This document shows, piece by piece, positions 1 through 64,000 of a stretch of DNA of 64,000 bases. This stretch comes from Actinomycetes bacterium (GTDB taxonomy: Bacteria > Actinomycetota > Actinomycetes > Actinomycetales > Dermatophilaceae). Every line of letters begins with the position of its first letter. Positions within the stretch are counted from its first letter, which is position 1. The stretch spans positions 3,033 through 67,032 of the forward strand of contig JAKPEG010000068.1 in assembly GCA_029552065.1 (NCBI GenBank). The letters are read 5' to 3'. A program made the position numbers and the translations under genes. The notes beneath the pieces are model-generated. The model was not told the origin of the DNA, searched no databases, and saw only the letters and a program-made list of their open reading frames with translations.

Positions 1-705
1 GTGGCGCGCCTCGGCCTCGGCCGAGTATGCCGGCAGATCGGCCATCGTATAGCCGTGTGCCGCACCGGAATAGAGCTCGCCCCGGAAGTCGCAGCCGGCG
101 TCGGCAGCAGCGGCGGCGAAGGTGTCCTGGGCGTCGATCGGCATGGACGGATCGGCGTCGGCATAGCCGAAGTAGAGCCTGGCCCGCACCTTCGGCAGGA
201 GCTGGTGCGGGCTCTGCGGGGAGTCGGTGACGAGGCCACCGGGGTGGAAGCCCGCGACCACCCCGACCCGGTCGGGGCACTGGGCGGCGAGTGCGACGCC
301 GAGTCGCCCGCCCATGCAATAGCCGACCACCCGGGTGGGGGCGTCGGTCACGCGGGCCACCTGCGCCAGCTGGTCGAGGTAGACCGGCCCGTCGGCGGCC
401 CAGAGCGCCGGGGTGAGCGCTGCGATGAGTTCTCCCATCGCCTTGTGCCGGGCGGGAGCCCGCTCGGCGGTGAGCAGCTCCGGGTCGATGAGGGGCTGCC
501 GACCGGCGCGCCAGAAGTGGTTGGGCGCGAGCACGGCCAAGCCCCAGTCGGCGATGCGTTGCGCCATCTGTGCGATCCGCGGGCGCAGCCCGATCGCATC
601 CATGATGAACAGGACGCCTGGATGGGGGCCGGGGTCTTCTGGCAGGGCCAGGAACGCGTCGCACGGGCCATCAGGCATCGGCAGGTCGATCTCCTGGACG
701 GTCAT
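1..705 (-). CDS. dienelactone hydrolase family protein (partial; C-terminus runs off the left edge)
   Basis: Not in the ORF track because there is no stop inside the window. Manual minus-strand translation from ATG 705-703 gives MTVQEIDLPMPDGPCDAFLALPEDPGPHPGVLFIMDAIGLRPRIAQMAQRIADWGLAVLAPN...VVGYCMGGRLGVAL...FGYADADPSMP. It has the G-x-C-x-G nucleophile elbow typical of DLH and high GC3. There is an ATGA start/stop overlap with the upstream MBL gene at 702-705. Confidence 0.8.
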   Translation of the reverse strand, partial: MTVQEIDLPMPDGPCDAFLALPEDPGPHPGVLFIMDAIGLRPRIAQMAQRIADWGLAVLAPNHFWRAGRQPLIDPELLTAERAPARHKAMGELIAALTPALWAADGPVYLDQLAQVARVTDAPTRVVGYCMGGRLGVALAAQCPDRVGVVAGFHPGGLVTDSPQSPHQLLPKVRARLYFGYADADPSMPIDAQDTFAAAAADAGCDFRGELYSGAAHGYTMADLPAYSAEAEARH

Positions 706-1412
706 GTGAGCATGCCCTCTCGACGTAGGAAGCCTCGGATCGCTTCGCGCGGGCGAGTGGCGATCTCCGGACCATGGGTGAAAGCCGCTGTGCGGTAATC
801 GATCTCGGCCAAGCGGAGCGCGGTCCGTTGGCTCATCCGGAAGTTGCTGCAGAAGGCGCGGAACGACCAGCGCAGCCCGAGGACGTTGAAGATCGAGTCG
901 CCCGTGACGAGCGTGGCCGTCGGTTCGTGCAGGTATGCCGCGTGGCCGGGTGAGTGACCGGGCGTGTGGATCACCCGCAGGCCGCCAGCGATCGGGAGCA
1001 ACTCGCCGTCGTGCAATTCCTGTCCCACCTCGACCGCGTGGAAAGGCGTGCGGTCGACCCGGGCGAGCAGGCGACCCAGCCGCGAGTCCCGCGGGGTGTT
1101 CGTGCCGGTCCGCGCGTAGTGGGCGTCGTCGGCGTGGACGGCGACCGTGCGGCCGGTCGCCGCGGCGACCGCCGCCGCACCACCCGCGTGGTCCTGGTGG
1201 GCATGGGTGAGCAGCAGCCGGGTGACGTCCGAGGGCCCGGATCCGATCGCGGTGAGCGCGGCGAGCACCTTGGGGGCCGAGCGCGGGAGGCCCATGTCGA
1301 GGACGGTCACCTGCCCGTCATCGTCGCGCAGGAGGAAACCGTTGACGACGTCGCCCACGAGTCGCACCCGCCAGATCCCCGGCGCGAGCGGGACGACGAG
1401 CGGCCCGGCCAT
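702..1412 (-). CDS. MBL-fold metallo-hydrolase
   Basis: This is the last 236 aa of track ORF 702..1877 (MAGPLVVPLAPGIWRV...). It carries the HxHxDH motif (THAHQDHAGG) and a later PGHSPGH. ATG at 1412 overlaps the stop of the upstream gene (ATGA). The Arg/Pro-rich N-terminal part of the track ORF looks like non-coding read-through. Confidence 0.88.
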   Translation of the reverse strand: MAGPLVVPLAPGIWRVRLVGDVVNGFLLRDDDGQVTVLDMGLPRSAPKVLAALTAIGSGPSDVTRLLLTHAHQDHAGGAAAVAAATGRTVAVHADDAHYARTGTNTPRDSRLGRLLARVDRTPFHAVEVGQELHDGELLPIAGGLRVIHTPGHSPGHAAYLHEPTATLVTGDSIFNVLGLRWSFRAFCSNFRMSQRTALRLAEIDYRTAAFTHGPEIATRPREAIRGFLRREGMLT

Positions 1413-2089
1413 CAGAGGGGGTCCAATTCTGGGGCGCCGAGCCGGGTGAGTTCGCGGTCGAGGTTGACCCGGGCCCGCGGCTCCCACTCCGAGCGCGCGT
1501 GGTCGGTGCGGTAGATCCGGTCGCGGCCGGCGAAGGTGCGCAGCAGGTGAGCGCGCCCGGCGCGGTATGCCGCGTCCGGCACGAAGGAATACTCGGCCCG
1601 CACCTGCCCGCAGTAGGCGTCGAACCGGTCGGGTTCGGCGGACAGGATCCACAGGTCGGCGTCGTGGAAGCAGCGGCCGGCGTCGGCCGGCGCCTCGGCC
1701 GCATCGCTGTGGGCGGCGGTCATGAGCACGAGCGACTCGACGGCGTCGACGTCCGCGTGGTCGAGGTCGAGGCCGGGCAACACGGCCCGGGCGAGCAGTG
1801 CGCTGTCGGCCTCGTTCGCCCCGGCGGGAGCGTCCGCAGCGTAGACGGCGTCGTGGAACCAGCCGGCGAGGCGGCATACCGTCGCGGATCGTTCGCCGAT
1901 TTCGCGCGCGTCCTCGAGCTCCTCAAGCGCCCAGAACACCTCGACGAGGTGGCGGGTGTCGTGGTAGTGCCGGTGTGGCTGACTCCACCGTGCGAGCAGG
2001 TCCGCCCCGGCAGCCTGGACGGCGTCCTCGAAGGCCGTGGGGGCGACGGCGAGCACGTCCTGGGTCCACCAGTGGATGAGCGCCGGCAT
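1412..2089 (-). CDS. uncharacterised HD-superfamily-like metal-dependent phosphohydrolase
   Basis: 225 aa. His/Asp pattern HRHYHDTRH...WFHDAVY...FHDADL. It is the first gene of a three-gene translationally coupled minus-strand unit (2089 to 1). Confidence 0.62.
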   Translation of the reverse strand: MPALIHWWTQDVLAVAPTAFEDAVQAAGADLLARWSQPHRHYHDTRHLVEVFWALEELEDAREIGERSATVCRLAGWFHDAVYAADAPAGANEADSALLARAVLPGLDLDHADVDAVESLVLMTAAHSDAAEAPADAGRCFHDADLWILSAEPDRFDAYCGQVRAEYSFVPDAAYRAGRAHLLRTFAGRDRIYRTDHARSEWEPRARVNLDRELTRLGAPELDPL

Positions 2090-2124
2090 GGGGTCAGTCT
2101 CGCAGACCGGCCGGGCTTCCCAGG

Positions 2125-4164
2125 TCAGCGCAGGGGCTCGGGAAGCTCCCCGGCGTGCACGACGGTGAGGGTCGAGACTGCGCGGGTGAGCACGACATAG
2201 AGCCGACGCAGACCCGTGCGCTCGTCGGGCTCTGCGGCGGCAATGTCGGCGGGTTCCACGACGAGGACCCGGTCGAACTCCAAGCCCTTCGCGACTGTCG
2301 CGGGGACGAGGTCGACCTGGTGCTCGACGTCACCGTGATCGGCGCCAAGGACGCCGTGCCCGATCCCCGCGTTGTCGAGGGCGCGGTGCAGGCCGGCAAT
2401 CGCGCTGTCGGCGGCGATCACGCCGATGGACCCCTCGGCACGGGTCCACTCGGCCACGACGCTGGCCACTGTCGTGGGGAGTTCGGTTGCGGCACAGCGC
2501 TGCACGACAAGTTCTCCCGGGTTGTCGCGGACCGACCGCGGGATCCCAAGGCCGGGAGCCATGTGTGGCAGAAGGCGCGCGGCATAGCCGATGACTTCGG
2601 CCGGCACACGGAAGCCGCGGTCGAGCACCTCGACGTGCGCCTCCGGTTTGCCGAGGTGGGTGAGCGACTCCGTCCAGGAACTCGTCGCCCACGGAGTCGT
2701 GCCCTGGGCGATGTCGCCGAGGACGGTGGCCGAGCCGGTGGAGCAGCGCCGGCCTACGGCCCGCAGGTGCATGGGCGAGAGGTCCTGCGCCTCGTCGAGG
2801 ACGACGTGCCCGAGGCTCGGGGTGCGCTCGAGGAGATCGGCCAGCTCGTCGAGCAGGACGGCGTCGGCGGCCGACCACCTTGCCGATCCTCGTGAGCGGG
2901 GCGGCTTGTCCCACAAGAGGATTTGCTGTTCCTCGGGGGCGAAGAGGTCGCCGGCATGGCGAGCGAGCAGATCCCCGTCGGACAGCAGCCCGGCCAACAT
3001 GGCGCGCGGCTCGACCGGCGGCCACAGCTGCGCGGCATACCGCTGGACGGCGCTGCTGCGGGCGACGGCGTCTTGCACCCGGTCGTCGGGCGAGCCGCCC
3101 GCGCGCTCCATCCCGAGCAGGACGAGGTGAGCGAGGCGCTGGGGCAGCATCGCCCGCGCTGCGCCGTAGCGGACGCCCCGGCCGGCCAGCTCGTCGAGCA
3201 CCTCCTGCACGAGGTATGCCGCGACCCGCCACCGGTGCGCTCCGCGGGGGACGACGAGGGGTTCGTCGGCCGTGCCCACGTGACTCCACACCGCACGGTG
3301 GAGCAGGGTCGCCATCCGCGGGTCGCCCTTGAGGGTTGCCGCGGCGGGGGAGTCGGCGCCGCGCACCGGCACGTGGGCGACCAGGCCGGCCGCGGTCGTG
3401 TGTCTCACCTCCACCTCGCCGAGAGCGGGCAGGACCGCCCCGATGTGGTCGAGGAAGGCGCTGTTGGGGCCGACGACGAGGACGCCCGTCCGGGTGAGTC
3501 GATCGCGATGGGCATAGAGCAGCCACGCGGCTCGGTGCAGTCCGACCGCGGTCTTGCCGGTCCCGGGGGCGCCCTGGACGCAGACGGTCGTGCCGGCGTC
3601 GGCGCGGACGAGGGCGTCCTGTTCGGGCTGGATGGTCGCGACGATGTCGCGCATCGGCCCCACACGTGGACGTTCGATCTCGTCCTGGAGGATCGCGCTG
3701 CGTCGCTCGCCTTCGGTCGGGTCGAGCAGGTGCTCGTCCTCGTATGCCGTGAGCCGGCCACGGTCGACGCCGAACCGGCGCCGCCGGCGCACCCCGAGCG
3801 GGGCGGCGCGGGACGCCCGGTAGAAGGTGGCCGACAGGTCCGCCCGCCAGTCGACGACGACGGGGTCCCCGCGCTCGTCCCGGACGTGGCGCCGCCCGAT
3901 GTACCAGCGCTCGTGTCCCTCGACGTCGTGATCGAGATCCAGCCGTCCGAAGAAGAGGGTTGAGGTGGGGTCGTCGGCGAGGGTGGCGAGGCGGGCGTGG
4001 AGGGTGAGGGCGAGGAATTCGCTGGACACCCGGTCTCCGCCGAGAGGGTTGTCGCGCAGTGCCTCGGTGGCCCGGCGCATCCGGGCCAGCTCGGCACGTG
4101 CGTGGTCGAGATAGCCCTGCTCGGCGGCGAGGTCGGGATCGGGAGGGTGGTCGGGGACGGGCAC
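2125..4164 (-). CDS. helD: HelD/HelR-like UvrD-family (SF1) ATPase, RNA-polymerase-associated
   Basis: 679 aa. Walker A is VQGAPGTGKTAVGLHR, with LDEAQDLSP (motif II-like) and a C-terminal VAKGLEFDRVLVV...RRLYVVLTRA. The N-terminal coiled-coil-like arm (EQGYLDHARAELARMRR) followed by FFGRLD...WYIGRRHV is typical of actinobacterial HelD. GTG start at 4164 is preceded by GGAGG. Confidence 0.82.
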   Translation of the reverse strand: MPVPDHPPDPDLAAEQGYLDHARAELARMRRATEALRDNPLGGDRVSSEFLALTLHARLATLADDPTSTLFFGRLDLDHDVEGHERWYIGRRHVRDERGDPVVVDWRADLSATFYRASRAAPLGVRRRRRFGVDRGRLTAYEDEHLLDPTEGERRSAILQDEIERPRVGPMRDIVATIQPEQDALVRADAGTTVCVQGAPGTGKTAVGLHRAAWLLYAHRDRLTRTGVLVVGPNSAFLDHIGAVLPALGEVEVRHTTAAGLVAHVPVRGADSPAAATLKGDPRMATLLHRAVWSHVGTADEPLVVPRGAHRWRVAAYLVQEVLDELAGRGVRYGAARAMLPQRLAHLVLLGMERAGGSPDDRVQDAVARSSAVQRYAAQLWPPVEPRAMLAGLLSDGDLLARHAGDLFAPEEQQILLWDKPPRSRGSARWSAADAVLLDELADLLERTPSLGHVVLDEAQDLSPMHLRAVGRRCSTGSATVLGDIAQGTTPWATSSWTESLTHLGKPEAHVEVLDRGFRVPAEVIGYAARLLPHMAPGLGIPRSVRDNPGELVVQRCAATELPTTVASVVAEWTRAEGSIGVIAADSAIAGLHRALDNAGIGHGVLGADHGDVEHQVDLVPATVAKGLEFDRVLVVEPADIAAAEPDERTGLRRLYVVLTRAVSTLTVVHAGELPEPLR

Positions 4165-4201
4165 GGGAGGTCACCTCCGTGTCGGCGGGGAGCGCTCGGT
4201 G

Positions 4202-4222
4202 GGGGAAGGACTTTCCTACCCC
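4202..4222. promoter_or_regulatory. imperfect inverted repeat GGGGAAGGA-CTT-TCCTACCCC upstream of helD-like gene
   Basis: Read directly: 9-nt arms with one A/A mismatch and a 3-nt spacer, 38-58 nt upstream of the helD-like start, in the divergent helD/HNH intergenic region. Function is not established. Confidence 0.3.
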
Positions 4223-4293
4223 GGCGAGCGCCCAGGGTCAACCGGGTTTCCCGTCGGGCCACCGTCATCGAGTGTGTACTGACACGAAAAGTG

Positions 4294-4322
4294 TTGACAC
4301 GCAGAGGATTTCACTCTAGAAT
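4294..4322 (+). promoter_or_regulatory. consensus sigma-A-type promoter (TTGACA-17 nt-TAGAAT) predicting a leaderless mRNA for the HNH gene
   Basis: TTGACA at 4294-4299, a 17-nt spacer, TAGAAT at 4317-4322. The ATG at 4330 lies 7 nt after the -10 hexamer and there is no Shine-Dalgarno sequence in between. Confidence 0.6.
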
Positions 4323-4329
4323 CGAACAC

Positions 4330-6015
4330 ATGTCCGAGATGGCGTTTGAGGCGTTGGAGGCCCTTCCAGGGTCGGTCGACGCGATCGCGCACGCCGACCT
4401 CGGCGAGCTGGGGGAGGCGGTCCTCGGCGCGACCGTCCCAGGGATCGAGGGCTTCTCTCGTGACTGTCTCGAGCGCTACGTCGCGGCGAGCAACCGGGTG
4501 CTCGCCGCGGTGGCGGCACGGCAGGCTGCCGCGGTCGCGGCATATGCGTTGGCGGTCGTCGAAGAGGAGGCCTCCCGCGAGCGCGATCGGCTCGCTCGCT
4601 GGGAGGTGGCCGCCGAGGCGGCCGCCCAGACGGGTATGCCGCGCCCGCACCGTCCGCGCCCGCTCGGCTGCTCCTCGGTCCAGATGGCCGCGGCCTCGCT
4701 CGCGCCGCTGCTTCATGTCGCTCCGCGCACGATGGCCGCACGGATAGGGTCCGCCCTCCTGCTGGGCGAGTTGCCGCGCACCCTGGCATCGGCGCTCGAC
4801 GGACGGCTCGAACCGCATCGGTGGATCCACGTGACTCGGGCGCTCAGCCACGTGGGGATCGAGCGCGGCCAGGAGCTCGAGGCCCGGCTGCACGACCGGG
4901 ACATCGCCGAGCTCTCCGGATCGCAGGTGAAGGCGCGCTGCCAGCGGATCGAGGCGGCGTTCACGGCGCTCGACGCGAGCGTCGAGCGTGCCGCGAAAGC
5001 ACGGCGCATGGTGACCATCGACCCGGCCGACGAGCCGGGGCTCACCGCCTGGTCGGCACTGCTGCCCAGCGAGGACTCGACCCGGATGTGGTCGGCGGTC
5101 GAGGAGTTGGCTCGCGAATACCGGGTCGCCCGAGCGGAGCTCACCGTCGGCCAGTCGCGGGCCGACGCCCTCACCGACCTCGTCCTCGCGCAGGCACGGG
5201 TGAGCTCCGAGGTCGTCCTCGTCGTGGCTGCCGACCGCACAGACGACACCGACGACGCCGACTGCACCGACCGCACAGACGACACCGACCGCACCGACTA
5301 CGCCGACCGCACCGACCGCACCGACCACGCCGACGACGCGTGGCCGGTGGCCACGGGCGCGGTGGACGTGGACACCGAGCTCCCGGCCACGATCCTCGAT
5401 CATCCCCGGCAGCCAGCCGCGGCCCCGGCGCATCGGCCCGGGCTGGCTTGGGTCCCTGAGTCGGCCGCTGGGCCGGCCGCTGAGTCGGCATTGGAGTGGC
5501 GCTGGTTACTCGCCGCCTGCGACTCCGAGGCGGCCGACGCCAACCCGAGGCTCCGGCGCGATCGCGGCGGGTCGGTGTGGTTCGTCCCGGCGGCCGTCAC
5601 CGTGCCGCGGGTCGGCACCATCCTCCCGGAGCACGTGGCAGCGCTGTTGGCCGATCCGGACACCCTGGTCCGCCTCGGCACACGTGACCCCCGGACCGGG
5701 GTCGTCCTGGCGGTCGGCGCCGGCTATCGTCCCGGGGCGAACCTGGCGCGTGCGGTGCGGCTGCGCGATGGGACCTGCCGGTTCCCGGGATGTGCGACGC
5801 CCGCGGAGCGCTGCGACCTCGACCACGTCGTCCCTTGGCCGTGCGGCCGCACCGAGGCGGGCAACCTCGTCGCACTGTGCCGGACCCACCACGGCTTCAA
5901 GCACCACGCAGGGTGGACGCTCGAGCTGGCCGGTGACGGCGAGTGCACGTGGACCGCCCCCACGGGCAGGTCACACCGGACCCGCCCACCAGACCTCGGC
6001 GACCGGGCCGCGTGA
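4330..6015 (+). CDS. DUF222-domain HNH endonuclease (REP13E12-type family)
   Basis: This is the C-terminal 561 aa of track ORF 3997..6015, starting MSEMAFEALEAL. The C-terminal HNH module is RDGTCRFPGCATPAERCDLDHVVPWPCGRTEAGNLVALCRTHHGFKHH. The N-terminal and central part has the usual DUF222 architecture. Confidence 0.85.
   Translation: MSEMAFEALEALPGSVDAIAHADLGELGEAVLGATVPGIEGFSRDCLERYVAASNRVLAAVAARQAAAVAAYALAVVEEEASRERDRLARWEVAAEAAAQTGMPRPHRPRPLGCSSVQMAAASLAPLLHVAPRTMAARIGSALLLGELPRTLASALDGRLEPHRWIHVTRALSHVGIERGQELEARLHDRDIAELSGSQVKARCQRIEAAFTALDASVERAAKARRMVTIDPADEPGLTAWSALLPSEDSTRMWSAVEELAREYRVARAELTVGQSRADALTDLVLAQARVSSEVVLVVAADRTDDTDDADCTDRTDDTDRTDYADRTDRTDHADDAWPVATGAVDVDTELPATILDHPRQPAAAPAHRPGLAWVPESAAGPAAESALEWRWLLAACDSEAADANPRLRRDRGGSVWFVPAAVTVPRVGTILPEHVAALLADPDTLVRLGTRDPRTGVVLAVGAGYRPGANLARAVRLRDGTCRFPGCATPAERCDLDHVVPWPCGRTEAGNLVALCRTHHGFKHHAGWTLELAGDGECTWTAPTGRSHRTRPPDLGDRAA
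5230..5340 (+). repeat. in-frame Asp/Thr/Arg-rich tandem repeat inside the HNH gene
   Basis: It encodes ADRTDDTDDADCTDRTDDTDRTDYADRTDRTDHADD. A 23-nt block ccgaccgcacagacgacaccgac is exactly duplicated at 5231 and 5267 (36-nt period), followed by reiterated cgcaccgac units. Confidence 0.85.
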
Positions 6016-6043
6016 GCGCTCCGATCGCGCGGGCCTACGAGGT

Positions 6044-7483
6044 TCAGTTCGCGGGGCGGGCCGCGAGCGTGACGGTGACCTCCTGGGTCTGGCTGCCCCG
6101 GACGACCGTGAGCTTGACGGTGTCGCCGACGTTGCGCTGCCGGATGGCCGCGACGAGGGAGAGCGAGCCGTCGACGCGCTTGCCGTCGATGGTCGTGATG
6201 GCGTCGCCCGCCTGCAGACCGGCCTGGGCGGCCGGCGTGCCGTCCGCGACCGACTTCACGACGGCCGCCGCACGTTTGGCGTTGCCGTCGGGCACCGTGC
6301 CGTCGGCGGAGGAGATGCCGAGGTAGGCATGCTGCGCCTTGCCGGTCGAGATGAGCTGGTCGGCGATCGAGACGACCTCGTTGACCGGGATCGCGAAGCC
6401 GATGCCGATGTTGCCGCTCTGCTGGGTCGACGAGCTGCCGAGCGAGGCGATCGAGGAGTTGATGCCGACGAGCTGGCCGTTGGCGGTGACGAGTGCACCC
6501 CCGGAGTTGCCCGGGTTGATCGCAGCCGAGGTCTGGATCGCGTTGGTGACGACCGGTTCGGTGCTGCCGCCGGTCTGGCTCTGGCTGCCACTGGTCCGCA
6601 CCGGCCGATCGAGAGCGCTCACGATGCCCGTCGTCACCGTGCCGGCGAGGCCGAGGGGGTTGCCCACGGCCATGACCGGGTCGCCGACGGCGAGCGTGTC
6701 CGAGTCGCCCACGCTCATCGGGACGAGGTCGCTCGGAGGGTCGGTGATGGTGAGGACGGCCAGGTCGGTCGAAGGGTCGGTTCCAGCGATGGTCGCGTCG
6801 AAGGTGCGCCCGTCGGCGAGGGTGACGGTGATCTCCGCGCCATTGCCGGCACCGGTGGCGACGTGGTTGTTCGTCACGACATGCCCGGCCTTGTCGTAGA
6901 CCACGCCCGAACCTTCACCCTCGCCCGACGAACTCGTCACCGAGATCGCCACGACGCTGGGGGCGACAGCCTCGGCCGTGACCGCCCAGTCGACGGCCGC
7001 CCCGTTCGCCTGGACGACCGGGGCGTCGCGGTTGGTCGACTGCCCGGAAGGTGCGGTGGCCGTCGTCGTCGACGAGGCGGGCCGGGTGAGGGCATAGGTG
7101 CCGCCGCTGGCCAGCCCCGCCGCAAGGACGGCGACGGCGGCCAGCTCGGCGACCCTCCGGCCGGCACCGTGGGGCCGAGCTGGGGAGTGCGCCGCGACCG
7201 GGGTGGGGGGCGCGCCGGGGATGGGCGGCATACCGGCCCCTGTCGGGGCGGCCGGATAGGACGGCCAAGCGGGCGGCGATGCGACCGGCACGGGCTGGGT
7301 GGGTGAGGGGGGCGGGAAGGCCGTAGTGGCCTCGGCCCCGCTCTGCGGACCGGCCGGGGTCGGCGCCCAGGCGGTCACCGGCGGCTCGGCCGAAGCGGGC
7401 GGTGCCGGCGGCACGGGTGGCGTCTCGTAGGCGGCATACCAGGGCTGCTGGGGCTGCTGGGGGGGACGCTGCGGGTCCGTCAT
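6044..7483 (-). CDS. HtrA/PepD-like S1C serine protease with PDZ domain
   Basis: 479 aa. It has a Pro/Gln-rich N-terminus, a TM segment (LAAVAVLAAGLASGG), a trypsin-like core with GNSGGAL, and a C-terminal PDZ (VADGTPAAQAGLQAGDAITTIDGKRV). AAGGAGAG lies upstream of ATG 7483. Confidence 0.9.
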   Translation of the reverse strand: MTDPQRPPQQPQQPWYAAYETPPVPPAPPASAEPPVTAWAPTPAGPQSGAEATTAFPPPSPTQPVPVASPPAWPSYPAAPTGAGMPPIPGAPPTPVAAHSPARPHGAGRRVAELAAVAVLAAGLASGGTYALTRPASSTTTATAPSGQSTNRDAPVVQANGAAVDWAVTAEAVAPSVVAISVTSSSGEGEGSGVVYDKAGHVVTNNHVATGAGNGAEITVTLADGRTFDATIAGTDPSTDLAVLTITDPPSDLVPMSVGDSDTLAVGDPVMAVGNPLGLAGTVTTGIVSALDRPVRTSGSQSQTGGSTEPVVTNAIQTSAAINPGNSGGALVTANGQLVGINSSIASLGSSSTQQSGNIGIGFAIPVNEVVSIADQLISTGKAQHAYLGISSADGTVPDGNAKRAAAVVKSVADGTPAAQAGLQAGDAITTIDGKRVDGSLSLVAAIRQRNVGDTVKLTVVRGSQTQEVTVTLAARPAN

Positions 7484-7602
7484 GCGGTGATCTCTCCTTG
7501 TCGACCTTCGACACCGACCCCCACATCATCTCTCGCCCCTGGGGGTCCGCTGGGCGGATGCTGTGTGGAACCTGTGCGTGCCGGGTGGGTCACACTGGTC
7601 CG

Positions 7603-8010
7603 GTGATCACGCTCGAGCTCGCCCGGCGCCTCCGCGAGGCGGGTATGCCGTGGACCCCGGCTTCGGGGGACCGCTTCGTCGTGGGCCGTCCGGGGATGGA
7701 GGACGAGGTCTTCGTCCTCGCCGACATGCTCGCCGAGGTGCACGACTTCGTCGACGGTGCGGTCGTGGGCTTCAACGGGACCGTCGAATGGGCCCTGGAC
7801 TCCGTCGCACTCGCCGAGGTCGTCTGGCTGCCGCGCGAGGAACAGCTGCGCGAGGCGTTGGGTGGGTCCTTCGAGCGGTTGGAAGCGGTCACCGGGGGCT
7901 TCGTCGTCGTCACCCGGTCGCCGGACGGGCAGGTGACCACCCGGCATACCGACCTCGACCCGGAGCGCGCCTATGCGCGGGCGGTGCTCGCCAAGCTCAC
8001 CGGGTCCTGA
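7603..8010 (+). CDS. hypothetical protein
   Basis: GTG at 7603 (VITLELARRLREAGMPWTPASGDRFVV...), 135 aa, with high GC3. The start choice within track ORF 7402..8010 is uncertain. No family recognised. Confidence 0.5.
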   Translation: MITLELARRLREAGMPWTPASGDRFVVGRPGMEDEVFVLADMLAEVHDFVDGAVVGFNGTVEWALDSVALAEVVWLPREEQLREALGGSFERLEAVTGGFVVVTRSPDGQVTTRHTDLDPERAYARAVLAKLTGS

Positions 8011-8028
8011 TTCCGGCCCACGGGTAGC

Positions 8029-8955
8029 GTGGCGGTCATGGGGAACCTCGACATGCGGGCATGGGCGCAGCGTGTCGCGCCCCTGTGGCTGGTCTGGGTC
8101 CTCTACCTGACGCCGGTCGGCTGGCTCTGGTCGCTGTGGTTGGCCGCCCAGAACGGCGCTGCGATGGTCGGCGGCAGCCGCACCTACGACGAGTACGGCA
8201 ATCTGGTCGGCTCGACCGCCGCGGACACCCCGGGGATCCTCGCCGAGTTGGTCATGGTGCTCTCTTTCGGCTACTACCAGCCGGTGCCGGTCGACGTGGT
8301 CCTGCTGTCCCTGGGCTTCGCTGCGACGGTTCTGGCCATTCATCTGCCGCGGGTCGGCCGCCGGAAGGTGCGACCGCCAGCAGCAGTGGGTGCGCTGCTG
8401 GCCGCAGGACCGGTGCTGCTGGCTGTCGCGGTCCTCGCCGTGGGCGACTCCGCGGTGGACGCGTTCGCGCCGCAGATCAGCGCCACCGAGGCACACTGGC
8501 TGTGGACGTCGACTCTCCGCTTCGTCGTGCCGGCGATGGTGTCTGTGCCGCTCGGGTGGATTCTCCTGCGGATCGGCTGGGGGCCGCCGCCGTCGAGGGT
8601 CACGCCCGGGGCCGAGGGGACCGTCGGGGAGGACTCGGAGGCGTCGGAGCCGTTCGCCACCACGGCAGCGGAGGCGGACGCCGACCACGAGGCCGACCCG
8701 GTCGCGCCCGCACCGTCCCGCGCCGAGGCCCAGCCGCTGCCCGAGGGTGAGCTCGAGGCACGTGGGTGGGACCGGCGACCGGAGTTGCCGGCCGACTTCC
8801 GGGCGCCCGCTGCCGGTGCCTCGCCCTATGAGCGCCCCTCGCCGACCCGGGCCGGTGCCGGGCCGGACGGGCTGCCCGGTGCCAGGGAAGAGGGGGCCGA
8901 CCCCTCGGCACTCGACCCGCTCGCGGCATACCGCCGCCCGCGCGCCGACGGCTAG
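8029..8955 (+). CDS. hypothetical integral membrane protein with acidic/Pro-rich C-terminal tail
   Basis: 308 aa with several hydrophobic segments (LWLVWVLYLTPVGWLWSLWLAA; VVLLSLGFAATVLAI; LLAAGPVLLAVAVLAV). Its stop TAG (8953-8955) overlaps the convergent XPB stop (CTAG). Confidence 0.55.
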   Translation: MAVMGNLDMRAWAQRVAPLWLVWVLYLTPVGWLWSLWLAAQNGAAMVGGSRTYDEYGNLVGSTAADTPGILAELVMVLSFGYYQPVPVDVVLLSLGFAATVLAIHLPRVGRRKVRPPAAVGALLAAGPVLLAVAVLAVGDSAVDAFAPQISATEAHWLWTSTLRFVVPAMVSVPLGWILLRIGWGPPPSRVTPGAEGTVGEDSEASEPFATTAAEADADHEADPVAPAPSRAEAQPLPEGELEARGWDRRPELPADFRAPAAGASPYERPSPTRAGAGPDGLPGAREEGADPSALDPLAAYRRPRADG

Positions 8956-10586
8956 AGGTCGTCGGCGTCGACGATGCGGTAGGCGTAGCCCTGCTCGGCG
9001 AGGAAGCGCTGCCGGTGGGCGGCGAAGTCGGCGTCGACCGTGTCCCGGGAGACGATCGTATAGAAGTGCGCGGTGCGGCCGTCGACCTTGGGCCGCAGCA
9101 GGCGGCCGAGCCGCTGGGCCTCCTCCTGGCGTGAGCCAAAGGTGCCCGACACCTGGACCGCCACCGAGGCTTCGGGCAGGTCGATCGAGAAGTTCGCGAC
9201 CTTGCTCACGACGAGCACGGGCACCTCGCCGGCCCGGAAGGCGTCGAAGAGCCGTTGGCGTTCCCGGACGGTCGTCTCGCCGGTGATGAGGGGGGCGTCC
9301 AATCGGCCTGCAAGGGTGGCGAGTTGGTCGAGATACTGGCCGATGACGAGGGCGGGCTCGCCGGTATGCCGCGCGAGCAGGCGTTCGACGACTCGGTCCT
9401 TCTCCGTCGTGCAGCTCGCGAGCCGGTAGCGCTCGTCCGGCTCGGCCATCGCATAGACGAGCCGCTCCCGCTCGGGCACCGTCACTCGCACCTCGACACA
9501 GTCGGCCGGGGCGATCCACCCCTGGGCCTCGATGTCCTTCCACGGGGCGTCGAAGCGTTTGGGCCCGATGAGCGAGAAGACGTCGGACTCGCGGCCGTCC
9601 TCGCGCACGAGGGTGGCGGTGAGGCCGAGTCGACGGCGTGCCTGCAGATCGGCGGTCATCCGGAAGATCGGTGCCGGCAACAGGTGGACCTCGTCGTAGA
9701 CGATGAGCCCCCAGTCGCGGGCGTCGAGCAGTTCCAGGTGCGGATAGGCACCCTTCCGGCGGACCGTGAGGACCTGATACGTCGCTATCGTCACCGGTCG
9801 GATGTCCTTGCGGGCACCGGAGTACTCGCCGATCTCCGCCTCGGTCAACGAGGTACGGCGCAGGAGTTCGTCGCGCCACTGCCGGGCTGCGACCGTGTTG
9901 GTCACGAGGACGAGGGTCGTCGCCTGGGCCTGCGCCATGGCAGCCGCCCCGACGATCGTCTTGCCCGCCCCACACGGGAGCACGACGACGCCCGAGCCGC
10001 CGTGCCAGAAGCTCTCCGCCGCGTGCCGCTGATAGGACCGCAGCGCCCAGCCCTCCTCCCGCAGCGCGATCGGGTGGGCCTCGCCGTCGACGTAGCCGGC
10101 GAGGTCCTCGGCCGGCCAGCCGATCTTGAGCAATGCCTGCTTGAGGTGTCCCCGCTCGGACGGGTGGACGAGCACCGTGTCGGCGTCTATCCGGGCACCG
10201 AGCAGCGGCTGGATCCGCTTGTGCCGCAACACTTCCTCGAGCACGGGTCGGTCCGAGGTGTGCAGGACCAGGCCGTGGACGGGGTCCTTCTCGAGGGTGA
10301 GCCGCCCATAGCGCGACATCGTGTCGGCGATGTCGACGAGCAACGCCTGGGGGACGGCATAGCGGCTGTGCCGCAGAAGGGCGTCGACGACCTGCTCGGC
10401 ATCGTGGCCCGCGGCCCGGGCGTTCCACAGGCCCAGGGGCGTCACGCGATAGGTGTGCACGTGCTCGGGGGCGCGTTCCAACTCGGCGAAAGGCGCGACG
10501 TCGCGCCGCGCCTGCTCGGCCTGCGGGTGGTCGACTTCGAGGAGCAGGGTCTTGTCGCTCTGGACGATGAGGGGGCCGTCGGTCAT
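8952..10586 (-). CDS. xpb: XPB/Ssl2/ERCC3-type SF2 DNA helicase
   Basis: 544 aa. The N-terminal damage-recognition-like domain begins MTDGPLIVQSDKTLLLEVDHP. Walker A is VVLPCGAGKT, the DEAH-type box is VYDEVHLL, followed by GLTATLVRED and a C-terminal RecA2 domain. It resembles the mycobacterial XPB architecture. Confidence 0.92.
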   Translation of the reverse strand: MTDGPLIVQSDKTLLLEVDHPQAEQARRDVAPFAELERAPEHVHTYRVTPLGLWNARAAGHDAEQVVDALLRHSRYAVPQALLVDIADTMSRYGRLTLEKDPVHGLVLHTSDRPVLEEVLRHKRIQPLLGARIDADTVLVHPSERGHLKQALLKIGWPAEDLAGYVDGEAHPIALREEGWALRSYQRHAAESFWHGGSGVVVLPCGAGKTIVGAAAMAQAQATTLVLVTNTVAARQWRDELLRRTSLTEAEIGEYSGARKDIRPVTIATYQVLTVRRKGAYPHLELLDARDWGLIVYDEVHLLPAPIFRMTADLQARRRLGLTATLVREDGRESDVFSLIGPKRFDAPWKDIEAQGWIAPADCVEVRVTVPERERLVYAMAEPDERYRLASCTTEKDRVVERLLARHTGEPALVIGQYLDQLATLAGRLDAPLITGETTVRERQRLFDAFRAGEVPVLVVSKVANFSIDLPEASVAVQVSGTFGSRQEEAQRLGRLLRPKVDGRTAHFYTIVSRDTVDADFAAHRQRFLAEQGYAYRIVDADDL

Positions 10587-10610
10587 GGTGCGCTCGGATC
10601 CGGTGCCGAC

Positions 10611-11234
10611 TCAGCGGCTCCGCCACCACCAGACGAAGGCGACGAGCAGCACCGCTCCCACGACGGCGTTGACGGCGAAGACGATCCAGCCGGTCTTGGC
10701 CTGCTCGATCGCACCTGCGTGGTCGACGGCGTTGCGGCGCAGGGCGAGGATCGCGATGACCGCGCTCGGCGGGCCGATGATCCCCGTGGCGAAGATCGCG
10801 AGCACCGAGGCGGCGAGCAGGGCGACGGCCGGGACGTTGGTCGGGGCCACGGCGATCGCGCCCGGCACTCCCGCACCGCTCGCCCAGGGCGGACGCGGGT
10901 AGCCCTGGGCGGGCGGGTAACCCTGGGTGGGCGGGTATGCCGGCGCAGTCGGGTATGCCGCCACGGGCCAGGGTGCCCCACCCGGCGGTGGGTACTCCTG
11001 GGCGGGTGCGGGGGCCTCGGGGGGTGGTGGCGCCGGCGGCGGCACGGTGGCGGTGTCGGGCTGGCTGTCGGGTGCGGTCGGCGGTCGGAACGAGGGCGGT
11101 ACCCACGACCGATGGGGCGAGGGGTCGAAGGCGGGTCGCGTGCCGGACGCAGGAGGTCCGGGCGGGGCCGGTGGCGGCCCGGCAGTGCCGGGCGGCGCGG
11201 CCGGGTCGAAGGTCCGCTCCTCCTGCTCGCTCAT
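10611..11234 (-). CDS. Pro-rich membrane protein (DUF4190-like C-terminal TM domain)
   Basis: 207 aa. The N-terminal roughly 120 aa are Pro/Ala/Tyr-rich (PAYPPTQGYPPAQGYPRPP). The C-terminus has three hydrophobic helices (VPAVALLAASVLAIFATGIIG...WIVFAVNAVVGAVLLVAFVWWW). Confidence 0.7.
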   Translation of the reverse strand: MSEQEERTFDPAAPPGTAGPPPAPPGPPASGTRPAFDPSPHRSWVPPSFRPPTAPDSQPDTATVPPPAPPPPEAPAPAQEYPPPGGAPWPVAAYPTAPAYPPTQGYPPAQGYPRPPWASGAGVPGAIAVAPTNVPAVALLAASVLAIFATGIIGPPSAVIAILALRRNAVDHAGAIEQAKTGWIVFAVNAVVGAVLLVAFVWWWRSR

Positions 11235-11354
11235 CTGCGCATGCTCCTTGTCCTCGCCGCGAGACTACCCGCTCACCGCGGGGCTCAGGGGCACCCCCAC
11301 GGCTGCGAGAATGGACCGACGGGGCCGCAGGAGCGCCCGGGAACGGGAGTCGGC

Positions 11355-12287
11355 ATGCGAACGCCCCAGGTCGAGCAAGCCGCTGGTCTGCCCGAGCGGG
11401 TGACCGTCTACGAGGTGGGCGCCCGCGACGGACTCCAGAACGAGGCCACCGTCGTGCCGGCCACGGTGAAGGCCGAGCTCATCCGGCGGCTCGGTGCCGC
11501 GGGGCTGCCGGTCGTCGAGACCACCTCCTTCGTCAACCCGGCCTGGGTGCCTCAGCTCGCCGACGCGGCCGAGGTGCTCGCGCTGCTCGGCCCCGAGGGC
11601 ACCGGGCGGGACCGACCGGTGCTCGTGCCCAACGTTCGCGGGCTCGACCGGGCGCTCGAGTCCGGGTGCGGGGCGATCGCGATCTTCGGCAGTGCGACCG
11701 AGACCTTCGCCCAACGGAACCTCGGCCGCTCGATCGCCGAGTCGGTGGCGATGTTCGCCCCGGTCGTCGAGCGGGCGCTCGCGGCGGACCTGTGGGTGCG
11801 GGCCTACGTCTCGATGTGCTTCGGCGACCCGTGGGAGGGCGACGTGGCAGTCGGCCAAGTCGTCGACGTCGCTCGCCGACTCATGGACCTGGGTTGCCAC
11901 GAGTTGAGCCTCGGCGACACGATCGGGGTCGCGACGACCGGACAGGTGCCGGCTCTGCTCGACGCCCTCGACGCGGCCGGGATCGGCCGCGAGGTCGTCG
12001 CCGTGCACTTCCACGACACCTACGGCCAGGCCCTGGCCAACACCTTCGCCGCTCTGCGCGAGGGGGTGGCCACCGTCGATTCCTCTGCCGGCGGGCTGGG
12101 CGGCTGCCCCTATGCGAAGTCGGCGACCGGCAACCTCGCCACCGAGGACCTCGTGTGGGCGCTGCACGGAGCCGGGGTGTCGACCGGCATCGACCTCGAG
12201 GCGCTCGTCGCCACGAGCACCTGGTTGGCCGAACGTCTCGGCCGACCCTCGCCCTCGCGGGTGGTCGCGGCGCTCGCCGCCGGCTGA
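11355..12287 (+). CDS. hydroxymethylglutaryl-CoA lyase
   Basis: This is the C-terminal 310 aa of the artefactual track ORF 9255..12287. It starts MRTPQVEQAAGLPERVTVYEVGARDGLQNE (the EVGxRDGLQ signature) and later has HFHDTYGQALAN and GGLGGCPYA. Confidence 0.9.
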   Translation: MRTPQVEQAAGLPERVTVYEVGARDGLQNEATVVPATVKAELIRRLGAAGLPVVETTSFVNPAWVPQLADAAEVLALLGPEGTGRDRPVLVPNVRGLDRALESGCGAIAIFGSATETFAQRNLGRSIAESVAMFAPVVERALAADLWVRAYVSMCFGDPWEGDVAVGQVVDVARRLMDLGCHELSLGDTIGVATTGQVPALLDALDAAGIGREVVAVHFHDTYGQALANTFAALREGVATVDSSAGGLGGCPYAKSATGNLATEDLVWALHGAGVSTGIDLEALVATSTWLAERLGRPSPSRVVAALAAG

Positions 12288-12315
12288 CCGCGGTCCGCTC
12301 GCAGTCTGATCCCGG

Positions 12316-14685
12316 TCAGCTCGCCGCGACACCCGTGATCCGGTGCAGGAGGAAGACCTGCTCGCCCTCGGACTCGCCGGACACGGCATACAGCCGTCCG
12401 CCGTCGAGCCGGACCGGCCGCACGAGGTGACGCGCGGTGCGGCCGTTGCCGTCGGCATAGCCGAGCCAGACCGCCCTCGAGTCGGACACCGCCAGGCGCA
12501 GCACCGCGGAGGTCGTCGCCGGGTCGGTCGCGAGCGCGCCGGCGGGGGTTCGGGCGGCCGCCGGACGGGCGGGGGCGCGTCGCACGGCCGCGACGACGGC
12601 GGCGGCGAGCTCCCGGTCGACGTCGAGGGCCCCGGGGGTCGGCAGGCCTGGGCGACGACCACGGGAGCGGCGGCGGGGCGGTTCGGCGACGACCAGGCTG
12701 CCGTCGAACGCCTCCTGCGCCGGGGCGTAGCCGCCGTCGCGGAGCAGGTCGAGCAGGACGCGTGGCTCGGCCGAGGAGACGAGCACCGTCGGCGCGAGCC
12801 GGCGCAGCATGGCCGGCGCGAGGGCGCGATCGGCGAGCATCGTCGCGAGGGTCGCCTCGTCGTCGCTGCGCAGGTATGCCGTCGCGCCGCCCACGCGCGC
12901 CTGCCCGTGTCGGCGGCCGGTGTCGCGCACGAGGTAGTCGACCGGCTGCGGGACGGGGGTCCGGCTGAATCGTCGGAGTGCATCGAGCAGGTCCTCGGCC
13001 GTCCACCCGGCGTCGAAGGCCCGGCGGACCGACGCGGGGGTCAACCGCAGGACGGTCGCACCGCCGCGAGACTCGACGTCCGACACCAGCCGGACGAACC
13101 TGCCGAGCTCGCCCTCCAGCGGCCCGGGGGCCACGAGGGTGAGGTCGGCCTGGACGAGGACGTGATCGACTGCGGCCGGCAGGGCGACGAGGTCGGCCAG
13201 CTGCTCGTCCTGGGCGCGCCCGGCGAGCGCTCGGCCTGCGCGGGTGAGCGTGCCGAGCGCCGTGACCCCGAGCCATTCCGCCTCGCGCAGGACGACCGCA
13301 AGCCCGGCGGCGGTGGCGCGGGGGTCCCGCAGCGGCCGGTTCCAGGCGAGCGCGGACGACAGGGACGCGCCGTCGAACGCGGTCCCGGCCTCGGCCCGCC
13401 CGACCTCGGCGAGGACGTCGGCGCGCAGCGCCCGGATCGGTGGCCAGGCGCCGTCGGGAGCGAGGGTGAGGCCCTGTCGGCGGATCCCGCCGGGCGCACG
13501 TGAGGTGCGGGTCACCGGCCCGAGCGCCGGCGCCGAGCTGCCGGCGGTGTCCTCGGGCGGAGCTTCCTGGGCCGTCCGCCGAGTGACATAGGCGGCCGCG
13601 CGTGCGGTGTCCCGCCATGCCCGGGCGAGCAGCGCCCAGCGCTCCCCGGGCGCGCGCGCGGCCCAGATGTCCGCCTCCGGGGTGGGCGCCCACGCCGGCG
13701 TGTGCCCGCCATCGTCGGCCACGAGGCCCGCCCCTAGCGCGAGCTCGGCGACGAAGGCGGCCTGTTCCTCGGGCAGGTCGAGGGTGCGGGCGAGGGCCGC
13801 GAGGTCGCGGACGGCGAGTCCGCCCGTGCGCAGCACCCGCGGCGGCTCGGCCGACCAGTGGTCGACGAGTCCGTGGACGGCGTCGACGCAGTCGCGTCCC
13901 GCTGCCCCGCCGGCTCGCTCGACCGCCTCGGCGTCCACGGCCCGCGACGTGGCTGGTGGAGGGTCGAGCAGCGGCTCACGGTGCAGCCGGCCTCCGCGCA
14001 GGGCCAGCGCGACCTCGCGGACCAGCGTGACGTGTCCCAGCCCGCTCGGGGCCAGGACACCCCGTTCGACGAGCCAGCCCGCGGCCTCGTGGGTGGGCCC
14101 GCTCGGGGGTACCGAGCCGGTCGGGGGCCCCCAGGTGAGCGAGTCGAGGACCGCCCGAGCCTGCGGGGGCGCCGCCTCGAGCAACTCGGCGAGCTGGGCG
14201 GCGTCGGGTGGGGTGTGCGCGGCATACCGTGGGTCGACGTTCGCTGCCGGCTGACCGAGGCCGGCCGGGTGGGGGCCGAGCACCTGGGCGACCTCGCCGA
14301 CGACCCGCCATCCCCCGTCGGTGGGCCAGACGAGCGCGAGCCCGCGCAGCCGCTCGAGTCCGGGCTCGACGGCGGCGGGATCTGCGCCGAGGAGGGCGGC
14401 GATGGACCGGGTCGCGGCGGGCGCGCGGTCGGCTGCCACGACCACCCCCAGGAGGACCTGCAGGGTCCCCGCGTCGAGGCGTTCGACGGCCCGGTGGACG
14501 CTGCCGCGGGTGGCGGCTCGGGCGGCCAGGGCGGCGAGGTCGGCCGGTGCCGGGCGGGCGAGGTCGGGTCGGTCGACGAGCAGGGCGACGAGTTCGTCGT
14601 CCGAGCGCTCGCTCACCTCCTCGGCGAAGGTGCGCACGGGCAGCCCCGACCCGGTATGCCGGGTGGCCCCCTGTGCGCGTGCCAT
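12316..14685 (-). CDS. helicase-associated domain protein (conserved actinobacterial partner of XPB)
   Basis: 789 aa from ATG 14685 (MARAQGATRHTGSGLPVRTFAEEVSERSDDELVALLVDRPDLARP...). Ala/Leu/Arg-rich with high GC3 throughout. The family call rests on its size, N-terminal sequence and linkage to XPB. Confidence 0.68.
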   Translation of the reverse strand: MARAQGATRHTGSGLPVRTFAEEVSERSDDELVALLVDRPDLARPAPADLAALAARAATRGSVHRAVERLDAGTLQVLLGVVVAADRAPAATRSIAALLGADPAAVEPGLERLRGLALVWPTDGGWRVVGEVAQVLGPHPAGLGQPAANVDPRYAAHTPPDAAQLAELLEAAPPQARAVLDSLTWGPPTGSVPPSGPTHEAAGWLVERGVLAPSGLGHVTLVREVALALRGGRLHREPLLDPPPATSRAVDAEAVERAGGAAGRDCVDAVHGLVDHWSAEPPRVLRTGGLAVRDLAALARTLDLPEEQAAFVAELALGAGLVADDGGHTPAWAPTPEADIWAARAPGERWALLARAWRDTARAAAYVTRRTAQEAPPEDTAGSSAPALGPVTRTSRAPGGIRRQGLTLAPDGAWPPIRALRADVLAEVGRAEAGTAFDGASLSSALAWNRPLRDPRATAAGLAVVLREAEWLGVTALGTLTRAGRALAGRAQDEQLADLVALPAAVDHVLVQADLTLVAPGPLEGELGRFVRLVSDVESRGGATVLRLTPASVRRAFDAGWTAEDLLDALRRFSRTPVPQPVDYLVRDTGRRHGQARVGGATAYLRSDDEATLATMLADRALAPAMLRRLAPTVLVSSAEPRVLLDLLRDGGYAPAQEAFDGSLVVAEPPRRRSRGRRPGLPTPGALDVDRELAAAVVAAVRRAPARPAAARTPAGALATDPATTSAVLRLAVSDSRAVWLGYADGNGRTARHLVRPVRLDGGRLYAVSGESEGEQVFLLHRITGVAAS

Positions 14686-14811
14686 CGCGCCATCCTCCCA
14701 GAGTGACGAATCAGGGCGACACGCCCCCACCCGGCCCGGATAGGCTTGGCCCCGTCACGCGTATGCGTGGGGGTGCCGGACCGCCCGGCCGACGAGCATG
14801 AGGTGAGACGG

Positions 14812-15207
14812 GTGCCCACAGGCAAGGTGAAGTGGTACGACGCGGAGAAGGGCTTCGGCTTCCTCTCCGACGACGAGGGCGGCGACGTCTTCCTGCACGC
14901 CAACGCGCTGCCCGCCGGGGTGACCACGCTCAAGGGCGGCACCCGGGTCGAGTTCGGGATCGTCGAGGGCCGGCGCGGCGCCCAGGCGCTGCAGGTCAAG
15001 GTGCTCGAACCGGCCCCCTCGGTGGCCGCGTCGCAGCGAGCCGCTCACCGCAAGCCGACCGAGGACATGGTCGTCATCGTCGAGGACCTCATCAAGCTGC
15101 TCGACAACACCTCCGAGTCGCTGCGTCGGGGCAAGTACCCCGACAAGGGGCACGCCCAGAAGGTCGCGAGCGTCCTGCGAGCCGTCGCGGCCGACCTGGA
15201 GGCCTGA
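14812..15207 (+). CDS. cold-shock-domain protein with C-terminal extension (CspB-like)
   Basis: GTG at 14812 is preceded by GAGGTGA. The sequence VPTGKVKWYDAEKGFGFLSDDEGGDVFLH carries RNP1/RNP2-like motifs. 131 aa. Confidence 0.85.
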   Translation: MPTGKVKWYDAEKGFGFLSDDEGGDVFLHANALPAGVTTLKGGTRVEFGIVEGRRGAQALQVKVLEPAPSVAASQRAAHRKPTEDMVVIVEDLIKLLDNTSESLRRGKYPDKGHAQKVASVLRAVAADLEA

Positions 15208-15209
15208 GC

Positions 15210-15968
15210 GTGGCGGTGAAGAACGACTCGACCCTGTCCGCGGCCCTCGACCTGGCCCGCGAGGCGGCCGAGGCGATCGCCGAGCCCGGTGCCGTCGGCG
15301 AACACGTCGACTGTGTGATGGAGGCCGAGCACCTGGCGACGCACTATTTCGCGTGTGCCCATCCGGCATACGTCGGTTGGCGTTGGTCGGTGAGCGTCGC
15401 GCGGGCGCCCCGGCAGAAGTTCGCGACCGTGTGCGAGACCTCGCTCGTGCCCGGGGAGGGCGCGATCCTTGCCCCCGAGTGGGTCCCGTATGCCGCGCGG
15501 ATCGCCCCGGGCGACCTCGGCGCGGGCGACGTGCTGCCCTACCGCGAGGTCGACCCGCTCCTGCAGGCTGGCTTCGAGGCGACCGGCGACGAGGAAGCCG
15601 ACGCCCTTGCACTCGACGAGCTGGGGCTCGGTCGCAAGCGCGTCCTCTCGCTCGAAGGCCGCGAGGCTGCCGCCGAGCGGTGGTATTCCGGCGGCCACGG
15701 CCCCCGTGCCGAGGTGGCCGAGAAGGCCACCGAGCGGTGCACGACGTGCGGCTACTTCCTCCCGCTCGCGGGGGCGCTGCGGCGCACCTTCGGGGTGTGC
15801 GCGAACGAATGGTCGCCCTCGGACGGGCGGGTCGTGAGCCTCGATCACGGCTGCGGGGCGCACTCCGAGGTCGAGGTGGAGCCGGTCGCCGCCGCGGCGT
15901 CGGCCCAGCCGATCCTCGACGACTTCGTCCTCGACGTGGAGCCCCGGGAGCTCGAATCCGCCGAGTGA
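15210..15968 (+). CDS. DUF3027-domain protein
   Basis: GTG at 15210, 3 nt after the csp stop. 252 aa. The Cys-rich C-terminal half (CTTCGYFLPLAGALRRTFGVCANEWSPSDGRVVSLDHGCGAHSE) is characteristic of the family, as is its linkage to the csp gene. Confidence 0.75.
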   Translation: MAVKNDSTLSAALDLAREAAEAIAEPGAVGEHVDCVMEAEHLATHYFACAHPAYVGWRWSVSVARAPRQKFATVCETSLVPGEGAILAPEWVPYAARIAPGDLGAGDVLPYREVDPLLQAGFEATGDEEADALALDELGLGRKRVLSLEGREAAAERWYSGGHGPRAEVAEKATERCTTCGYFLPLAGALRRTFGVCANEWSPSDGRVVSLDHGCGAHSEVEVEPVAAAASAQPILDDFVLDVEPRELESAE

Positions 15969-15974
15969 CGCGCG

Positions 15975-16004
15975 CCTGACGGCTCCGGTGCGGAGCCGGT
16001 CAGG
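15975..16004. terminator. GC-rich hairpin between convergent genes (candidate bidirectional terminator)
   Basis: CCTGACGGCTCCG-gtg-CGGAGCCGGTCAGG: a 13/14-nt stem with one bulge. It lies between the DUF3027 stop (15968) and the DUF2530 stop (16000). No U-tract. Confidence 0.5.
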
Positions 16005-16218
16005 CCTCGGCCGCGTTGCCCCGGCCGCGTCGCAGGTAGACCCAGCCGAGCAGCCCGAAGCCCACACCGGCGGCCGCACACCACGGCCACCAGGAGCGCT
16101 CACCCGCGTGCCAGTCTGGCACGAGCAGGAGCGCAGCAAGGACGAGTGCCCACACGGCCGTGCCGACCTCGACGACCCTCCTGGTCGACACCCGCATCGG
16201 TCGCAACTGCTCGCTCAT
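16000..16218 (-). CDS. small two-TM membrane protein (DUF2530-like)
   Basis: 72 aa: MSEQLRPMRVSTRRVVEVGTAVWALVLAALLLVPDWHAGERSWWPWCAAAGVGFGLLGWVYLRRG. ATGA overlap with the upstream permease stop at 16215-16218. Confidence 0.6.
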   Translation of the reverse strand: MSEQLRPMRVSTRRVVEVGTAVWALVLAALLLVPDWHAGERSWWPWCAAAGVGFGLLGWVYLRRGRGNAAEA

Positions 16219-17171
16219 CGGGCTTCGCGTTCGTAGGGGGTACCGAGGGCGTCGGGGGCGGACAGCCTGCGGCTGGACCAACCGGCCGACACGACGACGA
16301 GCACGATCACCGTCATGAGGTAGGGAATGGAGTCGAGGATCTCGGGCGCGATCGCCACGCCGCGGGCCTGAAGGATGAGGCTGAGGCTCGAGAGGGCGCC
16401 GAACAGGTAGGCGCCGACCATCGTCCAGGTCGGCCGCCAGAAGCCGAAGATCACCAGGGCCAGGGCGATCCAGCCACGGCCGGCGGTCATCCCGTCGACC
16501 CACGTGGGGACGATCGAGAGGGAGAACGAGATGCCGGCGAGGCCGGCGAACGCGCCGCCGACGAGGGTGTGGACATAGCGCGTGCGGATGACGTCGAGGC
16601 CCATCGCATCGGCCGTCGAGGGCGATTCCCCGACCGATCGGAGGTTGAGGCCGGCGCGGGTGCGGAAGAGATACCACGAGCAGACCGCGACCAGGATCCA
16701 GGACAAGTAGGTGAGCAGGGTCTGGTCGAAGAGCAGCGGCCCGACGATCGGCAGGTCCTTGAGGCCGAACAGGTTCATCGGGCCGAACTGGTGCGGGACG
16801 GGGTCCTTGAGCTTCCACACGTTCGCGAGATAGGACGACAGGCCCGCGGCGCCGGCAAGGATCGTGAGGGCCAGGCCGCTCACCGTCTGGTTGACCCGCA
16901 GCGTGATGGTGACGAAGGCGTGCAGGAGGGCCGTGAGGGCGCTGGCGGCCATCGCCCCGAGCAGGGCGACGAGCAGGACGAGCCACCCGGCACCGGGCAT
17001 CCGCGCGGAGATGAACGAGCCGACGACGGCGCCCATGAGCATCATGCCCTCGACGCCGAGGTTGAGCACCCCGGAGCGCTCGGCGAGCACCTCCCCGAGT
17101 GCGGCGAAGAGCAGTGGCGTCCCGTAGAAGATCGCCGAGACGGCGATGACGATGACGAGGCTGTCGTTCAT
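16215..17171 (-). CDS. ABC transporter permease (BMP/nucleoside-type system, second permease)
   Basis: This is the last 318 aa of track ORF 16215..18356 (MNDSLVIVIAVSAIFYGTPLLFAALGEVLAERSGVLNLGVEGMM...). It is polytopic. ATGA overlap with the upstream permease (17168-17171). Confidence 0.88.
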   Translation of the reverse strand: MNDSLVIVIAVSAIFYGTPLLFAALGEVLAERSGVLNLGVEGMMLMGAVVGSFISARMPGAGWLVLLVALLGAMAASALTALLHAFVTITLRVNQTVSGLALTILAGAAGLSSYLANVWKLKDPVPHQFGPMNLFGLKDLPIVGPLLFDQTLLTYLSWILVAVCSWYLFRTRAGLNLRSVGESPSTADAMGLDVIRTRYVHTLVGGAFAGLAGISFSLSIVPTWVDGMTAGRGWIALALVIFGFWRPTWTMVGAYLFGALSSLSLILQARGVAIAPEILDSIPYLMTVIVLVVVSAGWSSRRLSAPDALGTPYEREAR

Positions 17172-18295
17172 GCCGCCTTCGCTTCCGCTTCGCCGGTGGA
17201 CGCCCGACGTCGGTTGCCCAGGCGCACCCGGTAGCGGGTGAGGAATTCGCCCGACACCGCGCTGAACAGCAGCAGGCCCTGGAGCACCCCGACCAGGCCT
17301 GCCGGGAATGACTCGCCCTGGAGCGAGCGCCCGGCGTTGGCGAGGGCCCCGAGCAGGAGGGAGACGGGGACGACCGCGATCGAGTTCCATCGGGCGAGGG
17401 CCGCGACGACGATCCCCGTGTAGCCGTAGCCGGTCTGCCCGAGCCCCTTGGGATCGAGGGTATGCCGGATGTCCCCGACGTCGCTCGCCCCACCGAGCCC
17501 GGCGAGGGCGCCCGAGAGCGTCATCACCGCGAGCGACGTGCCGCGGACGCTGATGCCGGCATACCGGGCCGCCTCGGGGGAGTCGCTCACGACGCCGACC
17601 TCGAAGCCGAAGCGGGTGTAGCGGTAGAGCGCCCAGAGTCCGACCGCGGCGAGGGTCCCGAGGACGAAGCCGAGCGGGATGCTCAGCCCACCGCCGCCGA
17701 AGGCGGGCCACACGGCGTCCTCGCCGATCGGCCGACCCTGGGGGAAGACCCGACCGGTGCCGGTGAGCAGCCGCCAGAAGGACTCGGAACCGAAGATGAG
17801 GTAGGAGGCGATGTTGGCCGCGACGTAGTTGAGCATGAGCGTCGTGATGACCTCGTTGGTGCCGAACCGCACCTTGAAGTAGCCCGGGATCGCTGCCCAA
17901 AGTCCGCCGGTGAGCATGCCGGCGACGATCATGAGCGGCACGGTGACGAGTGCGCTCGATCCGTCGAGCGCCAGGCCGATGCCCGAGGCGGCGACCGCAC
18001 CGAGGACGAACTGTCCCTGGCCGCCGATGTTGAACAGGCCCATCTTGAAGGCGGCGGCAGCGGCCAGACCCGTGAGCAGCAGCGGCGTGGCCGCGACGAT
18101 CGTGTCGGTCCACGCGCCGACCGAGCCCATCGATCGCTCGACGATCCGGCTGTAGGAGGCCATTGCGTCGTTCCCGCTCAGGGTGATGACGATCGCGCCG
18201 AGGATCGCCGCGACGGCGATGCTGCCCAGTGGCACGGCGAAGGACAACCACCGGGGGCGCACGAGTCGGGGCTCGAGGCGCAGCAGCCGGTTCAT
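17168..18295 (-). CDS. ABC transporter permease (BMP/nucleoside-type system, first permease)
   Basis: 375 aa, polytopic (FNIGGQGQFVLGAVAA...). ATGA overlap with the ATPase stop (18292-18295). Confidence 0.88.
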   Translation of the reverse strand: MNRLLRLEPRLVRPRWLSFAVPLGSIAVAAILGAIVITLSGNDAMASYSRIVERSMGSVGAWTDTIVAATPLLLTGLAAAAAFKMGLFNIGGQGQFVLGAVAASGIGLALDGSSALVTVPLMIVAGMLTGGLWAAIPGYFKVRFGTNEVITTLMLNYVAANIASYLIFGSESFWRLLTGTGRVFPQGRPIGEDAVWPAFGGGGLSIPLGFVLGTLAAVGLWALYRYTRFGFEVGVVSDSPEAARYAGISVRGTSLAVMTLSGALAGLGGASDVGDIRHTLDPKGLGQTGYGYTGIVVAALARWNSIAVVPVSLLLGALANAGRSLQGESFPAGLVGVLQGLLLFSAVSGEFLTRYRVRLGNRRRASTGEAEAKAA

Positions 18296-19794
18296 GCCGA
18301 CTTCTCCTGGCCGTGGCCGCCCATGAGCAGGCCGATCTTCTCGATGTCGTAGTCACCGCGGGTGAACTCGCCGGCGATGCGGCCCTCGAACATCACGACC
18401 AGACGGTGCGCGAGCGCCATCGCCTCGTCGAGATCCTCGGTGATGAGCAGGACGCCGGTGCCGTTGCGCGCCGCCTCCATGAGCACCGACCGGACGGTCT
18501 CGATCGCCCCGACGTCCAGGCCGCGGGTCGGCGTCGAGGCGATGAGGACGTGCGGGTTGGCACCGATCTCCCGCGCGAGCAGCACCTTTTGGACGTTGCC
18601 GCCGGACAGGACTCGGGTGGGGGTGTCGATGCTCGGCGTCTTGATCCCGAACCTGGCGACGAGCGCCTCGGCGTGGGCCCTGATCACCCGGTATCTCAGC
18701 AGCGGGCCCGAACTCATCGGCGGCCGTCGGTAGCCCTTGAGGGCGAGGTTGCCGTAGATCGGCAGCGAGGGGGACAGCCCGGTGCGCAGGCGGTCCTCGG
18801 GGATGAAGGCGAGCCCGAGGGCCGTGGACTCACGTGGCCCGGAGCCGCGGGTCCGCGTGCCGTTGATCTCGACCGTGCCGGCGGTGCGGGGGCGGATGCC
18901 GTAGATCGCCGCGGCGAGCTCCCGCTGGCCGTTGCCCGAGACGCCGCAGATGCCGAGCACCTCGCCCGCGTGCACGTCGAGGGTGACCCCCTTGGGCGAG
19001 CTCTGCGGTCGCACTCCGTCGGCGGACAGGTCGCGCACGGCGAGGACGACGCGGGTCTGGTCGACCTCCGGCCGGTTGGCGGTGTCGTCGGCGTTGAAGA
19101 CGACGGTGCGTCCGACCATCTGGCGGGCCAGTTCGGCCGAGGTCGTCTCGGCGGTGACGACGGTGCCGACCGTCCGGCCGTCCCGCAACGTGGTGACCCG
19201 GTCGGAGACCTTCATCACCTCGTGCAGTTTGTGGCTGATGAAGATGATCGACCGTCCGTCGGCGGCCATCCGTCGCATGGTCGCGAAGAGCGCGTCGGCC
19301 TCCTGCGGGGTGAGGACCGCGGTGGGTTCGTCGAGGATGAGGATCCGCGCCTGGCGGTCGAGCGCCTTGAGGATCTCGACGCGTTGCTGTTCGCCGACCG
19401 ACAGCTCCCACACGTCGGCGTCGGGGTCGACCTCGAGGCCGTATTCCTTGCCGAGGGAGCGGATCCGGTCCGCGGCGGTGGCGGCGTCGAACGCGCCGCG
19501 CGCCCCGAGGAGGAAGTTCTCGGCGACGGTGAACTTCGTCACCTGGCGGAAGTGCTGGTGCACCATGGCAATCCCGGCGGCGATCGCGTCACGGGGCGAG
19601 CCGAAGCTCACCGGCGTGCCGGCCAGCGCGATGGTCCCCTCGTCGGGGTGGTAGAGGCCGGTGAGGATGTTGGACAGCGTCGACTTGCCGGCACCGTTCT
19701 CACCCAGGAGCGCGTGCACCTCGCCCGCAGCCACGTCGAGGTCGACCGAGTCGTTGGCCACGACACCGACGAAGCGCTTGGTGATGCCGCGCAT
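18292..19794 (-). CDS. ABC transporter ATP-binding protein with two ATPase domains
   Basis: It starts MRGITKRFVGVVANDSVDLDVAAGEVHALLGENGAGKSTL. The signature is LSVGEQQRVEILKAL and Walker B is ILILDEPT. The second domain has GVSGNGQREL and LSGGNVQK. An alternative GTG start lies at 19800. The N-terminal 200 aa of the track ORF are artefactual. Confidence 0.9.
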   Translation of the reverse strand: MRGITKRFVGVVANDSVDLDVAAGEVHALLGENGAGKSTLSNILTGLYHPDEGTIALAGTPVSFGSPRDAIAAGIAMVHQHFRQVTKFTVAENFLLGARGAFDAATAADRIRSLGKEYGLEVDPDADVWELSVGEQQRVEILKALDRQARILILDEPTAVLTPQEADALFATMRRMAADGRSIIFISHKLHEVMKVSDRVTTLRDGRTVGTVVTAETTSAELARQMVGRTVVFNADDTANRPEVDQTRVVLAVRDLSADGVRPQSSPKGVTLDVHAGEVLGICGVSGNGQRELAAAIYGIRPRTAGTVEINGTRTRGSGPRESTALGLAFIPEDRLRTGLSPSLPIYGNLALKGYRRPPMSSGPLLRYRVIRAHAEALVARFGIKTPSIDTPTRVLSGGNVQKVLLAREIGANPHVLIASTPTRGLDVGAIETVRSVLMEAARNGTGVLLITEDLDEAMALAHRLVVMFEGRIAGEFTRGDYDIEKIGLLMGGHGQEKSA

Positions 19795-19904
19795 CGACAC
19801 CGCCGGGGGGGCGGTGTCGACGCGCGGCGCAGCGTCGATCGTGTTGTCGAGGCCGGGAGAGGGTCGTGAGTCTGGGGCCGGGACCGCGGCCCCAGCCCCG
19901 GTGG

Positions 19905-21029
19905 TCAATTGACCACGCCGTCGACGAACCAGTTGATGGCCTGCAGGTCGTCGGCGGAGATCGTCGCGCCCGCAGCGAGCTTGTCGGCACCCTTGTTGTC
20001 CTTGAGCGGACCCTTGAAGATGGTGAAGCTGCCCGCGATGATCTCCGCCTTCTTCGCATCCACGAGCGCCTGCGTCGCCGGCTCGACGATCTTGCCGTAG
20101 GGCGCGAGTGCGTTGAAGCCGTCCTTGAGGTTGCCGTAGTAGTCGGCCTTCTTCCAGGTGCCGTCGAGGACACCCTGAATCTGGTTGAGGTAGTAGGGGC
20201 CCCAGTTGTAGATGGGGGCGGTGAGCCAGATGTCGGGGAAGTTGGCGCTCTGGTCCGAGTCGTAGCCGACCCAGGGCAGGCCCTTGGCCTTGGCGGCCTC
20301 GCCGGGTGCCGGGGAGTCGCCACCGTTGGCGAGCACGTCGCAGCCCTGGGCGATGAGGGAGTCGGCTGCCTGGCGCTCCTTCGTCGGGTCGAACCACGAC
20401 TTGATCTCCACGGTCTTCACCGTTGCGGCGGGGTTGACCGAGCGGGCACCGAGGGCGAAGGCGTTGATGTGGCGGATCACCTCGGGGATCAGGAACGGGG
20501 CGACGAAGCCGATCTTGCCCGACTTGGAGGCCTTGGCCGCGGCCATCCCGGCGAGGTACTTGCCCTCCTCCGTCGCACCGTAATAGGTCCCGAAGTTCGC
20601 CTGCGGGTTGTGCCAGGCGCCGGTCGCGTGGAGGAACTTCACGTCGGCGTGCTTCTTGGCCGAGGCGAGCATCGCATCGCCGAAGCCGAAGGACGTCGCG
20701 AAGATGATGTTGTTGCCGTCCTTCACCAGGTCCTCGATGACCTGCGCGGTCTCGGCACCCTCGGGGACGTTCTCCTTGTAGGTCGTGACGACCTTGCTGC
20801 CGAGCTTGTCCACAACGTACTTGCGGCCCACGTCGTGGGCCTGGGTCCAGCCGCCGTCGTTGATCGGGCCGACGTAGACCCAGGCGGCCTTCACCTTGTC
20901 GAGCTTGGCCGCGGCACCGGTCGAGGCGGCGCTCGTGGCGGTTGTGGCGGTGTCCTTGTTGGTCACGCAGCCGCTGGTGGTCAGGGCGACGACCCCGAGT
21001 GACCCGATGAGGAACGACCTACGGTCCAT
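19905..21029 (-). CDS. BMP-family (PnrA/Med-like) ABC substrate-binding lipoprotein
   Basis: 374 aa from ATG 21029, with AAGGA 8 nt upstream. The signal peptide has a lipobox (MDRRSFLIGSLGVVALTTSGC). The body is typical of basic membrane protein nucleoside binders (GFVAPFLIPEV...). Confidence 0.9.
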   Translation of the reverse strand: MDRRSFLIGSLGVVALTTSGCVTNKDTATTATSAASTGAAAKLDKVKAAWVYVGPINDGGWTQAHDVGRKYVVDKLGSKVVTTYKENVPEGAETAQVIEDLVKDGNNIIFATSFGFGDAMLASAKKHADVKFLHATGAWHNPQANFGTYYGATEEGKYLAGMAAAKASKSGKIGFVAPFLIPEVIRHINAFALGARSVNPAATVKTVEIKSWFDPTKERQAADSLIAQGCDVLANGGDSPAPGEAAKAKGLPWVGYDSDQSANFPDIWLTAPIYNWGPYYLNQIQGVLDGTWKKADYYGNLKDGFNALAPYGKIVEPATQALVDAKKAEIIAGSFTIFKGPLKDNKGADKLAAGATISADDLQAINWFVDGVVN

Positions 21030-21190
21030 GCTGTACATCCTTAGGACGAGGGTGTGCTTGGTCTCGCCTCCGGAACCCCACCACGATGCAACCCCGCTTG
21101 AGCCCGAAAGCGATGGCTTGACGGTATCGGACTGCGCCATCCGAAGATAAGGGCCCCCTGGGATGGCGGCCCGGCCCGCCCGGGCGCGAT

Positions 21191-22558
21191 TCAGCCACCC
21201 CAGCAGGACGCGGGCGGCTCGTAGGTCGACTTCGGTCGGCTCGTCGTCGAGCTGCCGGAGGAGGCCCCCGATCCGACCGGTGCGGTCGAAGAGGTGCCGG
21301 TCGCGCTCGTCGGCGCCGTGGACGAGGCCGGCGCAGACGTCGCCGTGGCGGAGAGGGCGGCGATGCGGAAGCGCACGAAGGCCTTGACGCCGCTGTAGTC
21401 GAACAGGCCGGCCACCGGCCGCACGACACTGAGCTGCCCGGCGGTCCCGACGGTGAGGACCGGGTGCGCCGGGTCGGTGAGGGAGATCGAGGTGAGCGAG
21501 CCCATTCCACGGGCGAGGTCGACGGCCGTCCGCGCCTCGTCCGTGCTCAGGTTGGTCGTCACGTTGTCACCGAGCGCGTCGATGAGCCGGCTCAACGCGG
21601 CGGGATTGGCGAGGGTGCCCGCCGACACGGCCTTGGCGCGCAGCGCGGAAAGGATCTTCTGCTGGTTGGCCTGCCGGTCGAAGTCGCCGCCGTTGAGGCC
21701 GAAGTTCATGCAGCTGCGGGCCTGGACGTCGCCGCGGGCCCGGGCCAGGTCGAGGGCGTGTTGCCCGTCGATGTGGTAGACGCCGTCCCGGGGGTAGTAG
21801 ACCCGACGACAGCCGACCGCTTCGTGCGGGCAGCCCGCGCCGTCGAGCCCTGTGTCGAAGATCCCCTCGTGCCCGTTGCCGACGATCTCGACGTCGATCC
21901 CGCCGACCGCGTCGACCGAGGTCGACAGGACCGTGTAGTTCACGTGCACCCAATATTGGGGGACCAGCCCGGTGACCGATCCCACGGCCGCGGCCAGTGC
22001 CTGGGCACCGGTCGCGTCGACCGCCTGGTAGTCCGGGATCTTCTCCTGGAGCGTCTCGAAGTGTCCGGTCGCGCATTCGTAGATCGCGTTGATCTTCGAC
22101 TCGGTGCCGACGATGCACGTGCCTGTGACCTTCACCCAGGTGTCGCGGGGGATGGCGACCATCGCCGCCGTGCCGGTCTTCGGGTCGATGCTCAGCACCT
22201 GGATCGCATCGGTGAGCCACATGCCCTGCCCACCCTCGCCCTGGCTGTGCCCGACGTCGTCCTGCGACGTGCCGAAGATGAGGACGTTCACGCGTCCGTC
22301 TGCATCGGTCTTCAGCGGGGTGTCCGCGGGGGCGACGAGGCCGACCACCGAACCGCCGCCACCGAAGACCTTGCCGCTCATGGCGGCGGTCTTCAGGGTG
22401 AGGACGACGGCCACCGTGACGACGGCGACGACGACGACCGCGACGATCGAGAGGAACCGCGCCCGCCGTCGCCGCCGGCGCTCGCGTCGGGACCGGCGCG
22501 ACATCGGCAAATCGAGCGTCCGGCCCCGAGGAGCCCCCTGTGTGGATGAAGTGGTCAT
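21191..22558 (-). CDS. LCP (LytR-CpsA-Psr) family cell-envelope transferase
   Basis: 455 aa. It has an Arg-rich cytoplasmic N-terminus, one TM (FLSIVAVVVVAVVTVAVVL), an LCP core (NVLIFGTSQDD...LSIDPKTGTAAMVAIPRDTWV) and a Ser/Thr-rich C-terminal tail. Confidence 0.85.
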   Translation of the reverse strand: MTTSSTQGAPRGRTLDLPMSRRSRRERRRRRRARFLSIVAVVVVAVVTVAVVLTLKTAAMSGKVFGGGGSVVGLVAPADTPLKTDADGRVNVLIFGTSQDDVGHSQGEGGQGMWLTDAIQVLSIDPKTGTAAMVAIPRDTWVKVTGTCIVGTESKINAIYECATGHFETLQEKIPDYQAVDATGAQALAAAVGSVTGLVPQYWVHVNYTVLSTSVDAVGGIDVEIVGNGHEGIFDTGLDGAGCPHEAVGCRRVYYPRDGVYHIDGQHALDLARARGDVQARSCMNFGLNGGDFDRQANQQKILSALRAKAVSAGTLANPAALSRLIDALGDNVTTNLSTDEARTAVDLARGMGSLTSISLTDPAHPVLTVGTAGQLSVVRPVAGLFDYSGVKAFVRFRIAALSATATSAPASSTAPTSATGTSSTAPVGSGASSGSSTTSRPKSTYEPPASCWGG

Positions 22559-22873
22559 AGTCCCGCAAAACGCCAGTAGTGAGTCACCGAAGTGTAGACG
22601 TCCTCACCTGTGACCCCTTCGGGGCGGGTCTGCGGGCTACGCTCGCCCGGTGGTCCCCCCGAGCGCTCCACCGCCCGTGCGCGGCGCCCACCGTTCGTCC
22701 CGGTATGCCGCGTGGCCGGCCATGGGGGTGGGGGCGAGGTGAACGTGCGCTTCCGCCACCGACTCACGCTCGTCGTGCTCGCCCTGCTCGTCGTCCTCGG
22801 GGTGATCGCCGCACTCGTCCGCTAGCCCACCACCCGCCCAGCACAGGCCCACCGGAAGCTCACCACTAGATTT

Positions 22874-22903
22874 CGTTAGCTCAACTAATGAGCTAAACTA
22901 ACG
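22874..22903. promoter_or_regulatory. nested palindrome immediately upstream of marR-family gene (candidate MarR operator)
   Basis: CGTTAGCTCAACTAATGAGCTAAACTAACG: a perfect 8-bp inverted repeat TTAGCTCA/TGAGCTAA (22876-22883 and 22889-22896, 5-nt spacer), flanked by CGTTAG/CTAACG. It ends 3 nt before ATG 22906. This is the most AT-rich stretch locally. Confidence 0.5.
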
Positions 22904-22905
22904 GC

Positions 22906-23349
22906 ATGACGCGTCCGGCTGCCCCGCTCTCCGCGACCGAGCTCGCCCAGGTGGCCAGCGATCTGAGGCTCGCCTGCATGCGGATCAGTCGGCGGGTCCG
23001 GTTCGAGCATGTGAGCGAGATCGCACCCCATCAGTTCTCCGTTCTCGTGCGGCTCGAGGCCGGGCCGCACACCCCCGGGGAGCTCGCCGAGATCGAGCGG
23101 GTGGCCAAGCCGACGATGACCAAGACGGTCGGGCCGCTCGTCGAGCGTGGCTGGGTGCAGCGCACCGCGGATCCCGCGGACGGCCGGCAGGTCATCCTTT
23201 CGCTCACCCGCGAGGGTCGGGCCACCGTCGAGGCCACCCGACGCCGCCGGGACGCGTGGATGCGCACGAGGATCGGGCGGCTCGCCCCGGCCGACCAGCG
23301 CCTGCTCGCCGAAGCGGAACGGGTGCTCGCCCGGGTGGCCGCCGAGTGA
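22906..23349 (+). CDS. MarR family transcriptional regulator
   Basis: 147 aa with a winged-HTH core (SVLVRLEAGPHTPGELAEIERVAKPTMTKTVGPLVERGWVQRTADPADGRQV). GTGA overlap with the downstream MFS gene. Confidence 0.88.
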   Translation: MTRPAAPLSATELAQVASDLRLACMRISRRVRFEHVSEIAPHQFSVLVRLEAGPHTPGELAEIERVAKPTMTKTVGPLVERGWVQRTADPADGRQVILSLTREGRATVEATRRRRDAWMRTRIGRLAPADQRLLAEAERVLARVAAE

Positions 23350-24647
23350 GCGCCACCTTCGCCTCGCTCGGGGTCCGCAACTACCGCCTATTCGCCACGG
23401 GTGGCGTCGTCTCCAACACCGGGACCTGGATGGGCCGGGTCGCCCAGGACTGGCTCGTGCTCACCCAACTCACCGACCATTCCTCCACCGCACTGGGCAC
23501 GGTGACCGGCCTGCAGTTCCTCCCCTTCCTCGTCCTGGCCCCGTGGACCGGGCTGATCGCCGACCGGTACCCCAAGCGCCGGATCATGCTCGTCACCCAG
23601 ACCGTCCTCATGACGAGTGCCGCCGCCCTGGCCGCGCTCACCCTCGCCGAGGTCGTGCAGCTCTGGCAGGTCTACCTCGTCGCAATCGTCCAGGGCGTCG
23701 CGACCGCCGTGGACAACCCGGCCCGGCAGACCTTCACCGCGGAGATGGTCGGCCAAGGGCTCATCGCCAACGCGGTCGCCCTCAACTCGGCCTCGTTCAA
23801 CCTCGGCCGGCTGGCCGGTCCCGGGGTCGCGGGCCTGCTCATCGCGGCATACGGCACGGGGTGGACGCTGCTCGCCAACGCGGTCTCGTTCGCCGCGGTC
23901 ATCGCCTCGCTGCTGCTCATGCGGGCGGCCGACCTGCACGCGGTGCCGCTCGCGCGCGGCAAGGGCACCATCCGGGAGGGCCTCGCCTATGTGCGCGGTC
24001 GGCGCGACATCCAGCTGGTCCTGCTCCTCGTCTTCGTCCTGGGCACCTTCGGGATGAACTTCCAGATGACCATGGCCCTCATGGCGACGACGGTCTTCGG
24101 CAAGGGGGCCACCGAATACGGGCTGCTCGGCTCGGTGATGGCGGTCGGCTCGCTGTCCGCGGCCCTGCTCTCGGCCAGGCGTGAACGTCCCCGGCTGCGG
24201 GTGCTGCTCGTCGCCCTGGGCGGCTTCGTCGTCACCAGCGGCGCCGCCGCGCTCGCCCCCTCGTATGCCGTGTTCGCGGTGGCACTCGCGGGCTGTGGGC
24301 TCACCGCGCTCACCGCCCTCACGACGGCCAACGCCCTCGTGCAGATCAGCGTCGACCCGGTGATGCGGGGGCGCGTGATGGCGCTCTACATGGCGATCTT
24401 CATGGGCGGTACCCCGCTCGGGGCGCCGTTCATCGGGTGGCTCGGCGACGTGGCGGGCCCCCGTTGGACGATCGGGATCGGCACGGTGACCGTGGGGGTC
24501 ACGGTGGTCGCCGTCGGCGCGCTGCTCCTGCGACGGGAGAACGTCCAGCTCAGCTACGCCTCGCGTCGGCAGCCGCACTTCCGGCTCACCGTCGGACCGG
24601 CCGACGCAGACCTCGTCGGCTCGTCCGAGCCCGAGGTCGCTCGCTGA
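23346..24647 (+). CDS. MFS transporter (EntS/DUF894-like efflux type)
   Basis: GTG at 23346 (VSATFASLGVRNYRLFATGGVVSNTGTWMGRVAQDWLVL...GLIADRYPKRRIM). About 12 TM segments. Co-transcribed with marR. Confidence 0.87.
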   Translation: MSATFASLGVRNYRLFATGGVVSNTGTWMGRVAQDWLVLTQLTDHSSTALGTVTGLQFLPFLVLAPWTGLIADRYPKRRIMLVTQTVLMTSAAALAALTLAEVVQLWQVYLVAIVQGVATAVDNPARQTFTAEMVGQGLIANAVALNSASFNLGRLAGPGVAGLLIAAYGTGWTLLANAVSFAAVIASLLLMRAADLHAVPLARGKGTIREGLAYVRGRRDIQLVLLLVFVLGTFGMNFQMTMALMATTVFGKGATEYGLLGSVMAVGSLSAALLSARRERPRLRVLLVALGGFVVTSGAAALAPSYAVFAVALAGCGLTALTALTTANALVQISVDPVMRGRVMALYMAIFMGGTPLGAPFIGWLGDVAGPRWTIGIGTVTVGVTVVAVGALLLRRENVQLSYASRRQPHFRLTVGPADADLVGSSEPEVAR

Positions 24648-24674
24648 CGCGCGCTCCCGCGTGCGCCTCTGCGC

Positions 24675-25940
<1,266 letters not shown>

Positions 25941-25990
25941 TTAGGAGGTGCGTAATGATGTAATCATGTAAGACAAGCAAGGAGTGAACC

Positions 25991-26812
25991 ATGGATACGC
26001 ATGACATCGACAACTCCCAGCCCCAGGACGCACCGGACGGGCAGCGCCCGTCGGGCGACGGCCACCGACGCCACCGTCACGGCCCGCACGGCCACCACAA
26101 GGGTCGCCCCGGGCCGGACTTCGGCCCTGCGGCCTTCGGCTCAGGCGCACGCTCGCGTGGCGAGGGTTCCGCCGAGGGCGCCGAGCCCGGTATGCCGTTC
26201 GGTCCCGGTGGTCCGTTCGGCGGTGGCCCCTTCGGTGGTCGCCGCGGTGGGCGCGGGCGCGGGCGCGGTGGTCCCGGCCCGTTCGGGCGTCCGGGTGGGT
26301 GGCAACAGGCCGACCTGCCCCCGGCCGACGACGCGGCCGAATGGCTGGCCGGCCGTCTCCCGGGCGACTGGTTCACCGGGACGCCGCAGGTGAGCGTCGA
26401 CCGCGAGGAGATCCTCGTCGTCGGCGAGCTGCCTCCGGTCGACGGCCAGGGCGACAGCCCGGCGGCCGCCGCGGGCCGGATCACCCGGTTCCGGGAGCAG
26501 ACCCGCGACCAGCGGATCGCCATCGCCCAGGAGGCCGAGGCGCGCTACGGCCGCAAGGTGAGCTGGGGAGCGAGCATCGGCGAGCACAGCGAGCTGTTCA
26601 CCCACCTCGCCGTGCCGGTGATGACCCGGCTGCGCCAGCCGCAGCGGCAGGTGCTCGACACGCTCGTCGACGCCGGCGTGGCGCGCTCGCGCTCCGAGGC
26701 GCTCGCCTGGTCGGTCGCCCTCGTCGGGCAGCACATCGAGCCGTGGCTCGCCGAGCTGCGCGAGAAGATGGCCGAGGTCGACAAGCTGCGGGCCGAGGGC
26801 CCGGCGGTCTGA
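25991..26812 (+). CDS. conserved hypothetical protein with His/Gly/Arg-rich disordered N-terminus
   Basis: 273 aa, with AAGGAG 6 nt upstream of the ATG. The N-terminus reads GHRRHRHGPHGHHKGRPGPD...GGPFGGRRGGRGRGRGGPGPFGRPGG. The C-terminal half is structured (ITRFREQTRDQRIAIAQEAEARYGRKVSWG...). It is divergent from serC. Confidence 0.65.
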   Translation: MDTHDIDNSQPQDAPDGQRPSGDGHRRHRHGPHGHHKGRPGPDFGPAAFGSGARSRGEGSAEGAEPGMPFGPGGPFGGGPFGGRRGGRGRGRGGPGPFGRPGGWQQADLPPADDAAEWLAGRLPGDWFTGTPQVSVDREEILVVGELPPVDGQGDSPAAAAGRITRFREQTRDQRIAIAQEAEARYGRKVSWGASIGEHSELFTHLAVPVMTRLRQPQRQVLDTLVDAGVARSRSEALAWSVALVGQHIEPWLAELREKMAEVDKLRAEGPAV

Positions 26813-26822
26813 CCGAGCGTCG

Positions 26823-26863
26823 CGACCCGCACCCCCGTGCCTCAGCGCAGGGAGTGCGGGTCG
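26823..26863. terminator. 10-bp perfect inverted repeat between convergent genes (candidate terminator)
   Basis: CGACCCGCAC (26823-26832) and GTGCGGGTCG (26854-26863) with a 21-nt loop. The right arm overlaps the last codons of the citrate synthase gene. Confidence 0.35.
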
Positions 26864-27987
26864 ACCCGCTTCGGCCAGCCGGGCACGTCCTCGGGCCGGC
26901 GCGGGGCGACCCCGACATAGCGGGCGGGCGGACGGATGAGCCGCCCGTCCCGCTTCTGCTCTAGCACGTGCGCGGACCACCCTGCGGTCCGGGCGCAGAT
27001 GAACATCGGGGTGAACATCGAGGGCGGGACCTCGGCGTAGTCGAGCAGGATCGCGGCCCAGAAGGCCATATTCGTGCCGAGCTGGCGCCCGGGGTGCCGC
27101 TCGTTGAGGCCGGCGAGGGCCGCCTGTTCGAGCGCGAGCGCCGCCTCGTAGCGCGGTGCCCCCAACCGTTCACAGGTCTCGCGGACCACCCGGGCGCGCG
27201 GGTCCTCGCCGCGATAGACGAGGTGCCCGAAGCCCATGAGCCGCTCGCCGCGGTCGAGTGCCCCCGTCACGTATGCCGCCGCGTCGTCGAGTCGTTCGGC
27301 CGCTTCGAGCATGCCGAGCACGCGGGCCGAGGCGCCGCCGTGGAGTGGTCCGCTCATCGTCGCGACCGCGCCGGACAGGCAGGCGGCCGCGTCGGCACCG
27401 GTCGAGGCGATCACCCGCGCGGTGAAGGTCGAGGCGTTGAGCCCGTCCTCGGCCGCAGCCACCCAATAGGCGTCGACCGCCTCGACGTGCTTGGGGTCGG
27501 GCTCGGCTCGCCACCGGATCATGAACCGTTCGACGATCGAGCGGGCCTTGTCGACCTCACGCTGGGGGACCATCGGCTTGTGCCGACCGCGTGCGGACTG
27601 GGCGACGAAGGACAGCGCCATGACCGCCGCCCGGGCCAGGTCGTCACGGGCCTCGGCGACCTCGATGTCGAGCAGCGGCCGGAAGCCCCACACGGGGGCG
27701 AGCTGGGCCAGCGCGGACTGGACGTCGACCCGGGCGTCGCCGGAATGGACCGGCAGCGGGAACGGTTCGGCCGGCGGCAGGCCCGGCTCGAATGCGTCGT
27801 CGACGAGCAGCCCCCAGACCTGCCCGAAAGACACCCGGTCGACGAGTTCGACGACGTCGATCCCGCGGTAGCGCAGGCTACCGGTCTGCGCGTCGAGGTC
27901 GGCGATCGCCGTGTCGAAGGCGAGACCGGTGAGCCCACCCTCCGTCGCTCCCGGACTTTCACCTGTGGCCGCGATCGGTTGTTCCAT
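26842..27987 (-). CDS. citA: citrate synthase family protein (CitA-like, type II small form)
   Basis: 381 aa with LRYRGIDVVELV..., GPLHGGA, GFGHLVYRGEDPRA and the C-terminal ARYVG motif of citrate/2-methylcitrate synthases. Confidence 0.86.
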   Translation of the reverse strand: MEQPIAATGESPGATEGGLTGLAFDTAIADLDAQTGSLRYRGIDVVELVDRVSFGQVWGLLVDDAFEPGLPPAEPFPLPVHSGDARVDVQSALAQLAPVWGFRPLLDIEVAEARDDLARAAVMALSFVAQSARGRHKPMVPQREVDKARSIVERFMIRWRAEPDPKHVEAVDAYWVAAAEDGLNASTFTARVIASTGADAAACLSGAVATMSGPLHGGASARVLGMLEAAERLDDAAAYVTGALDRGERLMGFGHLVYRGEDPRARVVRETCERLGAPRYEAALALEQAALAGLNERHPGRQLGTNMAFWAAILLDYAEVPPSMFTPMFICARTAGWSAHVLEQKRDGRLIRPPARYVGVAPRRPEDVPGWPKRVDPHSLR

Positions 27988-28052
27988 CCTCGGTCGTGCT
28001 CCTCGTGCTGGGGTCGGGCCGGCAGGCGCCGGCGAGCCGGGTTGAAGGGGAT

Positions 28053-28448
28053 TCAGTGGGACCGGCGCAGGAGCGAGCTGCCCCGGCCGGTGGACTGGGT
28101 GGGTGACACCCGCAGGGACAGGTCGGCGTGGGCGACGAGCAGCTCCAGGGTCGGCCCGACCGGGGGATGCGCAGATACCGGTCGGTCGCCGGCGTAGACC
28201 ACCCAGACCTCCTGGCCCTCGTGGAAGACCTTGAGTGTGCTCCCGGCGGTGAGGGTGGCCGCCTCGGCCAGGGCTGCGCAGCGCGCCTGGCGGCCGGCCA
28301 GCCGCCGCCCGGCGTATGCCGTGGCGGGGCCCTGGAGGGCCTTGGCCGCCACGACGAGATGGGGGCCGTACTTCACGCCGTACTTCACGGCATACCCGAG
28401 GACCCTGCCCGTGCTCGTGCCCGTGCTGTTGCCCTTCCCCGCGGCCAT
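28053..28448 (-). CDS. hypothetical protein
   Basis: 131 aa from ATG 28448 (MAAGKGNSTGTSTGRVLGYAVKYGVKYGPHLVVAAKALQGP...). High GC3. This is the last third of the otherwise artefactual track ORF 28053..29270. No family recognised. Confidence 0.42.
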   Translation of the reverse strand: MAAGKGNSTGTSTGRVLGYAVKYGVKYGPHLVVAAKALQGPATAYAGRRLAGRQARCAALAEAATLTAGSTLKVFHEGQEVWVVYAGDRPVSAHPPVGPTLELLVAHADLSLRVSPTQSTGRGSSLLRRSH

Positions 28449-28496
28449 GACCGACCTCCCGTGGTGCGCGTGTGGGGCGAAGCCTAGTCTCGACTC

Positions 28497-29180
28497 GTGA
28501 CCGATCGCGTGGAGTACCTCGGCGAGGGACTGGCCGAGTCGGATCTGGCGGCGACCCCGTTCGCCCAGCTGAGCAGGTGGGTGCAGGAGGCCCACGCCGA
28601 AGGTGCGCGAGGCGCCGAGTCGCCCGAAGGGCTGGCCCTCTCGTTCGCGACGGTCGACGCCGACGGGGCCCCCGACGTGCGCACAGTGCTCATGCGCTTT
28701 CTCGATCCCCGCGGACCGGGCTTCGTCACCGACGGCGGGTCGGCCAAGGCCCGTCAGCTCGCGGCGGACCCGCGTTGCGCCGCCTCCCTGGGCTGGCCCG
28801 AGCTCTTCCGGGTCGTGCGTTTCCGGGGCGTGGCGCAGCCGATCGAGCCGGAGCTGCTCGCGGCCTACTTCGCGCAGCGACCGTGGGGCTCGCGGATCGC
28901 GGCTTGGGCCTCGCACCAGTCCGATCCGATCGGCAGTCGGGCCGTGCTCATGGCCGAGTTCGACCGGTATGCCGCTCGCTTCCCCGACCACGGGTCGCCC
29001 GACGACGTGCCGGTGCCGCCGACCTGGGCGGGCTTCCGGGTGGCGCCGTGGGAGGTGGAGTTCTGGGCCGGCCGCAGCAGCCGGCTGCACGACCGGGTCG
29101 TCTTCACTGCGGCCGGTGCGGGGCACCCGTCGCTGCTCGATGACCCGGGGGCCTGGAGGGTGAGCCGCCGCCAGCCGTGA
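28497..29180 (+). CDS. pdxH: pyridoxamine 5'-phosphate oxidase
   Basis: 227 aa, GTG start. It shows LATVDADGAPDVRTVLMRF..., GSRIAAWASHQS and FWAGRSSRLHDRVVF, which are typical PdxH signatures. Confidence 0.9.
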   Translation: MTDRVEYLGEGLAESDLAATPFAQLSRWVQEAHAEGARGAESPEGLALSFATVDADGAPDVRTVLMRFLDPRGPGFVTDGGSAKARQLAADPRCAASLGWPELFRVVRFRGVAQPIEPELLAAYFAQRPWGSRIAAWASHQSDPIGSRAVLMAEFDRYAARFPDHGSPDDVPVPPTWAGFRVAPWEVEFWAGRSSRLHDRVVFTAAGAGHPSLLDDPGAWRVSRRQP

Positions 29181-29204
29181 CCTGGGACCAGCCGTGACAT
29201 GGGA
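29171..29204 (+). repeat. 17-nt tandem duplication spanning the pdxH stop codon
   Basis: CCAGCCGTGACCTGGGA (29171-29187) is followed directly by CCAGCCGTGACATGGGA (29188-29204), with one mismatch. The first copy contains the pdxH TGA (29178-29180). Confidence 0.85.
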
Positions 29205-29495
29205 ACGGCCCGTGGGGAGCCTCCGGTCGTTGCCGACGGCGCGCACGCTGGACGAGACGTGCCTGCCCACGGGCCGCAGCGACTGCGTGGAATTGCGATC
29301 GCGTGCGTCCCTGGTCTGACCCGCGACCGGAGCCCCGTGGGGCGCCGAAGGCGGTCAGGGGACGGCGCTACCGCGCAGCCACCTCACGTGTCCGATAGGA
29401 ACTCACTACCTGACCACCTCCTTTCTCGTGTGCCCCGACGGTATGTCGGTGGGACGGCTCCGGCAAGGGGTTTGCGCCGGTCCTAGGGTGGGCGG

Positions 29496-30716
29496 GTGAG
29501 CGACCCGACGGTGACGAGCCTGCGCTCGATCGCCGTGGCGGCATACGGGCCTACCGTCCTCGCCTCGACCGCGCTCGGGGTGGTGACCCCGATCCTCGCG
29601 CTCACCGCCCTCGAGCTCGGTGCGGGCGTCGCCGGCGCCGCGGTCGTCGTGGGTCTGCTCGGCATCGGCACCCTGGTCGGCGACCTGCCCGCGGGGGCGC
29701 TCGCGGGGCGGTTCGGGGAACGGACGCTGCTCATCGCGGCCGCGTGCGTCGAGGCGGTCGGCTTCGCGGCGTGTGCGCTCGCCCGGTCGATCGTGGCCCT
29801 GGGCGCCGCCGTGCTGCTCGTCGGACTCGCGGGCTCGGTGTTCGGCCTCGCCCGGCACGCCTACCTCAGCGAGGCCGTCCCCCTCGGGCTGCGGGCTCGT
29901 GCGCTGTCGACGCTCGGCGGGATGCACCGGGTGGGCCTGCTCGTCGGGCCCTTCCTCGGGGCCGCCGCTGTCACCGCGTGGGGACACCCGGGGGCGTATG
30001 CCGTCGCCGCGTGCGCCTCGCTCGCCGCCGCGGGTCTCGTCGCTGTGGCCCGTGACCTCGCCGCCCACGCACGCGACCGCCTGGCCGAGGCGCCCCCCGC
30101 CCCGCCTGTGTGGCGGGTCCTCGCGGACCGGCGCCGGGTGCTCGCCACTCTCGGGGTGGGCATCCTCGGGGTGCAGGCGGCGCGGGCGGCCCGGATGGCC
30201 ATCGTCCCGCTCTGGGCCGAGGCCATCGGGCTGGATGCCGCCGCGACGAGCCTCGTCTTCGGCATCTCCGGGGTCGTCGACCTGGCCCTCTTCTATCCCG
30301 CGGGGTGGGTGATGGATCGCTTCGGGCGCGCACATGTCGCCGTCCCCTCGATGGCCGTGCTCGGCCTGGGACTGCTCGTCGTGCCCTTCGCCGGGTCCTT
30401 CTGGGGGCTCGTCGCGGTGGCGACCGTCCTCGCCGTCGGCAATGGGGTGGGGTCGGGTCTGTTGCTCACCCTCGGCGCCGACGCCGCGCCCGAGGTCGGC
30501 CGGGCCCAGTTCCTCTCCGGCTGGCGGCTGCTCGGCGACGTCGGCGTCTCGACCGGCCCGTTGCTGATCAGCGCGGTGACCGCTATCGCCACCCTCGGTG
30601 CCGCGGCCGTCGTCTGCGGACTGCTCGCCCTCGCCGGGGCGGGGTGGCTCGCGGTGTGGGTGCCGCGCTACGACCCGCTCAGGGGTGCTCGGGCACCGGC
30701 GCAGCCAACCGGGTGA
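29496..30716 (+). CDS. MFS transporter
   Basis: 406 aa, GTG start, about 12 hydrophobic segments, with a GRFGERTLL-type loop motif. Its 3' end overlaps the convergent GNAT gene by 38 nt. Confidence 0.84.
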   Translation: MSDPTVTSLRSIAVAAYGPTVLASTALGVVTPILALTALELGAGVAGAAVVVGLLGIGTLVGDLPAGALAGRFGERTLLIAAACVEAVGFAACALARSIVALGAAVLLVGLAGSVFGLARHAYLSEAVPLGLRARALSTLGGMHRVGLLVGPFLGAAAVTAWGHPGAYAVAACASLAAAGLVAVARDLAAHARDRLAEAPPAPPVWRVLADRRRVLATLGVGILGVQAARAARMAIVPLWAEAIGLDAAATSLVFGISGVVDLALFYPAGWVMDRFGRAHVAVPSMAVLGLGLLVVPFAGSFWGLVAVATVLAVGNGVGSGLLLTLGADAAPEVGRAQFLSGWRLLGDVGVSTGPLLISAVTAIATLGAAAVVCGLLALAGAGWLAVWVPRYDPLRGARAPAQPTG

Positions 30717-31215
30717 GTGCGCCGCCGGTGACTCGCCAGACCGTCCACTCGTCCTGGGGAACGGCGCCGAGGGAGCGGTAGAAGCCGTGGGCGGGGGTGT
30801 TCCAGTCGAGCACCCACCATTCGAACCGGGGATAGCCGCGCTCCTCGGCGACCCGTGCGAGTTCCTCGAGCAGCAGCCGCCCCAGGCGCAGGCCTCGGTG
30901 TTCCGGTTCGACGAACAGGTCCTCCAACCAGATCCCGTGGCGCACCTTCCAGGTGGAGAAGGTGACGTACCAGATGGCGATGCCCGCGATCCGCCAGCCC
31001 ACGCCGGTATCGACCTCGGCAACATGGCAGAAGACCTGGGGCTGCGGCCGGAAAAGGTGCTCGCGCAGCTCCTCGGCGGTGCCTTCGACGGCATCCGGCT
31101 CCCGCTCGTAGACGGCGAGTCCGACGACGAGCGCATGCACGGCCTCGGCGTCCGCGGGGACGGCGGGGCGCACCCGCACGGAGGGAACGGAGGGCACGGA
31201 GGGCAGGGAGGGCAC
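30679..31215 (-). CDS. GNAT family N-acetyltransferase
   Basis: 178 aa. GTG at 31215 with AAGGAG 4 nt upstream. The acetyl-CoA-binding region is FVEPEHRGLRLGRLLLEELAR. An alternative internal GTG lies at 31179. Confidence 0.84.
   Translation of the reverse strand: MPSLPSVPSVPSVRVRPAVPADAEAVHALVVGLAVYEREPDAVEGTAEELREHLFRPQPQVFCHVAEVDTGVGWRIAGIAIWYVTFSTWKVRHGIWLEDLFVEPEHRGLRLGRLLLEELARVAEERGYPRFEWWVLDWNTPAHGFYRSLGAVPQDEWTVWRVTGGALTRLAAPVPEHP
31177..31215 (-). repeat. four copies of a 9-nt repeat (CCCTCCGTG and variants) at the 5' end of the GNAT gene
   Basis: It encodes (M)PSLPSVPSVPSV. The plus strand reads cacggagggaacggagggcacggagggcagggagggcac. Confidence 0.8.
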
Positions 31216-31290
31216 GGGGCTCCTTGTCCGGGTCGGTCGGCTCGGCCGGAACGCAGACTGCGAACCGCGCGAGATGAGAGGCTAGCCCCC

Positions 31291-32016
31291 GTGACCGAGA
31301 TGATCGACACGACGGAGATGTACCTCCGCACGATCCTCGAACTCGAGGAGGAGGGGATCGTCCCCCTGCGCGCCCGGATCGCCGAGCGCCTCGGTCACTC
31401 GGGGCCGACGGTTTCCCAGACCGTCGGACGGATGGAGCGCGACGGCCTGCTCGCCGTCGTCGGCGACCGCCACCTCGAACTGTCCGAGCGCGGCCGACTG
31501 GCCGCCACCCGGGTGATGCGCAAGCACCGCCTCGCCGAGCGATTGCTCGTCGACGTCATCGGCCTGGACTGGGATCTCGCTCACGACGAGGCCTGCCGGT
31601 GGGAGCACGTGATCTCCGACGAGGTCGAGCGCCGGATCCTCGCCCTGCTCGGGCAGGACGCGGCCGACGCCCCGGAATCGCCCTACGGCAATCCCATCCC
31701 CGGCCTCGACGAGCTCGTCGGGGGGGACCGCGACACGCCCGACTTCCTCGAGGGTGTCGTGGCTCTCGCCGAGATCGTCGAAGGCACCGACGCGGTGGGC
31801 TTGCTCGTACGCACGCGCCGGATCGGCGAGCCCGTGCAGGCCGAGCACGCGGCGCTCTCGCTCCTCACGGTCGCCGGGCTCGTCCCAGGCCAGATCTCGC
31901 GAGTCTGGTTGCAGGAGGAGCAGATCCGAGCCCGGCGCGAAGATGGTGGCGGGGCCGAGCCGGTGGTCCTGCCCCGTTCGGTGGCAAACCACGTCTTCGT
32001 GGTCCCGGGTCGCTGA
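31291..32016 (+). CDS. ideR: iron-dependent DtxR-family repressor IdeR
   Basis: It reads VTEMIDTTEMYLRTILELEEEGIVPLRARIAERLGHSGPTVSQTVGRMERDGLL...RKHRLAERLLVDVIGL...EACRWEHV, near-colinear with IdeR as I recall it. Met10 and the Cys-x2-Glu-His metal ligands of the iron type are retained, and there is a C-terminal SH3-like domain. An alternative ATG start lies at 31300. Confidence 0.87.
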   Translation: MTEMIDTTEMYLRTILELEEEGIVPLRARIAERLGHSGPTVSQTVGRMERDGLLAVVGDRHLELSERGRLAATRVMRKHRLAERLLVDVIGLDWDLAHDEACRWEHVISDEVERRILALLGQDAADAPESPYGNPIPGLDELVGGDRDTPDFLEGVVALAEIVEGTDAVGLLVRTRRIGEPVQAEHAALSLLTVAGLVPGQISRVWLQEEQIRARREDGGGAEPVVLPRSVANHVFVVPGR

Positions 32017-32043
32017 CCGGCTCTCGCGCAGCGATCTGCGCGG

Positions 32044-32067
32044 GTATGCCGCGGGCGCACGGCATAC
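32044..32067 (+). terminator. hairpin made of two inverted copies of the GTATGCCG octamer downstream of ideR
   Basis: GTATGCCG (32044-32051), loop cgggcgca, CGGCATAC (32060-32067). It sits 28 nt after the ideR stop. No U-tract. Confidence 0.4.
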
Positions 32068-32169
32068 GTCGTCGTCACCATTCCTTGGTGATTCCGTGAC
32101 CTCAGCGTGACATTGCCGGGCCCGTCGGCTAGGGTGAAGGCGCCTGTCCGGACCACGGACGGGTCCGGG

Positions 32170-32345
32170 ACGGACGCCGAGTCCTGTCACCGCCCCGGCA
32201 CGCCACACACACGCATGACAGGAGCGGGGGAACCACATCCGGGCGTCACGCACGTCCTTGGGGTGAAGTCCTCCGGCCGGTTACACCGGCCGCGGACCGG
32301 GTGAGCACTCCCACCCGAACCCGACAGCTCACCTCGTAGGCGGCT
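32170..32345 (+). promoter_or_regulatory. cyclic-di-AMP riboswitch (ydaO/yuaA class) in the leader of the NlpC/P60 gene
   Basis: It contains the hallmark blocks ACGCCGAGUCC..., GGAGCGGGGGAACCA, GGGGUGAA and CCCACCCGAACCCGACAGCUCACCUCGUAGGCG (compare B. subtilis ydaO ...ACCCGAAUCCGUCAGCUAACCUCGUAAGCG). Stem CCTGTCA/TGACAGG is present. CCTCCGG (32270-32276) can pair with the SD region CCGGAGG (32346-32352). Confidence 0.88.
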
Positions 32346-32360
32346 CCGGAGGCCAATACC

Positions 32361-33074
32361 GTGGCACAGCATGTCGGGCGCCATCGCGCACCGGGCTATT
32401 CGCCCCTCACCGAGATCTCCCAGATCACCGTCGACCTCGCCAAGCCGGCCGCACGCACGACCGCGGTCGTCGCCGTGAGCGGTGCCCTCGTCGCAAGCAT
32501 GACCGCGCCCGCGCAGGCCATGACCGTGCCCGCGTGGGTCGACGGCGTCTCCGCCGAGCCGGCTGCCGTGTTCGGGCCGAGCGTGTCCGCGCCGACCGAC
32601 GCGGCGCCCGCGTCGTCCTTCGGCGCCCTCGGTTTCACCACCAAGGTCGTCCCGGTGACGACCTCTCGGTCCACCACCCGTGCTGCGGCGCCGGCGGCCG
32701 CGCCGGCGACCGCCGCGGCCATCAACCCGGTTGCCGGTGGCTCGGTCATCGCGACCGCGCGGAGCATGCTCGGCATTCCCTACCGCTACGGCGGGGCCTC
32801 GGTGTCCGGTGCCGACTGCTCGGGCTTCACGATGCTCGTCTACCGGATCGCCCTGGGGATGTCGCTTCCGCATTCGGCCTCGGCCCAGCAGGCGATGTCC
32901 AAGCGGGTCTCCAACCCGGCACCCGGTGACCTCGTCTTCTTCGGCTCCCCGGCCTACCACGTCGGCATCTACGCCGGCAACGGCATGATGATCGACTCGG
33001 CGCGCACCGGCACGTTCACCTCGGTCCGCAAGATCTGGACGACCAACGGTGTGTCCTACGGTCGTCTCGCCTGA
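32361..33074 (+). CDS. NlpC/P60 family peptidoglycan endopeptidase (secreted)
   Basis: 237 aa, GTG start after GGAGG. It has an N-terminal signal/anchor and a C-terminal catalytic domain: GIPYRYGGASVSGADCSGFTMLVY...GDLVFFGSPAYHVGIYAGNGMMIDSA. Confidence 0.9.
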   Translation: MAQHVGRHRAPGYSPLTEISQITVDLAKPAARTTAVVAVSGALVASMTAPAQAMTVPAWVDGVSAEPAAVFGPSVSAPTDAAPASSFGALGFTTKVVPVTTSRSTTRAAAPAAAPATAAAINPVAGGSVIATARSMLGIPYRYGGASVSGADCSGFTMLVYRIALGMSLPHSASAQQAMSKRVSNPAPGDLVFFGSPAYHVGIYAGNGMMIDSARTGTFTSVRKIWTTNGVSYGRLA

Positions 33075-33091
33075 CCGATAGCGTCGGGCGG

Positions 33092-33766
33092 ATGGCCGAC
33101 GACGAACTGCCCACCCTCGATGTCGAGGTGTGGGCAGACGTCGTCTGTCCCTGGTGTTACGTCGCCGAGGGCAGGTTGCGTGCCGCCGTGGCGGCATACC
33201 GGGCTGAGCACGACTCGCTCCCGGTGACCGTCCGACACCGGGCCTTCGAGTTCGATCCGGACTTGCCCCGGGACCGGCAGGTGCCGTTCCTCGCGTGGCT
33301 GAGGGAACAGTACGGCGTGAGTGAGGCCGACGGACGCTGGATGATCCGACGGGTGAGCGAGGCCGCGGCCCAGGACGGGCTTGCGCTGCGACTCGAGGAG
33401 GCCACGGCCTCCTCGACCTTCGACGCGCATCGGTTGATCGCGGCGGCAGGTGTCCAGGGAGGGGAGCCGCTCGCGAGCGCGCTTGTGCGCCGGCTCTACG
33501 CCGCGCACTGCGAGGATGGTCTCGTGGTGGCCGACCACGCGGTGCTCGAGCGGATGGCCGTCGAGGTGGGTCTGCCCGGACACGTGGCCGCCGAGGTGCT
33601 GCGCTCGAGCGGGTTCGCGACCCAGGTGCGCGACGACGAGGAGCGGGCCGCCAGGTGGGCGATGTCCGGGGTGCCTTTCGTCGTGGCGGGCGGGCGGGTG
33701 AGCGTCACCGGTGCCCAGCCGGTGGAGGTCTACCGACGAATGCTCGAACAGGCGTCGGCCGGCTGA
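33092..33766 (+). CDS. DsbA-family (FrnE-like) thiol oxidoreductase
   Basis: 224 aa with the CPWC active site in VEVWADVVCPWCYV and a C-terminal GVPFVV motif. Confidence 0.85.
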   Translation: MADDELPTLDVEVWADVVCPWCYVAEGRLRAAVAAYRAEHDSLPVTVRHRAFEFDPDLPRDRQVPFLAWLREQYGVSEADGRWMIRRVSEAAAQDGLALRLEEATASSTFDAHRLIAAAGVQGGEPLASALVRRLYAAHCEDGLVVADHAVLERMAVEVGLPGHVAAEVLRSSGFATQVRDDEERAARWAMSGVPFVVAGGRVSVTGAQPVEVYRRMLEQASAG

Positions 33767-33791
33767 CGGGACCGGCCAGCGCGGCGGCTGC

Positions 33792-34070
33792 TCAGGCGGC
33801 CAGGAGACTGTTGCCGCGAGCGAGGCGGGCGAGCTTGTCGTGCAGGATGCGACGGATCATCTCGGCCTCGGGGGACTCGCTGCGGTCGGCCGCAGCGAGC
33901 AGGTCTTCGATCTCCGAACGGGTGTGGTAGGCGTCGAGCTCCCGCAGGAGCCGGGCGTGCGCCTGGCGCGCCGCGCGCCGGACGCGCAGCTCGTCGCGGA
34001 GGCTGCCCCACAGGCCGGCGAGGCCCGAGGTGGCACCGGTGGTCGTCGGGGTGTCCTTCGTGGTGTTCAT
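33792..34070 (-). CDS. hypothetical protein
   Basis: 92 aa from ATG 34070 (MNTTKDTPTTTGATSGLAGLWGSLRDELRVRRAARQAHARLLRELD...), with alternative ATG 34079. High GC3. No family recognised. Confidence 0.45.
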   Translation of the reverse strand: MNTTKDTPTTTGATSGLAGLWGSLRDELRVRRAARQAHARLLRELDAYHTRSEIEDLLAAADRSESPEAEMIRRILHDKLARLARGNSLLAA

Positions 34071-34106
34071 GTCATCCATCCTGGCCGCCACCCATTCATG
34101 CGTCCA

Positions 34107-34137
34107 ATACCGAAATGGCTGACTATCCATGCGGTAT
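34107..34137. promoter_or_regulatory. inverted repeat ATACCG-N19-CGGTAT (inner ATGG/CCAT) in the divergent region upstream of the LysR gene
   Basis: ATACCGAAATGGCTGACTATCCATGCGGTAT, ending 12 nt upstream of GTG 34149. It is AT-rich relative to its surroundings and plausible as a LysR-type binding site. Confidence 0.4.
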
Positions 34138-34148
34138 CGTCATGATTT

Positions 34149-35042
34149 GTGGACACCGAGGGGCTGCGCTGGTTCCAGCAGGTGGCCGACGGCGCGACCG
34201 TCACGGAGGTGGCCGAGCTGTCCATGGTGAGCCAGCCCAAGGTCTCCCGTGGCCTGGCGGCGCTGCAGGCCGAGGTCGGGACGCCCCTGCTGGCGAGGTC
34301 GGGCAGGCTGTTGCGGCTCACCCACGCCGGCGCGATCTTCAAACGGCACGTCGACGGGATCGTCCACGGGATAGACGACGCGCTCGCCGACGTCGACCAA
34401 CTCGTCGACCCCGAGCGGGGCACGGTGACCCTCGGCTATGACGCCACCCTGGGCACGTGGCTGGTCCCCTCGCTTGTGGGGACCTTCCGGGAGCGGCATC
34501 CACGGGTCCGGTTCGCCCTCGTCGGCGTCGACGACGAGGGCGACGTCTTCGCCGACGGGCGGGTCGACCTCGTCGTCGCCGCGCGCCCGGGGTATGCCGC
34601 CGGGGGTCCCCAGGTCCACTGGCGTCGGCTCTTTCACGAGGCGCTCTTCCTCGCCGTCCCGCCCGGACATCGGCTCGAGGACATCGACACCGTGTCGGTC
34701 GCGGATCTCGTGCATGACCAGTGGGTGGCGCTGCCGGCTAAGGCGGGCCTGCGGCATACCGTCGAGGAGCTCTGTGCGGCAGCCGGCTTCGAGCCGCGGA
34801 TCGCGTTCGAGGCCGACGACCTCGCAACCGTGCGCGGCTTCGTCGGTGCGGGTCTGGGGGTGGCCCTTGTCCCGGCCATGGGGGAGGACCCCATGCCCCG
34901 TTCGGCCGGGGTCGCGCGGCTGGTCGCCGTCGCCGACCCGGGCGCGCGCCGCGACATCGGCCTTGCGTGGTCGGCACAGCGGCGGCTGCTTCCCGCCGCC
35001 GAACTCTTCCGCCGGCACGTGCTCGCGACCGTGAGCCGTTGA
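34149..35042 (+). CDS. LysR family transcriptional regulator
   Basis: 297 aa with an N-terminal HTH (LRWFQQVADGATVTEVAELSMVSQPKVSRGLAALQAEVGTPLLARSGR) and a periplasmic-binding-like effector domain. Confidence 0.88.
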   Translation: MDTEGLRWFQQVADGATVTEVAELSMVSQPKVSRGLAALQAEVGTPLLARSGRLLRLTHAGAIFKRHVDGIVHGIDDALADVDQLVDPERGTVTLGYDATLGTWLVPSLVGTFRERHPRVRFALVGVDDEGDVFADGRVDLVVAARPGYAAGGPQVHWRRLFHEALFLAVPPGHRLEDIDTVSVADLVHDQWVALPAKAGLRHTVEELCAAAGFEPRIAFEADDLATVRGFVGAGLGVALVPAMGEDPMPRSAGVARLVAVADPGARRDIGLAWSAQRRLLPAAELFRRHVLATVSR

Positions 35043-35064
35043 TCCGCGCGGACGGTCTTCGGCT

Positions 35065-35853
35065 TCAGCCGACAGCGTTCGCGGCGGTGGGGCCGGCGCC
35101 GGCCGAGCGGACTTCGCGCACGACTTCGCCCAAGGCCTCGGGATCGTGCGCGAACCTGCCGAGGAACAGACCGTCTGCCCGTCCGGCGAGCCCGGCGAAG
35201 GTGCCGGGGCCCGCGGCACCGCCGTAGAGAACGCGGGTGGCGGGGGCAATCCGACGGATCCGCTCTCGCAGGGACGCGCACACGACGCCGGCGTAGTCGG
35301 CCGGAGCAGGGCAGGGCGCCCCGATAGCCCAGATCGGTTCATAGGCGAGCACGAGCGGGGCGCCCTGGGCCAGGGGGGGAACCGAGGCGACCATCTGCTC
35401 GACCTCGGCCGCGCATTCGTCTGCCGCCTCAGCGGCAGATCCGCGGTGCTCCTCGCCCACGCAATAGAGCGGGGTCATCCCCGCCTCGACCACCTGGTGG
35501 CTCTTGGCGACGATCGTGGCCAGGTCCTCGCCGAACAGCCGTCGTCGCTCGGCGTGCCCGACCTCGACATAGCTGCAGCCGAGCTCGGCGAGCACGGAGG
35601 CCGCCACCTCACCCGTCTGGGCGCCGTCCCCGCTCGCCGCGCAATCCTGCGCGCCCCAGTGAATCCCTGTGTCGCGCAACGCATATGCTGTGGACTCCAG
35701 GAGTGGGAAGCTCGGCAACACAGCCACCTCGACCGGGCCGCTGGCGGTGACCCGGTCGCGGACCTGGGCGACCCACGAGCGGGTGGTGGCGGCAGACAAG
35801 TACATCTTGAGACTCACCGCGACCAGTGGCCGTGCAGTGGAGGGAAAGCTCAC
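35065..35853 (-). CDS. triosephosphate isomerase family protein (paralogue; probable tetrose-phosphate isomerase)
   Basis: 262 aa, GTG start. TIM signatures are present (VAVSLKMY..., VEVGHAERR, LAYEPIWAIG, LYGGA). It is the last gene of the kinase-RpiB-TIM unit and is not in a glycolytic context. Confidence 0.82.
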   Translation of the reverse strand: MSFPSTARPLVAVSLKMYLSAATTRSWVAQVRDRVTASGPVEVAVLPSFPLLESTAYALRDTGIHWGAQDCAASGDGAQTGEVAASVLAELGCSYVEVGHAERRRLFGEDLATIVAKSHQVVEAGMTPLYCVGEEHRGSAAEAADECAAEVEQMVASVPPLAQGAPLVLAYEPIWAIGAPCPAPADYAGVVCASLRERIRRIAPATRVLYGGAAGPGTFAGLAGRADGLFLGRFAHDPEALGEVVREVRSAGAGPTAANAVG

Positions 35854-35862
35854 CGTCGGCGG

Positions 35863-36327
35863 TCAACAGTCGTAGGAACTGATCGCGTCGACCTTGGCGG
35901 CCGACGCGGAGGCCCGATCGAACTCGTAACCGAGCCACTCCTTGGCCAACCGACGGGCCAGCTCGATCCCCACGACGCGCTGACCCATGCACAGGACTTG
36001 GGCGTCGTTGCTGAGCACCGACCGTTCGACGGAATAGCTGTCGTGGGCGGTGACGGCTCGGACCCCGTGCACCTTGTTGGCGCTGATTGCGACACCGAGG
36101 CCGGTGCCGCAGATGAGCAGGGCTCGGTCGGATTCCCCGGCGGCGACCCGTCGCGCGGCCTCGACGGCGACATGCGGGTATGCCGTGTGTTCGTCGGCAC
36201 CGACGCCCACGTCGACGACCTCGCTCACCCGCGGGTCCTTCCGCAGGTCCGCAGCGATCCGTTCCTTGTACTCGTATCCGGCGTCGTCGCAACCGATGAC
36301 GATCCTCCACGTGCGGCCTTGCGACAT
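35863..36327 (-). CDS. RpiB/LacA/LacB family sugar-phosphate isomerase
   Basis: 154 aa with [17 protein letters not shown]...[30 protein letters not shown] upstream. Confidence 0.9.
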
Positions 36328-36375
36328 GCTGATCTCTCCTTGGTGACTGCGGGTAGGTCGCGGTGTGGTGCCGGC

Positions 36376-38094
36376 TCAGCCGGCCGGGGCCGTGGCGGTA
36401 CCTGCGATGTGAGGGGTGAGGGTTTCGGTGATGAGGGCAAAGGAGATCGCACCGGGGTCGGGGGTGCCGATGCTCGCCTCGGCGTGGTTCTTCGAGCGGC
36501 CCCTCTTGGCGGCATACTCCGCGGTCCGTCGGGCCGCCTCGCTGGCGACGGCGACGGCGGCGGGCCACTGGTCTGCGCCCGCGGTCGTGGGATCGGTGAA
36601 GGCATCCTTGAAAGGCACCGCGGCGTCGACCATCGTCTTGTCGCCGACAGCCGCGCCGCCGAGCCCGAGGATGGCCTCGACGGCCGCGCGCACCGCCGCC
36701 GGGATCGTGTCACGCCCACTGACCGTCTGGTCGTCCAGGAGCCGGGCTGCGGCCCCCAGCGCCGCACCCCAGAGGGCCCCGGAGGTGCCGCCGGCCCGTT
36801 CGGCCCAGGCGTCGCCGGCCCGGGCCAGCAGCGTGGCCGCGCCGGCACCGGCGGCCACCGACTGCTGTGCGGACTCGTCCGCGGCACGAGCGCCGCGGAG
36901 CATCCCGATCCCGTGATCGCCGTCGCCGGCGATGGCGTCGATCCGGCCGAGGTAGGGCTCCTTCGCCGCGAGCATGCGGTGGACGTCGCCGAGCGCGGCC
37001 GCGATCCGGCCGGCCAAGGCCTGTGAGGCACTGCTGGCGGGTGGGACCTCAGCCGGGGCGTCCGACCACTCGTCCGCTGCCGCCACGCGCTCTGCGACAT
37101 CGACCGCGCCGCGCCGCAGCGACGGCGTGTCGCACGGGGCCAGCCACAGTGGCTCGAGCTCGTCGTCGAGCCACGTGACGGTGAGCGACACACCTGCCAT
37201 GTCCAGGCTGGTGACCTGTTCGCCGACGATGGGCTCGACGACCTGGTAACCACGGTCGGCCAACGTCTGGGCGACCGTGCCGTAGGCCACGAAGAGTTCC
37301 TCGTACTTCACCGTGCCGAGACCGTTGAAGAGCACCGCGAGGCGAGATCCCTCGGCTGGAGGTTCGGCGAGGATCCGGTCGACCAGTTGGGTTGCCACCT
37401 CGGCAGCCGTGGCCATCGGGGCGTCGGAGATGCCCGGCTCGCCGTGGATACCCAAGCCCAGGCTCATCTGTCCGGCAGGCACGGTGAACAGCGGCTCTGG
37501 CGCTCCGGGAAGGCGGCATCCGGAGAAGGCGTAGCCGAGCGAGCGAGTGCGGTCGTTGGCCTTGCGGGTGAGGCGCTCCACCTCGTCCAGGTCCAAGCCC
37601 GCGGCCGCCGCGGCCCCCGCGATCTTGTAGACCGGCAGGTCGCCGGCGATGCCGCGGCGGGTGTGCGGTTGGCCCGGGTCGCCGGAGGCGATGTCGTCGG
37701 TGACCGGGACGATCCGCACGTCGATCCCCTCGGCGCGCAGGCGCTGCGCGGCCTGGCCGAAGTGCAGCACGTCACCGGCGTAGTTACCGAAGCCGAGCAG
37801 CACCCCGCCGCCGGTGTGCGCGGCCTTGCACACGGAGTAGACCTGGGCCGCGGCGGGAGAGGCGAAGATGTTGCCGCAGGGCGCACCGTGCGCGAACCCC
37901 TGGCCGACCCAGCCGGCGAAGGCGGGGTAGTGGCCCGAACCGCCGCCGACGACGAGGGCGACCTGGCCGGCGGGAACCTTCGTCGCCCGCGCCACACCGC
38001 CGTGCACCGGCCGCACATGGCCCGGGAAAGCGGCCACCATGCCCACGAGAGCCTCGTCGGCGAAGTCTGCCGGGTCGTTGAGCAGGAACGTCAT
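36376..38094 (-). CDS. dihydroxyacetone-kinase family kinase (fused DhaK-DhaL, ATP-dependent type)
   Basis: This is the last 572 aa of track ORF 36376..38706 (MTFLLNDPADFADEALVGMVAA...GGGSGHYPAFAGWVG...). The DhaL half has DAIAGDGDHGIGM and DKTMVDA. Confidence 0.9.
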   Translation of the reverse strand: MTFLLNDPADFADEALVGMVAAFPGHVRPVHGGVARATKVPAGQVALVVGGGSGHYPAFAGWVGQGFAHGAPCGNIFASPAAAQVYSVCKAAHTGGGVLLGFGNYAGDVLHFGQAAQRLRAEGIDVRIVPVTDDIASGDPGQPHTRRGIAGDLPVYKIAGAAAAAGLDLDEVERLTRKANDRTRSLGYAFSGCRLPGAPEPLFTVPAGQMSLGLGIHGEPGISDAPMATAAEVATQLVDRILAEPPAEGSRLAVLFNGLGTVKYEELFVAYGTVAQTLADRGYQVVEPIVGEQVTSLDMAGVSLTVTWLDDELEPLWLAPCDTPSLRRGAVDVAERVAAADEWSDAPAEVPPASSASQALAGRIAAALGDVHRMLAAKEPYLGRIDAIAGDGDHGIGMLRGARAADESAQQSVAAGAGAATLLARAGDAWAERAGGTSGALWGAALGAAARLLDDQTVSGRDTIPAAVRAAVEAILGLGGAAVGDKTMVDAAVPFKDAFTDPTTAGADQWPAAVAVASEAARRTAEYAAKRGRSKNHAEASIGTPDPGAISFALITETLTPHIAGTATAPAG

Positions 38095-38155
38095 CGGTCC
38101 TCCGGTCGGATCGGTTCGGGCAGGAAGCTCGCGGCTCGATGCTGCCGCGATGCGT

Positions 38156-38189
38156 CCCTGCTCCGGGCCGGCGAGGGCCCGGAGCAGGG
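38156..38189 (-). terminator. perfect 14-bp GC-rich stem-loop between the dehydrogenase and kinase genes
   Basis: CCCTGCTCCGGGCC (38156-38169), a 6-nt loop, GGCCCGGAGCAGGG (38176-38189). It starts 7 nt downstream of the dehydrogenase stop on the transcribed strand. No U-tract. Confidence 0.5.
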
Positions 38190-38195
38190 GCATGT

Positions 38196-39053
38196 TCAGC
38201 GCTGGATCGGCTCGCGCAGGTGGAGCATCTGCTGGAGGTTCTTGTCCAGCTCGTCGTCCTGGAAGATCACCTTCCAGTCGTCGCGGACGATCTTGTTCCG
38301 GCCGTAGATCATCGCGATGTGGCAGGCGTCGCTGTAGGGGTTGTCGCCCTGGAGGGAGTTGGCCAGCGAGACCTGGATGTGGCCGAGCAGGATCGCGCGG
38401 GCCGCGGGCTCGGGGACGCCCATCGTGTGCACGGCCTCGTGCAACGCCTCCTTGAGGAAGTCGCCGACCATGCAGGCGACGGTCTCGACGAGGGTCGGCT
38501 CGCACTGGGCGAGCTGCTTCACGGTGATCCAGTGCACCTCGAGGATCGGGGCGTACATCTGCCGGATGACCTGCTCGGCCTGGTCGCGCTTGCCCTGGTT
38601 GTCGTACTCGAAGGCGGCGACGACGTCCATCGGCGCATACTCGCCACCGAAGGTGTCGTTGTGCTCCTCCTCCGTGGGCCGGTAGAGGAAGATCGACGGG
38701 TGGCACGGGTGGGCCACCGCGTAGAAGATGTCCTCGCGGGGGAAGAGCAGGTTCGCGTATGCCGCGGCCGGGTCGAGGGTGAGCACGACGGTGCCGGACT
38801 CGAGCTGGGGCACGACCTGCTGGGTGACCTTGTCCAGGACGATGTCGGGGACGGCCAGCACGACGACGTCGACGCCCCGGATCGCGGTGTCCAGGTCGGT
38901 GAGGCTGCGACCCTCCTCGAGGACCCGGGCCTGGCCGGCCTCGCTGTTCTCGACGTAGCGCACGTCGTTGTCGGTCTTGGCGAGGTTACGCGAGACGCGC
39001 ATCCCCATCTTGCCGCCCGCTCCGACGACGGCGATCTTCAAGATGTCAGACAT
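38196..39053 (-). CDS. NAD(P)-binding dehydrogenase (semialdehyde-DH-like N-domain / phosphogluconate-DH C-terminal-domain type)
   Basis: 285 aa from ATG 39053, with GGAGGAG 5 nt upstream. The Rossmann motif is MSDILKIAVVGAGGKMGMRV. There is an 8-nt overlap with the upstream isomerase gene. Confidence 0.7.
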   Translation of the reverse strand: MSDILKIAVVGAGGKMGMRVSRNLAKTDNDVRYVENSEAGQARVLEEGRSLTDLDTAIRGVDVVVLAVPDIVLDKVTQQVVPQLESGTVVLTLDPAAAYANLLFPREDIFYAVAHPCHPSIFLYRPTEEEHNDTFGGEYAPMDVVAAFEYDNQGKRDQAEQVIRQMYAPILEVHWITVKQLAQCEPTLVETVACMVGDFLKEALHEAVHTMGVPEPAARAILLGHIQVSLANSLQGDNPYSDACHIAMIYGRNKIVRDDWKVIFQDDELDKNLQQMLHLREPIQR

Positions 39054-39837
39054 GGTTGCTCCTCCTGAGGAAATCGATGTTGTGACTGGTCCATTCGGCT
39101 TCGACACGAGCGGTTGTTGCGGGGTCGCCCTGCCAGACCAACCAGTGCTCGATGATCTGGTTGACCCCCTTGCGCTCGGGTTGCACGGCGGCGATCATGC
39201 CGTCGTAGTCGAGCAAACCCTCGCCCAGGCGGGCCCCGGCATAGGTGAAACCCACCCAGCCGTCCTGACGGCTGAACGCAAAGTCCTTCACGTGCAGGTT
39301 CTTCACGTATGCCGCGGTGGTCGCCACCGTCTCGGTCGGCTTCTCCAGTGCGGCAACGGAGTTGGCTGGGTCGAGACAGATACCCAGGTGCTCCGAGCCG
39401 ACCTGCTCGACGATCTCGACGAGCCGCGCCGTCGGCACCTGCTCGTAGGTCTCCAGGGCGACGGTGACCCCGGCCGCCTCGTAGTCCGGCAGGAAGTTGC
39501 CGAGGAGGCCGACGGCCTCCGACGCCTCCGGGCGGGTGACCATACCCCGGACCAGTCGGGCGCCGGTGGCGCCCGCGAGGTCGAGGTAGTGGTGCATGTG
39601 TGCGGTGTCCAGACCCCGGGTGCCCAGTTCGAGTGCGATCCCGCGCTCCGCGGCATACCGACCGACCTCGGCCGCCTCGGCGACCGTCATCGTGTGCAGC
39701 GGCGGGTAGTCGCAGAACTGGAAGACGCGGACGCCCTGGGCGGCGCAGTCGTCGAGCAGGTCGCGCCAACGCATCGGCGTCGACGCCGTCTCGTGCCACC
39801 GCCAGAAATAGGCGTAGGTGCTCAGACCGATCGCCAT
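39046..39837 (-). CDS. sugar-phosphate isomerase/epimerase (xylose-isomerase-like TIM barrel)
   Basis: 263 aa with VALETYEQ..., LGICLDPANS and NLHVKDF motifs of the AP-endonuclease-2/xylose-isomerase-like fold. Confidence 0.84.
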   Translation of the reverse strand: MAIGLSTYAYFWRWHETASTPMRWRDLLDDCAAQGVRVFQFCDYPPLHTMTVAEAAEVGRYAAERGIALELGTRGLDTAHMHHYLDLAGATGARLVRGMVTRPEASEAVGLLGNFLPDYEAAGVTVALETYEQVPTARLVEIVEQVGSEHLGICLDPANSVAALEKPTETVATTAAYVKNLHVKDFAFSRQDGWVGFTYAGARLGEGLLDYDGMIAAVQPERKGVNQIIEHWLVWQGDPATTARVEAEWTSHNIDFLRRSNHV

Positions 39838-39838
39838 C

Positions 39839-41212
39839 TCAGTGACCGGCCGGGACGGACAGTTGCTCGCTGCCTTCGGCGGTGGTGACCCGGCCCATCT
39901 TCACGAGCACGAGCATGAGCACCCCGGAGAGGACCATGAGGGCACCGACCAGGAACATCGAGGTCTGGTAGTTGCCGGTGCCGTCCTTGAGCCAACCGGT
40001 CACGTAGGGGGCTGCGAAACCGGCGATGTTGCCGAAGGTGTTGATGAGGGCGATCCCGGCCGCTGCGGCCATCCCGCTGAGGAACTGGGTGGGCACGGTC
40101 CAGAAGACGGGCAGGGCGCTGAAGATGCAGCATGCCGTCACGGTGATGATGGCCACGGTGAGGGCCGGCGAGCCCGACTGCAGGGCAAGGGGGATCGAGA
40201 CGCCGCCGAGGAAGGCCGGGACGAAGATGTTGGCCGGCTTGACCCCACGCTTGGCGGCCATCGTCGTGACGATGTAGAGGACGATCGCCGCGGGCAGGTA
40301 AGGGATCGCCGTGATCCACGCCTTGCCCATGGTGTCGAGCTTCGTGCCGAACTGGGTCTCGAAGCCGCTGATGATCGTGGGCAGGAAGAAGGCCAGGGCG
40401 TAGAGGCCGTAGACGAAGCCGAAGTAGATGAGGGCGAGGATCCACACGCGACCGGAGCGGAAGGCGTAGGCGAGTCCGGTGTGCTTGCCCGAGCCGGCGT
40501 CACCGGAGGCGTTCTCCTTGGCGAGTTCACCGGTGAGCCAACTCTTCTCCGCGTCGGTGAGCCAGGGGGCCTTCTGCGGGTCGTCGACGAGGACGAACCA
40601 GGCGAGGATGCCGACGATCACCGCGGGGATGCCCACGCCGAGGAACATGACCCGCCAGCCCTCGAGGCCGAACAGGCCGTGCTGGTTGATGAGCCAGCCG
40701 GCCAGCGGGGCGCCGATGACGGTGGTGAGCGGCTGGGCGAGGTAGAAGAGGCCGAGGATCCGGCTGCGGTAGCGCGCCGGGACCCAGAGGCTGAGGAAGA
40801 GGATGGCGCCGGGGAAGAAGCCGGCCTCCATCACACCGAGCAGGAAGCGCAGCCAGGCCAACTGGGTGTAGCTGGAGACCCAAGTGAACAGCACCGCGAC
40901 CAGGCCCCAGGTGACCATGATCCGCGCGAGCCAGGTGCGAGCCCCGAACTTGTGCAGGGCCATGTTGCTGGGGATCTCGAGGATGATGTAGCCGGCGAAG
41001 AAGATGCCGGAGGCGAAACCGAACTGGGCCGCGGTGAGCCCGAGGTCCTTGGTCATCCCGTTGGGGCCGGCGAAGCCGATCGCCGTCCGGTCCAGGTAGT
41101 TGATGAAGAACATGAGCGCCACGAACGGCACGAGACGCGCGGACACCTTCTTGATGGCCGAGCGTTCGACTGAGCTGGCGGCCGGTGTCGGCGCCGGGAC
41201 GGTCTGGGACAT
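39839..41212 (-). CDS. MFS transporter (anion:cation symporter/ACS-like)
   Basis: 457 aa, 12 TM, with INYLDRTAIGFAGP and GWLINQHGLFGLEGWRVMF motifs typical of ACS-type sugar-acid/polyol carriers. It is the first gene of the cluster. Confidence 0.87.
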   Translation of the reverse strand: MSQTVPAPTPAASSVERSAIKKVSARLVPFVALMFFINYLDRTAIGFAGPNGMTKDLGLTAAQFGFASGIFFAGYIILEIPSNMALHKFGARTWLARIMVTWGLVAVLFTWVSSYTQLAWLRFLLGVMEAGFFPGAILFLSLWVPARYRSRILGLFYLAQPLTTVIGAPLAGWLINQHGLFGLEGWRVMFLGVGIPAVIVGILAWFVLVDDPQKAPWLTDAEKSWLTGELAKENASGDAGSGKHTGLAYAFRSGRVWILALIYFGFVYGLYALAFFLPTIISGFETQFGTKLDTMGKAWITAIPYLPAAIVLYIVTTMAAKRGVKPANIFVPAFLGGVSIPLALQSGSPALTVAIITVTACCIFSALPVFWTVPTQFLSGMAAAAGIALINTFGNIAGFAAPYVTGWLKDGTGNYQTSMFLVGALMVLSGVLMLVLVKMGRVTTAEGSEQLSVPAGH

Positions 41213-41269
41213 CTGCGCACTCCTCTTTGAGTAACGGCCACATCGATACTAGGTGACTCTATCCCTGAT

Positions 41270-41299
41270 TGGTCAACTGGTCAACCGGTCAACCGGTAC
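41270..41299. promoter_or_regulatory. triple direct repeat (T/C)GGTCAAC in the MFS/GntR divergent region (candidate GntR operator)
   Basis: TGGTCAAC TGGTCAAC CGGTCAAC CGGTAC, read directly at 41270-41299. It lies 58 nt upstream of the MFS start and about 110 nt upstream of the GntR start. Confidence 0.5.
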
Positions 41300-41407
41300 T
41301 CCTTTCGCTGATCGGCGTGGGCACGATGACGGTGCTACCGTCGCCGGGTGAGCCCCCATGCCCGCAGCGCCGCCGACGTCCCCGGACGTATTGCGCCGCT
41401 GCCCGCG

Positions 41408-42091
41408 ATGGCTGCGGTCGCCACGCCCGTGGCGACGGTGACCCGCCACCTGCTCGACGAACTCATGTCCGGCCGTTGGCGACCGGGGGACCGGCTGCCT
41501 CCCGAGCGCACCCTCGCGACCCAGCTCGGTGTCGGCCGGTCGGCGATCCGGGAGGCCGGCGCGGCACTGGAGATCCTCGGCGTACTCGAGGTGCGCCCGG
41601 GTTCGGGCACCTATGTCCGCGACGGCGCGAGCGGCCTGCTCCAGGAGACGCTCAGCTGGGGTCTGCATCTGTCGGTGGAGCGCACGGGCGATCTCATCGA
41701 GGTGCGTGAGGCCCTGGAGATCCAGGCCGCTCGGGCCGCCGCCGGACGGGTGACCGACGAGCAACTCGACCGGCTCCAGGGTCATCTCGCGGCGATGGCG
41801 GCCAACCTCGCGGACTACCCGGCATTCGTCCGTGCCGACATGCTCTTCCATGAGCAACTCGACGAGGCCGCCGGGAATGCGACCCTGCGCGACCTGGTGC
41901 GCTCGGTCCGCGCGCTCATCCGGGTGTGGGTAGAGCGAGCGCTCGACCAGGGCGGTCATGCCGACACGACGCTGCGCGAGCACGGGGCGATCCTGGCCGC
42001 CCTGCAGGCCCGCGATCCCGACCTCGCGGAGGCGGCGATGCGCAGCCACATGGTGTCCGCGCGTCAACGGCTCAGCGAAACGCTTGAGTGA
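41408..42091 (+). CDS. GntR family (FadR/FCD subfamily) transcriptional regulator
   Basis: MAAVATPVATVTRHLLDELMSGRWRPGDRLPPERTLATQLGVGRSAIREAGAALEILGVLEVRPGSGTYV, followed by an FCD-like helical domain. An alternative GTG start lies at 41348. Confidence 0.85.
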   Translation: MAAVATPVATVTRHLLDELMSGRWRPGDRLPPERTLATQLGVGRSAIREAGAALEILGVLEVRPGSGTYVRDGASGLLQETLSWGLHLSVERTGDLIEVREALEIQAARAAAGRVTDEQLDRLQGHLAAMAANLADYPAFVRADMLFHEQLDEAAGNATLRDLVRSVRALIRVWVERALDQGGHADTTLREHGAILAALQARDPDLAEAAMRSHMVSARQRLSETLE

Positions 42092-42137
42092 GACCGCGAC
42101 GCCGGAGGGGACCCGCGGTCGCGCGGTCAAGGCGCCG

Positions 42138-42956
42138 TCAGGACTCATCGAGGCGGGCGAGCAGGTCGGTGCGGGCGTCGAGGATCGCCGCGCGCAGTTC
42201 GGCCTCACGACCGTAGAAGCGCTGGGCCGGCATGGGCACGCTCACCGCCAGCGGGGCGTCGGCGCTCGGGTCGATGACGACCGCCACCGCGCAGATCCCC
42301 TCCGTGTGCTCCTCGCGGTCGTAGGCGACGCCCGCTTGGCGGATCTGGCGCAGCTCGCGGCGCAGGGCGGCGGAGGTCGTGAGGGTGTTCGCGGTGAGTG
42401 CGGCGGCGCGCGCGGGCAGCAGGTCCGTGCGCCCGCGCTGGGCGAGCACGTCGAGGATCGCCTTGCCGGGGGCGCACGAGTGCAGCGGGAAGGTCTCCCC
42501 GACGGCGCTCACCGCCTGTAGGCGATTGGGTGCCACCACCTGGTCGAGGAAACGCACGCTGTCGCCGTCGAGCACGGACAGGTCGACGGTCTCGCCGAGG
42601 CCGCGGGACAGCTCGGCGAGGGCCGTGTGCAGGGTGGCGAGCGAGTCGCGGTTGACGGCGGCAGCCATCCGGACGATCTCGGGTCCCAGCCGATAGCGCG
42701 AGCCGACTCGCGCAAGGCGCAGCATCCCCTCCGACTCGAGCGCACCGACGATCCGATGGACGGTCGTGCGGGCCAGGCCAAGGCGCTCGGCGAGCTCGGC
42801 CTGGGAGGCGCCGCCGGGCTCGCGGGCGACGGCCCGCAGGATGTCGGCGGCTCGGGCGATGACCTGTATGCCGTTCGCCGCGGCACCGTATGTCGTGGCT
42901 TCCGCCCCGGCACGGGGCGGCGGCGCGGCCGCCGCCCGTGCCGGCGCGGGCGTCAC
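42138..42956 (-). CDS. IclR family transcriptional regulator
   Basis: 272 aa. The HTH is QAELAERLGLARTTVHRIVGALESEGML, followed by an IclR effector domain. The GTG start overlaps the stop of the upstream gene (GTGA), making it the last gene of the long operon. Confidence 0.87.
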   Translation of the reverse strand: MTPAPARAAAAPPPRAGAEATTYGAAANGIQVIARAADILRAVAREPGGASQAELAERLGLARTTVHRIVGALESEGMLRLARVGSRYRLGPEIVRMAAAVNRDSLATLHTALAELSRGLGETVDLSVLDGDSVRFLDQVVAPNRLQAVSAVGETFPLHSCAPGKAILDVLAQRGRTDLLPARAAALTANTLTTSAALRRELRQIRQAGVAYDREEHTEGICAVAVVIDPSADAPLAVSVPMPAQRFYGREAELRAAILDARTDLLARLDES

Positions 42957-43642
42957 CAGGGGACCTTCGGAGTGACCATGTCCCTATGTTCGGCGATGTA
43001 GAGCGAAGGAAGGAAGCGCGAGAGGAAGGTGAACTCGTTGTAGGCGTGCTGGAGCAGCGCCCGGCCGAACTCGTCCGGGAAGATCTGGGCCATCTCGTCG
43101 GGGCTCGCGCCGGTCGCGGGCAGGTCGTAGCCGAGGAAGAAGTGGCTGCGCAGGACCAGCCCCCAGTCGGTGTCCCGGCCGATGTGCGCCATCCGGCCGC
43201 CGAAGATGGTGCCGTCGTCGGCGCGAGGCGGGTCCCAGCCCTCGTTGATCCGTGCGACGACCGCGCTCGTGATCGCTCCGCTCCCTCGCGCCGCGGCATA
43301 CGCCTGGGGGTCGAAGAATTCGTTCGGGTCGCGGAATTGGATGGTGAGGTCGGCCGCGGGCAAGCCCGTGAAGAACTCGGTGACGACGTGCTCGGAGCCC
43401 ACGTGCGTGTCGGGGCGCAGGTCGCCCTTCCAGTCGCTGAAGACGTGGTCGACCGGGTGCCACCAGATGTACTTCTGGGTGTCGCAGCGCCAGCGGAACC
43501 ACCATTCGAACATTTCTCCGGTGCAGCCGTGCATGTCGGTGCGGGCGGCCACGTGCAGGACGCCGTTGGGCAGCCGCTCGTAGCCGGTCTCGATCGGCAG
43601 CGGGGTGGGGTCCAGCAGCGGGACCATCTCCGGAATAGGCAT
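42953..43642 (-). CDS. hypothetical hydrolase, possibly DAPG/phloretin-hydrolase (PhlG)-like
   Basis: 229 aa. The CDS is well supported by GC3 and coupling. The family call is tentative. It rests on WWHPVDH, a downstream acidic residue and a C-terminal H-x3-E (LLQHAYNEF), whose spacing resembles the Zn ligands I recall for PhlG. Confidence 0.45.
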   Translation of the reverse strand: MPIPEMVPLLDPTPLPIETGYERLPNGVLHVAARTDMHGCTGEMFEWWFRWRCDTQKYIWWHPVDHVFSDWKGDLRPDTHVGSEHVVTEFFTGLPAADLTIQFRDPNEFFDPQAYAAARGSGAITSAVVARINEGWDPPRADDGTIFGGRMAHIGRDTDWGLVLRSHFFLGYDLPATGASPDEMAQIFPDEFGRALLQHAYNEFTFLSRFLPSLYIAEHRDMVTPKVPW

Positions 43643-43699
43643 GTCTGATCCTCTCGGTCGGGCGCAGGTCGGTGGTGGGCGGTCGGTTGGGGGTCGGGC

Positions 43700-44515
43700 T
43701 CAGCGGCGGGGAAGGCCGAGCAGGATCTCGGTCTCCTGCACCCCGGCCACGGGTCGGTCGAGCGCCCGGGCGAGGGCGACCGTGCGGGCGACGAGCGGGT
43801 CGTTGCCCTGGGTGAGCTCGCCCTTGCGCAGGTAGAGCGTGTCCTCCATGCCGGCCCGGGCGTTGCCGCCGAGGGCGAGCCCCATCGCGGTGAGCTCGAG
43901 GTTGGCCCGGCCGATCGAGATGATCTGCCAGATCGCGCCCTCGGGCAGCCGCCGGACGATCGTCATGAGGTTGTCGGCGGTGGCCGACGCCCCGCCGACC
44001 ACGCCGAGGACGATGCTGAACTGGAGCGGCTCGGCGAGCAGCCCCTCGTCGCGCAAGCGCAGGCAGGCGTCGAGGTGCCCCGTGTCGTAGATCTCCAACT
44101 CGGGCTTGACGTCCAGTTCGCGCATCCGGGCCGCGAGCCGGCGCACGCCGTCGGGCGGGTTGCGGAACTCGCCGACCCCGAAGCTCATCGAGCATGGGTT
44201 GAGGGTGGCCATCCGGGGGCGCAGCTCGACGAGCTTCTCGCGTTCCTCGAAGGGCACCGACAGCCCGACGCCGGTGGACATCTGGACGAGGATCGGACAG
44301 CGCTCGGCGATGAGGTCCATTGTCCGGCGGGCGATGTCGAGGTCGGCGGTCGGCCGGTCCTGTTCGTCGCGCAGGTGGATGTGCGCGACCGACGCCCCGA
44401 GCTCGTAGGCCCTCCCGACCGCCTCGGCGATCTCGGCGGGTTGGGTGGGCAGGCTCGGGTTGTCGGCCTTCGAGGCGATCGGGCCGGTCGGGGCGACGGT
44501 GATGACGGCGGTCAT
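43700..44515 (-). CDS. BKACE family enzyme (beta-keto acid cleavage enzyme, DUF849)
   Basis: 271 aa from ATG 44515, with GGAGGA SD. It reads MTAVITVAPTGPIASKADNPSLPTQPAEIAEAV...ASVAHIHLRD...GNARAGMEDTLY, typical of 3-keto-5-aminohexanoate-cleavage-type TIM barrels. Confidence 0.88.
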   Translation of the reverse strand: MTAVITVAPTGPIASKADNPSLPTQPAEIAEAVGRAYELGASVAHIHLRDEQDRPTADLDIARRTMDLIAERCPILVQMSTGVGLSVPFEEREKLVELRPRMATLNPCSMSFGVGEFRNPPDGVRRLAARMRELDVKPELEIYDTGHLDACLRLRDEGLLAEPLQFSIVLGVVGGASATADNLMTIVRRLPEGAIWQIISIGRANLELTAMGLALGGNARAGMEDTLYLRKGELTQGNDPLVARTVALARALDRPVAGVQETEILLGLPRR

Positions 44516-44537
44516 GGGTCCTCCTTCGGCGACGACC

Positions 44538-44900
44538 TCAGTCTGGCCTGGGCACGGCGATGACGACGAGCAACCGGGCATCGTCGGTGGACTCGTTGTC
44601 CACGCTGCGGACGGTGCCGCGTGGCATGTGCGCCGAGTCGCCGGCATACAGCGTGGTGGTGGTCTGCGTGTCGCCGTCCGTGACTCGCAGGACGAGTTCG
44701 CCTGCAAGACACACGTAGACGGTCTCGGCTGCGGTCGGTGCCGTGAGCGCGCGCGAGCCCGGCGGATAGACCGAATTCCCGACCCAGAAGGCCTCGGTCG
44801 GCCCCGCCTCGATCCCCTGCAGCCGGTTGGTCACCACCCCTTCGTGCAGGGGAGCGACGTATGCCGGTGCCTCGGCCGCCCGGGTGATCCGCGCGGCCAT
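44538..44900 (-). CDS. cupin domain protein
   Basis: 120 aa (MAARITRAAEAPAYVAPLHEG...VYVCLAGELVLRV...LYAGDSAHMPRGTVRSV). ATGA overlap with the cyclase gene. Confidence 0.72.
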   Translation of the reverse strand: MAARITRAAEAPAYVAPLHEGVVTNRLQGIEAGPTEAFWVGNSVYPPGSRALTAPTAAETVYVCLAGELVLRVTDGDTQTTTTLYAGDSAHMPRGTVRSVDNESTDDARLLVVIAVPRPD

Positions 44901-45730
44901 CACGAACCCGGCTCGAACCGGTAGCTGCCGCTGGGGTCGGTGATCGCGACGAGGCGCACGATGCAGCCGTCGCCGCCGACCCAGCGCCAGGGGAACGCGG
45001 CGAAGGTCACCCGCTTGCCGGTGACCGCGTCCAGGTCGCCGCCGATGTTCTCGAAGCCGTAGATCCCGTGGGAGAGGATCGCGTTGTGGCAGGGCTCCCA
45101 CCACGGGAAGTCCTCCTTCACCGGGCGGCCGGTGAGTTGCTCGTATTCCCTGCAGGCCCAGGGCAAGAGGCCCCCGGTCTCCTCGGCCGGGCCGTGCGGG
45201 CCGATCGCCGTGCCGAGCGGGTGGTCGAGGGCCTGGGTGTCGGCGCCGACCGCCTTCACCTTCTTGGACACGAACCACTCGCCGGCCTCCTTGTAGTAGC
45301 CGGGGGAGTAGGCGTAGTACTCGGCGCTGTCGGCGTATCGGTGATGCCAGCCGGTGTTGACGATGACGATGTCGCCCTCGCGCACGGGGGTGACCTGGCT
45401 GGCCCGCTCGAGGTCTTCGGCGGTGATGACCTCCCACTTGCCCTTGGGGATGTCCAGCACGACGCCGGTGCCGAAGAAGTTGCGCAGCGGGATCTCGTGG
45501 AGCAGCGGCGTGCCCTCGACGACGTGGCCGGGAGCGTCGATGTGGGTGCCCGAGTGCATGACCGTGGTGATCTTCTGGGTGAGCACGCGGCTCTTGGCCA
45601 TCCCGTGCAGCCGCTCGATCTTCACGTCCTCGAAGTAGGGCCAGGCCGGCACCCCGTGTCCCCACGGGTGGGACAGGTCGTAGAACTGCAGGCCGGCCTC
45701 GTTGGGGCCCTCGGCCCAGGTGTAGGTCAT
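44900..45730 (-). CDS. cyclase family protein (kynurenine-formamidase-like metal hydrolase fold)
   Basis: 276 aa. MTYTWAEGPNEAGLQFYDLSHPWGHGVPAWP...HSGTHIDAPGH carries the HxGTHxDxPxH motif. ATGA overlap with the ABC ATPase stop. Confidence 0.84.
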   Translation of the reverse strand: MTYTWAEGPNEAGLQFYDLSHPWGHGVPAWPYFEDVKIERLHGMAKSRVLTQKITTVMHSGTHIDAPGHVVEGTPLLHEIPLRNFFGTGVVLDIPKGKWEVITAEDLERASQVTPVREGDIVIVNTGWHHRYADSAEYYAYSPGYYKEAGEWFVSKKVKAVGADTQALDHPLGTAIGPHGPAEETGGLLPWACREYEQLTGRPVKEDFPWWEPCHNAILSHGIYGFENIGGDLDAVTGKRVTFAAFPWRWVGGDGCIVRLVAITDPSGSYRFEPGS

Positions 45731-47451
45731 GGGAGTTCCTTTCGATGGGTGGGGTGAGCGGGTCGGTCGTGCGACGGAGAAGCAGCAGGTATGCCGCGTG
45801 GTCCCGTGGGTCCGCCCCTCCCGTCGGCCGACTCGCCGACGTAGAGAGCCGCGAGGGCCGGATCCTTGGCGACGTCGGCAGCATTGCCCTGCAATGCGAT
45901 TCGGCCTTGGGCCAGGACATAGGCGCGGTCGGCGAGGGACAGGCCGCGGGCGATGTTCTGCTCGACGAGGACCATCGCGACCCCGGAGGAGCGCAGGGTG
46001 TCGAGCGCCTCGTAGAGCCGGTCGACGGCGATCGGCGCCAGTCCCAGGGAGATCTCGTCGAAGACGACGAGGCGGGGCTCGGACATGAGCGCCCGCCCCA
46101 CCGCGAGCATCTGCTGCTGGCCTCCGCTCATCGCCGTGCCGCTCTGGTTGCGCCGGTCGGCGAGGATGGGGAAGACGTCGTAGACCTGCTCGAGCCGGCG
46201 GGACCGCTCGGCCGCGGACGCGTCGCCGGCGCCGAGCACGAGGTTCTCCTCGACGCTCAGCGTGCCGAAGATCCGTCGCCCTTCCAGACATTGAGCCAAG
46301 CCCGCTGCCGTGACCCGGTCGGCCCGCCAGCCGGTGACGTCGGTGCCAGCGAAGCGGACCGTGCCGCCGGAAAGAGGCAGAGCCCCGGCCACGGCCCGCG
46401 CGAAGGTCGTCTTGCCGGCACCGTTGGCACCGAGCAGGGCGACCGTCTCGCCGGGGTGGACGACGAGATCGACCTCGCGCAATGCCCGCAGCCCGCCGTA
46501 GTCGACGGTGAGTCCGCGCACGTCGAGGAGCGGCTCTGCGGAAGTGGCCGTAGCCGGGGCAGTCCGTGGGGCGAGCGGTGGCGCACCTTTGCCCGAGTCC
46601 GACCCGGGTATGCCCGCAGCCAGACCCGGGCCCGGGTCCGCGGCGGGTGCGTGCTCGCCGGCCGCCGTGCCCAGGTAGACCGCGGCGACGGTGGGGTCGG
46701 CGAGCACGGCCCGGGTCGGGCCGAGGGCGATGAGCTTGCCGAAGTCGAGCACGGCCGTGCGGTCGCAGCAGGCGGTGATGACGTCCATCACGTGCTCGAT
46801 GACGAGCATGCCGTCGACCTCGGTCCGCAGGTCGAGGATGAGGTCGATGAGCTCGGCCGTCTCCGACTCGACCAGACCCGCGCCGATCTCGTCGAGCATG
46901 AGCAGCCGGGGCGACAGGGCCATCGCCCGCGCGAGCTCCAACCGCTTGCGGCGCAAGAGGGTGAGTCCGCCGGCGAGGGTGTCCGCGTGGTCGGCCAGGC
47001 CGGTCCGGTCGAGGATGCGCAGACACTCGGTCCGCCGAAGCGAGGTGCCCGCGCGGTGTCCGGAGTTGCTCGCTGCGAGCAGGAGGTTGTCCAGGACCGT
47101 CATCCGGGCGAACGGCCGCGGGATCTGGTGAGTGCGGCCGATCCCCAGACGCGCACGCCGGGCGGCGCCCTCTGCGCTCACGTCCCGGCCACCGAGCGCG
47201 ACGGTGCCCGCGGTGGGAGCGAGGGCGCCGCAGACGAGCCCGACGAGGGTGCTCTTGCCCGCGCCGTTGGGCCCGATCACGCCGACGACTTCACCGCGCG
47301 TCACGTCGAGGTCGACGCCGTCGAGGGCCGTGACGCCGCCGAAGCGCTTGCCCAGGCCGCGCACGGAGAGCACGGCGTCGCCCGGGCTCGCCTGCCCGGT
47401 GGCGACGGGAGCCGCGGTGGCTGCGGGCGGCATACCGGCGGGGGTGCTCAT
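45727..47451 (-). CDS. fused LivG-LivF-type ABC ATP-binding protein (two ATPase domains in one polypeptide)
   Basis: 574 aa. Domain 1 has GPNGAGKST with a degenerate signature region (LAGGLTLLRRKRLELARA) and LLMLDE. A roughly 40-aa Pro/Gly/Ala linker follows. Domain 2 has GANGAGKTT, MSGGQQQML and VVFDE. It ends in a roughly 40-aa basic/Pro-rich tail. Confidence 0.9.
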   Translation of the reverse strand: MSTPAGMPPAATAAPVATGQASPGDAVLSVRGLGKRFGGVTALDGVDLDVTRGEVVGVIGPNGAGKSTLVGLVCGALAPTAGTVALGGRDVSAEGAARRARLGIGRTHQIPRPFARMTVLDNLLLAASNSGHRAGTSLRRTECLRILDRTGLADHADTLAGGLTLLRRKRLELARAMALSPRLLMLDEIGAGLVESETAELIDLILDLRTEVDGMLVIEHVMDVITACCDRTAVLDFGKLIALGPTRAVLADPTVAAVYLGTAAGEHAPAADPGPGLAAGIPGSDSGKGAPPLAPRTAPATATSAEPLLDVRGLTVDYGGLRALREVDLVVHPGETVALLGANGAGKTTFARAVAGALPLSGGTVRFAGTDVTGWRADRVTAAGLAQCLEGRRIFGTLSVEENLVLGAGDASAAERSRRLEQVYDVFPILADRRNQSGTAMSGGQQQMLAVGRALMSEPRLVVFDEISLGLAPIAVDRLYEALDTLRSSGVAMVLVEQNIARGLSLADRAYVLAQGRIALQGNAADVAKDPALAALYVGESADGRGGPTGPRGIPAASPSHDRPAHPTHRKELP

Positions 47452-48404
47452 GCCGCAGCCTCCTCGCGGCGACCCCGACCCCCGAGGCGGGCGCGAACGA
47501 GCCCCCAGATGCCCTCACGGGCGAACCGGATGACGAGCAGGAGGATCACCCCGGTGATCGCGAGGTGGATCTCGGCATAGCCGCGCAGCACCTGCTCGAG
47601 GGTGACCGCGAAGACCGCCCCGATCCACGGGCCGACCCGTGTCGCGAGTCCGCCGATGATCGCCACCATGACGATGTCGACGGTCCACACCATCCCGAAG
47701 GAGCCGTTGGGCTCGACGATGCCCGAGTCGAGGGCCTGGACCGCACCCACGACGCCCATGAGGAAGGCCGAGATGACGAAGGCCCAGAGCTTGGCCCGGA
47801 AGGTGAATACCCCCATCGTCCGTGCGACGTCTTCGTCGTCGCGAATCGCATTGAGCCGCAACGCGAGTGGCAGCCTCAGAACGACGAGGACGACGGCAGT
47901 CGCGAGGAGCGCGGCACCGAGGGCGAACCAATAGAGCAGGTATGCCGGTGGCGCGGAGCTTTGCAGGAAGATCCCGCTCGTGCCGCCGAAGACAGGCGAG
48001 TTGACCATCCAGATCCGCAGGGCCTCGGCGAGCGCGAGGGTGCCGATGGTGAAGTAGAGGCCGCGCAGCCGGAACATCGCGGGACTCACGACGAGCGCGA
48101 ACAGTGCCGCGAGCAGGCCCCCGGCGAGGAAGGCGAGTGGCAGTGGCAGGCTCTGCAGCTGGTCGAGTTCGGCCATCGTGTAGATGCCGATGCCGACGAA
48201 CGCGGCCGAGCCGAGGGAGACCATCCCGGTGTAGCCGGCGAGCAGGTTCCATGCCGTGCCGAGGGCCGCGAGCTGGAGGACGAGGTAGCCGACCTGGAGT
48301 GCGTAGGTGCCCACGACGTAGGGCAGGAGGAAGAGCACCAAGCCGGCGACGGCGAGCAGGCCGAGCTCGACGGCGAGCGGGGGGAGCCCACGGATCCGGC
48401 TCAT
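47448..48404 (-). CDS. branched-chain-amino-acid-type ABC permease (LivM-like)
   Basis: 318 aa from ATG 48404, polytopic. ATGA overlaps occur at both ends. Confidence 0.87.
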   Translation of the reverse strand: MSRIRGLPPLAVELGLLAVAGLVLFLLPYVVGTYALQVGYLVLQLAALGTAWNLLAGYTGMVSLGSAAFVGIGIYTMAELDQLQSLPLPLAFLAGGLLAALFALVVSPAMFRLRGLYFTIGTLALAEALRIWMVNSPVFGGTSGIFLQSSAPPAYLLYWFALGAALLATAVVLVVLRLPLALRLNAIRDDEDVARTMGVFTFRAKLWAFVISAFLMGVVGAVQALDSGIVEPNGSFGMVWTVDIVMVAIIGGLATRVGPWIGAVFAVTLEQVLRGYAEIHLAITGVILLLVIRFAREGIWGLVRARLGGRGRREEAAA

Positions 48405-49285
48405 GCGGTTGCTCCGCGTCGGAACAGGCCCTGGGGGCGCACGGCGAGGATCACGAGGAACAGGACAAGCCCGACGAAGGTGCGGTAGCCGTCGCCGAGG
48501 GTGACCGCCCCGACGGATTGGAGGACACCGAGGGTGAGGCCTCCGGCGAAGGTGCCGTAGACGCTGCCGAGGCCGCCGAGCACGACGATGGTGAAGGCCG
48601 TGAGCAGGTATTCGGTGCCCGAGGTGGGGGTGAACGAGAAGCACAGGGCGATAAGGATGCCGCCGACGGCCGCGAGTCCGGCGGCCAGGGCATAGGTGAG
48701 CCCGTGGACGCGGCCGACCGCGACGCCGACGATCGACGCGGCGAGCGGGTCCTCGGCGCTCGCCCGCAGCTGCCGGCCGAAGGACGTGCGGGTCATCACG
48801 AGATAGACGGCAGTCGTGACAAGCAGGGAGATGAGGAAGCCGACGAGGTAGATCGTGGGGATCGCATAGCCGGCCAGGGAGATCGCCGTGCGCGTGTAGG
48901 GCCGGTCCAGCGATCGTGTGTCGCCGGTGAAGACCCGGATGAAGAGGTTCTGCAGGATGATCGAGAGCGCGAAGGCGGTGAGCAGCGGCCCCTCCTCGCC
49001 GCCGCGGGCCAGGGGGGCCAGCAGCGTGCGATGGAGCGGATATCCCACGGCCGCCACGACGAGGAAGACGAGGGGGAGGGCGAGCAGGGGGTCGAGTCCC
49101 CACGCGCTGAGGGCGACAAAGCCGAGATAGGAGCCGAGGACCACGAGTTCGCCGTGGACGAGGTTGACCAGGCGCATCACCCCGAGCACGAGCGAGAGCC
49201 CCAGGGCGCCGCAGGCATAGAGCCCTCCGAGCAGGACGCCGGAGATGAGGGCTTGCAGCAGGGCGTGCGGGTCTGGCAGCGTCAT
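48401..49285 (-). CDS. branched-chain-amino-acid-type ABC permease (LivH-like)
   Basis: 294 aa, polytopic (LVNLVHGELVVLGSYLGF...). Confidence 0.87.
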   Translation of the reverse strand: MTLPDPHALLQALISGVLLGGLYACGALGLSLVLGVMRLVNLVHGELVVLGSYLGFVALSAWGLDPLLALPLVFLVVAAVGYPLHRTLLAPLARGGEEGPLLTAFALSIILQNLFIRVFTGDTRSLDRPYTRTAISLAGYAIPTIYLVGFLISLLVTTAVYLVMTRTSFGRQLRASAEDPLAASIVGVAVGRVHGLTYALAAGLAAVGGILIALCFSFTPTSGTEYLLTAFTIVVLGGLGSVYGTFAGGLTLGVLQSVGAVTLGDGYRTFVGLVLFLVILAVRPQGLFRRGATA

Positions 49286-49323
49286 GGCGGTCCTCGGCTC
49301 CTTCCCTCAATGCGCGTGTCTGG

Positions 49324-50568
49324 TCACTTGGCCGGCATGGGGAAGAGCACCGAACCGGTGGCGCGGTCCTTGGGGTAGACCATGACCGGCTTGCCGCCCT
49401 GCCACTGGGAGTTGACCACCGAGATCTTCGCCGTGTGGTCGGCGGCGAACTTCACCGGTCCGACGGGGTATTCCTTGTCGGTCTTGGCGATGGCCGCGTT
49501 GACCGCGGTCGCGTCCGTGGATCCGGCGGCCGCGATGGCGTCCATGAGGACCATGGCGGCCGTGTAGGAGTCGGCGATGTGCTGGCTCGAGGTCTTGCCG
49601 GGGTTGTCCTTCTCCCAGGCTGCCTGCAGCTCCTTGGCACCCTTGAAGGGGAAGCTGGGGTCCCAGTAGGCACCGACCATGACGCCGTCGGCGAGAGTGC
49701 CCAGCGCCTCGGCATACTGCACGGGCTCGGCGCCCTTCTCGTTGACCATGACCTTGGGCGTCCAGCCGACGGCGGCCATCTGCTTGCGCAGCGAGATCGC
49801 CTGCGGCGTCACGGAATCGACGAGCAGGATGTCGGCGCCCGAGTCTTTCGCCTTTTGCACTGCCGCCGAGAAGTCGGTGTTGTCGACCGGGAATTCGACG
49901 TTGACCACCACTTCGTAGCCCGACGCGGCGGCGATGGCCGGCCAGATCTCCCGGCCGACCGCCTGGCCGTCCGGCCCGTTGTCGTGCAGGATCGCGACCT
50001 TCTTGTTCGTCGCGAGCCCGAGGCCGCTCATCGTGTCGAAGGAGAGCTTGGACAGCTCCGGGACGGAGAAGAAGATGTCCCAGGCCCAGGTCCACTTCTT
50101 CACCGAGGTGAACACCTCGAGTGGGTTGCAGCCCGCGACGAACGGGATCTTCGACTGGTCGGCGACCAACGCACCGGGGTTGACCAGGTCGGGGGTGCAC
50201 GAGCCGAGCAGGGCGATCGCCTTGTCGCTCGAGATGAGCGTCTTGATGTTCGTCGTCACCTGGTTGGGGTCGGTCTTGTCGTCGACGATCCGAAGGTCGA
50301 CCTTGCGCTTGACCCCGCCGACGCTCAGGCCACCCGCCGCGTTCACCTCGGCTGCGGCGTGGGTGTAGCCCCACTTGAGGAAGCTGCCGAAGCCGGCCAG
50401 CGGTCCGCTGAGCGGGACGCTCGCGCCGATGACGATCGGCTCGCTCGCGGCGGCGCTGCCGCTGCCGGCACCGGTGCTCGAGCTCGGTGGGGCACAGGCC
50501 GAGAGGGCACCGAGGGCGAGGGCGCACGAGGCGACTGCGGCAACGGACACGTTCCTGGTGCGGGTCAT
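49324..50568 (-). CDS. Liv/amide-family ABC substrate-binding lipoprotein
   Basis: 414 aa from ATG 50568, with GGAGAAGG SD. The lipobox is LGALSAC. A type-I periplasmic binding fold is indicated (IVIGASVPLSGPLAGFG...). ATGA overlap with the dehydrogenase stop. Confidence 0.87.
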   Translation of the reverse strand: MTRTRNVSVAAVASCALALGALSACAPPSSSTGAGSGSAAASEPIVIGASVPLSGPLAGFGSFLKWGYTHAAAEVNAAGGLSVGGVKRKVDLRIVDDKTDPNQVTTNIKTLISSDKAIALLGSCTPDLVNPGALVADQSKIPFVAGCNPLEVFTSVKKWTWAWDIFFSVPELSKLSFDTMSGLGLATNKKVAILHDNGPDGQAVGREIWPAIAAASGYEVVVNVEFPVDNTDFSAAVQKAKDSGADILLVDSVTPQAISLRKQMAAVGWTPKVMVNEKGAEPVQYAEALGTLADGVMVGAYWDPSFPFKGAKELQAAWEKDNPGKTSSQHIADSYTAAMVLMDAIAAAGSTDATAVNAAIAKTDKEYPVGPVKFAADHTAKISVVNSQWQGGKPVMVYPKDRATGSVLFPMPAK

Positions 50569-51512
50569 GCCTTCTCCTTCGGGTCTGTTCCGGACTCCGC
50601 CGCGCCCCTGATGGCGCGGTCGGTGAGTTGCGAGCGGACGTGGGCGGCCAGCCGGGCGCCCGCCCTTTCCCGATCCCCCGGCTCCCAGGTGAGGAAGCCG
50701 GAGCCGGACTTGGCCCCGAGCCGACCGGCGGCGACGAGATCGCGCAACAGCGGCGAAGGCCCGGGACGGTGGTCGATGGCGGGCAGCACGGCCTCGTGGA
50801 TCGCGAGGGTGAGGTCGAGGCCGACGAAGTCGGCGTTCTCGAGCGGCCCCATCTCGGCCAGGCGCAGCCCGATCGTGTTGCGCACGACGAGGTCGACGGT
50901 CTCGGCGTCGGCGATGCCCTCGGCGACGATCGCGATGGCCTCGCGCCAGAGGGCGTGTTGCATCCGGTTGCCGACGAAGCCGGGAACGTCGCGTTCGACC
51001 CGGACCGCGAGTTTGCCCAGACTGCAGAGCAATTGGACCGTCGTATCCATGGTCGTGGTCGACGTGTGGTGGCCGCGGACGACCTCGACGACCGGGATGA
51101 GACCGGGCGGGTTCCACCAGTGGGTGCCGACGACCCGCTCGGGTCGGGCGACCTGGGCGGCGATCGCCGTGACCGGCAGCACCGAGGTGTTCGTGGCCAG
51201 GATCGTCTCGGAGTCGGCGGCGGCGAGCTCGTGGAAGACCGCCTGTTTGACGGACAGGTCCTCCCGGACCGCCTCGGTGACGAAGGCCGCGCCGGCGGCG
51301 ACCTCGGCGAGCGAGCCGACGGGGCGCACGTGCGGGGCATACTCGGCGAGGGAGGCGACCGCCTCGGCGAGGGTCGCCTCGGAGACGTCGAAGAGCCGCA
51401 CCGAATGTCCGCCGCCGGCAAAGACGGCGGCGAGGGCGCGACCCATGAGACCGGCGCCGACGACGCCGACGGTGAGCGCGCCGGGTGAGGCGCCGGCCGG
51501 GATGGTCAGCAC
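50565..51512 (-). CDS. 3-hydroxyacyl-CoA dehydrogenase family protein (carnitine-dehydrogenase-like)
   Basis: 315 aa from GTG 51512. The Rossmann motif is VGVVGAGLMGRALAAVFAGGGHSVRLFD, followed by NTS, HWWNPP and PGFVGNRMQ motifs. It overlaps the SDR stop. Confidence 0.84.
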   Translation of the reverse strand: MLTIPAGASPGALTVGVVGAGLMGRALAAVFAGGGHSVRLFDVSEATLAEAVASLAEYAPHVRPVGSLAEVAAGAAFVTEAVREDLSVKQAVFHELAAADSETILATNTSVLPVTAIAAQVARPERVVGTHWWNPPGLIPVVEVVRGHHTSTTTMDTTVQLLCSLGKLAVRVERDVPGFVGNRMQHALWREAIAIVAEGIADAETVDLVVRNTIGLRLAEMGPLENADFVGLDLTLAIHEAVLPAIDHRPGPSPLLRDLVAAGRLGAKSGSGFLTWEPGDRERAGARLAAHVRSQLTDRAIRGAAESGTDPKEKA

Positions 51513-52342
51513 GCGGTGTAGCCGCCGTCGAGATAGAGCACCTGGCCGGTCATGAACGACGAGGCGTCGGAGAGCAGGTAGACGAGCGTGCCGGCGAAGT
51601 CGTCGGGTTCGGCGAACCGGCCGAGCGGGATCCGCGCGAACATTGCCTGCCGGACGGCCGTGCCGCGCTCGTCGTCGGCGAACATCCAGGCGGTGAGGTC
51701 GGAGCGAAAAACGGTGGGCGCCAAGGCATTCACCCGGATGCCCGCCGAACCCCATTCGGCGGCAAGGGTCTTGGCGAGCAGGTCGACGGCGGCCTTCGAC
51801 GGGCAGTATGCCGTGTAGCCGGCCGGGTGCCCGAGGCGCCCTCGCGTCGAGGAGACGAGCACGAGGCTGCCGCCGGTGCCCTGGTCGAGCCAGGCGCGTC
51901 CGGCCGCCTGGGCAACGAGCCAGGAGCCGCGGACGTTGGCGTCCATCACCTGCTCGAAGGTGTCGACCGGCATGTCGACGATCGGGGCGGTCTTGTTGAT
52001 GCCGGCCGCGACGAGGACTCCCCAGAGGGGGCCGTCGGCGCAGGCCGCGGCGACCATTGCGCTCGCGTCTTCCGGGGTGTCCGGACGCCGGGGCACGGTG
52101 GTCACCCGGGTGAGCGGACGCAGCTCCTGCGCGAGCGCTTCGAGGGCGTCGGTGCTGCTGCCCGTGAGGGTGAGGACGGCGCCTTCCTCGGCGAGGGCAC
52201 GGGCGCCGGCGGCACCGAGCGCACCCGTGGCCCCGACGACGAGAACCGAGCGCCCGGAGACGTCGAATCGGTTGCGCCGCAAGCTGGTTGGGGTGGGCGA
52301 GGAGTTGGGCGAAATGTCCACGTTGGGCTCCTGATTCCGCAT
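51506..52342 (-). CDS. SDR family oxidoreductase
   Basis: 278 aa from ATG 52342 (an alternative at 52393 has poor GC3). It has VLVVGATGALG, NAAG-like AAGIN and catalytic YCPSK. It is the first gene of the operon. Confidence 0.84.
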   Translation of the reverse strand: MRNQEPNVDISPNSSPTPTSLRRNRFDVSGRSVLVVGATGALGAAGARALAEEGAVLTLTGSSTDALEALAQELRPLTRVTTVPRRPDTPEDASAMVAAACADGPLWGVLVAAGINKTAPIVDMPVDTFEQVMDANVRGSWLVAQAAGRAWLDQGTGGSLVLVSSTRGRLGHPAGYTAYCPSKAAVDLLAKTLAAEWGSAGIRVNALAPTVFRSDLTAWMFADDERGTAVRQAMFARIPLGRFAEPDDFAGTLVYLLSDASSFMTGQVLYLDGGYTAC

Positions 52343-52456
52343 GGCGGGAACATTGTCCCGCGATGCGGTTGAGAGTAGAGTGGTCGCCGTCACACGTCAA
52401 GAGCCATCGGAGGCGACGTGCAGGTCCGGTGGCCGGTCGAGCAGGAGGGTCGGGCC

Positions 52457-53281
52457 ATGCGGATCGTCGTCATCGGGGACACGGGAATGAGCGGATCGGC
52501 GATCGCGGCCGAGTTGATCCGCCGGGGCCACGAGGTCACCGGGCTGTCTTCCGGTCGCAGCGGTGCACCGGCCCCCGAAGGGGTCGAACACCGGGACGTC
52601 GACGTCTTCGACGATCGCGCACTGCGCTCGGCGATCGCGGGGCACGATGCCCTTGTCTCGGCCTACTCCGGGGGCCACGGGCTCGAGGTCGACGTCTACT
52701 ACCGACACGCTGAGGGGACGCGGCGGATGATCAAAGCGGTCCGCGAGGCGCAGGTGCCCTACTTCCTGTGCATCGGCGGCGCGGCGTCGCTGCTCACCAA
52801 ACCGGGCGTGCAGTTCCTCGAGGACGAGCGGTGGCCGCGGTGGTTCTACGGCACCCAGCCACCGCTGCACCAGCGGTGGCTCGGCGACCTCATCCCGGCC
52901 CAGATCTTCCACGACTCGGCCGATCGCAAGGAGGCCGGCGTCGTGCCGCGCGGCGGGTCCGACCCGATCCTGGAGGAGCAGGTGAAGGACTGGGTGCACG
53001 TGCCCCTGCTCGAAGGCTGCCGTGTGGCGCTGGACCTGTTCGAGGGTCGCACGGACTTCCGCTGGTCGTTCCTGTCCCCGCCGTGGATGTTCCGCCCCGG
53101 ACCTGGCACCGGCTCCTACGAGCTGGGTGTCGACTACATGATCTTCGACGAGGGCATCCCCGCGGGGATCGACCTGCCCGACCTCGTGCTCGCGGTATGC
53201 GACGAAACCGAGAACCAGGTGCTCGTGCACAAGCACTGGACCTGCGCGGGTCGGCAGGCGAAGTACGCCGAGGATCTCTGA
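52457..53281 (+). CDS. NAD(P)H-binding (NmrA/atypical SDR-like) protein
   Basis: 274 aa from ATG 52457, with AGGAGG upstream. It starts MRIVVIGDTGMSGSAIAAELIRRGHEV. It is divergent from the SDR operon. Confidence 0.8.
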   Translation: MRIVVIGDTGMSGSAIAAELIRRGHEVTGLSSGRSGAPAPEGVEHRDVDVFDDRALRSAIAGHDALVSAYSGGHGLEVDVYYRHAEGTRRMIKAVREAQVPYFLCIGGAASLLTKPGVQFLEDERWPRWFYGTQPPLHQRWLGDLIPAQIFHDSADRKEAGVVPRGGSDPILEEQVKDWVHVPLLEGCRVALDLFEGRTDFRWSFLSPPWMFRPGPGTGSYELGVDYMIFDEGIPAGIDLPDLVLAVCDETENQVLVHKHWTCAGRQAKYAEDL

Positions 53282-53388
53282 GTCGATCCGGGCCGAGGTG
53301 CGCGGCCGTGGCGGGGAGCACCGCCTCGGTGCGCTATTCGCGGCGCGGTAGCGGGCGGCATACCGGATGGGCGACGTAGGCTCGACCC

Positions 53389-54144
53389 ATGGGTGTGCCC
53401 ACGCCTGCCGACCTCGCTGCCGCCTGGCTGCGGCCGCTCATCTTCCAGAGCCGCGGCACGCGGCTGCCGGCGTCGGAGACCGACGTCGAGCTTGTCGTGT
53501 CGGGGGTGACGCTGCGCGGCTGGGTGACCAACCCCGAGGCGGATCGGGCGCTGGTCTACTTCGGCGGCAACGCCGAGCAGGTGGGGCTCTACCGGGAGAT
53601 CTTCGCCTCGCAATTCCCGCGGCATGCAACCTATTTGCTCGCCTATCGGGGCTATGGCGCCAGCGACGGGCAGCCGTCCGAGAAGGCGCTCGTCGCCGAC
53701 GGGCTCGACATCGTCGACGAGGCAGCGCGGCAGCACCCGGGTGCGCCGGTCGCGGTCGTGGGCCGCAGTCTCGGCAGCGGGGTGGCCGCGCAGGTCGCCG
53801 CTCGCCGCCCGGCCCTGGGGCGGCTCGTGCTCGTCACGCCGTTCGACTCCCTCGCCGCGGTGATCCGCGACGGGATGAACGGTATGCCGATCGGTGGCCT
53901 CGTCGCGGACCGGTTCGACTCCGCCTCGGTCGCCTCCCGGATCGAGATGCCGACCCTCGTCCTGCGCGCCGGGCGCGACGACGTCATCCCGGCGGCCCGC
54001 ACGGCCGCACTCGTCGACGCCCTCCCGCCGCGTCTGGTCACGGTGCGGGATTTCCCCGACGCCGACCACAACTCGTTGTCGGCCGACGCGGCCTATTGGG
54101 CGGCCATCCGGCACTTCCTCGACGAGCCCGGCGAGGGTGGCTGA
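53389..54144 (+). CDS. alpha/beta hydrolase
   Basis: 251 aa. The nucleophile elbow is GRSLGSG, with a later Asp and DADHNS (His) completing the triad. Confidence 0.85.
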   Translation: MGVPTPADLAAAWLRPLIFQSRGTRLPASETDVELVVSGVTLRGWVTNPEADRALVYFGGNAEQVGLYREIFASQFPRHATYLLAYRGYGASDGQPSEKALVADGLDIVDEAARQHPGAPVAVVGRSLGSGVAAQVAARRPALGRLVLVTPFDSLAAVIRDGMNGMPIGGLVADRFDSASVASRIEMPTLVLRAGRDDVIPAARTAALVDALPPRLVTVRDFPDADHNSLSADAAYWAAIRHFLDEPGEGG

Positions 54145-54225
54145 CCAGCTCCCTGCGTCACCGTCGCCGGTCGTGGCGGCGAGCCCGGCCGGCGCGAGGT
54201 CCGACCTGCGCCGAGGGGTCGGGGG

Positions 54226-55461
54226 TCAGGACCTGCTGCCGATGCCCAACTCCATGAGATCGCGCCCGATGACGAGCTTTCCCGAGAAGTGTTTCTTCGC
54301 CGGTGTGAGCCAGTTGTCAGGAGCGAACCCGGGGACGATGTGGGAGAGCACGAGTGTGTCGACCCCGGCCCGCTCGGCGATCTTGCCGCAGTCTTCGGGC
54401 AAGGTGTGTGCGGTCATCAGGTGGTTCATCTGGGCGATGTTGTTGTCGGTCCACGGCTTGGGGTAAAGAGTCTGCACCCATTGTTCGGCGATGACCTCGT
54501 GGACGAGGATGTCGGCGCCCTGCGCGAGGCGGACGAGGTTGTCGCTGGGAGCTGTGTCGCCGGAAAAGACGACCGACCCCTGGTCGGTGTCGAAGCGGAA
54601 GCCGAAGGCGGGCACGATGGGAAAGTGGTCCACCAAGGTGGCGCTCACCTTGACGTAATCGTCCTCGAAGACAGTCCAGGGCTCGATTGTGGGATGCGCA
54701 GCGGTGTTGGGGTGATAGCCGAAGCCGCGAGGGATCGCGATGTCGTGCACGTCGAAGAAGGTGCGCAGACTCGGGTTCCGACCGTCGCGCATCCGGTCGT
54801 TGATGTCCAGCGAGTAGGCCTGGAACAGGTAGTCGGTGGTGTCCACGAGGCCCGGCACCGGGTTCTCGGGATTGTTCACCGGGATGTTCGGCGGCGGCTG
54901 ACCCGGCAGTGTCCAAATCGGCTCCAGCACGTCGTTGCCCTGCTCGTCGGTGCGCCTGCCTGGTCCGTAGACCTGGATCTTCGGCATGCCGGCCGCGCGG
55001 CGGCGCAGACCGTTGGACCAGCCGAGGACGAAGTGGTGGAAGTAGTCGGCGATGTGGTCCGAGTGCAGGTGCGTGACGAACATGCCCCGGGTCTTCTCCT
55101 CGCCCCAGTTGCCCCCCACGCTCTGCAGGTCCGCAGGGACGAGGGCGGCCTGCTTGAAGCGGTGACCTGCGCCGTCGCCGAAGTCGACGAGATAGACCGC
55201 GTCACCGACGACGACTGCGGAGCTGATCCCGACCCGGTCGGTGCCGGGGTACCAGATCGGCCCGCCGGCCGTGCCCAACAGGACCAGCCTGGAGCGGTAA
55301 CCCTTCGCCGCTCCGCTGCCGACGCCTTCGGCCGCAGCTGGAGTGGCTATTGCCGTTCCGCCGGCTGCCGCAGCAGCGGCAGCGACCGTCGTGAGCATGG
55401 CTCGTCGACTGAGGGGCCGTTCCCAGGCCTCACGGGCGGCTTCATCCACGATCTGGCACAT
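54226..55461 (-). CDS. Tat-exported MBL-fold metallo-hydrolase
   Basis: 411 aa. The twin-arginine signal is SRRAMLTTVAAAAAAAGGTAIATPAAA. The HxHxDH motif is THLHSDHIADY. Confidence 0.84.
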   Translation of the reverse strand: MCQIVDEAAREAWERPLSRRAMLTTVAAAAAAAGGTAIATPAAAEGVGSGAAKGYRSRLVLLGTAGGPIWYPGTDRVGISSAVVVGDAVYLVDFGDGAGHRFKQAALVPADLQSVGGNWGEEKTRGMFVTHLHSDHIADYFHHFVLGWSNGLRRRAAGMPKIQVYGPGRRTDEQGNDVLEPIWTLPGQPPPNIPVNNPENPVPGLVDTTDYLFQAYSLDINDRMRDGRNPSLRTFFDVHDIAIPRGFGYHPNTAAHPTIEPWTVFEDDYVKVSATLVDHFPIVPAFGFRFDTDQGSVVFSGDTAPSDNLVRLAQGADILVHEVIAEQWVQTLYPKPWTDNNIAQMNHLMTAHTLPEDCGKIAERAGVDTLVLSHIVPGFAPDNWLTPAKKHFSGKLVIGRDLMELGIGSRS

Positions 55462-55643
55462 CGGCGTCCCTCTCGTCCGGCACGGTCGGGGCCGTCAACG
55501 GTTGGGGACCGTCGTCGGTCGCATTCAGGGTGCTTCCGCACATGCGGATGAGTCAATCGCCCTCGGGTATTGATTCTCTCTGGGAGAAACGGGGCAATTC
55601 GGCACCCCGGGTCCTGCGTCGTGCGAATGGGGTAGCGGGATGC

Positions 55644-56744
55644 TCAGCCCAGCCGGAGTTGGCCTGTGACCGCCCAGAAACGGGCGCGGAGGGCGTGCCG
55701 AGAGGCCTCGTCCACGTCGTAGCTTCCGGTGCGGCTGGTGAGGTCGACGAGCAGGGCCCGGTCCAGGTCGCCGGGAATGGACGGTTCACCCTTGCGCAGG
55801 TCGACCAGGTGTTGCGGGGTCGCGGTGGCCAGCCAGGATTCGACCACCCGCTGGACGACCTGGTCGATGAGCCGGGGCGAGACCGGCTCGTGTTCGTCCG
55901 GTAACGGCACCGCCCCACCATTCGACGGCGAGGCTGCCGAGGGGGCGACGATCTTGGTCGGACGGCGGCTCGCGAGCACCGCCGGAGAGGGGGCGCCTCG
56001 TGCGGCGTCAGCCGAGTCAGAATGCGCGGCAACGAGATCGGGCGACGCCTTGTCGTCCCCGCAGGGCGCTGACGGCTGCCGGAAGTCCGCGGTGGCAGGG
56101 ACCTCCGTTGACGTGTCGGGGCTCACCGGCTCGGGAACCTCGTCTGCGTCCGACGGCTCGGTCACGGTGGCCCGGACGAGTTCGTCTGGGATTGCGGCCG
56201 GACGGACCGAGGAGTCGATCGTCGCGGTGTCGATGAGGACGACCTCGTCGGCGGCCCGCTGCAGGTGACGGGCCACCGACGAGGGGCGGCCCGCGGCATC
56301 CGGCACGGCGAGCACGAGCAGTTGGATCCCGTGACTCTGCGCCTCCTCGACCGCCTCCGTGAGGTCGTCGTCGCCGGAGACCAGGTAGATGAGGTCGACG
56401 ACCCGGTTGCGGCCATGGGTGGCAAGATCGAGACCGATCTTGAGGTCGACGCCCTTCTGCTCGCCCTGGTAGGACGTCCGGCCGAGCCGCAACTTCACGC
56501 GGGGCATGAGGCCGATCGCGTCCTGGCCGGCATCCGGCATACCTCCTGGGCGGGCACCGGCGTCGTACCAGTGGACCCGCAGGAGCGGCAGGCCGCTCTC
56601 CCGCTCGGCCTGGGCGATGAGCCCACGGATGAGGGCGTGGGTGTCGACCTGGACGCCACGGCGCAGCGAGGTGCCGGTCACCCGGGTCGCGGAGGCGGCC
56701 AGCAGGTAGCCGGCGTCGACGAAGATGGCGCAGTGCGGCCGCAT
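55644..56744 (-). CDS. NYN-domain (LabA-like) protein with long C-terminal extension
   Basis: 366 aa. The N-terminal 170 aa (AIFVDAGYLL...GVDLKIGLDL...LVSGDDDLTEAVEEAQSHG) match the PIN-like NYN RNase fold. The remainder is low-complexity plus a conserved-looking C-terminal module. Confidence 0.83.
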   Translation of the reverse strand: MRPHCAIFVDAGYLLAASATRVTGTSLRRGVQVDTHALIRGLIAQAERESGLPLLRVHWYDAGARPGGMPDAGQDAIGLMPRVKLRLGRTSYQGEQKGVDLKIGLDLATHGRNRVVDLIYLVSGDDDLTEAVEEAQSHGIQLLVLAVPDAAGRPSSVARHLQRAADEVVLIDTATIDSSVRPAAIPDELVRATVTEPSDADEVPEPVSPDTSTEVPATADFRQPSAPCGDDKASPDLVAAHSDSADAARGAPSPAVLASRRPTKIVAPSAASPSNGGAVPLPDEHEPVSPRLIDQVVQRVVESWLATATPQHLVDLRKGEPSIPGDLDRALLVDLTSRTGSYDVDEASRHALRARFWAVTGQLRLG

Positions 56745-56795
56745 GCCCTCACTCTCGCACAGCCGCGAAGGCTCGGATCGCGCCTGCGGGCCGCG

Positions 56796-57149
56796 TCAGG
56801 CCAGGTCCAGCACCGGGCGGATGTCGATGTCGTAGGCCGGCAGGATCCGGCACAACTCGATCACCGTCTCGAGGTCCGGGGCCTCGAGCAGATAGAACCC
56901 GCCGATGTGCTCCGCGACCTCGGCGAAGGGCCCGTCGGTCACCGACATCGACCCGCCGCGAGTGCGCAGCGTGGTTGCCGCTGCCCCATCGCCGAGCGCC
57001 TCACCGCCGAGCATGCTCACCCCGTCACGGTCGGCGCAGGCCTGCGCGAAGGCCTCGTGACGCTCCAGCCCAGCGGCCTGCTCCTCGGCCGACAGGTCGT
57101 CCCACAACGGCAGCTCGCCGTAGCCCGCCAGCAACACGAAGTACTTCAT
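56796..57149 (-). CDS. YciI-family protein
   Basis: 117 aa (MKYFVLLAGYGELPLWDDLSAEEQAAGLERHEAF...DGPFAEVAEHIGGFYLLEAPDLE). GGAGAGGA SD. Confidence 0.84.
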   Translation of the reverse strand: MKYFVLLAGYGELPLWDDLSAEEQAAGLERHEAFAQACADRDGVSMLGGEALGDGAAATTLRTRGGSMSVTDGPFAEVAEHIGGFYLLEAPDLETVIELCRILPAYDIDIRPVLDLA

Positions 57150-57229
57150 CGTGGGTCCTCTCCGCGGCCCCGACGGTCGGGGCGACACCATGATGACGGG
57201 CGAGCGGGGCCCGGATCGACAGCCGCGAC

Positions 57230-59782
57230 CTAGAGGCGAGGGTCGACCGGCTCGGATTCGAGCGCCAGCACCGCGAAGACGCGTTGGTGGACCTTCCACA
57301 GCGGCTCGTGGTCGACGAAGCCGACCAGCGCGTCGAGGCCCAGCCCGTGCTCACGCTGGGCGAGCTGACGCTTGCGACCCAGGTGGCGCTGGCGCAACAG
57401 GTCGAGCGAATCGGTGTAGTCCGGCCCGTAGATGATCCGCAGATACTCCCGGCCGCGCACCTTGAGCCCGGGCTGGACCCGGCCTCGGGCGTGCCCGACC
57501 GGCCCGGCCGGCTTGACGACCATGCCCTCGCCGCCTGCCGCGGTGAGCCCCAGCCACCAGGTCACGGCAGCAGCCCGCTCGTCAGGAGAGGCCAGCTCGA
57601 CGAATCGGTGCCGAGTGGGGGTGATGAGCGGGTCGTCGAGGGTCGCCAGCTGGGCCAGGTGCCAGTCGTGCCGCTCGCTCACCGCGAGCGCGCGGCCCTG
57701 CGCGGCCAGGATCTGGAAGGGCGCGAGGGTGATCCCGTCGAGTCCCTCGCTCGGCCGGCAGTATGCCGTGTAGGCGTCGCGGAAGGCCGTCGCGTCGGTG
57801 AGTCGGGTCTGGGTGCGGGCGGTCAGCTCGGCGACGTCGAGACCGCGCCGGCTCGCCTGGTCGAGCGCGTCGAGGGCGGCGGGCAGTGCGTGGCGTGCGG
57901 CCGCACCCACGGAGGCGTACTGGTTCTTGATGAGATCCAGGGCTTTGGCCGACCAGGGCAGCAGCTCGCAGTCCAACACCAGCCAGTCGCTGTCCAGCCG
58001 CTCGAACAACGGGGCGACGGCCCCGCGCAGCCGGTCGACCAAGGGTGCGGTGTCGGCGAAGAAGGGCCGCCCGGTGCGGGTGTAGACCACCCCGGTGCAC
58101 CCGTCGTCGACACCGAAGCGCAGCCGGGCGGTCTCGGGGTCCCGCGCGAGCACGGCGATCGCTCGGGAGCCCATGTGCTTCTCCTCGCACACCACCCGGG
58201 TGAGGCCCCACGCGGCATACTCCTCGAACGCCTGCTCGGGGTGCTCGAGGAAGCCGTCGAGCGACGACGCGGCTGCCGGTGACATGGTCGGCGGCAGGTA
58301 GACGAGCCAGCGCGGGTCCACCGCGAAGCGGCTCATCACCTCGAGCGCGGCTGCGGCGTTGTCCTCGGGGATCTTCACCTTGCCGGCGTGGGTCGTCGTG
58401 AGCCATCGGGTGCCGGCGACGTCGTCGATCGCCAGGACGGACGGCTCGCGTTCGGCGGCCTGGGGAGTGAGGGGCCGGGCCGGTTCGTACCACTGCTGCT
58501 CGGCGGGCACCGAGACGAGCTCGCGCTCGGGGTAGCGCAGCGCGGTGAGCGAGCCGCCGAAGACGGCGCCGGTGTCGAGACAGATGGTGTTGTTGACCCA
58601 TTCCGCACGCGGCACCGGGGTGTGGCCGTAGGCGACGAGGGCGCTGCCGCGGTAGTCGCGTGCCCACGGGTAGCGCACCGGCAGGCCGTAGTCGTCGGTC
58701 TCGCCGGTGGTGTCGCCGTAGAGGGCGAAGGCTCGTACTCGGCCGGAGGAGCGGCCCTGGTAGCTCTCCTTGAGGCCTGCGTGGGCGACGACCAGTCGCC
58801 CGCCGTCCAGCACGTAGTGGCTGATCAGCCCGTCCATGAACGCGAGCGCGGCGTCACGGACGTCGGCCGGCTGCGCCTCGATCTGGGCCAGCGACTCGGC
58901 CAGCCCGTGGGAGACGCGCACCTTGGCGCCCTTGAGCGCGCGGACGAGCTTGACCTCGTGGTTGCCGGAGACGCACAGGGCGGTGCCGGCCGCGACCATG
59001 CCCATGACCAGCCGCAGCACCCCGGGGGTGTCGGGCCCCCGGTCGACGAGGTCGCCGACGAAGACCGCCTGGCGCCCGGCCGGGTGGCTGGCCCCGACGG
59101 CGACCTCTCCGTCGAGCTCGAGCTCCCAGCCGAGGGCGGTGAGCAGGCTGCGCAGCTCGGAGGCGCAGCCGTGGACGTCGCCGATGATGTCGAACGGCCC
59201 GGTCAGCTCGGTGCGGTCGTTCCACGGCCGCTCGCGCTCGATGCGGGCAGCGGCGATCTCCTCGACCCCGCGCAGCACGTGCACCCGGCGGAAGCCCTCC
59301 TTGCCGAGCCGGCGGATCGAGCGGGCCAGGTCGCGGCTCTGCCGGGCCACCACGTGGTCGCCGAAGTCGCGGTCCGGGCGCTGCCGGTTGCGTGCGGTCG
59401 CCACCTGCTCGGGCACGTCGAGGACGATGGCGTCGACGAGCACGTCGTGCGACTTGGCCAGCGCGACGAGCGCCGCCCGCGACTGCTGCTGGACGTTGGT
59501 CGCGTCGACGACGGCCAGGAGCCCGCGGCGCAGTCGGGTGCCGACGATGAAGTGCAGCACGTCGAAGGCGTCGGGGGTCGCCGACTGGTCGTTCTCGTCG
59601 TCCGCGACCAGACCGCGGCAGACGTCGCTCGAGATGACCTCGGTCGGCGCGAAGTGTTCGCGCGCGAAGGTCGACTTGCCGCTGCCGGACACGCCGACCA
59701 GCACGACCAGGCCCCTCGCGGGGATCCGCAGCGGAGGCCGCTCTTCGGGCCGGTCGCTGCTCGCCCGGCTGGTTTCAGACAC
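57230..59782 (-). CDS. pnkp: polynucleotide kinase-phosphatase (bacterial Pnkp: kinase, metallophosphatase, ligase-like adenylyltransferase)
   Basis: 850 aa from GTG 59782, overlapping the hen1 stop by 8 nt. The P-loop kinase is VVLVGVSGSGKSTF. The calcineurin-type phosphatase has GDVHGC...GDLVDRGPD...GNHE...GHTP. The C-terminal domain has the lysine motif EEKHMGSRA. Confidence 0.9.
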   Translation of the reverse strand: MSETSRASSDRPEERPPLRIPARGLVVLVGVSGSGKSTFAREHFAPTEVISSDVCRGLVADDENDQSATPDAFDVLHFIVGTRLRRGLLAVVDATNVQQQSRAALVALAKSHDVLVDAIVLDVPEQVATARNRQRPDRDFGDHVVARQSRDLARSIRRLGKEGFRRVHVLRGVEEIAAARIERERPWNDRTELTGPFDIIGDVHGCASELRSLLTALGWELELDGEVAVGASHPAGRQAVFVGDLVDRGPDTPGVLRLVMGMVAAGTALCVSGNHEVKLVRALKGAKVRVSHGLAESLAQIEAQPADVRDAALAFMDGLISHYVLDGGRLVVAHAGLKESYQGRSSGRVRAFALYGDTTGETDDYGLPVRYPWARDYRGSALVAYGHTPVPRAEWVNNTICLDTGAVFGGSLTALRYPERELVSVPAEQQWYEPARPLTPQAAEREPSVLAIDDVAGTRWLTTTHAGKVKIPEDNAAAALEVMSRFAVDPRWLVYLPPTMSPAAASSLDGFLEHPEQAFEEYAAWGLTRVVCEEKHMGSRAIAVLARDPETARLRFGVDDGCTGVVYTRTGRPFFADTAPLVDRLRGAVAPLFERLDSDWLVLDCELLPWSAKALDLIKNQYASVGAAARHALPAALDALDQASRRGLDVAELTARTQTRLTDATAFRDAYTAYCRPSEGLDGITLAPFQILAAQGRALAVSERHDWHLAQLATLDDPLITPTRHRFVELASPDERAAAVTWWLGLTAAGGEGMVVKPAGPVGHARGRVQPGLKVRGREYLRIIYGPDYTDSLDLLRQRHLGRKRQLAQREHGLGLDALVGFVDHEPLWKVHQRVFAVLALESEPVDPRL

Positions 59783-61172
59783 GGGTGAACACCGCAAGCT
59801 GGGTCGGCGCGCCGAACTCGGGGTCTGCGTCGCCGACGCCGCGCAGCTGCACGGCATACCCGTATGCCGTGGCCACCGCCGCGGTCCAGGCGGCGAACTC
59901 GGCGCGGTCCCACTCGAAGCGGTGGTCGGGGTGGCGCAGGCCGCGCAGGCTCTCGTAGCGGACGTTGTAGTCCCGGTTGGGGGTGGTGACGACGACGGTG
60001 CCTGGAGTGGCGGCACCGAAGACGACCCGTTCGAGGGCGGGCAGGCGGGAGGGGTCGACGTGCTCGATGACCTCCATGAGGACAGCCGCGTCGTAGCCGG
60101 CGAAGCGTGGGTCCTCGTAGGTGAGGGCGCCCTGGAAGAGGGTGACCCGCGCGGTCTGGCGCTCGCTCATCCGGTCAAGGCGGAGGCGCCGGGCGGCATA
60201 CTGCAGGCTGCGGGTCGAGACGTCGCTGCCGGCGATCCGGGTGAAAGCCGGTGTGCCGACAAGGCGCTGGAGGAACTGCCCGGGCCCGCAACCGAGGTCG
60301 ATGACCGAGGCGGCGCCGGCAGCTTCGAGGGCATCGAGGACCGCGTCATGGCGCTGGGCGTTGAGCGGGACGCGTCGCTCCTGAGGCTGCAGCGCCTCCT
60401 CGTCGTCGGCAGGTTCGAGCGCCTCCTCGGTCGCGTCGTCGAGCTCGGCGAGCCGGGCCAGGGCCACGCGGGTGAGAGCGCCGTGCCGGCCGAGGTAGCG
60501 GTGGGTGATGAGGTCGCGGTCGGGGTGGTCGGCGAGCCAACCGCCGCCGGAGCGCAGCAGCTTGTCCACCTCGTCGGGCCCCTGCCAGTAGTGCTTGGAC
60601 TCGTCGAGGACTGGAAGCAGGACGTGCAGCTGGCTGAGCGCGTCGGCCAGGCGGATCGTGCCGGTCAGCTGCAGGTGCACGTAGCGGGACTGGCCCCATT
60701 CCGGGAAGGCGTCGTCAAGGGCGATCGGCTCGGCGTCGACCTGCCAGCCCAGCGGCTCGAAGACCCGCCGGGCGATCTCCGGGCCGCCGCGGCACGGCAG
60801 GACGGGCAGGCGGAGCTGCAGCGGGATCGCGCTGTCGGCCAACTCCTGGCGGGAGGTGCACCGGCCCGACCGCGCGGTGCTGAAGACGTCGGCGAGGGCG
60901 ACCGCGAGCAGGGACGACGCGGCATACGAACGGTCGTTGACGTATTGCGCGAGGCTGAAGTCGGGGGAGGTGCGCGAGCGGGAGCGCGCCATCCGGACCG
61001 GGTCGATCTCGAGCATGAGCGTGGCAATGCAGCGCTCGTCACTCGCCTCGGGGTAGAAAACCGTTGCGACACCGAAGGATTGCGTGAATCGCTGCACGCG
61101 GTCAGGGTGCTTGTGCAGCAGATGACCCAGGTCGGTCGCCGGGGTGTGCGTGGTGGTGATACTGAGCAACAC
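59775..61172 (-). CDS. hen1: bacterial Hen1 3'-terminal RNA ribose 2'-O-methyltransferase
   Basis: 465 aa from GTG 61172 (VLLSITTTHTPATDLGHLLHKHPDRVQ...). The C-terminal SAM-MTase has VIDLGCGPGQF and MEVIEHVD. It is translationally coupled to pnkp. Confidence 0.9.
   Translation of the reverse strand: MLLSITTTHTPATDLGHLLHKHPDRVQRFTQSFGVATVFYPEASDERCIATLMLEIDPVRMARSRSRTSPDFSLAQYVNDRSYAASSLLAVALADVFSTARSGRCTSRQELADSAIPLQLRLPVLPCRGGPEIARRVFEPLGWQVDAEPIALDDAFPEWGQSRYVHLQLTGTIRLADALSQLHVLLPVLDESKHYWQGPDEVDKLLRSGGGWLADHPDRDLITHRYLGRHGALTRVALARLAELDDATEEALEPADDEEALQPQERRVPLNAQRHDAVLDALEAAGAASVIDLGCGPGQFLQRLVGTPAFTRIAGSDVSTRSLQYAARRLRLDRMSERQTARVTLFQGALTYEDPRFAGYDAAVLMEVIEHVDPSRLPALERVVFGAATPGTVVVTTPNRDYNVRYESLRGLRHPDHRFEWDRAEFAAWTAAVATAYGYAVQLRGVGDADPEFGAPTQLAVFTRV
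59851..59870. repeat. perfect palindrome formed by two facing GTATGCCG octamers inside hen1
   Basis: The palindrome is CACGGCATAC-CC-GTATGCCGTG, with 10-nt arms. It encodes ATAYGYAV on the minus strand. Confidence 0.9.
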
Positions 61173-61279
61173 GGGGTCAGTCTGCCCGAGGCGGGTATGC
61201 CGTTTCGCGCCGATTAGCCTGGGCTTTGGGGTCGGGAAATCTGTTCCTGTCGACGCGGGCGGGCGGCTACGGTGCGAGC

Positions 61280-62071
61280 ATGCCCGATCGGCCGAATGTC
61301 GAATACGGCGACCGCGCGGTGGCACTGCCCAACGAGATCCTGCGCTCGGTCGTCGGCAGTGGCGTGCACGGGATCGCGATCGCCGGCACCGACGACCACG
61401 ACGAGATGGGCGTCTACATCGAGCCACCGGCATACGTGCTTGGGGTCGAACGGCATCGTGAGGACTTCATCTGGCGGACCCAGCCCGAGGGGGTGCGCAG
61501 CGGGCATGGCGACACCGACCTGGTGCTCTATTCGCTGCACAAATACCTGCGCCTGGCGGTCAAGGGCAACCCGACGGTGATGATCCCGCTCTTCGCGCCG
61601 GAGGAGTCCTTGGTCGTCGTGACCGAGCTGGGGCGGGAGCTGCGGGCCCTGCGCGCGGCGTTCCTCTCGCAGGTGGCGGTGCAGCGCTTCCTCGGCTATA
61701 TGCACTCCCAGCACGAGCGGATGCTGGGCGGGGGGTCGGGAGGCCGGGCGCCGAACCGGCCCGAGTTGGTCGAGCGATTCGGCTGGGACGTCAAGTACGG
61801 CAGCCACGCGCTGCGGCTGGCCTACCAGGGGCACGAGATCGCCGCCGAGGGCACGCTCACGTTGCCACTGCCCGAGCCGCAGCGTGAGCGGGTGCTCGCG
61901 GTCAAACGCGGCGAGGTGGCTCGTGATGAGGTGTCCGCGGAGATCGCGGACTATGAGGTGCGGGTTCGTCGGGTGCTCGAGACCGGTGCTTCGCCGCTGC
62001 CCGAGGTCGCCGACCTGGACGCCATCTCCGACTGGGCGATCAGTGCGCAGCGCCGACACTGGGGTTGGTAG
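61280..62071 (+). CDS. RlaP-like (DNA-polymerase-beta-superfamily) nucleotidyltransferase, divergent from hen1-pnkp
   Basis: 263 aa from ATG 61280. The sequence GSGVHGIAIAGTDDHDEMGVYIEPP matches the G-S-x-hG...D-x-D NTase motif of the predicted-nucleotidyltransferase family linked to RNA-repair loci. The family call is from memory of that motif and the context. Confidence 0.65.
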   Translation: MPDRPNVEYGDRAVALPNEILRSVVGSGVHGIAIAGTDDHDEMGVYIEPPAYVLGVERHREDFIWRTQPEGVRSGHGDTDLVLYSLHKYLRLAVKGNPTVMIPLFAPEESLVVVTELGRELRALRAAFLSQVAVQRFLGYMHSQHERMLGGGSGGRAPNRPELVERFGWDVKYGSHALRLAYQGHEIAAEGTLTLPLPEPQRERVLAVKRGEVARDEVSAEIADYEVRVRRVLETGASPLPEVADLDAISDWAISAQRRHWGW

Positions 62072-62430
62072 AACCGGGGACCATGACGGGGAGTTGGTGG
62101 GCTGCTCGTCGGCTTTGACTTCCCGTCACACGCAAAGGAGATTGCATGTCATGCAAACTCCAAGCCCGCCGCTGCTGCCGCTGCTGCGGTCGCCTGCGCA
62201 GGCGGGCATCCCTTTCGTTCGTTCGGTCGGATCCGGCGTAGCCGCAACCCTTACGAGAACCCGACTCCGATCAGGCTGGCCCTGACGGGGCGGACGTCGT
62301 GGACGCGTTGAGGGTGGCGGCCGAGGCGCGCAGAGCCGCGTTGGGACTCCTCGACTCTGGGCAGCTCGATCGCTGGATGGAGCGCGGGCCGGTTGGGGAT
62401 CGGTCGTGCTGGGACCGCGCGAACGTCGCG

Positions 62431-62503
62431 TGCCCCCGGCGCGAATCGAACGCGCGACACCCGCTTTAGGAGAGCGGTGCTCTATCCCCTGAGCTACGAG
62501 GGC
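62431..62503 (-). tRNA. tRNA-Arg (anticodon CCU)
   Basis: Minus-strand sequence: GCCCTCGTAGCTCAGGGGATAGAGCACCGCTCTCCTAAAGCGGGTGTCGCGCGTTCGATTCGCGCCGGGGGCA. It has a 7-bp acceptor stem (one G-U), a D-loop AGCTCAGGGGATAGAGC, anticodon loop CUCCUAA and a GTTCGATTC T-loop. CCA is not encoded. Confidence 0.92.
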
Positions 62504-62793
62504 GGGGAGCCCGTATGCCGTGCGCCGGGCCGTCGTCAAGGGTAGCCCGTCGCCGCCTGGTCCCTCACGGCCACGGACAGCCACGGACAGGCCATCGGGC
62601 GGGCCGGCGTCGGCCGAGGAGATGCGGACCGAGACAGGGGGTACGAGAACCTGAGAGTCTGCACCGCCACCCGGTGCACACTCTCAGGAAGTCAGACCCC
62701 CTCATGTCCCCCCGGACCCGCCGCGCGCGGACGCAAGCCCGCAACCGGGCGCGGCGGCTCGGTTCGCGCGCCCGGACTAGTTAGCCTGACCGG

Positions 62794-64000
62794 GTGAGCG
62801 TCGCGGAGGCCATTGCGGGATGGGCTCGGGAGCTGTCGGAGGTCGGCGGCCCCAACACCCTGCTGTGGGCACCCGAGCGGCGCGACGGCTTCCTCGACCT
62901 CTCGACGGCCCATCCCGGCGGGGTCTCGATGCTCCTGGCCGGGCGGCCGACGAGCCTGTCCGACCTCGTCCGCGAGCCGGCGGCCTTCGAGGAGGCGCGC
63001 GAGGTCGCCCGCCGGATCCACGCGGCCGCCGCGGACCTGCTCGCGGAGCGGGGCCTCGTCGCCGGCTTCGTCGCCATCGGCGTCGCGACCTGGGATCCGC
63101 CGCGCGCCCGCGCCGTCGTCGAGGCACCCGTCCTGTTGCGCCCGTGCCGCCTGCGGCCGGTGAGCGCGGCGGAGGCCGACTTCGACCTCGACCTCGGGCC
63201 GACCGTCGAGGTCAACCCGGCGCTGGTCACCTACCTGCGCTCCGTCGCGGGCATCGAGATCGACCCGGTCGCGCTCGCCGGCCTCACCGCGCTGCGCCCG
63301 AACGCAGGTCACGGTTCGCAGGCCGCCGGTTTCGACCCCTACCCCGTGTATGCCGCCCTCGGTCGCCTCTGCGCCGACCTGCCCGGCTTCGCGGTGAGCC
63401 CTCGACTCGTCGTGGGCAGCTACCCCTACGCCAAGCCCGACATGGTGGCCGACGTCGGCGGTCACACGGCCTGGCTGGCCAAGGTCGACGTGGTCGCCGC
63501 GCTCGCCAGCGACCCGGAGGCCACCCGCCGACTTGCCCACGCCCTGCCCGATCCGGTCGCCGACGCCGATCCCGAGCAGGAGCTCACCCCGCTGCCGCTC
63601 GACCCGGTCCAGGCGGCCGCGGTCTCCGACGCACAGGCCGGGCGATCCCACGTCCTCACCGCACCGCTCGGCACCGGCCGCACGCAGACCCTCGCCGCCC
63701 TCGTGGCGGCCGCCGCGTACACCGGCCGGCGCGTCCTCTACGTCACCCCACGCCGCGCTAGCCTCGATGCGCTGGTGGAGCGGCTCGGGCGCCTCGGCCT
63801 GGGCGATCTCGTCCTCGACCTCACCGGCGCGGGAGCGGACCGCAGTGCGGTCGCAGCCGAGCTGAGCATCGCCCTCGAACGGCTGGCCGAGCTCGACGAC
63901 TCCACCCTCGCCCGGCAGGCCGAGCCGGCCGGCCGGGTCGCCCGGGCGACCGAGGCCGCCGAACGTCAGGACGTCCTGGCCGAACACGTCGCCGCCGTGC
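62794..64000 (+). CDS. DUF4011/Upf1-like SF1 helicase family protein (partial; continues past the right edge)
   Basis: Not in the ORF track because there is no stop inside the window. Manual translation from GTG 62794 gives VSVAEAIAGWARELSEVGGPNTLLWAPERRDGFLDLSTAHPGGVSMLLAGRPTSLSDLVREP...SYPYAKPDMVAD...LDPVQAAAVSDAQAGRSHVLTAPLGTGRTQTLAALVAAA. That is 402 uninterrupted codons with very high GC3 and a P-loop-like APLGTGRTQT. Confidence 0.72.
   Translation, partial: MSVAEAIAGWARELSEVGGPNTLLWAPERRDGFLDLSTAHPGGVSMLLAGRPTSLSDLVREPAAFEEAREVARRIHAAAADLLAERGLVAGFVAIGVATWDPPRARAVVEAPVLLRPCRLRPVSAAEADFDLDLGPTVEVNPALVTYLRSVAGIEIDPVALAGLTALRPNAGHGSQAAGFDPYPVYAALGRLCADLPGFAVSPRLVVGSYPYAKPDMVADVGGHTAWLAKVDVVAALASDPEATRRLAHALPDPVADADPEQELTPLPLDPVQAAAVSDAQAGRSHVLTAPLGTGRTQTLAALVAAAAYTGRRVLYVTPRRASLDALVERLGRLGLGDLVLDLTGAGADRSAVAAELSIALERLAELDDSTLARQAEPAGRVARATEAAERQDVLAEHVAAV

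Follow-up and report, generated by a model that had tools for sequence, protein, structure and literature searches.

DNA-uptake signals are the closest described analogues of the iterated word GTATGCCG analysed here. The Haemophilus uptake signal has a core-plus-flank architecture (PMC3458573), and the uptake signal sequence (USS) exists in Hin-type and Apl-type variants (PMC1626085). Like a USS, GTATGCCG is a short, near-invariant core that is present on both strands at about one copy per kb without replication polarity, is accommodated by several reading frames of coding DNA and frequently forms inverted pairs in spacers; it too has a weaker extended consensus, on one side only and about one helical turn from the core, and this flank consensus varies between lineages. 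The host, however, is a high-GC Gram-positive actinobacterium, and the extension, present in about 4-10% of copies, consists not of T-tracts but of a GC-rich box, GSTCRCC, followed by TCCC. The DUS of the Neisseriaceae is reportedly a word of 10-12 nt with genus-level dialects. GTATGCCG resembles it in density, strand symmetry, family-wide spread with lineage variants and an excess of inverted pairs, as well as in a positional conservation well above background (60% shared at 76% nucleotide identity); it differs in its core of 8 nt and in having its additional information spaced instead of contiguous. The only competence-related genes found encode ComEC, DprA and four pseudopilins of the TadE type, all of them widespread and shared with non-competent control genomes. 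No relevant literature was found on the word or on uptake sequences in Dermatophilaceae.

The octamer and its shared blocks

The window, i.e. the whole 64-kb stretch of DNA that was analysed, contains 67 copies of GTATGCCG, where about 1 would be expected. In the 3.65-Mb genome (71.7% GC) it is the most frequent 8-mer, with 4,235 copies distributed almost evenly over the two strands (2,108 forward, 2,127 reverse) at a density of about 1 per kb. Orientation is balanced in each 100-kb bin (1.6 Mb, three genomes), which argues against a polar signal of the Chi or KOPS type. Nor is the word of the HIP1 type, as GTATGCCG and CGGCATAC are distinct words and there is hence no palindrome. The octamer is dense at many Dermatophilaceae loci and absent from other actinobacterial families. 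Two Intrasporangium MAG loci (L008, L014) contain few copies; another word, ACTGCACACTCGACG, occurs there five times in 22 kb and may be the signature word of that lineage.

The frame distribution was established for the 4,219 copies with full 20-nt flanks, using a simple gene map made for the analysis. The most frequent classes are xCG GCA TAC (1,256 copies) and TAT GCC (1,087), followed by GGC ATA C (347), xGT ATG CCG (284), CGG CAT AC (205) and GTA TGC CG (100); 880 copies are intergenic and 60 straddle a gene boundary. Density is 2.06 per kb in intergenic DNA versus 1.04 per kb in genes. Neighbouring octamers within 120 nt are inverted in 491 cases (236 convergent, 255 divergent) versus 92 in tandem; overall, close pairs are about as numerous as random placement would make them. 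On one contig (C107:1968-2040), three tandem 32-nt units each contain an octamer with identical flanks.

The 22-mer CCCGGTATGCCGCGTGGCCGGC occurs exactly twice in the window. The first copy lies at 22699-22720 (+), with its octamer at 22703-22710, one base away from the interval 22698-22719 originally reported, in the spacer that separates marR (22906-23349, +) from the divergent LCP gene (21191-22504, -). The second, at 25308-25329 (-), is found as announced within serC (24675-25811, -), where it is read CCG GTA TGC CGC GTG GCC GGC (P-V-C-R-V-A-G) and belongs to the rarest octamer frame class (100 of 4,219 copies). The two copies are inverted and 2.6 kb apart. A small ORF (22739-22825, +; 28 codons) with a hydrophobic product (VNVRFRHRLTLVVLALLVVLGVIAALVR) begins 18 nt past the intergenic copy. 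The congener G026 has it too, with 80% conservation over 77 nt, but between serC and the neighbouring gene; the locus has thus been rearranged.

The other blocks singled out in the preliminary description were also recovered. The 18-mer GGTATGCCGCGTGGCCGG lies at 932-949 (+) within a gene of the metallo-beta-lactamase (MBL) fold (702-1412, -), which reads the block on the other strand as P-G-H-A-A-Y; it is one of eight genome copies, three of which fall within 24.4 kb, and positions 929-950 match the 22-mer with three mismatches at the ends. The 17-mer GGCAGTATGCCGTGTAG is shared by the SDR gene (51506-52342, -), at 51802-51818 (+), and pnkp (57230-59704, -), at 57757-57773 (+). Two further 17-nt coincidences were found, namely GCAGGTATGCCGCGTGG at 929-945 (+) and 45785-45801 (+), and CGAGGCGGGTATGCCGT at 7635-7651 and 61187-61203. 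Pfam bears out the genes named as contexts (MBL, LytR_cpsA_psr, MarR, class-V aminotransferase for SerC, SDR and Pnkp); we agree that the identity cannot be put down to shared descent of the genes. The frames had been called unrelated, which does not hold for the GGCAGTATGCCGTGTAG pair: both copies are read ..ACG GCA TAC.. and belong to the class xCG GCA TAC.

Frequency of extended identity

Exact identity around the octamer was determined for each of the 8.9 million copy pairs. With dinucleotide shuffles of the window as a naive null, 0 blocks are expected; the proper reference is the full set of pairs among the 67 window copies, 2,211 in number. Six of these pairs agree over at least 17 nt, three of them constituting one dependent triple, versus 1.45 expected at the genome-wide rate and about 1.1 at the rate of control octamers. 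For the 22-nt pair the expectation is about 0.02 per window, i.e. roughly one per genome (~57 windows).

Relative to column shuffles, which preserve the composition of each flank position, there is an excess of about 2 times for pairs of at least 17 nt and about 9 times for pairs of at least 22 nt, with 2-5 times as the summary figure. When the shuffles are made within frame classes and both the copies with a nearby second octamer and the homologous pairs are removed, 492 pairs of at least 20 nt are left versus 141 expected, and 78 of at least 22 nt versus 14. Frame-matched random positions exceed their own shuffles too, about 1.3-fold at 17 nt or more and about 1.8-fold at 20 nt or more. Some of the longest apparent pairs stem from identical contig ends (C39/C93, C5/C90, C12/C19, C25/C239); the assembly, rated at 88% completeness and 6.3% contamination, therefore contains redundancy.

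The word was also compared with 70 control octamers of the same composition, each with at least 300 copies, located away from the real copies and not overlapping the real octamer. Per pair, identity of at least 17 nt has a median rate of 5.0e-4 (IQR 3.8-6.4e-4) around the controls versus 7.3-8.5e-4 around GTATGCCG, and identity of at least 20 nt a rate of 3.7e-5 versus 4.9-6.5e-5; the ratio of observed to shuffled pairs is 1.64 (maximum 2.41) versus about 2.05. Recurrent 18-mers reach equal multiplicity around the control words in equal-sized samples. Any fixed octamer in such GC-rich, codon-biased DNA gives blocks of this kind, and GTATGCCG gives about 1.5 times more per pair. The comparison with words of equal composition, called for in the preliminary description, thus shows a surplus of only about 1.5-fold, and the blocks around GTATGCCG are conspicuous because its copies are so numerous.

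The 17-22-nt blocks are therefore probably, for the most part, coincidences within the large population of copies of a single hyper-abundant word. Copies of GTATGCCG are gained and lost in place by point substitution and are retained far longer than the adjacent bases, and their flanks are drawn from 72% GC, codon-biased DNA, in which about 5-8 per 10,000 pairs around any fixed octamer agree over at least 17 nt. With pairs numbering 2,211 in the window and 9 million genome-wide, blocks of this kind are bound to arise. The modest surplus of about 1.5-fold comes from a genuine but weak one-sided extension, with G at -1, Y and S at +8 and +9, and G-S-T-C-R-C-C at +11 to +17, often followed by TCCC. 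Several observations run counter to coincidence: the six window pairs of at least 17 nt compared with the 1.1-1.5 expected, the clustering of the 18-mer in 24.4 kb, the separation of the 22-mer pair (2.6 kb), which falls inside a bin of excess at 1-3 kb, and the excess over column shuffles, which survives the removal of the copies fitting the extension.

Selection on the longer blocks themselves is the alternative that fares best, but we consider it unlikely. The GTATGCCG-CGTGGCCGG variant, with its eight genome copies, would then serve a putative regulator as a specific, high-affinity site. A position-independent model predicts about 0.6 copies instead of eight, the flank partly matches the extension consensus (Y-G-Y-G-G-Y-C), and three copies cluster in the window. 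However, control octamers yield equally recurrent 18-mers, and the copies lie in differing frames and contexts. Moreover, the serC gene of the congener G026 has neither the word nor the flank, and the octamer positions within serC shift between relatives.

Origin and retention of octamer copies

The serC gene, whose relatives (about 80% identity to Pedococcus and Intrasporangium) put the organism in Dermatophilaceae/Intrasporangiaceae, shows how one copy arose. Its site has the form CCG GTS xxx CGN GTS ... GGN in 37 of 39 orthologues (36 as ...APV-x-RV-x-G...), so that the flanks of the block are present in relatives, but the octamer is found at this site in none of the 39. In the orthologue L024, for instance, 19 of the 22 bases match and the octamer is absent. 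Since these flanks exist without the octamer, two adjacent substitutions (GTC CGC to GTA TGC) made the word in place.

A broader view comes from the congener G026, 800 kb of which were aligned to the genome under study (489 kb aligned, mean nucleotide identity 76%); the MBL, SDR and pnkp copies yielded no alignment in this genome. Of 321 octamers, 191 (60%) are kept at the same position, far above the neighbouring bases, and such conservation at this level of identity suggests that individual copies are strongly retained. A further 228 octamers are confined to one genome of the pair, the partner mostly having a variant with one to three mismatches, such as CTATGCCG (17 cases) or GTAGGCCG. Flank identity at these 228 sites is 0.75-0.80 versus a background of 0.77-0.80. 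In the 3' columns +8 to +19 (12 nt), conservation is 3.5 points lower than in other flanks (CI -5.6 to -1.5), and small templated events may therefore occur occasionally. The fit of the flanks to the consensus is the same with or without the octamer once GC is controlled. Copies with extended identity are strongly enriched at distances below 200 nt, where they correspond to hairpin arms and tandem units; no proximity of similar copies is seen at 200-1000 nt or at 3-64 kb, and the 1-3 kb bin has a 2-fold excess of similar pairs of at least 17 nt (p about 0.005, uncorrected).

These data bear directly on the proposal, made when the blocks were first noticed, that some copies arise by short-patch copying or gene conversion. 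Patches of 15-25 nt, octamer and flanks together, would be moved between loci, for example from serC to the LCP/marR spacer. The serC octamer, made by two adjacent substitutions, and the long arms shared by close inverted octamer pairs recall footprints of short-patch repair or gene conversion as well as template switching at quasi-palindromes; the closeness and inversion of the 22-mer pair, the excess at 1-3 kb and the slight identity deficit at +8 to +19 point the same way. Against this, the flanks in serC are ancestral, and serC therefore cannot be the recipient; its octamer lacks a partner within 800 nt. The octamers found in one genome only show no co-conversion of their flanks, which stay within 3.5 points of background, and with GC controlled the fit of the flanks to the consensus does not depend on the octamer. 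Finally, extended identity is nearly as frequent around ordinary octamers. Taken together, the control rates, the ancestral serC flanks, the background level of flank conservation and the lack of donor proximity at 200-1000 nt and at 3-64 kb leave copying and conversion unsupported, and we judge them improbable.

The same evidence leaves a mobile element unsupported, and a miniature element of the MITE or REP type, whose conserved ends or cores would have been inserted in genes and spacers, is the least credible source of the blocks: the word is highly iterated, enriched in intergenic DNA and often paired in inverted orientation, but copies stand in frame in conserved genes without indels relative to orthologues, identity drops off rapidly outside the word, terminal repeats and target duplications are lacking, and the extension shows no base-pair covariation and folds no better than shuffles.

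The one-sided 3' extension

The reading as coincidences among copies of an abundant word leaves the modest surplus to a 3' extension, which is directly visible in the flanks. Beyond the octamer, the average logo contributes little, namely G at -1 (54%), Y at +8 (86%) and S at +9; identity fades a few bases from the word and information ends within about 20 nt. Around intergenic copies, the left flank provides about 0.6 bit of extra information and the right flank 1.5 bits. A subset of copies nevertheless has a sharp box at a fixed position; the consensus reads G-GTATGCCG-YSY-GSTCRCC-TCCC, in which the box starts 3 nt past the word. C[AG]CC at +14 is found in 376 copies versus about 95, TCACC at +13 in 67 versus 6.7, and CTCCC at +17 in 65 versus 4.4. 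The box occurs in all frames and is commonest among intergenic copies, 82 of which (9.4%) have GSYCRCC at +11, versus 4.0; a two-component mixture assigns about 30% of the intergenic copies to the extension-consensus component. The only window copy with the full 3' extension lies at 7932-7949 (-) and reads GTATGCCG-GGT-GGTCACC.

Information past the 8-mer thus exists, as a weak extension on one side. The idea that some octamers belong to a longer element is right insofar as this extension is reproducible and position-specific; the blocks cited in its favour need no extension, and only half fit it. The flank of the 22-mer (CGTGGCC-GGC), for instance, corresponds to just the first half of the consensus.

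The extension is replicated in other genera, the box being found 39 times versus about 2 in G032 and 22 times versus about 1 in G020. Across the family, the box was counted at its N5 spacing and, as an in-phase control, at N8. The N5 and N8 counts are 164 and 25 in the genome under study (G000; 4,235 octamers), 70 and 11 in G026, 168 and 19 in G006, 208 and 8 in G020, 240 and 2 in G032 (2,410 octamers), and 141 and 8 in G044. In four other octamer-rich genomes, TCRCC at +13 is not enriched and the two counts are similar: 18 and 18 in G003 (2,288 octamers), 46 and 44 in G004 (3,112), 10 and 14 in G038 (1,734), and 15 and 13 in G052 (2,608). The extension, seen in most but not all of the octamer-rich family genomes searched, is therefore lineage-specific, in the manner of a flank dialect, and these four genomes speak against a signal made of word plus extension.

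Several other readings of the extension were rejected. It is not a hairpin, as there is no covariation between columns -2 to -9 and +18 to +25 or within the box, and RNA folds are no better than those of shuffles. A hidden coding motif, G-[DE]-[HR]-[TA]-A-Y, can be dismissed because the intergenic copies are the richest in the box and lack codon periodicity; an open-frame test for hidden ORFs is uninformative at 72% GC. The reverse complement, GGGAGGYGA, looks like a strong Shine-Dalgarno sequence, and the forward strand resembles the 3' end of 16S rRNA (..TCACCTCC..). A promoter or Shine-Dalgarno function was discarded since inspection revealed no start codon at a usable distance. A second, broader TCRCC peak is observed at +29 to +33, about 16-19 nt past the first box, in G000, G032 and G020; in G000, it does not co-occur with the +13 box in excess (20 copies with both versus 27 expected).

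Beyond these observations, the word and its extension would together form the binding signal of a putative sequence-specific DNA-recognising factor. By analogy, their nearest counterpart would be a DNA-uptake signal that accumulates through biased uptake and recombination. More speculatively, GTATGCCG might be only one part, the core, of a bipartite and asymmetric signal of ~22 bp, G-GTATGCCG-N3-GSTCRCC-TCCC, with its two boxes one helical turn apart, read by a dedicated putative DNA receptor of the Dermatophilaceae with which lineage-specific second boxes would co-evolve; we put this forward as a tentative model.

The shared blocks do not point to a copying mechanism, and a tempting but wrong lead is thereby removed. 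In-place origin combined with unusual retention is what would be expected of drive or selection acting on a recognition signal, not of a mobile repeat. Since the extension is kept in many genera and absent from some, it provides a handle for uptake or binding assays with and without the box (e.g. GGTCACCTCCC), as well as for the search for the recognising protein among genes that are present or vary alongside the extension across genera. The Dermatophilaceae include major wastewater phosphorus-removing bacteria. Should the putative receptor prove to be part of a machinery for DNA uptake, Gram-positive bacteria would have their first uptake signal, one with a USS-like core-plus-flank architecture.

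Follow-up and report, generated by a model that had tools for sequence, protein, structure and literature searches.

In a Dermatophilaceae genome (assembly GCA_029552065.1), a minus-strand operon with a divergent regulator gene most probably serves the import and catabolism of D-apionate by the oxidative “route 3” that ends in erythrose-4-phosphate; we put the probability of this reading at about 0.8. D-apionate is the acid corresponding to apiose, a sugar of plant cell walls. The cluster lies within a stretch of 64,000 nucleotides of contig JAKPEG010000068.1 that was analysed as a whole (the window). According to PMC13753588, which cites Carter 2018, route 3 of D-apionate catabolism runs through ApnO, OiaC, LerK, EryH and EryI, and the arrangement found here equals this account. 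The input should therefore be an acidic branched C5 sugar, and the substrate is likely a branched C5 sugar acid rather than a polyol or keto-sugar. A preliminary description of the locus had set the arrangement apart from known pathways. Since the pathway was published already in 2018, the cluster is a fresh example of a known system and not a new pathway.

Gene organization and related loci

Pfam domains place the minus-strand genes, in the order first described, and the divergent GntR gene where the preliminary description had put them. The comparison sample comprised 80 related ApnO loci, 59 of them with full flanks. The gene set is far from a chance association, because OiaC adjoins ApnO in every one of the 80 loci and 46 of the 59 full-flank actinobacterial loci add the kinase, RpiB and TIM genes together (RpiB is present in 50 of the 59). 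Gene set and order are identical in Enemella evansiae, and a plasmid of Pantoea At-9b carries the same set, with rpiB and tkt in divergent orientation. In 39 of the 80 loci the flanks of ApnO hold a homologue of a protein with Pfam Apionate_lact domains, which bears the label apionolactonase, and Auraticoccus adds two Pfam Apiosidase genes.

The cluster sits inside a variable region of about 27 kb, and a search of 200 genomes sampled from the same family did not detect ApnO. The region varies between strains, and the acquisition of the cluster was probably horizontal. The LysR gene (34149–35042, plus strand), which converges on the TIM gene, does exist but does not belong to the locus as had been thought, since it is part of a backbone conserved in 1 of 4 same-genus genomes without the cluster. 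Beyond the GntR side, Pfam identifies an IclR-type regulator gene (42138–42956).

The oxidoisomerase and its decarboxylase partner

The dehydrogenase encoded at 38196–39053 (minus strand; Pfam NAD_binding_2 and PGDH_C) is, judged by its sequence, an ApnO-type D-apionate oxidoisomerase, an enzyme using NAD+ and a divalent metal. The start codon, an ATG at 39053, is preceded by an AGGAGG site, and the gene shares its first 8 nt with the end of the OiaC gene. Homologues with 65–73 % identity bear the name D-apionate oxidoisomerase. The protein matches PDB 5t57 over its full length (41 % identity, E = 1e-60), the 5t57 chain being 100 % identical to the product of the ApnO gene of Cupriavidus (C.) necator N-1 pBB1. 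Moreover, AaApnO residues D68, D92, H113, H116, F133, E183, E188, H222, S239 and C242 (PMC13753588) are conserved, and every residue found essential by mutagenesis of AaApnO is retained.

The gene at 39046–39837 (minus strand, PF01261) encodes a xylose-isomerase-like TIM barrel that falls by homology into the OiaC-labelled group, i.e., it is a predicted 3-oxo-isoapionate decarboxylase and the partner of ApnO. JGI annotates homologues with 53–60 % identity as 3-oxoisoapionate decarboxylase. An EryC-like isomerase, as initially suggested, fits poorly with the strict pairing with ApnO (80/80) and with the finding that no curated isomerase family of NCBIfam matched the protein. In addition, it has no detectable similarity to the xylose-isomerase-fold protein of a ribonate-like kinase/RpiB/TIM cluster devoid of ApnO (L088). 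The homologue names behind the annotations ApnO, OiaC and L-erythrulose 1-kinase are automatic annotations. Characterised ApnO, OiaC and LerK sequences are B9JK75, Q6D8V3 and C0CMQ7, respectively.

From erythrulose to erythrose-4-phosphate

The proposal that kinase, TIM paralogue and RpiB paralogue form a module leading from erythrulose to erythrose-4-phosphate (LerK, LerI/EryH and DerI/EryI, respectively) is supported. The kinase is a fused DhaK-DhaL protein (Pfam Dak1 and Dak2; 719 bits on NF011049) of the LerK type, a predicted ATP-dependent erythrulose kinase. Its start is the ATG at 38094, which lies behind a GGAGGA ribosome-binding site, and the gene therefore extends over 36376–38094 (minus strand) and encodes 572 amino acids; the 776-aa reading frame of the ORF list was rejected on these grounds. 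Full-length alignment with a Mycolicibacterium protein that bears the name L-erythrulose 1-kinase gives 60 % identity, and the kinase gene is the only Dak1 gene of the genome. The nearest homologues outside Enemella are found in non-ApnO clusters.

The putative D-erythrulose-4-phosphate isomerase of the DerI/EryI type (35863–36327, minus strand, PF02502) scores 146 bits on the corresponding NCBIfam model, below the 240-bit cut-off of the rhizobial DerI equivalog, compared to 77 bits for a second RpiB encoded on contig C171, whose best PDB matches are 2vvo, 1usl and 2bes. The putative L-erythrulose-1-phosphate isomerase of the LerI/EryH type (35065–35853, minus strand, PF00121) remains far under the TIM equivalog cut-offs. 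The catalytic residues Lys, His and Glu are all present, but the NWKMN motif is changed to SLKMY and loop 8 reads GRFAH. When a profile of the cluster-linked TIM proteins is compared with PDB, 3s6d comes first and 11ef (“L-erythrulose-1-phosphate isomerase”) second, and the protein itself, when ordinary TIMs are taken for comparison, is nearer to the solved L-erythrulose-1-phosphate isomerase by just a small margin. Since the genome also holds a housekeeping TIM (contig C228) and the C171 RpiB, the two cluster enzymes are true paralogues, distinct from the housekeeping copies.

Uptake and regulation

The first gene of the operon (39839–41212, minus strand, PF07690) encodes an ACS-type MFS carrier, probably a D-apionate/H+ symporter. 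Its best family is TIGR00893, the ACS-type D-galactonate transporter subfamily, with 270 bits, below the cut-off of 395. The carrier shares 66 % identity with the MFS protein encoded directly upstream of the crystallised ApnO in C. necator N-1 pBB1, and 63 % with that of the Pantoea At-9b cluster; orthologues occur in 40 of the 59 full-flank loci. Since the carrier is shared with a C. necator cluster whose downstream route differs, the ligand common to both would be D-apionate.

The divergent regulator of the FadR subfamily (41348–42091, plus strand; Pfam GntR and FCD domains) has orthologues in 47 of the 59 full-flank loci and points away from the operon in 49 of all 80. It probably represses the operon, acting on the MFS promoter via three overlapping copies of the core TGGTCAAC-Y-GGT (41268–41297), and would probably be released by D-apionate or a pathway intermediate. 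These copies overlap the -35 hexamer of a sigma-70-like promoter (TTGACC - 17 nt - TAGAGT; 41256–41284, minus strand), which a promoter scan returned as the sole promoter-like site between 34000 and 43000 (shuffles average 0.3). The repeat at 41270–41299 had already been considered a plausible GntR operator, and this idea gains weight from the core GGTCAAC, present in all 49 GntR-divergent spacers of related loci (consensus AATTGGTCAACCGGTT) against a background rate of 0.21 per kb.

The spacer between apnO and lerK (about 101–104 nt) indeed contains the perfect 14-bp hairpin noticed earlier, with a 6-nt loop (38156–38189, minus strand, inverted repeat). The spacer folds at -56.8 kcal/mol (z = -4.5), a value reached by none of 200 shuffles. 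The hairpin occurs once in the genome, has no match in Rfam and is not followed by a U-tract. Relatives do not share it: their spacers, 0–120 nt long, fold no better than shuffles. An attenuator or an RNA-stabilising element are possible functions.

Alternative substrates

The same enzymes could in principle act on another C2(R),C3(R) aldonate, for example D-ribonate, D-erythronate or L-lyxonate, which we consider unlikely. ApnO would then produce a 3-oxo acid, the xylose-isomerase-fold enzyme would decarboxylate it to D-erythrulose or dihydroxyacetone, and kinase and isomerases would funnel these products to erythrose-4-phosphate or triose phosphate. The Aurantimonas ApnO is promiscuous and also oxidises D-erythronate, D-ribonate, L-lyxonate and L-rhamnonate; AaApnO acts on D-ribonate and D-erythronate about as efficiently as known ApnOs do on D-apionate. 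A “metabolic funnel” of this kind has been proposed in PMC13753588, according to which LerK phosphorylates D-erythrulose as well. Four substrate-lining residues of the present ApnO differ from proteobacterial ApnOs (S187V, F218I, L226S and F238Y), but S187V is common to the Pantoea-type cluster. Similarly, the failure to find an apionolactonase or apiosidase weighs less in a genome that is just 88 % complete, and the Pfam-labelled apionolactonase homologue flanks half of the orthologous loci. Only L-erythrulose-1-phosphate, to which D-apionate is expected to lead, calls for the conserved TIM paralogue, and an orthologue of the carrier belongs to the C. necator apionate cluster with the RuBisCO-like protein.

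The preliminary description had favoured a tetritol, erythrulose or another polyol or keto-sugar, and we regard this as very improbable. In that reading, polyol oxidation would fall to the dehydrogenase, and the xylose-isomerase-fold protein would be an EryC-like isomerase or racemase. The kinase/TIM/RpiB module also occurs in the pathways for tetritols in M. smegmatis and for erythritol in Brucella, and some close kinase homologues cluster with SDR or other dehydrogenases. However, the 5t57 match and the conserved residues make the dehydrogenase an ApnO-type oxidoisomerase with a KARI-like bimetal site and not a polyol dehydrogenase, and Pfam reveals neither an EryA-type kinase nor a polyol dehydrogenase or EryB-type dehydrogenase in the cluster. 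The carrier belongs to the anion:cation symporters, the regulator is an FCD-GntR typical of acid-sugar loci, and the xylose-isomerase-fold gene is tied to ApnO. That dehydrogenase and carrier depart from those of tetritol loci had been recognised correctly.

A generic dihydroxyacetone/glycerone utilisation locus with a DHA kinase and a TIM isozyme is scarcely credible: the kinase fits the family model for dihydroxyacetone kinases as well as PDB DHA kinases, and D-erythronate would yield DHA via ApnO and decarboxylation, but canonical TIM motifs are gone from the TIM paralogue (Asn to Ser; loop 8 GG to GR), the RpiB paralogue would be left without a role and related loci keep the link to ApnO and OiaC.

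Relation to known pathways

The closest system is route 3 itself (Carter et al., Nat Chem Biol 2018, as related in PMC13753588), whose five enzyme families are all found here in one cluster; the Pantoea At-9b plasmid and E. evansiae carry the same set, MFS carrier included. The present cluster differs by its new actinobacterial host, by entry through an MFS carrier and by an operon split by a private hairpin. The discovery strategy of Carter et al. in 2018 was reportedly built around solute-binding proteins. The C. necator N-1 pBB1 cluster, ordered GntR(FCD), MFS, ApnO, RuBisCO-like protein and DUF1537 kinase, shares the first three genes in this order (66 % identity for MFS, 41 % for ApnO), whereas, downstream, OiaC and the erythrulose module give way to a kinase plus a RuBisCO-like enzyme working on 3-oxo-isoapionate-4-phosphate.

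The tetritol pathway of Mycobacterium smegmatis (LerK, DerK, LerI, DerI) is said to have been described by Huang et al. in 2015. It likewise reaches erythrose-4-phosphate with a DAK-family kinase and TIM- and RpiB-family isomerases, but the present cluster has neither polyol dehydrogenases nor an ABC importer and would make L-erythrulose by decarboxylating an oxidised acid sugar. With the Brucella/Rhizobium erythritol pathway (EryA, EryB, EryC, EryH, EryI) it has the EryH-like TIM and EryI-like RpiB in common, but not the EryA kinase or the EryB dehydrogenase, and its xylose-isomerase-fold protein would not function as a racemase of the EryC type. An acid sugar is also converted to a 3-oxo acid and then decarboxylated in the D-ribonate and C4 acid-sugar pathways (Rib2D/OrnI/DerK; Ltn2D or Den2D/OtnI/OtnK/OtnC). 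ApnO is able to replace their dehydrogenase-plus-isomerase pair, and the present cluster differs from them in having no DUF1537 kinase, class II aldolase-type decarboxylase or separate isomerase.

Proposed pathway

D-apionate would enter via the ACS-type MFS carrier. ApnO, as its homology and catalytic residues suggest, would oxidise C2 with migration of the hydroxymethyl group to give 3-oxo-isoapionate, which OiaC would decarboxylate to L-erythrulose, a step to which gene linkage and database names point. The fused kinase (LerK) would then form L-erythrulose-1-phosphate, the TIM paralogue (LerI/EryH) would convert it to D-erythrulose-4-phosphate and the RpiB paralogue (DerI/EryI) would deliver D-erythrose-4-phosphate to the pentose-phosphate pathway. 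No apiose dehydrogenase was found in the 88 %-complete genome. Since it yielded no apiosidase or apionolactonase either, the organism is probably a scavenger of free D-apionate and not of apiose glycosides.

Gene organisation of the cluster

Pfam assignments confirm six co-directional minus-strand genes, set in a window with a G+C content of about 71 %. In order of increasing coordinate they encode a TIM family protein (35065-35853), an RpiB family protein (35863-36327), a fused Dak1+Dak2 kinase, a dehydrogenase with NAD_binding_2 and PGDH_C domains, a xylose-isomerase-like TIM barrel of PF01261 (XI-fold; 39046-39837) and an MFS carrier (39839-41212). A GntR/FCD regulator (41348-42091) is transcribed divergently from the plus strand. 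For the kinase, the ATG at 38094 behind a GGAGGA motif was preferred to the start that gives a 776-aa ORF, while that of the dehydrogenase is the ATG at 39053, with AGGAGG in front, which gives an 8-nt overlap with the stop of the upstream XI-fold gene. A perfect 14-bp hairpin lies at 38156-38189. The Pfam results and the inverted-repeat coordinates thus bear out the gene layout and the hairpin of the preliminary description.

The source organism is known from a metagenome-assembled genome only, a 3.65-Mb assembly of 239 contigs that is 88 % complete. Elsewhere it encodes a housekeeping TIM and a second RpiB, whose best PDB matches are 2vvo, 1usl and 2bes; the Dak1 gene is single.

A predicted D-apionate pathway

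At the level of sequence, the cluster is a predicted new actinobacterial member of a known pathway, D-apionate route 3. As outlined in PMC13753588, which cites the 2018 work of Carter et al., and in PMC12994016, this route proceeds by ApnO, OiaC, LerK, EryH and EryI, via L-erythrulose to erythrose-4-phosphate.

The upper half of the cluster is predicted to consist of ApnO and OiaC. According to PMC13753588 (J Biol Chem 2026), ApnO resembles KARI, uses NAD+ and carries a bimetal centre, and its putative counterpart in the cluster is a PGDH_C-type NAD+ oxidoisomerase with the bimetal-site residues. Homologues of the window dehydrogenase at 65-73 % identity carry the name D-apionate oxidoisomerase. 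The closest solved relative, over the full length, is PDB 5t57 (E = 1e-60), a chain 100 % identical to the product of a gene on plasmid pBB1 of Cupriavidus necator N-1. The residues mutagenised in the Aurantimonas enzyme, AaApnO, were transferred onto the window protein through the C. necator sequence. In AaApnO numbering, Asp68, Asp92, His113, His116, Phe133, Glu183, Glu188, His222, Ser239 and Cys242 are kept, and four residues, all pocket-lining, are changed (Ser187 to Val, Phe218 to Ile, Leu226 to Ser and Phe238 to Tyr), the first of these changes being common to the window enzyme and the Pantoea-type protein. An NCBIfam scan of the dehydrogenase gave weak N-terminal Rossmann matches and nothing informative. 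With the 5t57 match and the catalytic residues kept, the substrate class is no longer the tetritol or erythrulose of the preliminary description.

The second step of route 3 would fall to the XI-fold gene beside ApnO, as a putative decarboxylase. Its homologues at 53-60 % identity are named 3-oxoisoapionate decarboxylase, and OiaC adjoins ApnO in all of the 80 best ApnO loci. The NCBIfam scan returned nothing for the protein, its curated isomerase and epimerase families included. The EryC-like role first given to it and the role given to the dehydrogenase yield to OiaC and ApnO, respectively. A PDB search with OiaC returned no close relative, the top match being 3tva (E = 1e-6). Similarity to the window OiaC was also not detected in the XI-fold gene of L088, a comparison locus with a kinase/RpiB/TIM cluster but no ApnO. 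Another locus without ApnO, L099 on plasmid p2 of Pararhizobium qamdonense (1208-9608), combines a TRAP transporter and a split transketolase with an SDR, a fused DAK kinase and an XI-fold protein that shares 33 % identity with the window OiaC. This set is similar to the non-oxidative transketolase route for apiose, which suggests that OiaC relatives work in another apiose pathway too.

The kinase and isomerases of the lower half

The preliminary description appears to have been right about the lower pathway, in which the kinase, TIM and RpiB proteins would lead to erythrose-4-phosphate. The kinase passes the DAK family model, has the fused architecture in both Pfam and NCBIfam, and shares 60 % full-length identity with a Mycolicibacterium protein annotated as L-erythrulose 1-kinase. 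Further homologues bear the names D-erythrulose kinase or DHA kinase, C1 regiospecificity being a property that cannot be read from sequence.

The TIM paralogue, distinct from the housekeeping enzyme, keeps the catalytic Lys, His and Glu and is altered in loops 1 and 8, where NWKMN has become SLKMY and the loop-8 motif GGASL has become GRFAH. This signature is common to the cluster-linked TIMs of Actinomycetota and Pantoea. When a profile of these TIMs is run against the PDB, 3s6d comes first and 11ef, an ‘L-erythrulose-1-phosphate isomerase’, second, the latter outscoring an ordinary TIM by 3 bits only. On NF051858, the NCBIfam D-erythrulose-4-phosphate isomerase model with a cut-off of 240 bits, the cluster RpiB reaches 146 bits and the housekeeping RpiB 77 bits, about half as much; the cluster protein passes the actinobacterial RpiB model TIGR02133 as well. 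Because 11ef stands barely above ordinary TIMs and the RpiB score falls below its cut-off, the assignments of TIM to LerI/EryH and of RpiB to DerI/EryI are mainly context-based.

The top solved relatives of the two paralogues are the ‘putative’ TIM and RpiB entries 3s6d, 3qd5 and 3sdw, from the fungus Coccidioides immitis. 3s6d carries both SLKMY and GRFAH, and the three entries, products of structural genomics, may in reality be erythrulose-phosphate isomerases. In L088 (8001-13748), the kinase is 66 % identical to the window kinase and is accompanied by RpiB, a 3HCDH-like dehydrogenase, an unrelated XI-fold protein, TIM and an SDR, with split DUF1537 kinase genes and a beta-hydroxyacid dehydrogenase beside the cluster. 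L088 is another acid-sugar or tetritol funnel into erythrose-4-phosphate.

Related loci, the carrier and alternative substrates

Relatives of ApnO occur in at least 574 stretches of species-representative genomes, from which the 80 best loci were taken for counting. OiaC, the kinase, RpiB and TIM occur jointly in 46 of the 59 loci with full flanks, and MFS and GntR are additionally present in 28 of the 59. Enemella evansiae, a relative in culture, has exactly the gene order of the window, while a Pantoea At-9b plasmid combines MFS, DAK, TIM, OiaC and ApnO with divergent rpiB and tkt.

The MFS carrier is nearest to the ACS-type D-galactonate transporter subfamily, with a score below its cut-off, and is 66 % identical to the carrier beside the C. 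necator ApnO. The pBB1 cluster (GntR(FCD), MFS, ApnO, RuBisCO-like protein, DUF1537-kinase) belongs to the phosphorylating apionate route, and downstream of ApnO it is unlike that of the window. Since the carriers are orthologous while the downstream routes differ, D-apionate is the simplest shared ligand.

In Auraticoccus monumenti the OiaC-ApnO pair is accompanied by two Pfam Apiosidase genes and one gene with Apionate_lact domains (PF25837 = Apionate_lact_N). With this lactonase as query, 39 of the 80 best loci proved to have a homologue in their flanks. The Auraticoccus locus L096 (9041-20579), with GntR, OiaC, ApnO, a nucleoside-hydrolase-like gene, an ABC sugar importer, the two Apiosidase genes and the apionolactonase, is a complete apiose-glycoside locus; no kinase, RpiB or TIM gene lies within its flanks. 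The source genome, at 88 % completeness, gave no lactonase with the Auraticoccus query and no Apiosidase family match, and the organism likely takes up free D-apionate.

As neither enzyme was found there, the pathway might not start from apiose in this organism, and the main rival reading takes further C2(R),C3(R) aldonates, for example D-ribonate or D-erythronate, as the true substrates. We consider this improbable: ApnO is promiscuous, but the conserved TIM paralogue, the lactonase linkage in related loci and the MFS orthology with the C. necator apionate carrier speak against it. In an equally doubtful extended form, the cluster would be a general aldonate funnel, in which the MFS protein takes up D-ribonate, L-lyxonate and D-erythronate, the pocket-altered ApnO clade (S187V, F218I, L226S) oxidises and isomerises them, and the XI-fold protein acts as a broad 3-oxo-aldonate decarboxylase. 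If this were true, the carrier and the GntR operator of this clade would give the first access to a regulon of this kind in Actinomycetota.

Other known pathways differ from the predicted D-apionate route in their enzymes. In the tetritol pathway of M. smegmatis, the polyol dehydrogenases EltD and DthD and an ABC importer precede LerK, LerI and DerI, whereas the window cluster has a single dehydrogenase, of ApnO type, and an MFS carrier of ACS type. The EryA kinase, FAD-dependent EryB and EryC racemase domains of the Brucella-type erythritol pathway are absent from the cluster's seven genes by Pfam. The C4 acid-sugar (tetronate) pathway uses the DUF1537 kinase OtnK, the decarboxylase OtnC and the isomerase OtnI, and the cluster contains none of these (no SBD_N/NBD_C or aldolase_II domain in Pfam, no match to the OtnI family).

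Predicted operator and hairpin

The MFS/GntR spacer contains three overlapping copies of TGGTCAAC-Y-GGT (41268-41297), which share bases with the -35 hexamer of the single promoter-like site of the region. The core GGTCAAC, with a background rate of 0.21 per kb, is present in 49/49 GntR-divergent spacers of related loci (consensus AATTGGTCAACCGGTT), which supports the operator first suggested there. The predicted operator is a conserved FadR-type half-palindrome, repeated in the window. A genome search revealed no credible site beyond this spacer: the pattern TGGTCAACYRGT gave two extra matches, a rate equal to that of a control pattern, and both were rejected as lacking the AATT flank and looking coding.

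The hairpin-bearing spacer folds at -56.8 kcal/mol (z = -4.5). The hairpin is present in a single copy in the genome, which disposes of a repeated extragenic element; it has no U-tract, and an Rfam scan of 34000-43000 gave no match. It may act as an attenuator of read-through or protect the mRNA upstream of it, but relatives lack the hairpin, and it does not belong to the conserved parts of the system.

Genomic setting and origin

Synteny with four same-genus genomes ends at the latest at about 35015, at the end of the LysR gene (34149-35042), and extends that far in one of the four. It returns between about 57.2 and 62.4 kb, beside tRNA-Arg(CCT) (62430-62503), so that some 27 kb at 35050-62430 are without a syntenic counterpart in these genomes. 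In one same-genus relative the LysR-tRNA distance is 1.7 kb. This places the cluster at the edge of a variable region of about 27 kb. LysR, which the preliminary description had counted as part of the locus, belongs to the backbone and was rejected as a regulator of the cluster. Among the ORFs scanned in 35050-62430, none encodes an integrase.

A sample of 200 genomes from the same family, the four same-genus ones among them, yielded no ApnO; at the level of the order, 31 of 300 genomes had it. In a quick tree, used for nearest neighbours only, the window ApnO groups with that of Enemella (SH-aLRT 90), which NCBI places in Propionibacteriaceae. The cluster was likely acquired horizontally, and from the genome tallies we infer a transfer between orders. 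G+C is 0.67-0.68 at 38000-41000 (MFS, OiaC and ApnO) against 0.70-0.74 in most neighbouring 1-kb windows, which is compatible with a foreign origin.

The regulator on the other flank is IclR-type by Pfam; it was rejected as regulator of the cluster, as it heads the neighbouring one. This minus-strand cluster (42138-52400) encodes, besides IclR, a DAPG-hydrolase-like protein (PF18089), a beta-keto acid cleavage enzyme (BKACE), cupin and cyclase-family proteins, a 3-hydroxyacyl-CoA dehydrogenase and a fused two-domain ABC ATPase with Liv-type permeases. Within the same variable region, it probably forms a catabolic unit of its own, of beta-keto-acid or polyketide-like type. Further on, at 57230-62071, a 928-aa RNA repair enzyme of Pnkp type, with kinase, phosphatase and ligase domains, precedes a 552-aa ORF that overlaps it and a gene of the RlaP family, a stretch sharing 80 % DNA identity with one same-genus genome only.

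Significance

The branched sugar apiose occurs in plant cell walls, in rhamnogalacturonan-II and apiogalacturonan, as well as in many plant glycosides. The cluster leaves current knowledge unchallenged, and recognising the operon replaces the generic labels “oxidoreductase”, “sugar phosphate isomerase/epimerase” and “dihydroxyacetone kinase” by a specific pathway. The candidate D-apionate MFS transporter and the conserved GntR operator are directly testable, and the ApnO-OiaC-erythrulose module is widespread in Actinomycetota.

Follow-up and report, generated by a model that had tools for sequence, protein, structure and literature searches.

Described phloroglucinol clusters

Phloroglucinol (1,3,5-trihydroxybenzene) is a plant polyphenol. 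In Clostridium scatologenes its pathway comprises four enzymes, PGR, DPGC, TfD and TAL, and has been reconstituted in vitro (Zhou 2023, PMC10470551). The corresponding gene cluster (CsPGR, CsDPGC, CsTfD and CsTAL; Zhou et al., mBio 2023, PMC10470551) also carries a cupin gene beside that of PGR, a transporter and a regulator. Homologous clusters in Mycobacterium have been reported previously, some with a “phloretin hydrolase” of the DAPG_hydrolase family (PMC10470551; Zhao 2018, PMC5894108), and the Rv1714-Rv1719 type, for which PMC5894108 gives the locus numbers Rv1714-Rv1716, has been tied to polyphenol degradation (Zhao 2018, PMC5894108; Zhou 2023, PMC10470551).

The eleven-gene operon analysed here lies in a 64-kb stretch of DNA (the window) from an actinobacterium seen in activated sludge. 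It shares with the C. scatologenes cluster the four enzyme families and their diagnostic residues, but its enzymes are only about 35-45% identical to the biochemically characterised Firmicute-type enzymes, its cyclase lacks two insertions found in Firmicute DPGCs, and its BKACE belongs to a different subtype. A HAAT-type ABC importer takes the place of the MFS-type transporter, the regulator is of the IclR family, thiolase and CoA-transferase genes are missing and the host, unlike C. scatologenes, is high-GC and probably aerobic. Judged from sequence, the operon is a copy of the pathway described in 2023, extended by the ABC importer and a predicted acyl-phloroglucinol hydrolase; it also includes a conserved small cupin. 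An earlier note on this DNA had considered the genes not assignable to any described pathway; the combination of SDR, cyclase, HADH-like enzyme and BKACE is nevertheless that of the C. scatologenes phloroglucinol pathway (PMC10470551).

Mycobacterial loci such as L010 encode proteins 46-86% identical to those of the operon and carry the same dual palindrome upstream of the SDR gene. The Rv1714-Rv1719 type (H37Rv numbering) consists of an SDR, a FadB3-like protein, a cyclase, the cupin Rv1717, a BKACE and an IclR regulator. The order SDR-HADH-cyclase-cupin-BKACE-IclR matches that of the operon, which differs in two insertions: four ABC importer genes separate the HADH gene from the cyclase gene, and the gene of the short PhlG-like hydrolase precedes that of the IclR regulator. 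No assay of any actinobacterial member of this enzyme set was found in the literature searched.

Organisation of the operon

All eleven genes lie on the minus strand between 42138 and 52342 according to GC3 profiles and Pfam (Table 1), and Pfam agrees with every domain assignment of the earlier note. The seven start/stop overlaps it had listed are each present: GTGCTGA at 51506-51512, ATGA at 50565-50568, 48401-48404, 47448-47451 and 45727-45730, and GTGA at 44900-44903 and 42953-42956. At the three remaining junctions the genes are separated by 38, 22 and 57 nt, and every one of these gaps holds a purine-rich ribosome-binding site.

Table 1. Features of the operon and its upstream region, in window coordinates
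Feature	Coordinates	Strand	Evidence
G1, SDR, predicted phloroglucinol reductase (PGR)	51506..52342	-	Pfam adh_short_C2, 156 bits
G2, predicted (S)-3-hydroxy-5-oxohexanoate dehydrogenase (TfD type), free-acid substrate	50565..51512	-	Pfam 3HCDH_N + 3HCDH
G3, HAAT-family (Peripla_BP_6) lipoprotein substrate-binding protein	49324..50568	-	Pfam, 158 bits; lipobox LSAC
G4, LivH/UrtB-type permease	48401..49285	-	Pfam BPD_transp_2, 123 bits
G5, LivM/UrtC-type permease	47448..48404	-	Pfam BPD_transp_2, 104 bits
G6, fused LivG-LivF-type double ATPase, 574 aa	45727..47451	-	two ABC_tran domains
G7, cyclase family, predicted Mn-dependent dihydrophloroglucinol cyclohydrolase (DPGC)	44900..45730	-	Pfam Cyclase (PF04199), 135 bits
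G8, small monocupin	44538..44900	-	Pfam Cupin_2
G9, BKACE, predicted triacetate (3,5-dioxohexanoate):acetyl-CoA cleavage enzyme, actinobacterial subtype	43700..44515	-	Pfam PF05853, 288 bits
G10, short DAPG_hydrolase-family C-C hydrolase, 229 aa	42953..43642	-	Pfam PF18089, 142 bits
G11, IclR-family regulator, last gene	42138..42956	-	Pfam IclR_C + HTH_IclR
Promoter-like site	52372..52400	-	-35 TTGACG (52400-52395), 17-nt spacer, -10 TACTCT (52377-52372)
Double palindrome AACCGCATCGCGGGA-CAATGT-TCCCGCCATGCGGAA	52335..52370	.	inverted-repeat search

Co-conservation of the genes is borne out by synteny in dozens of genomes that belong to three phyla, Actinobacteria (with Mycobacterium), Proteobacteria and Firmicutes. 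Firmicute loci anchored on bona fide PGR homologues have homologues of G2, G7, G9 and G8 as neighbours, and cyclase-anchored loci show the same gene set in Actinobacteria, where the order is identical, and in Proteobacteria. The genes that flank the operon in the window stand beside the cluster in no other locus compared, so the functional unit is taken to be G1-G11.

It is very improbable that the eleven genes form several independent transcription units, or are chance neighbours, and not a single functional system. Three junctions do lack an overlap, and metatranscriptome contigs that span the operon run across the divergent promoter as well. The single operon proposed earlier is favoured, however, by the common strand, by gaps of at most 57 nt, by the complete eleven-gene layout found again in L001, by the recurrence of modules across phyla and by the non-conserved flanks; the terminator search revealed no convincing internal terminator.

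Core enzymes

The best PDB sequence match of G1 is 5g4k/5g4l (E 9e-48, 38% identity), 5G4K being entitled “Phloroglucinol reductase from Clostridium sp.”, and its C-terminal motif PTVFRSxLTxWM does not vary between phyla. G1 lacks the Arg found after the second beta-strand of 5g4k (TGRNEKK versus TGSSTDA in G1), so the cofactor preference may differ. As start codon, GTG 52321, with an AGGAG site upstream, may be more likely than ATG 52342.

G2 is 28-47% identical to its homologues in Firmicute clusters. Aligned with C. butyricum HBD (4kug), it retains the catalytic Ser117, His138 and Asn188, whereas both CoA-contacting residues are lost: Lys56 maps to a shortened loop (Tyr), and Arg takes the place of Asn221. 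CsTfD has the same pattern, with Lys56/Asn221 lost and the catalytic residues kept (PMC10470551). The second-best PDB match of G2 is a non-CoA dehydrogenase, 4om8.

G7 shares 73-93% identity with homologues from Actinobacteria and Proteobacteria, the value for the M. tuberculosis protein being 76%; the UniRef50 cluster of the M. tuberculosis and Streptomyces proteins has been listed as DPGCs (PMC10470551). Trp20 and Tyr22 of CsDPGC correspond to W30 and Y32 of G7, inside an invariant WPYF, and the metal motif HxGTHxDAPxH is conserved. G7, earlier called amidohydrolase-like, is predicted to be a retro-Claisen C-C ring-opening hydrolase and not an amidohydrolase.

G9 (271 aa) starts at ATG 44515 behind GAAGGAGG; a longer TTG ORF was rejected in favour of this start. 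Its best PDB match is Kce (2y7d), with which it shares the BKACE TIM-barrel fold, the zinc-site residues (HxH and E) and the logic of acetyl-CoA-dependent beta-keto acid cleavage. Gene context is unrelated, though, and Glu14 of Kce, which binds the 5-amino group, is Ile13 in G9, a replacement analogous to Trp16 in CsTAL. G9 scores below the NCBIfam equivalog cutoffs for Kce (267 versus 382) and for 3,5-dioxohexanoate transferase (159 versus 430), the latter passed by the BKACEs of proteobacterial clusters with 523-531 bits. By these comparisons G9 is neither of the Firmicute TAL type nor of the proteobacterial type but a separate BKACE subtype, so its predicted substrate is taken from gene context only.

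The general logic put forward earlier, in which an enzyme of the 3-hydroxyacyl-CoA-dehydrogenase family makes a beta-keto acid that a BKACE cleaves with acetyl-CoA, matches TfD plus TAL. A route resembling those for carnitine or lysine fermentation, as the analogy in the earlier note suggests, in which dehydrogenase and BKACE act on an imported beta-hydroxy or beta-amino acid, would suit an importer family that usually transports amino acids or amides, and Kce is the best NCBIfam and PDB match of the BKACE. Such a route is nonetheless extremely unlikely. The NCBIfam carnitine dehydrogenase models fail throughout (126 versus a cutoff of 592, and 107 versus 414), and neither the dehydrogenase nor the BKACE belongs to the carnitine subfamilies; the Kce equivalog fails too, the 5-amino-binding Glu is lost, aminomutases and 3,5-diaminohexanoate dehydrogenase are absent from the Pfam gene calls, and the genes conserved alongside encode PGR, DPGC and a PhlG-like hydrolase.

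A further alternative is that the core enzymes carry out the same chemistry (reduction, ring opening, oxidation and BKACE cleavage) on another 1,3-diketone or poly-hydroxy aromatic, for example a resorcinol-type compound or a phloroglucinol bearing methyl or acyl groups, phloroglucinol itself not being the physiological substrate. The modest identity (about 40%) to characterised enzymes, the missing insertions in actinobacterial and proteobacterial cyclases, the separate BKACE subtype with its failed 3,5-dioxohexanoate equivalog, and the lack of a known specificity for hydrolase and importer all speak for it. We consider it unlikely, since the residues named for substrate recognition in DPGC and TAL are either retained or exchanged as expected, and the proteobacterial cyclase, 73-76% identical to G7, is encoded together with a BKACE scoring above the cutoff of that equivalog; Rubrivivax gelatinosus, a reported phloroglucinol degrader (PMC10470551), has a 74% identical cyclase.

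A conserved cupin

As a fifth conserved component of phloroglucinol clusters, the cupin occurs in 23/23 and 31/31 cyclase-anchored loci with all four enzymes (54/54 complete non-Firmicute clusters) and in 19 of the 46 Firmicute loci. The C. scatologenes homologue CSCA_1081 adjoins CsPGR (CSCA_1082) and was detected by proteomics (PMC10470551). Gene callers place the start of G8 at ATG 44900 (P0121, 120 aa), giving a 1-nt TGATG overlap. The canonical cupin His ligands are missing, the motif His being replaced, while Glu59, Arg98 and Asn102 are invariant; Foldseek searches with the AF2 model (pLDDT 91) return generic cupins only. The M. tuberculosis homologue Rv1717 carries a beta-galactosidase annotation.

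Importer and PhlG-like hydrolase

Residues 26-262 of G6 form its LivG-like part and residues 308-539 its LivF-like part. For the binding protein G3, no NCBIfam model exceeds its cutoff and all PDB matches are distant (best E 1e-19); its orthologues, with 52-78% identity, occur in phloroglucinol clusters (L001, L023, L024, L043, L050, L055, L059 and L066).

G10 shares its Pfam domain, over its whole length, with PhlG (3hwp, E 1.5e-11) and the phloretin hydrolase of Mycobacteroides abscessus (5xe5, E 2e-14), and the WHP His, the NE(Y/F) Glu and the C-terminal H-x3-E positions align. Similarity is low (E ~1e-14), G10 lacks the N-terminal ~60 residues of these enzymes, with alignment beginning at residue ~61 or ~75 of 5xe5/3hwp, and the PhlG equivalog fails (52 versus 600, NCBIfam). 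Ten loci encode homologues of 229-233 aa with 55-75% identity, and in five loci besides this one (L001, L023, L055, L059 and L066) a G10-type hydrolase accompanies a G3-type ABC system. G10 represents a short DAPG_hydrolase subfamily that probably frees phloroglucinol from an imported acyl-phloroglucinol. Among the substrates guessed previously, an aromatic compound entering by way of a C-C hydrolase still stands; there is no indication of a beta-amino acid or amide substrate.

Promoter-like site and probable operator

Upstream of G1 lies a site that is promoter-like in position and sequence, although a consensus promoter scanner did not include it among its calls. The neighbouring palindrome consists of two copies of TCCCG-N5-CGGGA with a 6-nt spacer and is the best dual-motif match in the window (17/20 positions). 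The same 15+6+15 architecture recurs in ~27 related actinobacterial loci, at -64 to +28 nt from the SDR start, and in L004, L006 and L007 also upstream of a second ABC system. An IclR homologue occupies the equivalent position in 38 of the 42 actinobacterial loci. The double palindrome is probably the operator of the cluster's IclR regulator; G11 would probably repress the operon by binding this element, which lies downstream of the -10 box and ahead of the first start codon. We infer both this pairing and the direction of regulation.

Proposed route

Sequence analysis establishes the homologies, the diagnostic residues, the synteny and the conserved motifs, while the enzyme activities, the imported ligand and the hydrolase substrate are predictions. 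The Liv-type system (G3-G6) would import the substrate, and G10 would remove the acyl side chain of an acyl-phloroglucinol (phloretin-, MAPG- or DAPG-like) to give phloroglucinol, which G1 would reduce with NAD(P)H to dihydrophloroglucinol. G7 would open the ring by metal-dependent retro-Claisen hydrolysis to (S)-3-hydroxy-5-oxohexanoate, a free acid that G2 would then oxidise, giving 3,5-dioxohexanoate (triacetate). From triacetate and acetyl-CoA, G9 would yield acetoacetate and acetoacetyl-CoA for central metabolism; the cupin, taken to belong to the pathway, may have an accessory or catalytic role.

This route is favoured because the four-enzyme set is that reconstituted by Zhou 2023, because G1 matches 5g4k best, G7 keeps the DPGC residues and metal motif, G2 has the TfD pattern and G9 carries Ile for the Glu of Kce, and because G10-type hydrolases co-occur with the G3-type importer and related loci share the dual palindrome at the SDR promoter. 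With a probability of roughly 85%, the operon would allow its host to break down phloroglucinol and, probably, an acylated precursor of it.

Phloroglucinol degradation as the predicted function of the operon

The minus-strand operon G1–G11 is, as predicted from its sequence, a new instance of a cluster already known, that for phloroglucinol degradation. This pathway was solved in Clostridium scatologenes, where the enzyme set consists of an SDR, a cyclase-family, a HADH-family and a BKACE protein (Zhou et al. 2023, PMC10470551). PGR converts phloroglucinol to dihydrophloroglucinol, whose ring is opened by DPGC, a Mn-dependent 'cyclase'-family enzyme, to yield (S)-3-hydroxy-5-oxohexanoate; TfD oxidises this product to triacetate, and TAL, a BKACE, converts triacetate and acetyl-CoA to acetoacetate and acetoacetyl-CoA (PMC10470551). 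In the window, a single strand carries the SDR (G1), HADH-like (G2), cyclase (G7) and BKACE (G9) genes, all inside a stretch of 8.6 kb. The earlier note had postulated an operon with a linked enzyme logic, which holds, and an undescribed pathway, which does not, since the gene set is that of C. scatologenes. The core assignment is known biology, as earlier papers have linked Rv1714-Rv1716 to the Clostridium cluster (PMC5894108) and noted DAPG_hydrolase genes in mycobacterial clusters (PMC10470551). Compared to the known cluster, the actinobacterial version in the window adds a HAAT (Liv/Urt-type ABC) importer and a short PhlG-like hydrolase; the remaining novelty lies in the cupin, the importer ligand, the hydrolase substrate and the BKACE subtype.

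Genes of the operon and neighbouring features of the window
Feature	Position	Strand	Basis or remark
G1, SDR	51506-52342	-	Pfam
G2, 3HCDH_N + 3HCDH	50565-51512	-	Pfam
G3, Peripla_BP_6 binder with lipobox	49324-50568	-	Pfam
G4, BPD_transp_2 permease	48401-49285	-	Pfam
G5, BPD_transp_2 permease	47448-48404	-	Pfam
G6, double ABC ATPase, 574 aa	45727-47451	-	Pfam
G7, Cyclase PF04199	44900-45730	-	Pfam
G8, Cupin_2	44538-44900/44903	-	Pfam
G9, BKACE	43700-44515	-	Pfam
G10, DAPG_hydrolase	42953-43642	-	Pfam
G11, IclR	42138-42956	-	Pfam
GntR/FCD regulator	41348-42091	+	convergent with IclR gene
MFS transporter	39839-41212	-	promoter-like site at 41284-41256
Xylose-isomerase-like TIM-barrel protein	39046-39837	-	
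PGDH_C-domain dehydrogenase	38196-39107	-	
NmrA/NAD_binding_10 protein, then alpha/beta hydrolase	52457-54144	+	divergent from operon
978-aa Pnkp-type RNA repair protein and adjoining 366-aa protein	55644-60166	-	

Gene organization and transcription

In this DNA of ~72% G+C, the GC3 of the candidate minus-strand ORFs climbs steeply at the gene boundaries proposed in the earlier note; Pfam confirmed every one of its eleven domain assignments, and the seven start/stop overlaps it had listed are all there in the sequence. The other three operon junctions have gaps of 38, 22 and 57 nt, and a terminator search of the operon revealed no convincing internal terminator. The BKACE gene G9 starts at ATG 44515, preceded by GAAGGAGG, and gene callers start the cupin gene G8 at ATG 44900 (P0121). 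For the SDR gene G1, GTG 52321 behind AGGAG is more likely the start than ATG 52342. The operon is covered by four metatranscriptome contigs (X25-X28), whose depth is low and even and which span most of its junctions. They span the divergent promoter too and carry no strand information, and so do not decide on co-transcription.

The unit is taken to extend from G1 to G11, since in no other locus do the window's flanking genes stand beside the cluster. This includes the two divergently transcribed genes, neither of which is conserved there; the first of them, the NmrA/NAD_binding_10 gene, probably starts at ATG 52457 behind GGAGG and not at 52418. The downstream unit (38196-42091) is unrelated to the operon. 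Further away, the Pnkp-type protein combines kinase, phosphatase and PNKP ligase domains (527 bits), and its 366-aa neighbour has a weak NYN-domain match.

A candidate operator for the IclR regulator

G11 consists of HTH_IclR and the IclR_C effector domain (Pfam) and belongs to the IclR family. A putative promoter, TTGACG-17-TACTCT, which a consensus promoter scan did not report, is found upstream of the first start codon of the operon. Between the two lies AACCGCATCGCGGGA-CAATGT-TCCCGCCATGCGGAA, the best match in the window (17/20 positions) to a dual motif made up of two TCCCG-N5-CGGGA palindromes separated by 6 nt. In about 27 loci of Actinobacteria the same motif stands near the SDR start, between -64 and +28 nt. 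One such palindrome by itself occurs in the window no less often than expected by chance, and the weight of the evidence is therefore in the pairing and in the conservation of its position. From these we infer that the dual palindrome is a candidate operator of G11. In three loci the motif is also present upstream of a second, unrelated HAAT system (L004 2347-2382, L006 2369-2404, L007 2400-2435), 5.8 kb upstream of the SDR gene; the binder of this system is about 26% identical to the window's binder G3. Such an arrangement suggests that one IclR regulon with two promoters may operate in these loci.

Residue signatures of the four enzymes

The window proteins were checked one by one against the residue criteria printed in PMC10470551, and the comparison with the characterised C. 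scatologenes (Cs) enzymes was made via close Firmicute homologues together with these criteria. The top PDB sequence match of G1 (E 9e-48) is 5g4k/5g4l, entitled 'Phloroglucinol reductase from Clostridium sp.', and G1 qualifies as a PGR homologue. Its C-terminal motif PTVFRSxLTxWM is invariant in the alignment across Clostridium, Actinobacteria and Proteobacteria; the single-sequence AF2 model of G1 is poor (pLDDT 47).

In CsDPGC, Trp20 and Tyr22 stand in place of the substrate residues of isatin hydrolase (PMC10470551). They correspond to W30 and Y32 of G7, inside an invariant WPYF, and the metal-site motif HxGTHxDAPxH is conserved in 23/23 aligned sequences, so that G7 has both the Trp/Tyr pair and the metal site of a DPGC. 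It is also 76% identical to the M. tuberculosis protein, whose UniRef50 cluster, with members in M. tuberculosis, M. canettii and Streptomyces, is listed among the DPGCs in Data set S3 of PMC10470551.

When G2 is aligned to C. butyricum HBD (4kug), Ser117, His138 and Asn188 are kept and Asn221 is replaced by Arg; Lys56 falls in a shortened loop, because of which the alignment there is of low confidence. The same pattern, with the catalytic Ser/His/Asn retained and the CoA-contacting Lys56 and Asn221 lost, has been reported for CsTfD (PMC10470551), and G2 carries the residue signature of a TfD. Its second-best PDB match, 4om8, is a dehydrogenase acting on a free carboxylic acid.

The position of Glu14 in Kce, the BKACE of lysine fermentation, is occupied by Ile13 in G9, and the HxH and Glu residues of the zinc site align. 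Glu14 of Kce binds the 5-amino group, and CsTAL has Trp16 at the equivalent position (PMC10470551); G9 thus likewise has a hydrophobic residue there. The carnitine-type analogy drawn in the earlier note fails on this replacement and on the NCBIfam cut-offs, as G2 does not pass the carnitine dehydrogenase models (NF005716, 126 vs 592; NF005471, 107 vs 414). A lysine-fermentation reading was dropped on the same kinds of evidence, G9 scoring 267 against the cutoff of 382 of the Kce equivalog NF052387.

G9 does not pass NF053538 (3,5-dioxohexanoate:acetyl-CoA acetone transferase) either, with 158.6 bits vs 430. Three BKACE subtypes occupy the equivalent place of phloroglucinol clusters in different phyla: that of G9 (271 aa, 74-86% identical among Actinobacteria), which fails both the Kce and NF053538 equivalogs; a proteobacterial type (~310 aa), the sole one to pass NF053538 (523-531 bits); and a Firmicute type (~275 aa) with the TGAW motif of CsTAL, which fails NF053538. 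Examples are L044 17667-18551, L059 12898-13785 and other proteobacterial loci, and L094 and L144 in Firmicutes. Since the CsTAL-like Firmicute type also fails, the NF053538 model is narrower than the activity. G9 is put in the predicted TAL role by its context and the Glu14 substitution, not by orthology to an assayed enzyme.

Distribution of the cluster

A scan with the cyclase alignment, taking one genome per species, yielded 80 loci, and a PGR-alignment scan headed by 5g4k yielded 80 further loci, nearly all from Firmicutes; the latter returned relatives of C. scatologenes, not C. scatologenes itself. The eleven window proteins were compared with both sets by tblastn. All four pathway genes occur together in 54 of the loci found with the cyclase and 46 of those found with PGR. 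In Actinobacteria with the full set, many of them Mycobacterium, the order SDR-HADH-cyclase-cupin-BKACE-IclR is the rule, and a Micromonosporaceae MAG (L001) has the entire eleven-gene layout. Proteobacteria show the order cyclase-(cupin)-SDR-HADH-BKACE, often followed by a G3-type ABC system (binder 54-62% identical) and a short hydrolase (55-63%). Firmicute loci with a true PGR homologue as anchor have the order cupin-PGR-HADH-cyclase-BKACE, and their neighbouring genes share 28-47% identity with G2, 37-43% with G7 and, with the exception of one locus, 30-38% with G9.

A minimal version, an SDR gene with cyclase and IclR genes directly after it around 9100-11700 of each locus, is found in many Mycobacterium (L011, L015, L019, L020, L022, L025-L029, L031, L033, L037, L042), where HADH, cupin and BKACE genes are missing from the vicinity; it may be a pathway that would stop at 3-hydroxy-5-oxohexanoate, or a decayed cluster. 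Rubrivivax gelatinosus, a reported phloroglucinol degrader (Rubrivivax loci L057 and L064), has a 74% identical cyclase and a divergent IclR gene. No SDR, HADH or BKACE homologue was found within 10 kb, so its genes for the pathway must be scattered or of another kind.

The cupin, the importer and the short hydrolase

A homologue of the cupin G8 is present in 23/23 and 31/31 cyclase-anchored loci holding all four enzymes, and in 19/46 Firmicute loci. The C. scatologenes cupin, CSCA_1081, adjoins CsPGR (CSCA_1082) and CsDPGC (CSCA_1083) and was detected in gel-band proteomics (PMC10470551); the word "cupin" is absent from the text of that paper. The NCBIfam name of the G8 family, 'beta-D-galactosidase', comes from M. 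tuberculosis Rv1717 and rests on one paper, based on 1-h pNP-galactoside assays, in which the neighbouring genes go unmentioned; the annotation is doubtful. The conserved context of the G8/Rv1717 cupin argues for a role in phloroglucinol catabolism, probably an accessory one, as the four enzymes carry out the pathway in vitro in its absence. The His ligands typical of cupins are substituted, and Glu59, Arg98 and Asn102 are invariant. The AF2 model of G8 is confident (pLDDT 91); Foldseek gave generic monocupins only (TM1459 and similar) and the PDB sequence search TTHA0104 only (E 3.5e-4), and neither yielded a functional lead. The His-less protein could, for example, be a metal-independent tautomerase or isomerase, or bind an enolate or carboxylate intermediate.

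The importer has the make-up of the HAAT family, with a Peripla_BP_6 binder, two BPD_transp_2 permeases and two ATPase domains (Pfam). Neither the binder G3 nor the permeases pass any Liv/Urt model of NCBIfam, and UrtE (TIGR03410) is narrowly passed by the LivF-like half of the double ATPase G6 only. The relatives of G3 in the PDB are all distant, with some aromatic-acid binders at E about 1e-8 to 1e-10 only, and are not informative on the ligand.

G10 matches PF18089 over profile positions 7-222 of 223 (141.7 bits vs a gathering threshold of 22.7) and does not pass the PhlG equivalog NF047887 (51.7 bits vs 600). Its similarity to phloretin hydrolase (5xe5) and PhlG (3hwp) is remote, and it lacks their first ~60 residues; its homologues are uniformly 229-233 aa long. 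The zinc of PhlG is coordinated by two His and two Glu, and in G10 the His and Glu residues that may serve as such ligands align with those of 5xe5. Five loci (L001, L023, L055, L059, L066) carry both a G10-type gene and the G3-type ABC system; of the three other loci with the ABC system, L043 and L050 end a few kb past the transporter genes, so that absence of G10 there is uncertain. This co-occurrence suggests that the importer ligand is the substrate of G10, or phloroglucinol itself. In L023, an actinobacterial MAG, two tandem copies of the short hydrolase (about 12694-14200) accompany the G3-type system; no HADH or BKACE match passing the coverage filter was found in this locus. A second, unrelated HAAT system accompanies the cluster in L004, L006, L007, L044, L061, L079, L132 and L156, so HAAT importers seem to have been acquired on at least two occasions.

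That G8 is an unrecognised fifth component of the pathway and that the HAAT systems are dedicated (acyl-)phloroglucinol importers in aerobic bacteria is a combined proposal to which we give slightly less than even odds (about 0.45). If G8 is such a component, the 'beta-galactosidase' assignment of Rv1717 would not be its main role.

Implications

Phloroglucinol is the hub intermediate of flavonoid and tannin breakdown. In each of 20 metagenomes from activated sludge, sludge and wastewater, 92-95% of the words sampled from the region are present. The prediction would place an oxygen-independent reductive pathway in a high-GC actinobacterium common in activated sludge, together with an importer of its own, a C-C hydrolase acting upstream of it and a recognisable putative operator, which would make the annotation of such clusters straightforward.
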